Positions 1-28,642 of a DNA stretch of 28,642 bases are shown here, one piece after another. Where the stretch lies: the NCBI GenBank assembly GCA_964526125.1, contig CAZGKQ010000002.1, positions 1-28,642 on the forward strand. The letters are read 5' to 3'. Origin of the DNA: an uncultured Faecalibacterium sp. Its GTDB lineage: Bacteria > Bacillota > Clostridia > Christensenellales > Aristaeellaceae. A program made the position numbers and the translations under genes. Under the pieces are notes generated by a model that made no database searches, had not been told where the DNA came from, and worked only from the letters and a program-made list of their open reading frames with translations. The first letter of the stretch is position 1. The number at the start of each line of letters is the position of its first letter.

Positions 1-42
1 AAAAGGCTATCGGATTCTTTCCCGAATCCGACAGCCTTTTTT
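1..42. terminator. Bidirectional intrinsic terminator ending the Gld-like operon
   Basis: AAAAGGCT-A-TCGGATTC (1-17) pairs with GAATCCGA-C-AGCCTTTT (24-40). A/T tracts lie on both sides, the single mismatch is a G.U pair on the minus strand, and the hairpin is ~10 nt past the stop at 52. Confidence 0.85.
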
Positions 43-51
43 ATTCACGAT

Positions 52-1416
52 TTATCCCTTTGAATGGTTCCGCAAGGTGCGAATGATCGCATCCACATTC
101 CCTGCATCCACCAGGAAGCAGCGTTCCAGCACCTGCACCGCATAGTTTTCCGCATCATATTCGCTGAAAACCAGCTCCGCCGTCTGCCCGTTCGTTGCTT
201 CCACCGTCACCGTCAGCATCACTGTGCCGTTCGTCTCCTCCGTCACGGCCTTGCTGGGTGTGAGCGCCAGCAAACTGCTCCACAGCTGCTCCCACGTCTC
301 GTCCACAGCCGACTCCGTGTTTTCCACATCGTCAGCAGATGCTGTTTCGTCCGTTTCCGCAGCCTCATCTGCCGTTTCTTCCGGACGCACCCAGCTGTAT
401 ACCGCCTCGCCAGCCGTGAAGGTCGCCGTCTGCACATTGTCCGCCGCCAGATTCAGCATCGTCATGCTGGGCATGGCTTCCGCCGTGGCACTCAGCAGGG
501 CGGAAACCTTGCTGCTGCTCACCGTGTAGACCATCGCCGAGCCCGGCAGACGTGCATAGTAGTTGCCGCTGTCATTCTGGCCGCCAATCAGCAGCGTCAA
601 GGCCGCCGTCTCGCCTTCATAGAGCGTGATGGTCGTAGCCAGCGCTTCCGTCAAGCCGAACGTTTCCAGCTCTGCATCCGTGGCCGTGGCTTCTTCCAGC
701 GCCGCCCAGGTGATGCCCTGCGCATCGCTGAGCAGATCTTCCGCCTCGTCCACATCCAGCGCTGCGCCGGTGAAGGAATCGTACCACAGCTCATTCTCGT
801 TGATGGAGCGGCTGGTTTCTTCCTTCACAACATCCAGCTGCGTGCCAACCGTCAGGCGATCCGCCGCCGTCACACTCGGAATCACTTCCAGCACCGCCAG
901 ATCGTTCATCTCCGTGTCAAAGGACGTGGAGAAGTCCGATGAAATGGTGTACACGATACCTTCATGCCCCAGCGAGAGATAGTAGCCGTCGCCAAAGGGC
1001 GTTTCGTCGCCCAGCGCATAGGTCGTTTCCGTTCCATCAGACCAGCTCGCCGTGACCGTAAAGGCCGGTTCCTGCAAGCCGTAGATGCTCAAATCCGTCA
1101 CACCGTCCAACTGACGCGTGCCCTGAAGGGTCAGCAGCTCATCCGCCATGTCCTGCACGGCGGTCTGATCCAGCGGAAATGCCGGATCAGCAGCGTTTGT
1201 CCAGGTGCCGTCCGCCAGCGTAAAATCGAACATTTCCTCGCCGTTTTGCCATTTCAGGCCGGTCAGTTCATCCGCCGTGTAGGCCGCCAACGTGAAGTTG
1301 CCGCTCGTTTCGTTCACGGTGCTGCTTTCCTGTCCGATCTGCTGTACGCCCCAGTAGCCGCCGATGCATACCAGCAATGCCAGCAGCATCAGCACCATTC
1401 TCTTTCCGCGCTTCAT
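52..1416 (-). CDS. DUF4340-like membrane-anchored extracytoplasmic protein, ABC-exporter associated (454 aa)
   Basis: N-terminal TM helix (MKRGKRMVLMLLALLVCIGGYW), then about three acidic repeats with YGL..P / G....G.YY....G..VY motifs. ATGA overlap with the upstream GldG-like gene is the usual position for DUF4340 genes. Confidence 0.75.
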   Translation of the reverse strand: MKRGKRMVLMLLALLVCIGGYWGVQQIGQESSTVNETSGNFTLAAYTADELTGLKWQNGEEMFDFTLADGTWTNAADPAFPLDQTAVQDMADELLTLQGTRQLDGVTDLSIYGLQEPAFTVTASWSDGTETTYALGDETPFGDGYYLSLGHEGIVYTISSDFSTSFDTEMNDLAVLEVIPSVTAADRLTVGTQLDVVKEETSRSINENELWYDSFTGAALDVDEAEDLLSDAQGITWAALEEATATDAELETFGLTEALATTITLYEGETAALTLLIGGQNDSGNYYARLPGSAMVYTVSSSKVSALLSATAEAMPSMTMLNLAADNVQTATFTAGEAVYSWVRPEETADEAAETDETASADDVENTESAVDETWEQLWSSLLALTPSKAVTEETNGTVMLTVTVEATNGQTAELVFSEYDAENYAVQVLERCFLVDAGNVDAIIRTLRNHSKG

Positions 1417-2879
1417 CGACGCTTCCTCCTTGCCCAGATGACCATGCCGATCACAACCAGCGCCGCCGGAATCACACCGATCATCACCGTGCTCCAGAAG
1501 CTGCTTTCACCTTCCGTCACGGAGAGACCCGTTGCATCCATCGACTTGGCGCGAATCGAAATGCTTTCCTCCTGTCCGCCCATCCAGTTCAGCGCGTTGA
1601 GCAGCAGATTGCTGTTGCCGCCGGAGACAGACCGGTCTACATAGTCCTCAAACCAGCTGTTGCCCGTCAGCCAGAACAACTTGCCGCCGTTTTCGCTGAC
1701 TGCGCCCACGTTGAACGGACCGTCGGTGTCGCCGTCCTCTTTGGAGGTCGTCGTCATGTTCAGCGCATCCGCCTTGGCATACGATTCGTCGGATGTCGTC
1801 AGCAGCCAGGTAATGTCCGCCGTGCTGTCCGCCGTTTCCAGAATCGGCTGGGAGAGCGGTGCGAGCAGGTAGTAACCGGCGCTGATGATCGAATCCGTGA
1901 TTTCGTGGCTGGCCACATCCGGCAGCAGATAATACGGATAGCGGCTCAGGCGCATGTTGCGGTCGCCCTCAATAATCACGCCTTCGCCCAGTTCCAGACC
2001 CATGCTCCGGGTCACGGTCATCAGGTTCGGCATGCTGTCGGCGCTCATGTAGCCCGTCACCAGCACTACATTGCCACCGTTTTCCAGATAGGCGACCAGC
2101 AGCGCCGCCTCGTCTTCATTCAGGTCGGTCGTCGGCTGATGGATCAGAATCGCGCTGGCATCCTCCGGCATTTCTTCCGCCGACAGGAGGGACAGGCTCT
2201 CATACTCAAAGTTGTCCTGCGACAGCATTTCCGTGATGGAGCTGGACAATTCCTGCTCGCCGTGACCGGTGAGCGTATACACCTTGGGCAGGTTGTCACT
2301 GGACACATAATGCAGCGCATTGGTCAGCGCGTTCTCGCCCTCAAAGGTGGTGGTGGATGTGTATGAGTAGGAATAATAATCCATCGAGTAGGAAGTCACG
2401 AAAATCTCGTCATAGCCTACCAGCCGGAAGCGCGGCGAGGTGTACGCTTCGTCCGCGCAGACGACCAGCACGCTGTTTTCGTACAGCTGCGAGATTTCCA
2501 GATCATACTTCGTCAGGAAGGTCGGGTCAATCGTCGGGTCAACCGATTCCACCCGAATGTGGCTGGACAAATCCGCATAGCGGTTCAGCAGCCGCTGGAT
2601 GGTGTCATCCTCGTTGTTCTGCGTGCAGATGATGTACATCGTCACGTCCTTGTCCAGCGAGGCCGCAATGCGCTTCGTCTGGTCGGACAGCGCGTAAATG
2701 GAATTGGCCGTCAGGTCAATTTCCGTCATGCTGGACGGCAGACTGCCTACAATCAGGTTCAGTATGATGGCAATCGTCACCACCACAGCCGCGGCCATCA
2801 CCGAATAGCTGCCAGCGCGGAAGCGTCCGCCAAACATCGCCTTCAGCCGACTGGACAGCGGCTTTTTCTGCTGACTCAT
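1413..2879 (-). CDS. GldG-like / ABC-type uncharacterized transport auxiliary component (488 aa)
   Basis: N-terminal TM, IDLTANSIYALSDQT, VYTLTGHGE, GGN...LLLNALNW, and a C-terminal TM plus WARRKRR. Start moved to the ATG at 2879, which overlaps the permease stop (ATGA). Confidence 0.85.
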   Translation of the reverse strand: MSQQKKPLSSRLKAMFGGRFRAGSYSVMAAAVVVTIAIILNLIVGSLPSSMTEIDLTANSIYALSDQTKRIAASLDKDVTMYIICTQNNEDDTIQRLLNRYADLSSHIRVESVDPTIDPTFLTKYDLEISQLYENSVLVVCADEAYTSPRFRLVGYDEIFVTSYSMDYYSYSYTSTTTFEGENALTNALHYVSSDNLPKVYTLTGHGEQELSSSITEMLSQDNFEYESLSLLSAEEMPEDASAILIHQPTTDLNEDEAALLVAYLENGGNVVLVTGYMSADSMPNLMTVTRSMGLELGEGVIIEGDRNMRLSRYPYYLLPDVASHEITDSIISAGYYLLAPLSQPILETADSTADITWLLTTSDESYAKADALNMTTTSKEDGDTDGPFNVGAVSENGGKLFWLTGNSWFEDYVDRSVSGGNSNLLLNALNWMGGQEESISIRAKSMDATGLSVTEGESSFWSTVMIGVIPAALVVIGMVIWARRKRR

Positions 2880-3742
2880 TCGCTCCACCTCCGCTTCTCC
2901 ATGACCTGCGTCGTCAAAAAGAGCATCACGCCGATAATCGACAGATAGTACACAATCGCCGTCACGTCGAACACACCGTTGACAAACGTGTCAAAGCGGT
3001 CGAACACGCTGATGGCATTCATCATTCGGGCAAACAGGCCGGAGAAGGCGCTGTCATCCACATGATACCAGATTTGCAGCCCGGCAATCAGCCCCACGCC
3101 AACCACGCCGGAGACGATCACGTTTTTCGACATAATGTAGAAAATCACCGCCAGCACCACGGAAAGCACCATCAGCGCGGACAGCGACGCAGACGCTTCG
3201 CTGGACACCCACGAGGACAGCGAACCCATGAAGTACAGCAGCATCATCGTCAGCAGCGTAATGACCGCCGCCGCGACCTGACTGTCCGTCACGGAGGAGA
3301 TAAACAGACCGATAGACAACAGGCAGCCGCCCATCAGGAAGAACGCCAGCAGGGCGCTGTAAGCCGTTGCGAAACCGACCGTGCCGAACTGGCTGAGGAT
3401 CATCGGGTACAGCCCCATGATGGCCGTGGGCAGCGCCAACACCGTCAGCATCGCCAGATATTTGCCAATCACCACACTGCTCAGGCTGATGGGCAGCGCA
3501 TACAGCAGCTGATCCGTCTTCTGCTTCTTTTCCTCCGCCACCGAGCGCATGGAAATGACCGGCACGGCAATCAGGTAAATAAAGCCGATGGCCGACAGCA
3601 CATACTCAAAGTTGGAATAATAGCCGCTGAGGTTATACACCATGCAATAGATTCCTGCAAACACCAGCAGGAACGCGCCCAGGAGATACCCCAGCACACC
3701 TTTGAAATAGGACGCGACTTCGCGCCGATAGACCGCGATCAT
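2876..3742 (-). CDS. ABC-2 type exporter permease, GldF-like (288 aa)
   Basis: Polytopic hydrophobic protein with SMRSVAEEKKQKTDQLLYALP...VIGKYLA motif. ATGA overlaps at both ends. Confidence 0.88.
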   Translation of the reverse strand: MIAVYRREVASYFKGVLGYLLGAFLLVFAGIYCMVYNLSGYYSNFEYVLSAIGFIYLIAVPVISMRSVAEEKKQKTDQLLYALPISLSSVVIGKYLAMLTVLALPTAIMGLYPMILSQFGTVGFATAYSALLAFFLMGGCLLSIGLFISSVTDSQVAAAVITLLTMMLLYFMGSLSSWVSSEASASLSALMVLSVVLAVIFYIMSKNVIVSGVVGVGLIAGLQIWYHVDDSAFSGLFARMMNAISVFDRFDTFVNGVFDVTAIVYYLSIIGVMLFLTTQVMEKRRWSE

Positions 3743-4791
3743 GCCTCTGCCGCCTCCTTTTCCACGGTTTGATCTTCTTCCCGGTTTTCTTCTGTCTGTT
3801 CGGGGGCATCCGACCCGGATTTTCCGGAAGACTTGCGCAGCTTGTCGTCCTGCGCCTCTGCGCCTTCGCCCCCCGTCAGCTCCAGGAAGACATCCTCCAG
3901 GCTGGCACGCACGCGCTTCATTTCCAGAATCGGCAGCTCCGCCTTGGCAAAGGTGCGGAAGATCTGCTCGCGCACGTCCTTTTCACCGTTCTGCTTCAGC
4001 TCGCAGTGGATGCACGTTTCTTCCTGCTGGCAGGACGTGATTTCCACGTTTTCAATGCCTTTGAGCAGCTTTTCCACCGTTTTCCGGTCGCCCAGCACGT
4101 CCAGCTGGATGCTGATCGTTCCGGCAAAGAGGGCGGTCAGGTTGTCCGGCGTGTCGCTGGCCACCAGTTTGCCCCGGGAGATAATCATGATGTGGTCGCA
4201 AACGGCCTGAACCTCTGACAGGATGTGGCTGGACAGCACCAGCGTATGCTCCCGACCCAGTTCGCGGATCAGTTCGCGAATTTCGATAATCTGTGCCGGG
4301 TCAAGACCCACCGTCGGCTCATCCAGAATGATGACTTCCGGATTGCCCAGCAGCGCCTGTGCAATGCCCACGCGTTGCCTGTAGCCCTTGGACAGGTTGC
4401 GAATCAGACGATCCTGCACGTCCACAATGCGCGTCTTTTCCATGACCATGTGCAGTTGCTCGTTCCATTCCCGGTGAGGAACACCCTTGGCATGCGCCAC
4501 GAAGCGCAGATACTCCTTCGGCGTCATGTCCATGTACAGCGGCGGCTGTTCCGGCAGATAACCGATGCGCTTTTTTGCTTCCATCGGCTCATCCACGATG
4601 GAATGTCCGTCCACGCTGACGCTGCCTTCTGTCGCGCCCAGACATCCGGTGATGATGTTCATGGTCGTCGATTTGCCTGCGCCGTTGGGGCCCAGCAGCC
4701 CGTAGACCACGCCCTTTTCGATGCTGAAGGACAGATCATCCACGGCGGTGTGCCCACCATACTTTTTTGTCAGATGGCTGACTTCAATCAA
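3739..4791 (-). CDS. ABC exporter ATP-binding protein, GldA-like (350 aa)
   Basis: Walker A GPNGAGKST, signature LSKGYRQR, Walker B ILDEPT, H-loop SSHIL, C-terminal SLEDVFLELT and an acidic tail. Start reassigned to TTG at 4791, 9 nt after AAGGAGG. Confidence 0.92.
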   Translation of the reverse strand: MIEVSHLTKKYGGHTAVDDLSFSIEKGVVYGLLGPNGAGKSTTMNIITGCLGATEGSVSVDGHSIVDEPMEAKKRIGYLPEQPPLYMDMTPKEYLRFVAHAKGVPHREWNEQLHMVMEKTRIVDVQDRLIRNLSKGYRQRVGIAQALLGNPEVIILDEPTVGLDPAQIIEIRELIRELGREHTLVLSSHILSEVQAVCDHIMIISRGKLVASDTPDNLTALFAGTISIQLDVLGDRKTVEKLLKGIENVEITSCQQEETCIHCELKQNGEKDVREQIFRTFAKAELPILEMKRVRASLEDVFLELTGGEGAEAQDDKLRKSSGKSGSDAPEQTEENREEDQTVEKEAAEA

Positions 4792-4942
4792 CTGTTTCTT
4801 CCTCCTTTGACTTGGATCATGCGATGGCATCCATCGTCTTTCAGGGATTATGATACGCTTTTTATCTGGCGGCCGCGTGCCGCATGGATGACTGTCCGCT
4901 GAAGTTTTGGTGATGTGACGGTGATATTCTGTAAAGAAACTG

Positions 4943-4974
4943 AAAACAGCGACCCGACTTTTGTCGAATCGCTG
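4943..4974 (-). terminator. Intrinsic terminator-like hairpin upstream of the ABC ATPase gene
   Basis: Minus strand CAGCGA-TT-CGAC-AAAA-GTCG-GG-TCGCTG followed by TTTTCAGTTTCTTT. The G.U pairs orient it on the minus strand. Confidence 0.55.
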
Positions 4975-5040
4975 CATGGGGGGACATTTCAATGATTCAT
5001 TTTTCGTTTTTTCACATACAGTCAGAATCATCATCGGCCT

Positions 5041-5095
5041 CAAGCCGGGACATACCTTCGCCTTTCTTCAAAGACATGTCCCGGTTTTGCTTTTC
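5041..5095 (+). other. Plus-strand-oriented stem-loop with downstream T-rich tract
   Basis: AAGCCGGGACAT (5042-5053) pairs with ATGTCCCGGTTT (5076-5087), followed by TGCTTTTCC. No plus-strand gene lies upstream. Confidence 0.45.
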
Positions 5096-5102
5096 CTCAC
5101 AT

Positions 5103-5146
5103 GAAAAATGCGGAGAAATGAGCCTGAAAAGCCCACTTCTCCGCAT
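5103..5146 (-). terminator. Intrinsic terminator downstream of the 181-aa secreted protein gene
   Basis: Minus strand ATGCGGAGAAGTGGGC pairs with GCTCATTTCTCCGCAT as a 16-bp stem (with G.U pairs), followed by TTTT. Confidence 0.8.
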
Positions 5147-5153
5147 GATATTT

Positions 5154-5316
5154 ATACTAATTTACATCTAAACCATGTCATTCACACAGCGTCTTTTCCG
5201 CTCTGACTTTGCTTCATTCCGCTCGCGCGTACCTCCAGTACGCCTCGCTGCACTCAGCTTCGTCAGAACGAAAAATCCACTGTGCTCGGTGCCATGTTTT
5301 AGACGTGAATTAGTAT
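5154..5316. mobile_element. 163-bp non-coding palindromic element (MITE/REP-like) with 24-bp terminal inverted repeats
   Basis: ATACTAATTTACATCTAAACCATG (5154-5177) vs reverse complement of 5293-5316, ATACTAATTCACGTCTAAAACATG: 21/24 identical. Nested internal IRs at 5194-5207/5262-5274 and GCGTAC-CTCCA-GTACGC (5227-5243). Abuts the TAA stop at 5316-5318. Confidence 0.7.
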
Positions 5317-5861
5317 TATTCCGTAATCACATAGCTTCCCATGCTGCCGAGAATCTCCAGCGGCATGTCGCCCATTTCACTCAGCAGCTCGCCGTTCGCC
5401 GTCCGGATGGTCATGACCAGCAGACCCACCTCGTCGTCGGGCGTGTACAGCACCTTCGTCGTCTCATCCGGCGCATACACCAGCGCGTAAATGCCATTGA
5501 CACACACTTCCGTCAGCATCTTCTCCGTCGCACCAGCTTCCACCAACGCAGCGGTCAGCGTGTCCATATCCGTTTCCGCCTTTTCCACGCCGAACAGAAT
5601 CGTCCCGTCCGCATTGCCGACATAGACCATGACGTTCTCCGGATTGTCCATATCCTCCGGAATCGCTTTCATTTCCCACGCCATCGGCACCAGCACATAG
5701 CGTCCTACCTCGGCCAGCAGCAGTGCCTGTGCTTCGTAGCTGATTTCCAGCGAAATCGGGGTGATTTCGGTGTGGATGTCGGCTTCTTCCTCCGCCAGCA
5801 CGTTCATGGTGCAGGCGCAGAGCATGACCAGCGCCATCAGGCACACAAGCATCTTTTTCAT
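5316..5861 (-). CDS. Hypothetical secreted acidic protein (181 aa)
   Basis: RBS GAAAGGA, signal peptide MKKMLVCLMALVMLCACTMNVLA|EEE, codon usage like its neighbours. No recognised domain. Confidence 0.75.
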   Translation of the reverse strand: MKKMLVCLMALVMLCACTMNVLAEEEADIHTEITPISLEISYEAQALLLAEVGRYVLVPMAWEMKAIPEDMDNPENVMVYVGNADGTILFGVEKAETDMDTLTAALVEAGATEKMLTEVCVNGIYALVYAPDETTKVLYTPDDEVGLLVMTIRTANGELLSEMGDMPLEILGSMGSYVITE

Positions 5862-5978
5862 GATGGGATTCCGTCCTTTCTTCTTTGTCGATATGGTTCT
5901 TTACGGCTTTTTTCACTGCCGATTCATCCGCGACGTTCACGCTCCGCCAATGGTCAGACGATTTTCAGGAGGATTTTC

Positions 5979-8900
5979 TTACTTTGCCTGTGTCCAGTCC
6001 TGCTGCGCGCCCACGCCATAGCTGGCCGGGTATACGCCGTCCTCCACCAGCACAAAGCCCAGATCCGCCGTCAGCGTTTCCGCCGCCGACTGCACCTGCA
6101 CCGGAATGGATTCGTCCCCTTCGCCCATCACGGAGACAATGGAGGAGAAATCCGTGCGCTGCTGCGTCGGCTTGACCTGTGCCGGATAGTCCACCTTCAG
6201 GGTGTACACGCCCGGATACAGCTTCTCAAAGCGATAGAAGCCGTATTCATCGGTCGTAGTGGAAGCCACCTTCTGGCCGTCGCGCCACAGCTCCACCGTC
6301 ATATACGCCAGCCCCAGCTCGCCGGAGTCCTGCAAACCGTTTCCGTTCAGATCCAGCCAGCAGAAGTCGCCCAGCGTACCGGATTTCACGCTGCCAATGT
6401 TCATCGTCAGCAGATCCTGTCCCATGCGCAGGGTGATCGGGGCACTCTGCCCCTGCTGCGTGCCGCACTGCGCCATGACGCTGATCAGTTCGCCGCTGCT
6501 CAGGCGCTCGTCCGCCGCTTCCACCACCACATGGTCGGCCGGGAGCTGCACGGAGAGCAGATAGTCCCCCGGCATCAGCCCGGTAAAGGCGTACAGGCCG
6601 TCCTCGCCGGTCACGAAGCTTTCCAGCTCGCCGCCCTCGGCATCCAGCAGCGCTACGGTCGCACCGGAAACCGGCTCAATCTCGCCGCCGTTGTCCAGCC
6701 AGACCTGACCGCCAATCGTCGTTTCCTTCCGCATTCCCAACATCGGCGTATCAATGGTTTCCGCCTCCGCCACCGTGATGTTTTCCATCACCATGCGGCC
6801 TTCCTGCTCGGTGAAGGTGCACTGTCCGGCCTGAGGTGCCAGCACGCCTTCCACCATGGGATAGACCAGGCTGTAAATGCCCGGCGCAAGTCCGTCGATG
6901 GCAAAGCGTCCTTCAAGGTCGGTCGTCAGGCTGGCCACCAGCACGCCATTGGCATCCAGCAGCTCCAACGTTTCGTTTTCCGGGGTGTACTCGCCCTCGT
7001 CCATCTGGCCGTCGTTGTTTTCGTCAAACCAGACGCAGCCTGTCAGCTGCGCAGGAATCACACCGCCCAGCTGCTGGTCAGGCCACTGGCTGCCGTGCGT
7101 CACTTCCAGATCAACTGTCTGCGCGTTCAGCCCCTGCGTCAGCGGCAGGGTCACGCTGCTGTTCATGGTGGAGAGCACCATGCCCTCCGGGAAGAGGATG
7201 GTCATCGTGTAGGTATCCGGACGCAGGCCGGAGAAGCAGAATGTGCCGTCTTCCTCCGTGCAGGCGCTGTATTCGTCCAGATCGCCGCGCGAAGGCGTCA
7301 GGACGATGCTCACATCCGCCAGCGGCTCCTCGCCCTCATCCATTTCGCCATTGCCGTTGTGATCCGCGAAGAAGATCGCGTTCATTTCGCCCAGCGCCAG
7401 TCCACCGCACAGCGGCGCATTCACCACGCCGCCAGCGGACAGGCTGAACCATTCGCTCACGCCCTCTTCGGTGATCTGATTGCCGCCCTCGGCGACGGGC
7501 GCAAACACGCTGCCTTCCGGCAGTTCGTAGGTCAGGTAGTAGCTTCCGGGCAGAACCGCGTCAAACACAAATTCACCGCTGGCCGAAATGGTGGCGCTGA
7601 ACACCTCGCCGTTTTCGTCCATCAGGGTGACTTTCGCGTCGGTCAGCCCCTTCTCGTCCTCATCCATCAGGCCATTGTCATTCCGGTCGGCAAAGACCGT
7701 GCCGTACACCTTGCCCGGTGTTACCAGCCCCATGTCCATACCCACCAGATTTTCACCCATGCTCAGCATGAAGGGTTCGCCCTCGCCCATGCCGCCGGAC
7801 AGGTTCTTCAGCACGCTGCCGCTGCCCATGGTGGTGAAGGCCAGACCGCTGTCCGCCGTCGCGCTCAGGGTGTATTCCCCCGGCATCACCTTGTCGAAGG
7901 TGTACACGCCGTTTTTGTTCGTCTTGACGGTTCTGCTTTCGCCCTGCGCATCGGTCAGGGTGATCTTCATGCCGCTGACCAGGCTCTCGCCGCTTTCAAA
8001 GCTGCCGGAGAAATCCTCGTCGCGGTAGACCGTGCCGGAAATCGTACCGTAGGTCACAGCACCGATGGCCAGCGTCATTTCGCTGTCGTTTTCCAGCACC
8101 ACGTCGCTGATGGTGTATTCGCGGCGCTCCGTGCCGGAAACGAACTGGTTGGCATATTCACCCTCGCCCTGCACGGTGTAGACATAGCCCTGCGGAATCG
8201 TCGCCTTCACGCGGAAAGTGCTGCCGCGGATATTGGAGAAGCTGAAGCGTCCGTCTGCATCGGAGACCGTGTTCAGCAGCTCCTTGCTGATGGACTGGCG
8301 GTACAGCACCACCTTCACGCCCTCCAACGTCGCTTCGCCCTCATCCCAGACACCGTTACCATTCTCGTCCTGGAAGCAGATGCCATTGATGTCAGAGCCC
8401 TTCATCACACCGACCAACGTTTCCAGCACATCGCCGCGCTCGAAGATCATCTGATCCTTTTCGGAACGCTTGAATTCGGAGGTGATAATGGAACGGCGGC
8501 TGCCGCCCGTGCTGGAATAGCGTGCAAAGACCAGCCCATCCGGCAGGGAGTATTCCACATTGTATGTGCCATAGCGAATTTGCCCAATATAGAACGTGCC
8601 GTCCTCGGCGCTCTCCGTTTCGTATACAAGGCCATTCTTCACGCCCGTGGCGGTAATCTTAATGCCAGCCTGGCCGGGTTCGTCATCCTGATAGATGCCG
8701 TCGTCGTTTTCATCCAGCCAGATCATGCCCTTGAGCGCCGCCATCGTCATCACGCCCACGCCCACGTCCGTCACAGAGCCGGCGGATAGCGTCAGCGTCG
8801 TGCTGTTCTGCACCTGGTCGTTGGATTCCTCCATCACGGACAGCTTTTCGCCCAGATTCTTGCTGCTGCGAATGCCGAAGCCAAAGCCAGCCGGAAGCTC

Positions 8901-10841
8901 CGCATGCAGGATATAATCGCCTGCCGGAACCATCAGCGTAACTTCGCCTTCACGGTCCGATTCGCCCTCCGCTTCCACCACTTCCATGCCGCCCACGATG
9001 GAAATCAGGCTGAGCTTTGCGCCAGCCACCCCTTCCTCATACTGGCTGCGAGATCCGTTGTTGTTATTATCGCGGAACACATGGACATTCAGCGTCGCCA
9101 GCTGCGTCGCCTGCGCCGTCAGCACGACCGGATCTTCGCTGATGGTCAGGGTGCCGCTGGCAATGGCCGTTTCGTTCATGGTGTCATAGGTAATCAGATA
9201 TGTGCCATATTCCAGCAGATCCAGCTGCCATGCGCCATTTTCATCCGTGACGGCTTCCGCGGCCAGCGTGCCGTCCTGCTTTGTCAGCTGCACCAGCGCA
9301 CCGGCAATGGCTCCCCCCTGCACATCCAGCACCGTGCCGGACGCTTCGCCCGTCGCTCGGTTGCACAGCTGCGGCAGCACCACCGTTTCCCCCGGATTCA
9401 CCGTCACCGTCAGGGAGGCCGTCACGCCGTCCACCGTGTCCATCAGGAACCATTCCGGCGCATCATAGAGGCCGCGCGGCAGCTTTGCCGTAATTTGATA
9501 AGTATCGGGATACAGCTCCGAAAGCACAAACGCCCCGTTCACGGAGAGCGTTTCACTCATGCGCTGGCCGGAAATCGTCACTTCCGCCGGAGCGGACATT
9601 TCTTCCATGCTTCCCGTGATGCCGCCGCTTTGCGTCAACTCCACCTCGTAGCGGTGGGTCTGCATCGGCTCGACGTTGACCATCCATTCCACGGTCTTCT
9701 TCTGCAGGTTCGGATAGCCGTTGACGCTGGTGAGCAGCACGCCGTCCGGCAGCGTCAGCGACACGGTGTAGTTTCCTTTATACAGCTCCTGCTCCAGCAC
9801 CGCTTCCCCTTCCGTCAGATAGCCACTGCGGCTCTCTTCGGTGTCCGCGCTGGTGATGGCATAGGCCACCGCTGCGTTCACGCCGCTCATGCTGATCTGC
9901 ACCGCGCCGTTGACCGGTTCAGGGGTCGGCGTAGGTGTCGGGGTGGGCGTGGGGGTAGGTGTCGGGGTCGGCGTAGGAGTCGGCGTGGGGGTCGGTGTCG
10001 CCGTGGGCGTGGGCGTCGGCGTTTCCGTCGGCACCTCCGTCGGACTCTCGGTCGGTTTTTCCGTCACCACCGGCGTTTCCGTCGGCGCCTCCGTCGGTTC
10101 TTCCGTCGGTGTCGCCGTGGGCGTGGCCGTCGGTGTTGGTGTCGGCGTAGGCGTGGGTGTCGGTGTCGGGGTAGGTGTTGGCGTAGCCGTGGGCACCATC
10201 GTCGGCGCAGAATAATAATAGGAAGCGTCAATTTCAATCACCGACTCCGGGCCGGTATAGCGCTCCACGTTGATAATCTTGTCGCGCCAGCTTTCGATGG
10301 CCAGGGACGCCTCCGTCATGCGCAGGGTATACTGCCCGGCTTTGATGGATTGCGGAAGGGTATAATCGCCCCGGTTATCCGTCTGGAAGGTCATAATCGT
10401 TTCGCCGCGCTCATTGATCAACGCAAAGGAGGAACGGCTTTCTGTATGCACCTTGAACAGACCGGTATCCGTCATGACAGCGATCACCGCATTGTTCAGG
10501 CGGCCATCGCTGATCGAGACGGTATAGCTGCTGTTGACAATCGCTTCTTCCGGCATGGTATCCATGTCGGGAATCAGCTGCACATTGCCCGTCCCCGTTA
10601 GGGTGATCGGCTCGCAGCCAAAGGCCGTGACCTTCAGGCGATTGACCGCCTTGCCGTTCTGCATGACGGTAAATTCGCCCGTCAGCGGCACGGTCACATA
10701 GCTTCCCTGGCTGTCCACATACATTCCCAGAAATTCCAGCTGAAAAATCGTCAGCTCAGTGGCCGTCGCCGGAACCATCATGGATAAGCCCATGACCAGC
10801 ACCAGCAGGAACGACAGGAATTTCTTTCCCAGCTTCCTCAT
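5979..10841 (-). CDS. Large secreted SdrD-B/CnaB-type repeat protein with Pro/Thr linker (~1620 aa)
   Basis: Signal peptide [27 protein letters not shown], a 91-aa PT linker, and about nine repeats of G.V(W/F).D.N.(N/D)G..D.GE.G..G..V.L. The start is at 10841 (GGAGG, 11-nt spacer) or at 10859. Confidence 0.85.
9921..10193 (-). repeat. Pro/Thr-rich (PT)n coding repeat, 91 aa
   Basis: [10 protein letters not shown]...[13 protein letters not shown]...PTPTPTP. Degenerate 6-bp periodicity with varied third codon positions. Confidence 0.95.
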
Positions 10842-10952
10842 CTTGCTTCTTGCCTCCATCTGATCCCCATTCACCATCGGAAACCTGCGGTCAATGGGGA
10901 TAAATCATCCCATTCCCATGGGGAGCGGAATTTCACAGTTATCGCAATTTAC

Positions 10953-10981
10953 ATGGTAAATCAAACATCGCCACTTGTCAA
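10953..10981 (-). promoter_or_regulatory. sigma70-type promoter of the SdrD-B repeat gene
   Basis: TTGACA (10981-10976), 17 nt, TACCAT (10958-10953). Confidence 0.7.
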
Positions 10982-11025
10982 CCTTTCCAGCAGTTTTTTT
11001 ACATTTTCGACTCAATTTTTGCGCG

Positions 11026-11067
11026 AAGAAAAGGGCGCATGACCCTTCTTTTTTGCCATGCACCCTT
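11026..11067 (-). terminator. Intrinsic terminator after the GH27 gene
   Basis: Minus strand AAGGGTGCATG pairs with CATGCGCCCTT, followed by TTCTT. Lies 15 nt past the stop at 11082. Confidence 0.75.
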
Positions 11068-11081
11068 GTTTTATTTTATTT

Positions 11082-12329
11082 TCAGGAAATCAGGAAAACC
11101 GCCGCGTCGTGCGCAGGCAGCGTGACGGTCAGGCCGTTTTCCGCCGTCTCCTCGCGGCCAGTCCACAGCTCGCGCGCCTTGCCGACGTGTCCTTCCAGCA
11201 TCTCCGGCGCGATGGACACCGTGCGCTCCTCGTCCGACAGGTTGAACAGCGCCGCATACATGCCGCAACCGTCCTGACGCGGCGCAAGCCACAGGCTTTC
11301 CGTCTCCGTGGTCGTCAGCGGATGGCCGCACCAGCTCTGCTGGCCAATCGCCAGCACATCCGCGTTCGTCAGCAGCGACAGGGTGAACGCGTCGTTCTTC
11401 GTCATTTCGCCGCCCATCATCAGCGGTGAGCGCATCATGCTCCACAGCGTCATCATCGTGCGCTGTTCCGCCTGGGTGAAATGCGTCCAGTCGTTCACGT
11501 CGGTGCATTGGCGCAGCGCTCCCAGCGGCAGCATGTCCGCATCCGGCCAGTGACCCGGTGCCGCATGCACGCACCACTTTTCCGCGCGCTCAAACATGCC
11601 CTTGAGCAGCCGCCAGTCATCCCAGAAGTCATCGGTGATGCGCCACATGTTGGCATAACGCTTCAAATGCTCCGCACGCTCCACCGGTGCAGGTCCCGGC
11701 GAAAGCGAGAGCACCATATCGCGGCCAGACGCACGGCAAGCGCCAGAAATCAGCTCAATTTCCTTCTGGCAATGCGGATATTCCCGGGCAATATCATCGC
11801 ACTTGATGAAGTCAACGCCCCACTGCGCATACATCTGGAAGATGCTGTTGTAATACGCCGCCGCTTCCGGACGGTCGCAGTACAAGCCGTACATATCCGG
11901 ATTCCAGGCGCAGATGCTGTTGGGATTGGCCGCCTCATGGCAGCCCTTATCGCTGCCTAGAATCGGCAGATGCTGATGCGCCGCCATCCGGGGCATGCCA
12001 CGCATGATGTGGATGCCAAACTTCAGCCCCAGCGAATGCACATAATCCGCCAGCGGCTTAAAGCCCTTGCCGCCTTCGGAGGACGGGAAGCGCCCTGGTG
12101 CCGGCTGAAGGCGGCCATATTCATCCATGATGACATGGGAGAACGGCTCATAGGCGTGGGAGCTGGCCGTGGGCTGATACCACTGAATATCCACCACGAT
12201 GTATTCCCAGCCATATTGCTTCAGGTTTTTCGCCATGTAGTCCGCATTCTGGCGAACCGTTTTTTCATCGACTGCGGCGCCGTAACAGTCCCAGCTGTTC
12301 CAGCCCATCGGAGGGGTCTGCGCAATCAT
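11082..12329 (-). CDS. abp: GH27 glycoside hydrolase, probable beta-L-arabinopyranosidase (Abp-like), cytoplasmic (415 aa)
   Basis: TPPMGWNSWDCYG, YIVVDIQWY, GLKFGIHIMRG, VDFIKCDD (nucleophile), NMWRITDDFWD (acid/base), GHWPDADMLPLG. Resembles Geobacillus Abp from memory. Start at 12329 after AAAGGAG. No signal peptide. Confidence 0.85.
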   Translation of the reverse strand: MIAQTPPMGWNSWDCYGAAVDEKTVRQNADYMAKNLKQYGWEYIVVDIQWYQPTASSHAYEPFSHVIMDEYGRLQPAPGRFPSSEGGKGFKPLADYVHSLGLKFGIHIMRGMPRMAAHQHLPILGSDKGCHEAANPNSICAWNPDMYGLYCDRPEAAAYYNSIFQMYAQWGVDFIKCDDIAREYPHCQKEIELISGACRASGRDMVLSLSPGPAPVERAEHLKRYANMWRITDDFWDDWRLLKGMFERAEKWCVHAAPGHWPDADMLPLGALRQCTDVNDWTHFTQAEQRTMMTLWSMMRSPLMMGGEMTKNDAFTLSLLTNADVLAIGQQSWCGHPLTTTETESLWLAPRQDGCGMYAALFNLSDEERTVSIAPEMLEGHVGKARELWTGREETAENGLTVTLPAHDAAVFLIS

Positions 12330-12403
12330 GTTTTTCGCTCCTTTTTGTCTGTTTTCTGTCTGTGCCGTCTGTCGGCAAATGAAGGGGATTTTCGATGGTG
12401 TAG

Positions 12404-12432
12404 ACAATATCACAAAAACATTTTTCTGTCAA
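12404..12432 (-). promoter_or_regulatory. sigma70-type promoter of the GH27 gene
   Basis: TTGACA (12432-12427), 17 nt, TATTGT (12409-12404), with an extended TG. Confidence 0.7.
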
Positions 12433-12459
12433 TCCCCCAAATCCGGAAAAGGCAAAAAA

Positions 12460-13380
12460 TCAGTATACCATCTTTTCCGCGCTGTAGACATTGCGGAACT
12501 GGCTGGGCGTGCAGCCGCGAATGGCTCTGAAAACGCGGTTGAAGGTGGCGATGCTGCCAAAGCCTACGCGCAGCGCCACCTGCGTCACCGGCAGATCGGA
12601 CTGGCTGAGCAGCTCCGCCGCCATCGACACGCGCCGCGTGTTCAGGTACTGCGTGAAGGTGTTGCCCGTATGCCGGGTAAACATGCGGCTGAGGGTATAG
12701 CGGCTGAATCCGGCATAATCCGCCAGCGAATCCAGCGTAATGTCTTCGGCGTAGTTCTTGTTGACATATTCCAGCGCCCGGTTAAATGCATCCTCGCCGG
12801 AAATCCGGTTGATGGCGTTCATCTCCTCCCGGCTGGCAATGCGCGGCAGGTACTTTTCCCCCAGCAGCGCGTACATGTCCAGCAGACGCGCATAGCAGTG
12901 AAGATTGCGCAGCGTGGAGTAGCTCTCGTAAATCTTCACCAGTTCCATCAGCACCGCATGCACCTCCGCCGTCACCTCTTCCTCCCGGTTGAGATAAATC
13001 GTGCGCAGCATCAGGGCGCGCAGGGCGGAAAATTCCTTCATTGTGAACGCACCGTTCATCTCAAAGATGATGAGATACCGCGCATTGCCCTGATCCATTT
13101 TTAGCGCATGCGGTTCGCCCGGCGGAATAATCAGCACCTCGCCCTCGCGGACGAAGAACTTTTCCTTCTGCGTCGTGACCTGACACCCCCCCATTGTTGG
13201 CAGACAGATTTCCACCGCCGAATGATAGTGCATCTCATACATATCCGTAATCGCGCCGTACCATACGCGCACCGTCGCGTTCTTCTGATAAGTGATGAAT
13301 TCGCGTTCTCCCTTCATCACGCGGAATCCGCTGGCTGTCCTGGGGCGATCCAGTTCATCAATCAGCTGCCGGTTGTTCAT
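12460..13380 (-). CDS. AraC-family transcriptional regulator with N-terminal cupin (306 aa)
   Basis: MHYHSAVEI...GEVLIIPPGEPH cupin. C-terminal ITLDSLADYAGFSRYTLSRMF...VALRVGFGSIATFNRVF....GCTPSQFR double HTH. RBS GGAGG. Confidence 0.95.
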   Translation of the reverse strand: MNNRQLIDELDRPRTASGFRVMKGEREFITYQKNATVRVWYGAITDMYEMHYHSAVEICLPTMGGCQVTTQKEKFFVREGEVLIIPPGEPHALKMDQGNARYLIIFEMNGAFTMKEFSALRALMLRTIYLNREEEVTAEVHAVLMELVKIYESYSTLRNLHCYARLLDMYALLGEKYLPRIASREEMNAINRISGEDAFNRALEYVNKNYAEDITLDSLADYAGFSRYTLSRMFTRHTGNTFTQYLNTRRVSMAAELLSQSDLPVTQVALRVGFGSIATFNRVFRAIRGCTPSQFRNVYSAEKMVY

Positions 13381-13437
13381 ACGCGCCTTTCCTCCCTTTT
13401 CGTGCAGAATTCAGCGTTTTCGCACCCCTTTTTCACC

Positions 13438-13466
13438 ATCATATCACAAAGCACAACGAATTTCAA
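13438..13466 (-). promoter_or_regulatory. sigma70-type promoter of the araC-like gene
   Basis: TTGAAA (13466-13461), 17 nt, TATGAT (13443-13438), with an extended TG. Confidence 0.7.
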
Positions 13467-13522
13467 GCAAACATTGAGAAAAGACGAACAAAATTTGATA
13501 AGAAATTATCCGCTGTAGCATT

Positions 13523-13590
13523 TATAATATGGTTGAAAGTAAGCCGTTTTGCATCATCGTCCCGTTTTGCATGAGGCGATACGTTTTGCA
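13523..13590 (+). promoter_or_regulatory. -10 box and triple CGTTTTGCA direct repeat ahead of the uptake operon
   Basis: TATAAT at 13523-13528 with no consensus -35 at 17 nt. CGTTTTGCA starts at 13545, 13563 and 13582. Confidence 0.5.
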
Positions 13591-13631
13591 AATTGAAATG
13601 CGGCACAAATTGAAGGAGGGACGACGGAAAG

Positions 13632-16535
13632 ATGGAGCGCTCGTTTGGCAGCAAGTACGGAAAATGGATCGCGGCCATCGTGGTCGTGCTGGCGCTGGTG
13701 CTATGGTTTGTCCTGTCATCCGGCGTTGAAAGCTACAAGGATAAGTATGAAGGCACCGACCTGAATACCAGCATCGGCGATATTGGCCGTGACAATACCT
13801 ACGCCCTGTATCTGCAAGCGCACGAAGACGCAGTGGATGCGACGCAGGACATTTCCGTGGACGTGACAGCAGTGCAGCCGGGCGAGGGCATCGAGCTGCG
13901 TGAGGAGGGCGTTTACACCGCCAATGGCTCCTCCGCCGTCTTCACCGTGAATGTTCCCGAATCCGGCTTCTATAACATTGCGCTGACCTACCTGACGGTG
14001 GAAGCGCGTGGTGTTGACCTGGAGCGCGAAATCCTCATCAACGGCCTCCTGCCCTTTGACGGTGCGGACACGATGACCTTCAGCCGCCTGTGGCATGACG
14101 GCGGTGAAGTGCGCCAGGACTCGCAGGGCAATGACATCCGCCCGTCGCAGACGGAAGTCTTCGACTGGCAGACCGCCTACTGCCGCGACGCGATGGGCTA
14201 CATCACCGAACCGTATCGCTTCTACTTTGAAGCCGGTGAAAACACCATCACCCTGAACGCCAACAGCGAGCCGATGATTCTTTCCGCCATGACGCTGACG
14301 GTGCCGCAGCAGATGCAGTCCTACGCCGACTACGCCGCTGCGCAGCCGCAGGAGAACAACGTCAGCGCCGATTATGAGCTGATTCTTCAGGGCGAGGACA
14401 GTTCGCTGCGTTCCTCCCCTTCCCTCTACGCTCGCTATGACCGTTCCTCTCCGGCCACCATCCCCTGCGACGTAAGCAAGACGGTGCTGAACTACATCGG
14501 CGGCGATGCCTGGCGCGATGCCGGACAGTGGATCGAATGGAGCTTCGAGGTTCCGGAAAGCGGCTGGTACAACATCACCATCAAGGGTCGTCAGACCTAC
14601 AACCGCGGCAGCGTTTCCAGCCGCATCCTCTACATCGACGGCCAGATTCCCTTTGCCGGCATGGAGAACGTCTCCTTCCCCTACAGCAGCACCTGGACGA
14701 TGAACACCCTCTCCGATGAGGAAGGCACGCCCTACCGCTTCTATCTGGAAGCAGGCAGCCACACCCTCCGCCTGGAAGCGACGCTGGGCGACATGGGTAC
14801 CATTCTCTCCGACATGGAAGAGAGCATCTACCGCCTGAACCAGATGTACCGCAAGCTGCTGGTGTTGACTGGCGTGAACCCCGACCGCTATCGTGACTAT
14901 CACCTCGATCAGGTTTACCCCGAAATCATTGAGGCGATGGAGCTGGAAAGCCGCCTGCTCTACAAGCTGGTGGACGACACCGTCGCCATCACCGGCCAGA
15001 AGTCCGACCGCATTGCGGTGGCGCAGACGCTGGCCGTGCAGCTGGAAAAATTCGTGGACGACTCCGCGAAAATCACCGAATCCTTCACCAACTTCAAGGA
15101 TAACATCACCTCTCTGGGTACTTCCATGCAGAGCATGCGCGAAGTCAAGCTGGACATTGACCTGATCGCCATCACGGCGGACGGCCACAGCGCCGAGCAG
15201 CCCTCGGAAAACTTCATCGACCGTGCGCTGCATGAAATCAAGTCCTGCATCACTTCCTATTTTGTGGACTACAACGCCCTGGGCGATGTCTATGAAGATT
15301 CTGAGGACGTGTTGGAAGTCTGGATTCTGACCGGTCGCGACCAGTCCACCGTTTTGAAGACGATGGTCGACGACACCTTCACCCCCACCTATGGCGTGAA
15401 GGTGAACGTCATGCTGGTTGACCCCAACGCCCTGCTGAACGCTGTCGTGGCCGGTAACGGCCCGGACGTGGTGATTTCCACCGACAGCTGGAACCCCGTC
15501 AACTATGCGCTGCGCCACGCGGTGGAAGACCTGAGACAGTTTGAAGACCTCGACACGGTGCTGGAGCAGTTCTATCCCAGTGCTTACGCTGCCTTCCAGT
15601 TCAACGATGGCCTGTACGCCCTGCCGGAGACGCAGATGTGCTCCGTGCTGTTCTACCGCAACGACATTCTGGAAGAATACGGCCTGGAAGTGCCGGAAAC
15701 GTGGGATGACCTGATCGCCATGCTACCCACGATTCAGGGCGCAAACATGTCCATCGGTATCCCCTACCCCGACATCACCGCACCGAACCTTTCTACTTAT
15801 TACTCCATGCTCTATCAACGCGGCGGCGCGCTCTATAATGAGGATGCCACGCATACCACCATCAACTCCGAGGTGGGCGTTCAGGCTTTCGAGCTTTACA
15901 CCAGCCTCTATAACGACTACGGTCTGCCCACGGTGTTCGACTTCGTGAGCCGCTTCCGTTCGGGCGAGATGCCGATCGGTATCTTCGACTACACCACCTA
16001 CAACACCCTGACCGTTTCCGCGCCGGAAATCCGCGGCCTGTGGGATATGGCCATCATGCCCGGCACGCTCGTCACCGCCGAGGACGGCACGACTTATGTT
16101 GACCACTCCGTGCATTCCCAGGGCGCGTGCTGCATGATGATCGCCACGGACAGCGAAACGACGAAGCAGAACGCCTGGAGCTTCATGAAGTGGTGGACCT
16201 CCACCGACGCGCAGGTGCGCTTTGGCCGCGAGATTGAAGCCGTTCTGGGTTCTTCCGCACGCTACGCCACGGCTAACATCGCCGCCATTGAACAGCTGGC
16301 CTGGTCTGAGGAGCAGCTGGCCGTCATTCGCGAGCAGATGACGTGGGCTGTGGGCTTCCGCGAGGTTGCCGGTGGCTACTACACCACGCGCCACATGACC
16401 AACGCCGTGCGCAAGGTCACCAACGACAAGACGGACGCGCGCGAAACGCTGCTGGATTACGCCCGTACCATTGACGAAGAAATCAACAAGAAGCGTCTGG
16501 AATTCGGTCTGCCGATCGATACCGAAACGCCCTGA
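13632..16535 (+). CDS. Giant membrane-anchored sugar-binding protein: TM, two CBM6/35-like beta-sandwiches, helical region, family-1 SBP domain (967 aa)
   Basis: RBS AAGGAGG and N-terminal TM (aa 12-28). Duplicated VPESG(F/W)YNI...PYRFY(F/L)EAG motifs. C-terminal SBP motifs GNGPDV, DGLYALP, YRNDILEEYGLEVPETWDDL, AWSFMKWW. Confidence 0.88.
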   Translation: MERSFGSKYGKWIAAIVVVLALVLWFVLSSGVESYKDKYEGTDLNTSIGDIGRDNTYALYLQAHEDAVDATQDISVDVTAVQPGEGIELREEGVYTANGSSAVFTVNVPESGFYNIALTYLTVEARGVDLEREILINGLLPFDGADTMTFSRLWHDGGEVRQDSQGNDIRPSQTEVFDWQTAYCRDAMGYITEPYRFYFEAGENTITLNANSEPMILSAMTLTVPQQMQSYADYAAAQPQENNVSADYELILQGEDSSLRSSPSLYARYDRSSPATIPCDVSKTVLNYIGGDAWRDAGQWIEWSFEVPESGWYNITIKGRQTYNRGSVSSRILYIDGQIPFAGMENVSFPYSSTWTMNTLSDEEGTPYRFYLEAGSHTLRLEATLGDMGTILSDMEESIYRLNQMYRKLLVLTGVNPDRYRDYHLDQVYPEIIEAMELESRLLYKLVDDTVAITGQKSDRIAVAQTLAVQLEKFVDDSAKITESFTNFKDNITSLGTSMQSMREVKLDIDLIAITADGHSAEQPSENFIDRALHEIKSCITSYFVDYNALGDVYEDSEDVLEVWILTGRDQSTVLKTMVDDTFTPTYGVKVNVMLVDPNALLNAVVAGNGPDVVISTDSWNPVNYALRHAVEDLRQFEDLDTVLEQFYPSAYAAFQFNDGLYALPETQMCSVLFYRNDILEEYGLEVPETWDDLIAMLPTIQGANMSIGIPYPDITAPNLSTYYSMLYQRGGALYNEDATHTTINSEVGVQAFELYTSLYNDYGLPTVFDFVSRFRSGEMPIGIFDYTTYNTLTVSAPEIRGLWDMAIMPGTLVTAEDGTTYVDHSVHSQGACCMMIATDSETTKQNAWSFMKWWTSTDAQVRFGREIEAVLGSSARYATANIAAIEQLAWSEEQLAVIREQMTWAVGFREVAGGYYTTRHMTNAVRKVTNDKTDARETLLDYARTIDEEINKKRLEFGLPIDTETP

Positions 16536-16558
16536 GCGAAAGGAGGAAGCGAATCACC

Positions 16559-17497
16559 ATGGCCACATTCCTGAAAAAGTATTTCATGCTCAGGAAGCGC
16601 AACACCATCATCGCCTGGGATAAGGCCAAGCACATGAAGTTCTGCTACGCCTTTCTGGCGCCCTATGCGATTCTGTTCCTGACGTTCTACATTCTCCCGA
16701 TGCTGACGTCCATCTACTATTCCTTCACCTACAACAACATTCTGGAACCGGCGCGCTTCATCGGCGCACAGAACTACATCACCCTGATTTTGAAGGACGA
16801 TGTGTTCCTGACGGCGGTGAAGAACACCTTCCTGCTGGCCGTGATTACAGGCCCTATCGGCTACATCATGTCCTTCGGCTTTGCCTGGCTGATTAACGAG
16901 CTGCCGCGCTGGATCCGCACCATCGCCGTGGTCATCTTCTATGCGCCCTCCATCGCCGGTAATGCCTACTACATCTTCTCCATCATCTTCCGTGGCGATG
17001 CTTACGGCTACCTGAACGCCATCCTGATGGATCTGGGCATCATCAATGCCCCCATCCTCTGGCTGACCAATCCGGATTACATCATGCCGGTGATTATCAT
17101 CGTCACGCTGTGGATGAGCATGTCCACCGGCTTCCTGTCCTTCGTGGCCGGTTTGCAGGGCGTTGACCGTGCCCAGTATGAGGCCGGTTATGTCGACGGC
17201 ATTCGCAACCGCTGGCAGGAGCTGTGGTACATCACCCTGCCCAACATGAAGCCCATGCTGATGTTCGGCGCGGTCATGTCCATCACGTCGGCCTTCGGCG
17301 TGTGCGACGTGCCGATGGCGCTGGCCGGTTTCCCCTCCACGGATTACGCCGCTCACACCGTCGTCACCCACCTGTTTGACTACGGCTTCACCCGTTTTGA
17401 AATGGGTTATGCATCCGCCATCGCCACGCTGCTGTTCCTGGTGATGATCCTGTGCAACAAGTTGATTCAGAGCGCACTGAGGAGGATCGGCACATGA
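16559..17497 (+). CDS. Carbohydrate ABC permease (MalF/UgpA-like), pair 1 (312 aa)
   Basis: YAFLAPY, FIGAQNY, EAA loop QYEAGYVDGI..RWQELWYITLP, FEMGYASAIA. Confidence 0.93.
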   Translation: MATFLKKYFMLRKRNTIIAWDKAKHMKFCYAFLAPYAILFLTFYILPMLTSIYYSFTYNNILEPARFIGAQNYITLILKDDVFLTAVKNTFLLAVITGPIGYIMSFGFAWLINELPRWIRTIAVVIFYAPSIAGNAYYIFSIIFRGDAYGYLNAILMDLGIINAPILWLTNPDYIMPVIIIVTLWMSMSTGFLSFVAGLQGVDRAQYEAGYVDGIRNRWQELWYITLPNMKPMLMFGAVMSITSAFGVCDVPMALAGFPSTDYAAHTVVTHLFDYGFTRFEMGYASAIATLLFLVMILCNKLIQSALRRIGT

Positions 17498-18444
17498 GTA
17501 CATATCCTGTAAGAGGCTATAAGGGGCCGGTCGGCCCTGACGGCACGCCGATTCAAGTGCCCAAGAAGGTGCAGAAGCTGGCGCAGAAATCGTCCATGAA
17601 ACACCGCAAGCCCAACCGCTCCCGTGTTGGCGACTTTCTGGTGGGGCTGCTGCTGTTCGTGGTCGCCTGCATGATGGCCTTTCCGCTGGTATTCGCCATT
17701 TCGTCTTCTCTGAAGCCGCTGGATGAGCTGTTCCGCTTTCCGCCGACGCTCTTTCCGCGCAATCCCACCCTGGACAACTTCTCCGACCTGCTGGTCACCA
17801 TGAGCCAGAGCTGGGTTCCCTTCTCCCGTTACATCACCAACACCGTGGTCATTACCGTTGTCGGTACGTTTGGCCATCTGCTGATTGCCTCGCTGGCGGC
17901 TTATGTGCTGGCGAAGTACGACTTCCCGCTGGGCAAAAAGTTCTTCTCCCTGGTCGTGACCGCCCTGATGTTCAACGGCTACGTCACCGCCATCCCGAAC
18001 TACCTGACCATGACGCACCTGCACATCGTCGATACGCACTGGGCGGTCATTCTCCCGGCTTTCGCCGCACCCATCGGCCTGTTCCTGATGAAGCAGTTCA
18101 TGGAAGGTCTGCCCACGTCGCTGATTGAATCCGCCAAGATTGACGGTGCGAAGGAATTGCGCATCTTCTGGCAGATCGTGATGCCCAACGTCAAGCCGGC
18201 CTGGCTGACGCTAATCATCTTCTCCGTCCAGAACCTGTGGAATTCCAAGGCTTCCACCGTCATTTACTCCGAGGCGCAGAAGACGCTTGTCTACGCCCTG
18301 CAACAGATTCAGGCCGGCGGCGTTGCGCGTACCGGTCAGGCCGCCGCGGTCACGGTGGTGGTCATGGCCGTGCCGATTGCAACCTTCATCCTCAGCCAGA
18401 GTCAGATTCTTGAAACCATGGCCACCTCCGGCCTGAAGGATTAA
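17494..18444 (+). CDS. Carbohydrate ABC permease (MalG/UgpE-like), pair 1 (316 aa)
   Basis: PTLDNF, FLMKQFMEGLPTSLIESAKIDGA EAA loop. Start at 17494 (RBS GAGGAGG, ATGA overlap). Confidence 0.93.
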   Translation: MSTYPVRGYKGPVGPDGTPIQVPKKVQKLAQKSSMKHRKPNRSRVGDFLVGLLLFVVACMMAFPLVFAISSSLKPLDELFRFPPTLFPRNPTLDNFSDLLVTMSQSWVPFSRYITNTVVITVVGTFGHLLIASLAAYVLAKYDFPLGKKFFSLVVTALMFNGYVTAIPNYLTMTHLHIVDTHWAVILPAFAAPIGLFLMKQFMEGLPTSLIESAKIDGAKELRIFWQIVMPNVKPAWLTLIIFSVQNLWNSKASTVIYSEAQKTLVYALQQIQAGGVARTGQAAAVTVVVMAVPIATFILSQSQILETMATSGLKD

Positions 18445-18456
18445 GCGAGAAAGGAC

Positions 18457-19971
18457 ATGTCGCAGATGAAAAGCATTTCTTTACGCCTGTGTGCCTGTCT
18501 GATGGCGGTTTGCCTCCTCGCTGCCCTGATCGGGACGAGTACGGCACTTGCCGCAGACGGCTATGATTACGCCTACACCTACACCTACGACTACTGGTCT
18601 GATCAGCGTCAGTCTCCTGACGCATATCGCACCAAAGCCGTGCTGACCAGCGCCTCTCTGGGGCTGGAAAAAGACTTCGTCGCCCCCAAGGGTCTGAACG
18701 TGCAGGGCGATGACATCTACATCGTCGATACGGGTAACAACCGCATCCTGCAAGTGACGCGCAGCGGCGAGGAATACACCCTCACGCGCATCATCGACAC
18801 CATTCAGGGAGCCGAACCGGCCACGCTGAATGCACCGCAGGACGTATTCGTCGCTGAAGACGGCACGCTCTACATCGCGGACACGAGCAACAACCGCATC
18901 CTCAAGGTGGATAAAGATCTGAACCTCCTGCTCACCTTCACCAAGCCGGAGGATACCACCTTCGACCAGGCTTCCGCCTTCCTGCCGACCAAGCTGGTGG
19001 CCGATACGTCAGGCCGTGTCTACTGTCTGGCGCAGAATGTCAACCGCGGCCTGATCAAGTACGAAGCCGATGCCACCTTCACCGGCTTCATCGGCGCGAG
19101 CGAGGTCAAGTACACCTGGTATGAGCTGATCTGGCGCATGATCTCCACCAAGGAACAGCGCGCCCAGCAGGAATCCTTCGTGCCGACGGAATACAACAAC
19201 ATTGCCATTGACAAGGACGGTTTCTTCTTCGTCGTGACCCAGACCTTCGATGCCAATGAGCTGATGTCCGGTCAGGCCAAGCCGATTCGCCGTCTGAACT
19301 CCATCGGCACCAACATCCTGATTGAAAACGGCCTTGAGCCGCCCATCGGCGACCTGCAATGGGTCGGCGGCAATGAGAACATCACCAACAGCGGCCCGTC
19401 CAAATTTGTGGACGTGACGGTGCTGGACAACGGCATCTACTCCGTCATTGACAAAACGCACAACCGCATCTTCTCCTACGACAAGCAAGGGAACCTGCTG
19501 TGGGCGTTCGGCGGTGTGGGCAACATGGACGGTTACTTCCTCACCCCGGCGGCGCTGGAACATCAGGGCTACGACCTGCTGATTCTGGACTCGCAGGAAT
19601 GCGCCGTAACCATCATGACCCCCACGGAATACGGCCAGCTGGTCTACACGGCCACCGAGCAGTATCAGAGCGGCGACTACACCGGTTCTTCCGACTCCTG
19701 GCGCGAGGTCATGAAGCGCAACGGCAACTACGACCTGGCCTACATCGGCATTGGCCGTGCGCTGCTTCAGCAGAAGCAGTACAAGGAGGCCTGCGACTAC
19801 TTCGCCATGGCGCGTGACAGCCGCAACTACTCCGAGGCGTTCCGCTACTACCGCTCCGAGCTGGTGGAGGAGAACATCGGCTGGATCTTCGGCGTTCTGG
19901 CCGTCGCCGTGTGTCTGCCGCTGCTCATCGGGCGGATTCGCAAAATCAAGATGGAGGTGGATAACGCATGA
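18457..19971 (+). CDS. NHL-repeat beta-propeller plus TPR protein, signal peptide and C-terminal TM anchor (504 aa)
   Basis: Signal peptide ending ALA|A. NHL motifs APKGL..DIYIVDTGNNRIL and APQDVFV..DGTLYIADTSNNRIL. TPR-like AYIGIGRALLQQKQYKEACDYF. C-terminal TM WIFGVLAVAVCLPLLIG plus basic tail. Confidence 0.82.
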   Translation: MSQMKSISLRLCACLMAVCLLAALIGTSTALAADGYDYAYTYTYDYWSDQRQSPDAYRTKAVLTSASLGLEKDFVAPKGLNVQGDDIYIVDTGNNRILQVTRSGEEYTLTRIIDTIQGAEPATLNAPQDVFVAEDGTLYIADTSNNRILKVDKDLNLLLTFTKPEDTTFDQASAFLPTKLVADTSGRVYCLAQNVNRGLIKYEADATFTGFIGASEVKYTWYELIWRMISTKEQRAQQESFVPTEYNNIAIDKDGFFFVVTQTFDANELMSGQAKPIRRLNSIGTNILIENGLEPPIGDLQWVGGNENITNSGPSKFVDVTVLDNGIYSVIDKTHNRIFSYDKQGNLLWAFGGVGNMDGYFLTPAALEHQGYDLLILDSQECAVTIMTPTEYGQLVYTATEQYQSGDYTGSSDSWREVMKRNGNYDLAYIGIGRALLQQKQYKEACDYFAMARDSRNYSEAFRYYRSELVEENIGWIFGVLAVAVCLPLLIGRIRKIKMEVDNA

Positions 19972-20633
19972 CGCTTCTTTCCAAAGTAACCGATAAGCAG
20001 AAGTGGCATCGCCTGCTTTCCTCCCTCAAGTACTCACTCTACGTCATCTTCCATCCCTTCGATGGCTTCTGGGATTTGAGCCGTGAAAAGCGTGGATCGC
20101 TGGCAGCAGCCAACATCATCGTGTTCCTGGTGCTGCTGGTGCGTCTGCTGAAGATGCAGTTCACGCCCTTCCTGTTCATGAACGTGTATTGGCCGAAAGT
20201 CAATATCCTTCAGCAGTGCCTGTCCGTCCTGCTGCCGCTGATTTTCTTCGTCGCCGGTAACTGGGGACTGACCACGCTGTTTGAAGGCAAAGGCACGTTC
20301 AAGGACGTTTACATTGCCACCTGCTACGCGCTGACCCCCTATGTGATCATTCAGGCGATCATGATCGTGCTGTCCAACGGCATCACCGTCAACGAAGGCT
20401 CGTTCTACTATGTGCTGGACGGTCTCTCCCTCATTTGGAGCGGCGCACTGATTATCAGCGGCATGATGCAGACGCATGACTACTCCTTTGGCAAGACGCT
20501 GCTTTTCACCATCATCACGCTCTTCGCCATGGTCGTGATCATCTTCCTGCTGCTGCTGTTCTTCTCCCTGGTGGGCGACGGCATCGGCTACTTCATCTCC
20601 CTGTACAAAGAAATCCTCTTCCGCCTGTATTAA
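19968..20633 (+). CDS. YIP1-like integral membrane protein (221 aa)
   Basis: IFHPFDGFW, GKGTFKDVY...YALTPY, and 5-6 hydrophobic segments. RBS GGAGG and ATGA overlap with the NHL gene. Confidence 0.78.
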   Translation: MTLLSKVTDKQKWHRLLSSLKYSLYVIFHPFDGFWDLSREKRGSLAAANIIVFLVLLVRLLKMQFTPFLFMNVYWPKVNILQQCLSVLLPLIFFVAGNWGLTTLFEGKGTFKDVYIATCYALTPYVIIQAIMIVLSNGITVNEGSFYYVLDGLSLIWSGALIISGMMQTHDYSFGKTLLFTIITLFAMVVIIFLLLLFFSLVGDGIGYFISLYKEILFRLY

Positions 20634-20651
20634 CGAAAGGAGAGAACATAC

Positions 20652-23234
20652 ATGAAACGGCGCATCACTGTGCGCATCGTGCTGGGTGTGATTCTTCTCC
20701 TGGCACTGGCGCTGTTGACGAACTACGTCATCATTCCCCTGTTTGACACCTCCGAAGAAACAGAAGGCCACAACGTCCCCCTCTACGGCTACACGGCTCC
20801 GGAAACGGAGATGGTCATGGAGAACGACATCCTTCGCTTCGAGCTGGATCCGGAAACGACCCATTTCACCCTGACCGATAAGCGAACCGGTCACGTCTGG
20901 TACTCCTCTCCCCTGGCAGCAGACAGCGATCCCATCGCCCTGCCGGTGGAAAAGAACAAGCTCAACTCCACCATGACCCTCACCTACTCCACGTCCACGG
21001 GCATGACCACGCTCTTCACCTCGAATGAGCACAGCGTGACCAACGATGTGTATGAGGTGGTCATGCAGGAGGACGGCTCCGTCCGCCTGAACTACTCCGT
21101 TGGCCGTCTGCAACGCTCCTATGCGATCCCGACTGCCATTACCGCCGATCGCATGCAGGTCTATCTGGAGAAGATGACCACGAAGCAGCAGAAGGCCATG
21201 AAGGAGTACTACCGCGAATACAACATCGACAAGCTGCGCAAGAACGATAATAAGGAAGAGCTTCTGGCCACCTATCCCGACCTGGCCGAACAGCACGTCT
21301 GGGTGCTGCGCGACGGCACGAAGGATTATCAGAAGGCGTATGCCGAAACCTACTTCGCCGAGGCCGGTTACACCGCCGAGGATCTGGAGTATGACAACAG
21401 CCGCATTGTGCAGAAGGAGAACACGACCGCCAAGGCCGTCTTCGATGTCTCCATCATCTTCCGGCTGGAAGGCAACGACCTGGTGGTGGAAGTGCCGCTG
21501 GACGACCTGGCCTACGATGTGGACTATCCGCTGACTGCCCTGACCCTGCTGCCCTCCTTCGGCGCGGGCGGCACGGATGATGAAGGCTTCATACTCGTCC
21601 CTGACGGCAGCGGCGCCCTCATCAATTTCAACAATGGTAAGCTGAAGCAGAATGCCTACTACGCCAACCTCTACGGCTGGGACTGGGCATCCATCCGCAC
21701 GCAGATCACCAACGAAACGCGCATCAACTTCCCGGTTTTCGGCATCTCGAACGGGGACGGCGCATTCGTCTGCATTCTGGAAGATGGCGCGGCCTGGGCC
21801 GGCATCAACGCCGACATTTCCGGCCACCTGACCTCCTACAACACCGTCAGCGCCACCTATTCCATCGTTCACGGCGATGCCTACGATGTTTCCGAGCGAA
21901 CGAACACCAGCGTGTACATGTTTGAAACGGAACATCCCACCGGCACGATTCGCCAGCGCTATCGTTTCCTGACCGACACCGGCTACATGGACATGGCGGC
22001 TTCCTACCGCGATTACCTGACGACCCTCTATCCGGATTTCGCCGCCCAGACGGTCGATGCGGACGCTGCGGTGAATGTGGAATTCATTGGCGCAATTGAC
22101 AAGGTGCAGCAGGTGGCCGGTATCCCCACCAGCGTCCCAATCGCCATGACGACTTACGAACAGGCGACGGAGCTGCTGCGCGAACTGGTGCAGCGCGGTC
22201 TGCCGAACCTCACCATCCGCTACAGCGGTTGGATGAACGGCGGCATGAACCAGAAGCTGCTTAAGAAGGTGAAGCTCATCAGCGAGCTTGGTTCGGAAAG
22301 CGACTTCAAGGAGCTGACCCAGACGGCGGCCAACGCCAACATCCCCCTCTATCTGGACGGCATGATGTCCTTCGCGTATGACAGCGACCTGATGGACGGC
22401 TTCCTGGGCTATCGCGATGCGGCGCGCTTCACCACCCGTGAGCAGGCCAACATTCCCGTCTACAGCACCATCTGGTACGGCCCGGAGGATGAAGACGATC
22501 GCAAGTCCTACTACCTGATTAAGCCTGCACTGGCCATGGAAAACGTTGATACGCTGTCCAGCACCGCTGCTGACTACAACGCCAACGTTTCCTTCCGCGA
22601 CATTGGCTACATGCTCTCTTCGGACTACGACGCCAAGGATCACACCACCCGTGAGGAAGTCCTTGACCTTCAGGTCGAAAAGCTTTCTTCCCTGCGCGCT
22701 GGTGGCCAGAGCGTCATGATCCGCCAGGGCAACGATTACGCGGCTGTCTGGTCGAATATCATCACCGATATGGACTTTGATGGCGCGCAGTACTCCATCA
22801 TCGACGAGTACGTTCCCTTCTACACCGCCGCGCTTCACAGCCGCGTCACCTACACGGGCGCATCCCTGAACCTCGCCGACGACGCGGAAGAGCTGCTCCT
22901 GCGCAGCGCCGAAATGGGTGCCAGCCTTCAGTACACGCTCTTCGCCAGCAGCGTCTATGAGCTTCAGGATTCCTTCTACTCGGAATACTACGGCGCGGAT
23001 GCTTCTCTGGTGCTGGACGACATGACAGCCCAGGTCAAGCAGTACAGTGAGACGCTCAGTGGCATCTTCGATCAGGAAATGGTCGGCCACGAGCGCAACG
23101 GTAACGTCACCATTACGACCTACGAAAACGGCACGCAGGTTTACGTCAACTACGGCTATGTCGATGTGGAGCTGAACGGCGTGACCGTTCCGGCTCGCAG
23201 CTACACGGCCACCACACAGGAGGTGATTGAATGA
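20652..23234 (+). CDS. DUF5696-like membrane-anchored extracellular protein, possibly glycoside-hydrolase related (860 aa)
   Basis: N-terminal TM. MENDILRF....HF...DKRTGHVWYS.P, GFILVPDGSGALINF, PVFGI, YSGWMNGG, and C-terminal TTYENGTQVYVNY. Assignment rests on recalled motifs and context next to YIP1/NHL. Confidence 0.7.
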   Translation: MKRRITVRIVLGVILLLALALLTNYVIIPLFDTSEETEGHNVPLYGYTAPETEMVMENDILRFELDPETTHFTLTDKRTGHVWYSSPLAADSDPIALPVEKNKLNSTMTLTYSTSTGMTTLFTSNEHSVTNDVYEVVMQEDGSVRLNYSVGRLQRSYAIPTAITADRMQVYLEKMTTKQQKAMKEYYREYNIDKLRKNDNKEELLATYPDLAEQHVWVLRDGTKDYQKAYAETYFAEAGYTAEDLEYDNSRIVQKENTTAKAVFDVSIIFRLEGNDLVVEVPLDDLAYDVDYPLTALTLLPSFGAGGTDDEGFILVPDGSGALINFNNGKLKQNAYYANLYGWDWASIRTQITNETRINFPVFGISNGDGAFVCILEDGAAWAGINADISGHLTSYNTVSATYSIVHGDAYDVSERTNTSVYMFETEHPTGTIRQRYRFLTDTGYMDMAASYRDYLTTLYPDFAAQTVDADAAVNVEFIGAIDKVQQVAGIPTSVPIAMTTYEQATELLRELVQRGLPNLTIRYSGWMNGGMNQKLLKKVKLISELGSESDFKELTQTAANANIPLYLDGMMSFAYDSDLMDGFLGYRDAARFTTREQANIPVYSTIWYGPEDEDDRKSYYLIKPALAMENVDTLSSTAADYNANVSFRDIGYMLSSDYDAKDHTTREEVLDLQVEKLSSLRAGGQSVMIRQGNDYAAVWSNIITDMDFDGAQYSIIDEYVPFYTAALHSRVTYTGASLNLADDAEELLLRSAEMGASLQYTLFASSVYELQDSFYSEYYGADASLVLDDMTAQVKQYSETLSGIFDQEMVGHERNGNVTITTYENGTQVYVNYGYVDVELNGVTVPARSYTATTQEVIE

Positions 23235-24127
23235 TCGGCAAGCGTTTGTCCATCCGCACCCGTCGTGCGATTTCCGGCTATCTCTTCATCCTGCCGTTCA
23301 TCATCGGCTTCCTCTGCTTCATGCTGCTGCCGCTGATTGACTCCTTCTGGATGAGCCTGTGCAACGTGGAAGTCACGGCCGGTCAGGGGTTCAAAACCAC
23401 CTACATCGGCCTGAGCAACTACATCAAGGCCTTCACCATCGACCCGGAATTCAACCAGATGCTTCTGGAAGAGACCGGTGTGATGGTCACGCACACACTG
23501 GCGATTCTGGTTGTCTCCTTCGTCATTGCCATCGTGCTGAATCAGGAATTCAAGGGGCGCGCCTTTGTCCGTGCGATCTTCTTCCTGCCCGTGATTCTGT
23601 CCAGCGGCGTGCTGCTGGGTCTGGAAACGGACAACTCCCTGATGTCCGGCATGCAGGACATGATTCAGGAAACCACCACCTTCACCCTGTCGGATTCGCT
23701 GATGAACATCCTGAAGCTGACGGGTCTGGGCGGCGACCTGCTGGACGTGGTCTTCTCGCTGGTGGATGAGCTGTATGACATCGTCATGGCCAGCGGCATC
23801 CAGATCATCGTCTTCCTCTCCGGATTGCAAAACGTCCCCCAGAGCCTTTACGAGGCGGCGGACGTGGAAGGTTGCTCCAAGTGGGAAGCGTTCTGGACGA
23901 TCACCTTCCCGATGGTTTCTCCCCTGCTGATCGTCAACGTCATCTACACCATCATCGACTTCTTCATGAAGACTGACAGCGAAATCATGGAGAAGATCAG
24001 CGAAGAAATCCTGCGGTTCAACTACGGCTTCTCCTCGGCCATGGCCTGGATTTACTTTGCCGTAGCCATCCTGATGATTGCAGTTTCCGCCTTGATTCTG
24101 AAGGGAGTGGTAAGTACCGATGAGTAA
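23231..24127 (+). CDS. Carbohydrate ABC permease (MalF-like), pair 2 (298 aa)
   Basis: GYLFILPFIIGF, IGLSNY, LSGLQNVPQSLYEAADVEG...WEAFWTITFP, YGFSSAMAWIYF. ATGA overlap. Confidence 0.93.
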   Translation: MIGKRLSIRTRRAISGYLFILPFIIGFLCFMLLPLIDSFWMSLCNVEVTAGQGFKTTYIGLSNYIKAFTIDPEFNQMLLEETGVMVTHTLAILVVSFVIAIVLNQEFKGRAFVRAIFFLPVILSSGVLLGLETDNSLMSGMQDMIQETTTFTLSDSLMNILKLTGLGGDLLDVVFSLVDELYDIVMASGIQIIVFLSGLQNVPQSLYEAADVEGCSKWEAFWTITFPMVSPLLIVNVIYTIIDFFMKTDSEIMEKISEEILRFNYGFSSAMAWIYFAVAILMIAVSALILKGVVSTDE

Positions 24128-25136
24128 GAATACTGCGGCGCATGCCCACCCCAGTGAAAGCTTCTGGGTTCGCAACCGGAAGTCCGGCGGCTACCTGCTG
24201 CGCAAGGTTGTTCGCCGCAAGGGTTATCAGCTGCTGCGCTTCCTGCTGCTGTTCGGATTGTGCTTCATGATTATTCAGCCGCTGCTGGGCAAGCTGAGCG
24301 TCTCCTTCATGGAGGAGCGCGACCTGTACGACTCCACGGTCATCTCCATTCCGCGCCACCTGACGACGGAAAACTACGAGCTGGCCGCCAGCAAAACGCT
24401 GCTGAACTACGGCACGACCTTCACCAACACGCTGTTTGTTTCCTGCTGGGTCTCCCTGCTGCAAATCGCGGCGTGTACGCTGGTTGGTTATGGCTTTGCG
24501 CGGTTTGACTTCCCGTTCAAGAAGTTCTGGTTCATGGCGGTTATTCTCACCGTCATCATTCCGCCGCAAACCATTTCCTCCTCGCTGTATCTGCACTTCA
24601 ACTTCTTCGACATTCTGGGCATCTTCACGGCGATTACCGGCGCTCCGCTGAACCTGCGCGGCTCGGCCGTTCCCTACGCGCTGATGTCGGCCACCTGCAT
24701 GGGTCTGAAAAACGGCCTGTACATCTACATGATCCGCCAGTTCTTCTCCGGCATTCCCAAGTCGCTGGAGGAGGCGGCGTATGTGGACGGCTGCAGCACC
24801 TTCAAGACCTTCTGGCGCGTCATTCTGCCGGAAGCCGTGCCGATTCTGGTGTCCTGCTTCCTGTTTGCCTTCGTGTGGCAGTGGACGGACACGTTCTACT
24901 CCAAGATGTTCCTGGGCAACACGAAATTGCTGAGCATTGAAGCGTCCACCATCGCCGACCGACTGAACAGCTATGTGTCCGTTCAGCTGGGTCTGGCCAG
25001 CGGCGCTTCCGTGGGCTATCAGCAGCAGATGGTTTCCACCGGCACGCTGATGCTGGTCGCACCGCTGCTGGTGCTGTACCTGTTCGCACAGCGTTCCTTC
25101 GTGGAATCCATCGCAGCCAGCGGCATCAAGGGATAA
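24120..25136 (+). CDS. Carbohydrate ABC permease (MalG-like), pair 2 (338 aa)
   Basis: GYGFARFDFPFK, RQFFSGIPKSLEEAAYVDG EAA loop, QRSFVESIAASGIKG. 8-nt overlap with the previous gene. Confidence 0.93.
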   Translation: MSKNTAAHAHPSESFWVRNRKSGGYLLRKVVRRKGYQLLRFLLLFGLCFMIIQPLLGKLSVSFMEERDLYDSTVISIPRHLTTENYELAASKTLLNYGTTFTNTLFVSCWVSLLQIAACTLVGYGFARFDFPFKKFWFMAVILTVIIPPQTISSSLYLHFNFFDILGIFTAITGAPLNLRGSAVPYALMSATCMGLKNGLYIYMIRQFFSGIPKSLEEAAYVDGCSTFKTFWRVILPEAVPILVSCFLFAFVWQWTDTFYSKMFLGNTKLLSIEASTIADRLNSYVSVQLGLASGASVGYQQQMVSTGTLMLVAPLLVLYLFAQRSFVESIAASGIKG

Positions 25137-25170
25137 TCCCCCTGATGCCCCGGCTCCCCTACTCTCTCGC

Positions 25171-25197
25171 TTCTTAGCCCCCATGATGGGGCAAGAA
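25171..25197 (+). other. Intergenic stem-loop 5' of the second SBP gene
   Basis: TTCTT(A)GCCCC-CATGAT-GGGGCAAGAA, just before the AAGGAGG RBS. Confidence 0.6.
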
Positions 25198-25218
25198 AAT
25201 AAAAAGGAGGTACCAAAC

Positions 25219-26616
25219 ATGAAACGGTATCTGGCTCTGTTCCTGTCTCTGGTGATGATCCTCTGCGCGCTGCCCGCAGCGTTCGCGGAAGACGTCGAGA
25301 ACCCCTACGAGGATCAAGGCGTCGTCATCTATCGTGATGCTGACGGCAACGTCATCGACCTGGGCGGCATGGAAATCATCGTCGCCGACTGGTGGTCCAC
25401 CGACTGGCACGACGACGAACCCACCACGGATGCTGGTGAAGCCACCTACGACTACCGCACCTGGCTGGAAGAGACCTACAACTTCACGATCGTGCAGAAG
25501 AATGTCACGACGTGGGGCGACTCTCCCTCCGACTTCACCAACTTCGCCACCACCGGCGGCGACGAGAACTATGTGTGGATTCTGCGCGCTGACGCTGCGC
25601 TGGCTCCCTACAAGGCCGGCCTGTTCTACGACCTGTCCACCCTGGACTGCCTGAACTTCTCCGACGAGAAGTGGAACGAGACGACCGCCAGCCTGTACAC
25701 CAAGGACGGCGACGTCTACGCGATGCGTCCTGAGAAGGCCGAACCGCGCAAGGGCGTGTTCTTCAACTATCGTCTGCTGTCCGAGGCCGGTATCGACCCC
25801 GAATCCATCTACGACATGCAGGCCGACGGCACCTGGACCTGGGAAGCTTTCGAAGAACTGTGCGAAAAGCTGACCCGTGACACCGACAACGATGGCGTGA
25901 CCGACCGTTATGCCATGATGTCCTTCTCCTCTCACCTGCTGCCCGCTGCGGCCGTCTCCAATGGTGCCGGCTTCGTCATGGTGGACGAAAATGGTCTGTA
26001 CTACAACGGCGCCGAGACCGATGCCTTCCTGGAGGCCATGAACTGGGTCATCGACCTGATCGGCAAGTACGAAATGAAGGCTCCGGAAGGCGCGAACTGG
26101 GACTACTTCCAGACGGCCTTCATCAATGGTGAAGTTGCGCTGCAGGTGCATGAAGAATACTTCGTGTCCAGCCTGCAGGATATGGAAGACGACTTCGGCT
26201 TCGTGTTCTTCCCCAAGGGACCCCAGTCTGAAACCTACCTGTTTGCTCCCAGCGACAACGTGATGGTCATCCCGGCCTGCTACGACGAAGAACGTGCCTG
26301 GAAGATCGCTTTCGCCTACAACCTGTTCACCAACCCCACCCCCGGCTATGGCGAGACCGACGACTGGAAGACCGACTACAAGAAGCTGTTCCGTGACGAG
26401 CGCTCTGTGGACGACACCCTGGCCATGATGCGTGATCCGGTGCACCAGTTCACCTGGTACTCCGACATGATCACCGGCTACGACCTGGGCAACCAGTACA
26501 TCTGGAACGTGTACGCGCTGGCTGAGACTCCGGCTGAGAAGGCGGAATCCATGCGTGGCACCTGGCAGGCGTACCTCGACGAAGCCAATGGCATCGGCGT
26601 TACCACTGCTGAGTAA
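25219..26616 (+). CDS. Family-1 extracellular solute-binding protein (465 aa) with non-lipoprotein signal peptide
   Basis: Start at 25219 after AAGGAGG. MKRYLALFLSLVMILCALPAAFA|ED. Motifs GVFFNYRLL, GTWTWEAF, DTDNDGVTD loop, AFINGEVA, DDFGFVFFPKGP. Confidence 0.9.
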   Translation: MKRYLALFLSLVMILCALPAAFAEDVENPYEDQGVVIYRDADGNVIDLGGMEIIVADWWSTDWHDDEPTTDAGEATYDYRTWLEETYNFTIVQKNVTTWGDSPSDFTNFATTGGDENYVWILRADAALAPYKAGLFYDLSTLDCLNFSDEKWNETTASLYTKDGDVYAMRPEKAEPRKGVFFNYRLLSEAGIDPESIYDMQADGTWTWEAFEELCEKLTRDTDNDGVTDRYAMMSFSSHLLPAAAVSNGAGFVMVDENGLYYNGAETDAFLEAMNWVIDLIGKYEMKAPEGANWDYFQTAFINGEVALQVHEEYFVSSLQDMEDDFGFVFFPKGPQSETYLFAPSDNVMVIPACYDEERAWKIAFAYNLFTNPTPGYGETDDWKTDYKKLFRDERSVDDTLAMMRDPVHQFTWYSDMITGYDLGNQYIWNVYALAETPAEKAESMRGTWQAYLDEANGIGVTTAE

Positions 26617-26626
26617 GCACATTTTT

Positions 26627-26658
26627 GAAGGGGTCTGCTGATCTTCAGCCATCCCTTC
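26627..26658 (+). other. Stem-loop immediately 3' of the second SBP gene
   Basis: GAAGGGG...GCTGA-TCT-TCAGC...TCCCTTC, 10 nt after the stop. Confidence 0.55.
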
Positions 26659-26669
26659 TAACCCACGTT

Positions 26670-26732
26670 GGGCGGATAACGAACCGCTGCGGGCGACGTT
26701 ATCCGCCCTTACTTTACCTTCTTTTGCCTTTT
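26670..26732 (+). terminator. Intrinsic terminator of the uptake operon
   Basis: Perfect 12-bp stem GGGCGGATAACG (26670-26681) / CGTTATCCGCCC (26697-26708), followed by T-rich TTACTTTACCTTCTTTTGCCTTTT. Confidence 0.7.
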
Positions 26733-26768
26733 AACTTTCAAAATGTCCGAATTGGGGAGGTTTGTGCC

Positions 26769-28642
26769 ATGCAGACAAGTGGTTTTCCTTTTCCTCCGCT
26801 GCGTGCGGATGAAGTTCCGTCCCTGAAAGCTTTCTATCAGGACGATTTCCGCATCGGTGCGGCCATTGTCCCTCAGTGGCTGAACGATGCAGGCAAGGCA
26901 GCAGCCCTGCGCAGGCACTTTTCCTCCCTTTCGGCGGAAAACGTCGCCAAGCCGGAGTCGCTGCTCAGCCGCGCCGCCACCATCGCCGCCGGGAGCAACA
27001 CGCGCGCCGTGTTCACCCTCACGCCCATGCGCACGCTGATGGACTGGGCGGCAGAAAACGGCCTGACCGTGCGCTTCCATGTGCTGGTGTGGCACAATCA
27101 GACGCCGCGCTGGTTCTTTACCGAAGGCTGGTCTGACGCACCGGATGCGCCGCTGGTCAGCCGCGAAGTGATGCAGGAGCGCATGCGCCATTACATCTGC
27201 GATGTGATGCGCGAGGTCAACGCCGCCTGGCCGGGGCTGGTGTACGCGTGGGATGTGGTGAATGAGGCCATCGAGCCGGATCATCACGCCCCCAACTGCT
27301 TCCGCACCAAATCGTGCTGGTATCAGATTTTCGGGGAAGACTTCGTGCCCGAGGCCTTCCGCATCGCCCGAGCCTGCCGCGTCAACGGGCAGAAGCTGTT
27401 CTACAACGACTTCAACGTCGCCCAGCCGGAGAAGACCCCGTGGGTCTACCAGCTGGTCAAACGCCTGAACGATGAAGGACTGATTGACGGCGTTGGTTTC
27501 CAGACGCACATTGGGCTGGATTACCCCTCCTTCGCCGACTACGAACAGGCCATCCGCGATTTTGCTGCGCTGGGGCTGACCATCGAAAGCACGGAAATGG
27601 ACATCCGCGTGGACGACGCGTCTCCGCTGGCGCAGATGCGTCTGGCCGTGCGCTACCGCGACTACTTCCGGATGATGCGCCGTCTCCGCCGGGAGGGGCT
27701 GCCGATTGACTCCATCACCCTCTGGGGACTGACGGACGATCGCTCCTGGCTGCTGAACTGGAAGGGCACGGGCAATCCGCTGCTCTTTGACGGCATGCTG
27801 CGTGCCAAGGCCGCCTACTGGGGCGCGATGCTGGACGAGCGGATTCCGGAAACGGCAGACCATCTGCCCGATCCGCCGCTGACGCTGGAAGCGCCCATCA
27901 AGCCGCTGGAGGAACACAATCCGGTTGTCACCCACGTTTTCGGTGCTGACCCGTGGGTGATGGTCTGGCAGGATCGTGCCTACCTCTATCTAACCGCCGA
28001 CGCGCCGGATTACAGCGATCAGGGAAGCATTCTGGAAAATCACTACGGTCACATTCATTCGCTGCGCTGCTTCTCTTCCGCCGATCTGGTCAACTGGACG
28101 GATCACGGCGAAATTCCGGCAGCCGGCCTGGATGGATTGGCCAAATGGGCACGCAATTCCTGGGCACCCTGCGCCGCCCACAAGACGATTGACGGACAGG
28201 AGCATTTCTTCCTGTATTTCGCCGACAGCGGCAACGGCATCGGCGTGCTGGAAGCCCTCTCCCCCACCGGTCCGTTCCGCGATCCGCTGGGACAACCGCT
28301 CATCAGCCGGAAAACGCCGCTGTGCGACAGCGTCAAATGGCTGTTTGACCCGGCCGTGCTGGTCGATGAGGACGGACAGGGCTATCTGTACTTTGGCGGC
28401 GGCGTGCCGGAAGGTCTGGAAGCAGCTCCGGGAACGGGACGCTGCGTCCGCCTGGGCGCGAATATGATTTCGCTGGCGGAAAATCCCGTTGTGCTGGATG
28501 CGCCCTATCTGTTTGAGGATTCCGGCATCAACCGGGTTGGCAGCCACTACGTTTATTCTTACTGCACCAACTTCGATGTTCGCGACGCTTCCCTCCCCTT
28601 CGCCAGCGGCGAAATCTGCACCATGATTTCCGATTCGCCCCT
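26769..28642 (+). CDS. GH10 xylanase - GH43 (XynD-like arabinoxylan arabinofuranohydrolase) fusion, 3' partial (>624 aa), no signal peptide
   Basis: Translated by hand from ATG 26769 (RBS GGGGAGG), open to the window end. GH10: ENVAKP, RFHVLVWHNQTP, YAWDVVNE (27249-27266), KLFYNDFN, DGVGFQTH, STEMD, ITLWG. GH43: FGADP (27939-27953), NSWAP, WLFDPAV, YLYFGGG, YLFEDSG, YSYCTNF. Confidence 0.92.
   Translation, partial: MQTSGFPFPPLRADEVPSLKAFYQDDFRIGAAIVPQWLNDAGKAAALRRHFSSLSAENVAKPESLLSRAATIAAGSNTRAVFTLTPMRTLMDWAAENGLTVRFHVLVWHNQTPRWFFTEGWSDAPDAPLVSREVMQERMRHYICDVMREVNAAWPGLVYAWDVVNEAIEPDHHAPNCFRTKSCWYQIFGEDFVPEAFRIARACRVNGQKLFYNDFNVAQPEKTPWVYQLVKRLNDEGLIDGVGFQTHIGLDYPSFADYEQAIRDFAALGLTIESTEMDIRVDDASPLAQMRLAVRYRDYFRMMRRLRREGLPIDSITLWGLTDDRSWLLNWKGTGNPLLFDGMLRAKAAYWGAMLDERIPETADHLPDPPLTLEAPIKPLEEHNPVVTHVFGADPWVMVWQDRAYLYLTADAPDYSDQGSILENHYGHIHSLRCFSSADLVNWTDHGEIPAAGLDGLAKWARNSWAPCAAHKTIDGQEHFFLYFADSGNGIGVLEALSPTGPFRDPLGQPLISRKTPLCDSVKWLFDPAVLVDEDGQGYLYFGGGVPEGLEAAPGTGRCVRLGANMISLAENPVVLDAPYLFEDSGINRVGSHYVYSYCTNFDVRDASLPFASGEICTMISDSP

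Follow-up and report, generated by a model that had tools for sequence, protein, structure and literature searches.

CUT1 ABC importers (TC 3.A.1.1; MalEFGK2, UgpBAEC and MsmEFG-type) combine a MalE-like binding protein (SBP) with a MalF/UgpA-like and a MalG/UgpE-like permease carrying an EAA loop. In the MsmX-dependent systems of Firmicutes (MsmEFG-type), which share an orphan MsmX/MsmK ATPase, the ATPase gene lies elsewhere. One ABC transporter of Bacillus has the Yip1 protein YknW as accessory subunit (PMC4887032). At the level of whole loci, a Gram-positive polysaccharide utilisation locus (gpPUL) is defined as having a regulator, a transport system and one or more glycoside hydrolases (Sheridan et al. 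2016, PMC5320581, as quoted in PMC13543919). The locus described here lies in a window of 28,642 nucleotides (the whole stretch of DNA analysed) and contains all three, namely GH10-GH43 and GH27 enzymes, ABC modules and an AraC regulator. Each half of its transport system has the CUT1 composition, and its ATPase gene is likewise elsewhere. Unlike CUT1 importers, the cassette keeps two importers together in a single operon, with three membrane proteins of non-ABC type between them, and one of its SBPs is a TM-tethered protein of 967 residues that has a helical stalk and a pair of CBM-like modules. The gpPUL definition as quoted is silent on accessory surface proteins, whereas this locus has a propeller/Yip1/DUF5696 trio, which the 2026 transporter review does not mention. 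No description of this cassette was found in the literature searched, in agreement with a preliminary description of this DNA, which knew of no mechanistic account.

The operon consists of nine co-oriented ORFs on the forward strand (13632-26616), in the order SBP1, permease 1, permease 2, NHL/TPR, Yip1, DUF5696, permease 3, permease 4 and SBP2. The preliminary description had given the same nine genes in this order, and both the ORF coordinates and the Pfam identities agree with it. The same is true of the junctions, which include ATGA overlaps at 17494 (permeases 1 and 2), 19968 (propeller and Yip1) and 23231 (DUF5696 and permease 3), and an 8-nt overlap at 24120 (permeases 3 and 4). The remaining intergenic gaps are 23, 12 and 18 nt, followed by 46 nt ahead of SBP2, or 82 nt if the likelier SBP2 start at 25219, which has the better ribosome site according to our reading of the junction, is used. 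Permeases 1 (16559..17497) and 3 (23231..24127) are UgpA/MalF-like, permease 2 (17494..18444) is UgpE/MalG-like, and permease 4 (24120..25136) is MalG-like. All four match Pfam BPD_transp_1 (PF00528) and the UgpA/UgpE/MalG models, and the EAA-type motif of the coupling loop is kept in all four. SBP2 (25183..26616) is a CUT1 binding protein of conventional size with a signal peptide, and its relatives carry a lipobox in 51/64 loci. Both SBP1 and SBP2 match SBP_bac_1 (PF01547). These profile matches show two complete predicted CUT1-type importer membrane modules, each with its own binding protein. That the two sets bracket three non-ABC membrane-anchored proteins, as claimed before, is borne out by the Pfam identities and a hydropathy scan. 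There is no ATPase gene within the operon. Two orphan genes for UgpC/MalK-type ATPases, the type with a C-terminal OB domain, are located on contigs C6 and C84 of this MAG (67% complete), and these ATPases may pair with the operon.

An AraC-family regulator (12460..13380, reverse strand; Pfam HTH_18, E 8.5e-26, and AraC_binding) is divergent from the operon. Between them, three direct CGTTTTGCA repeats with a spacing of 18-19 nt can be read from the forward-strand sequence at 13545..13590, 40-85 nt upstream of SBP1, and these CGTTTTGCA repeats may be the operator. A terminator-like hairpin, with a 12-bp stem and a T-rich tail, can be read at 26670..26708 on the forward strand. The flanking enzymes are a GH27 protein (11082..12329, reverse strand; Pfam Melibiase_2 and Melibiase_C) and a GH10-GH43 fusion (26769..28642, forward strand; GH10, E 2e-78; GH43, E 1e-21). 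The contig terminates within the latter ORF, which is the last gene readable downstream of the operon. Neither enzyme has a signal peptide, and both are predicted to be cytoplasmic, which fits the earlier proposal of cytoplasmic breakdown as far as enzyme location is concerned. The broader claim that only hydrolases without signal peptides flank the operon holds for this copy, but other copies adjoin lipoprotein GH26-CBM35 mannanases and secreted GH30 and GH43 enzymes.

We lean, by a modest margin over doubt, toward reading the locus as an operon-like glycan-uptake cassette, which would be the copy associated with xylan/arabinoxylan within a modular system widespread in Bacillota. In this reading, SBP1 would capture longer chains and feed them to permeases 1 and 2, and the propeller-TPR/Yip1 pair would form a membrane platform beside the second importer. 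DUF5696 would trim or debranch captured oligosaccharides at the membrane surface, and SBP2 would pass the products to permeases 3 and 4. A shared ATPase would power both importers, the GH10-GH43 and GH27 enzymes would finish the imported oligosaccharides in the cytoplasm, and the divergent AraC regulator would control the operon.

The capture step is consistent with the architecture of SBP1 (13632..16535), for which the hydropathy scan detects a single N-terminal TM and Pfam detects SBP_bac_1 at residues 575-861 and a weak CBM35 match. In the AF2 model (pLDDT 90), the TM (residues 13-31) is followed by two beta-sandwiches (~70-225 and ~245-385), then by a bundle of four helices (388-503) and last by the MalE-like binding domain (508-957). 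By Foldseek, the model resembles oligosaccharide-binding proteins (E 1e-21), and the beta-sandwiches have a weak CBM6/35 likeness. The model and the Foldseek matches thus favor the earlier suggestion of polymer binding at the surface, with two CBM6/35-like modules on a helical stalk in a membrane-tethered protein.

The same gene order was found in 80/80 related loci from Paenibacillus, Lachnospiraceae, Oscillospiraceae, Faecalibacterium and Acholeplasmataceae, so the recurrence in fibre-degrading Bacillota that the preliminary description had mentioned is confirmed. Overlaps of 4 nt are possible between DUF5696 and permease 3 in 34/79 loci and between the propeller and Yip1 genes in 19/76. This MAG has at least four diverged copies, and paralogous cassettes share 25-60% identity. 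In a sample of 201 genomes, in which strong DUF5696, Yip1 and strong NHL/TPR matches were counted, the three proteins share one set of 11 genomes, where each reaches up to 14 copies. The trio is always accompanied by the second permease pair. Among the 23 cassettes of two multi-copy genomes, at least 7 lack SBP1 and the first permease pair. The expected co-occurrence with both permease pairs is therefore true of pair 2 and only partly true of pair 1. Because of this distribution, the evolutionary core is the propeller/Yip1 pair, DUF5696, permeases 3 and 4 and SBP2, and SBP1 with permeases 1 and 2 is an optional second importer.

The hydropathy scan gives the propeller protein (18457..19971; Pfam NHL and TPR) a signal peptide and, at residues 469-487, a C-terminal TM. 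Its partner (19968..20633) matches Yip1 (PF04893, E 2.3e-14, profile positions 2-172 of 173) and has five hydrophobic segments, predicted to be five TMs. The two are a single ORF of 700-840 aa in most copies of six genomes, and such fusions occur in several families. In the fused genomes, the C-terminal helix of the propeller protein runs straight into the five-helix domain of Yip1. Proteins fused in one polypeptide should work together, and gene fusion supports a physical complex for this pair only. We also considered that the operon encodes two ordinary, independent CUT1 importers, with propeller/Yip1 helping to assemble or stabilise the importer, in the way that YknW serves YknXYZ (PMC4887032), rather than handling glycan, and with DUF5696 as a co-regulated tethered glycosidase. 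Besides the YknW precedent, this explanation is consistent with the conserved polar motifs of Yip1, which are in the N-terminal tail and loops and mostly fall in predicted cytoplasmic segments, and with the TM anchors, which in SBP1, DUF5696 and the propeller protein alike are not conserved in sequence and so suit simple tethering better than a specific packing of helices. However, the extracellular propeller and TPR are the best-conserved parts of their protein, which one would not expect of a pure membrane chaperone, and phylogenetically distant lineages adhere strictly to the gene order and the overlaps. We consider this explanation unlikely, though it is the strongest of the alternatives to the glycan-uptake reading.

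Within that uptake reading, the trimming role falls to DUF5696 (20652..23234), which matches PF18952 over its full length (E 6e-180; 600 bits against a gathering cut-off of 25.6, profile positions 2-612). The hydropathy scan detects a single N-terminal TM, and the protein should face outward by the positive-inside rule. Its AF2 model (pLDDT 94.7) has a (beta/alpha)8 barrel and resembles GH129 structures in Foldseek (5opq, ZgGH129, E 4e-31; 5wzr, NagBb, E 5.5e-24) and VIA-align (Z 29.2 to 5wzn, NagBb, over 574 residues; Z 28.5 to 5opq; overall Z 27-29 over 570-584 residues at 13-18% identity). Profile-to-sequence matches to the PDB reach E 4e-13 and cover only flanking parts of the barrel. With GH129 enzymes (the alpha-N-acetylgalactosaminidase NagBb, 5wzn; the 3,6-anhydro-D-galactosidase ZgGH129/DagB, 5opq and 8rzk), DUF5696 shares the whole three-domain fold, with a beta-sandwich at the N-terminus, the (beta/alpha)8 barrel in the middle and a beta domain at the C-terminus; GH101, GH36 and GH31 are more distant. 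Unlike GH129, it has ~200 extra residues, including a helical insert at ~165-260, an N-terminal membrane anchor and an obligate operon context beside ABC permeases. At E <= 0.01 it matches only PF18952 in Pfam, with no GH129 or GH101 match, and is classed as GH129-like rather than GH129.

Asp344, Glu377, Asp658, Asp718 and Glu754 are each kept in at least 90% of 125 DUF5696 sequences sharing 22-54% identity. Asp658 (116/125) and Asp718 (114/125) both follow barrel strands and are candidate catalytic residues. With the outward-facing orientation and the GH129-like model, these residues make the earlier suggestion that the system possibly clips polymer a reasonable prediction. An inactive DUF5696 that, as a glycan clamp or lectin, keeps oligosaccharides close to the importer would agree with the very low identity to GH129, the lack of a Pfam GH129 or GH101 match, the absence of Asp718 from ~9% of members (including the contig C11 paralog of this MAG) and the very different glycans served by one family. 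We find it improbable, as the five acidic residues are so widely kept and such conservation is usual for a family of active enzymes whose specificity varies. Enzymes with GH129-like folds normally act on alpha-linkages, yet the cassette has neighbours for mannan, xylan, pectin and peptidoglycan, so that a single trimming role is hard to define.

These neighbours (n=116) include GH26 (32), CBM35 (28), LacI (26), GH5 (9) and GH130 (8), and the paralogous cassettes of this MAG adjoin CBM65, CE2, GH43 and GH30. NamZ exo-muramidase genes adjoin a few cassettes. The glycan-degrading genes and sugar regulators support the idea, put forward before, of a conserved unit tied to glycan breakdown. NHL propellers are sensor domains in some bacterial kinases, and an AraC or LacI regulator gene usually adjoins the cassette, so the propeller-TPR/Yip1 pair might be a transmembrane sensor reporting extracellular glycan to a regulator; yet neither split nor fused forms contain a kinase, cyclase or DNA-binding output domain, and the adjoining regulators are cytoplasmic sugar-sensing types, which makes a sensor very improbable. 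Equally remote is a role, to which the NamZ genes could point, in recycling or turning over surface glycopolymers of the cell itself rather than in dietary glycan uptake, since plant-fibre enzymes (GH26, GH5, GH130, GH10, GH43, CBM65, GH106) dominate the neighbours and the cassette is also present in wall-less Acholeplasmataceae.

Compared with YknWXYZ (PMC4887032), the cassette has a similar link, both genetic and functional in the Ykn case, between a Yip1-domain membrane protein and an ABC transporter. YknYZ, however, is an exporter of the MacB type that works with a membrane-fusion protein (MFP), whereas the partners here are type-I importers, with BPD_transp_1 permeases and no MFP in Pfam; unlike YknW, the Yip1 domain here bears an extracellular propeller-TPR or forms one polypeptide with it. 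A bolder idea is that the propeller-TPR/Yip1 pair and the GH129-like DUF5696 dock on the second importer as a stable cytoplasmic-membrane utilisome of monoderms, re-specified up to 14 times per genome. We regard this as possible but rather doubtful. The monoderm utilisome of the preliminary description is only partly supported: it keeps its conserved glycan-linked unit, tethered SBP1 and GH129-like DUF5696, but a complex is indicated for propeller-Yip1 alone and other copies have surface-anchored endo-glycanases. The comparison with the SusCD utilisomes that Bacteroidota possess (White et al. 2023, as cited in PMC13543919) draws, on the side of the present cassette, on genes and models. No TonB-dependent SusC barrel or SusD lid domain was found in the 19 proteins scanned. 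An outer membrane is absent here, and the two systems are not related by descent. The proposed counterpart relationship is one of analogy, not membership. The two systems have a common functional logic, in that the transporter genes are accompanied by genes for surface proteins that bind glycan and for a surface glycosidase. Both occur as many substrate-specific paralogous copies per genome. If the docked machine exists, it would couple surface glycan capture and trimming directly to ABC import, and its duplication and re-specification would parallel those of the Sus-like systems in Bacteroidota.

The cassette combines a CUT1/gpPUL importer with an accessory module, and our literature search turned up no description of that module. 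It lies on contig C2 of a metagenome-assembled genome (MAG) of 1.76 Mb that is 67% complete and has ~58% G+C, and its nine co-oriented open reading frames, identified by an ORF scan of the window, fill positions 13632-26616. According to Pfam, the order is a 967-residue protein (SBP1) with an SBP_bac_1 binding domain as its C-terminal half, two BPD_transp_1 permeases (permeases 1 and 2), an NHL/TPR protein (the propeller protein), a Yip1 protein, a DUF5696 protein (600 bits), two further BPD_transp_1 permeases (permeases 3 and 4), and a 477-residue SBP_bac_1 protein (SBP2); NCBIfam has no model for Yip1, DUF5696, or SBP2. The junctions given in the preliminary description agree with our reading of the sequence: the genes overlap by ATGA at 17494, 19968, and 23231 and by 8 nt at 24120. 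The remaining gaps are 23, 12, and 18 nt, and the one before SBP2 is 46 nt, or 82 nt when the better-supported start at 25219 is used. A GGAGG-type ribosome site precedes every operon gene, except at the SBP2 start 25183. A hydropathy scan found a single N-terminal helix in SBP1 and likewise in the DUF5696 protein, and five helices in Yip1. In the same scan, the propeller protein showed a signal peptide that looks cleavable and a helix at its C-terminal end.

Inside the window, the operon is flanked on one side by a GH27 hydrolase gene on the minus strand and on the other by a GH10-GH43 fusion from 26769, both lacking signal peptides, and an AraC regulator is transcribed divergently relative to the operon. 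A 12-bp hairpin with a T-rich tail was read from the sequence 3' of SBP2 (26670-26708). Three direct CGTTTTGCA repeats with 18-19 nt spacing are located at 13545-13590, between the divergent AraC gene and SBP1 and 40-85 nt upstream of the latter, and a related GTTTTCGCA is found at 13416; these repeats may be candidate operator sites. No sequencing run bearing on expression was listed for the window. The window also contains a separate cluster on the minus strand (52-5043) of an ABC-2 ATPase and permease, a GldG-like ABC_transp_aux protein, and a DUF4340 protein, which has no relation to the cassette, and next to it a gene for a 1632-residue secreted SdrD-B/CarboxypepD_reg repeat protein (5979-10877, minus strand).

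The gene order is conserved within the MAG and far beyond it. The MAG contains four DUF5696 genes, on contigs C2, C4, C16, and C11, each in the same gene order, and the mutual identity of the four cassette copies is only 25-60%. A pattern scan with one genome per species yielded 80 loci, a biased sample as they were selected by likeness to the DUF5696 of the window, and the ORFs in these loci were classified with profiles made from paralogs within the MAG. The loci are from Paenibacillus, Gorillibacterium, Lachnospiraceae, Roseburia, Acetatifactor, Oscillospiraceae, Faecalibacterium, and Acholeplasmataceae/Mariniplasma. As far as the contigs reach, all 80 loci have SBP1, permeases 1-2, propeller, Yip1, DUF5696, and permeases 3-4 in this order, and SBP2 is located either 3' of permease 4 or ahead of SBP1 (Paenibacillus and some Acholeplasmataceae). 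As a less biased test, one phylum sample of 201 genomes was searched for DUF5696, Yip1, and propeller/TPR separately. The genomes with strong matches to DUF5696, with matches to Yip1, and with strong matches to propeller/TPR are exactly the same 11, from 7 families, and four genomes of 2.2-3.0 Mb in this sample have 10 to 14 Yip1 copies each. The cassette is widespread, and it also occurs in Paenibacillus and the wall-less Acholeplasmataceae.

Several variants of the cassette were observed. The gap between permease 4 and SBP2 exceeds 150 nt in most of the 80 loci, while all other junctions are tight, and a separate promoter or a processing site may precede SBP2. In the only cassette of a complete genome (L091, G132:C1, 5862-8718), permease 2 is in two pieces with ~1.6 kb of DNA between them, possibly caused by a mobile element. 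The propeller protein on contig C16 of the MAG (L086, G000:C16, 10322-10993) has just 223 residues, with NHL repeats and without TPR or transmembrane segment, and the following ORF is a Yip1 with an N-terminal extension; this short propeller may be a truncated or frameshifted variant. The C4 cassette begins inside permease 1, and its missing front is probably a fifth SBP1-type gene (G000:C25, 10643-12229) near the end of a 13.9-kb contig. Runs of N in the MAG contigs produce false long ORFs at G000:C11 17655-19694 (L087) and G000:C4 ~13055-14269 (L085). An apparent permease 4-GH30 fusion on C11 was rejected, as the ORF crosses a masked N stretch and the GH30 has its own signal peptide.

To examine completeness, 23 cassettes were fetched from five other genomes. 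The full order is present in 11 of them, 5 are cut by contig ends, and at least 7 are limited to propeller~Yip1, DUF5696, permeases 3 and 4, and SBP2, with no SBP1 or permease match in the 3-8 kb upstream. The counts of the SBP1 N-terminal region in multi-copy genomes are about half of the Yip1 counts. The trio of propeller, Yip1, and DUF5696 had been expected to accompany both permease pairs; this holds for permeases 3/4 and fails for permeases 1/2, which are absent from at least 7 of the 23 cassettes. Because these short cassettes lack SBP1 and permeases 1/2, we conclude that the trio is tied to the second permease pair and SBP2, and that SBP1 and the first pair make up a second, optional importer. 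Two genomes (G108 and G171) contain SBP1 without DUF5696 or Yip1, and in both the contig breaks off within permease 1. Genes for a GH106-like rhamnosidase, an apiosidase-like enzyme, and sugar-acid enzymes, together with an AraC regulator, lie upstream of three short cassettes. The short cassettes L092, L095, and L096 of genome G054 adjoin genes for these rhamnosidase and apiosidase types as well as DHDPS-family and PdxA-like genes, and the G054 short cassettes suggest pectin/RG-II-type substrates.

The cassettes are associated with glycan-degrading genes. The 116 nearest neighbors of the 80 loci include GH26 (32), CBM35 (28), LacI (26), GH5 (9), GH130 (8), CBM65 (5), and NamZ (4). The GH26-CBM35 proteins of the Lachnospiraceae loci are predicted to be surface-anchored endo-mannanases, since they carry lipoprotein signal peptides. 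The other MAG cassettes adjoin a triple-CBM65 protein and a CE2 esterase (C4), a GH43 (C16), and a secreted GH30 (C11), and the copy in the window, with its GH10-GH43, GH27, and AraC genes, is most simply read as an arabinoxylan-type version. The earlier claim that only hydrolases without signal peptides flank the operon is correct for the window as far as the contig reaches, but it does not extend to the copies beside lipoprotein GH26-CBM35 or secreted GH30; cytoplasmic-only hydrolases thus characterize this copy, not the system at large. A genome of 2-3 Mb can carry 10-14 cassettes, beside enzymes for mannan, xylan, xyloglucan-type glucan, pectin, and peptidoglycan, and because of these copy numbers and varied enzymes the cassette is probably a main glycan acquisition route of multi-copy organisms.

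The DUF5696 protein was compared with known structures and sequences. A homologue search of 1.84 billion representatives returned 4513 clusters at E <= 0.001, and an AlphaFold model built from a 125-sequence alignment has a mean pLDDT of 94.7. The top Foldseek ranks are both solved GH129 enzymes (ZgGH129, E 4e-31; NagBb, E 5.5e-24), followed by GH101, GH31, and GH36, and Swiss-Prot models gave the same families. VIA-align aligned 574 residues with NagBb at a Z of 29.2 and gave a Z of 28.5 for ZgGH129. Among protein-atlas neighbors, some DUF5696 clusters also have GH101/GH129 Pfam domains. The family profile matched GH129 PDB sequences with an E of 4e-13 in flanking segments only, the HMMER alignment covering only residues 50-93, 428-565, and 799-855. 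The protein thus has the GH129 fold but falls outside GH129 at the sequence level, and we therefore name it GH129-like. Asp344, Glu377, Asp658, Arg667, Asp718, Glu754, and His813 are each kept in at least 90% of the 125 sequences. In the model, Asp658 follows barrel strand 4 and Asp718 follows a later strand, and these two residues are the candidate catalytic pair; we take their 60-residue spacing to resemble that of the Asp/Asp pairs of GH27, GH31, and GH36. Asp650, in an amylase-like 'FRD' motif, was rejected as the nucleophile in favor of Asp658, as only 56 of the 125 sequences have Asp there. In NagBb and ZgGH129, the nucleophiles are Asp435 and Asp486, respectively. In the most diverged MAG paralog (L087, G000:C11, 14157-16766), position 718, which is Asp in 91% of the family, is Ala, and this copy may be inactive or re-tooled. 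If active, DUF5696 could define a new glycoside hydrolase family, pending comparison with CAZy.

In six of the 11 genomes, most Yip1 and propeller matches share one open frame of 700-840 residues, and the fused examples consist of a signal peptide, propeller/TPR, one helix, and a five-helix Yip1 domain. Because they are fused in one polypeptide, the propeller and Yip1 appear to be one functional unit and to act together. The fused form also sets the topology of the split form in the window, with propeller and TPR outside, the C-terminal helix running inward, and the N-terminal tail of Yip1 in the cytoplasm. An alignment of 66 homologues shows good conservation of the propeller and TPR but not of the C-terminal helix. 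Polar motifs of Yip1 are conserved in the N-terminal tail and in loops, most of which are predicted to lie in the cytoplasm. A complex prediction for propeller residues 370-504 and Yip1, run without controls, scored 0.01, below the mark, a value that speaks neither for nor against contact. As the main rival explanation, the propeller/Yip1 unit would serve assembly and would not handle glycans. A precedent is YknW, a member of the Yip1 family that modulates assembly of the Bacillus ABC transporter YknXYZ (PMC4887032). With the Yip1-propeller unit, the bacterial roles known for this domain would number two. In the glycan-handling mechanism that we propose, the propeller/TPR, seated on Yip1, and the tethered GH129-like protein would act at the entrance of the second importer. 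DUF5696 would trim captured oligosaccharides, SBP2 would pass the products to permeases 3/4, SBP1 would capture longer chains for permeases 1/2, and a shared ATPase would power both importers.

Bacillota are major fiber fermenters of the gut and rumen, and to our knowledge, models of their glycan uptake go no further than a binding protein plus an ABC permease. In the literature searched, we found no paper on DUF5696 or 8RZG and none joining Yip1 or NHL with sugar ABC transporters, and NHL, DUF, MsmX, 'accessory', and Yip1 are all absent from a September 2026 review of bacterial glycoside transporters (PMC13543919). The cassette has three fixed parts without known function and is carried by cultivable species such as Paenibacillus lautus and P. 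lactis. Its relevance for the glycobiology of gut and rumen Bacillota is high.

The importer parts themselves resemble known systems. The SBP1 model (pLDDT 90) consists of an anchor helix, two beta-sandwiches, a four-helix bundle, and a MalE-like domain whose best matches bind cyclo-isomalto-, cycloalternan-, beta-1,2-gluco-, and malto-oligosaccharides. The sandwiches are strongly conserved in 58 homologues and gave weak CBM6/35 leads (Pfam E 3e-4; PDB 2vzp, E 0.08; Atlas scores 0.81-0.85). SBP2 has a lipobox in 51 of 64 loci, and that of the window has a signal peptide without one. All four permeases contain an EAA-type ATPase-coupling loop and match UgpA/UgpE/MalG models. The operon contains no ATPase gene, and two UgpC/MalK-type genes are found on other MAG contigs, one of them between a GH3 gene and dltA. 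Such a placement agrees with MsmX-dependent systems, in which importers share an ATPase.
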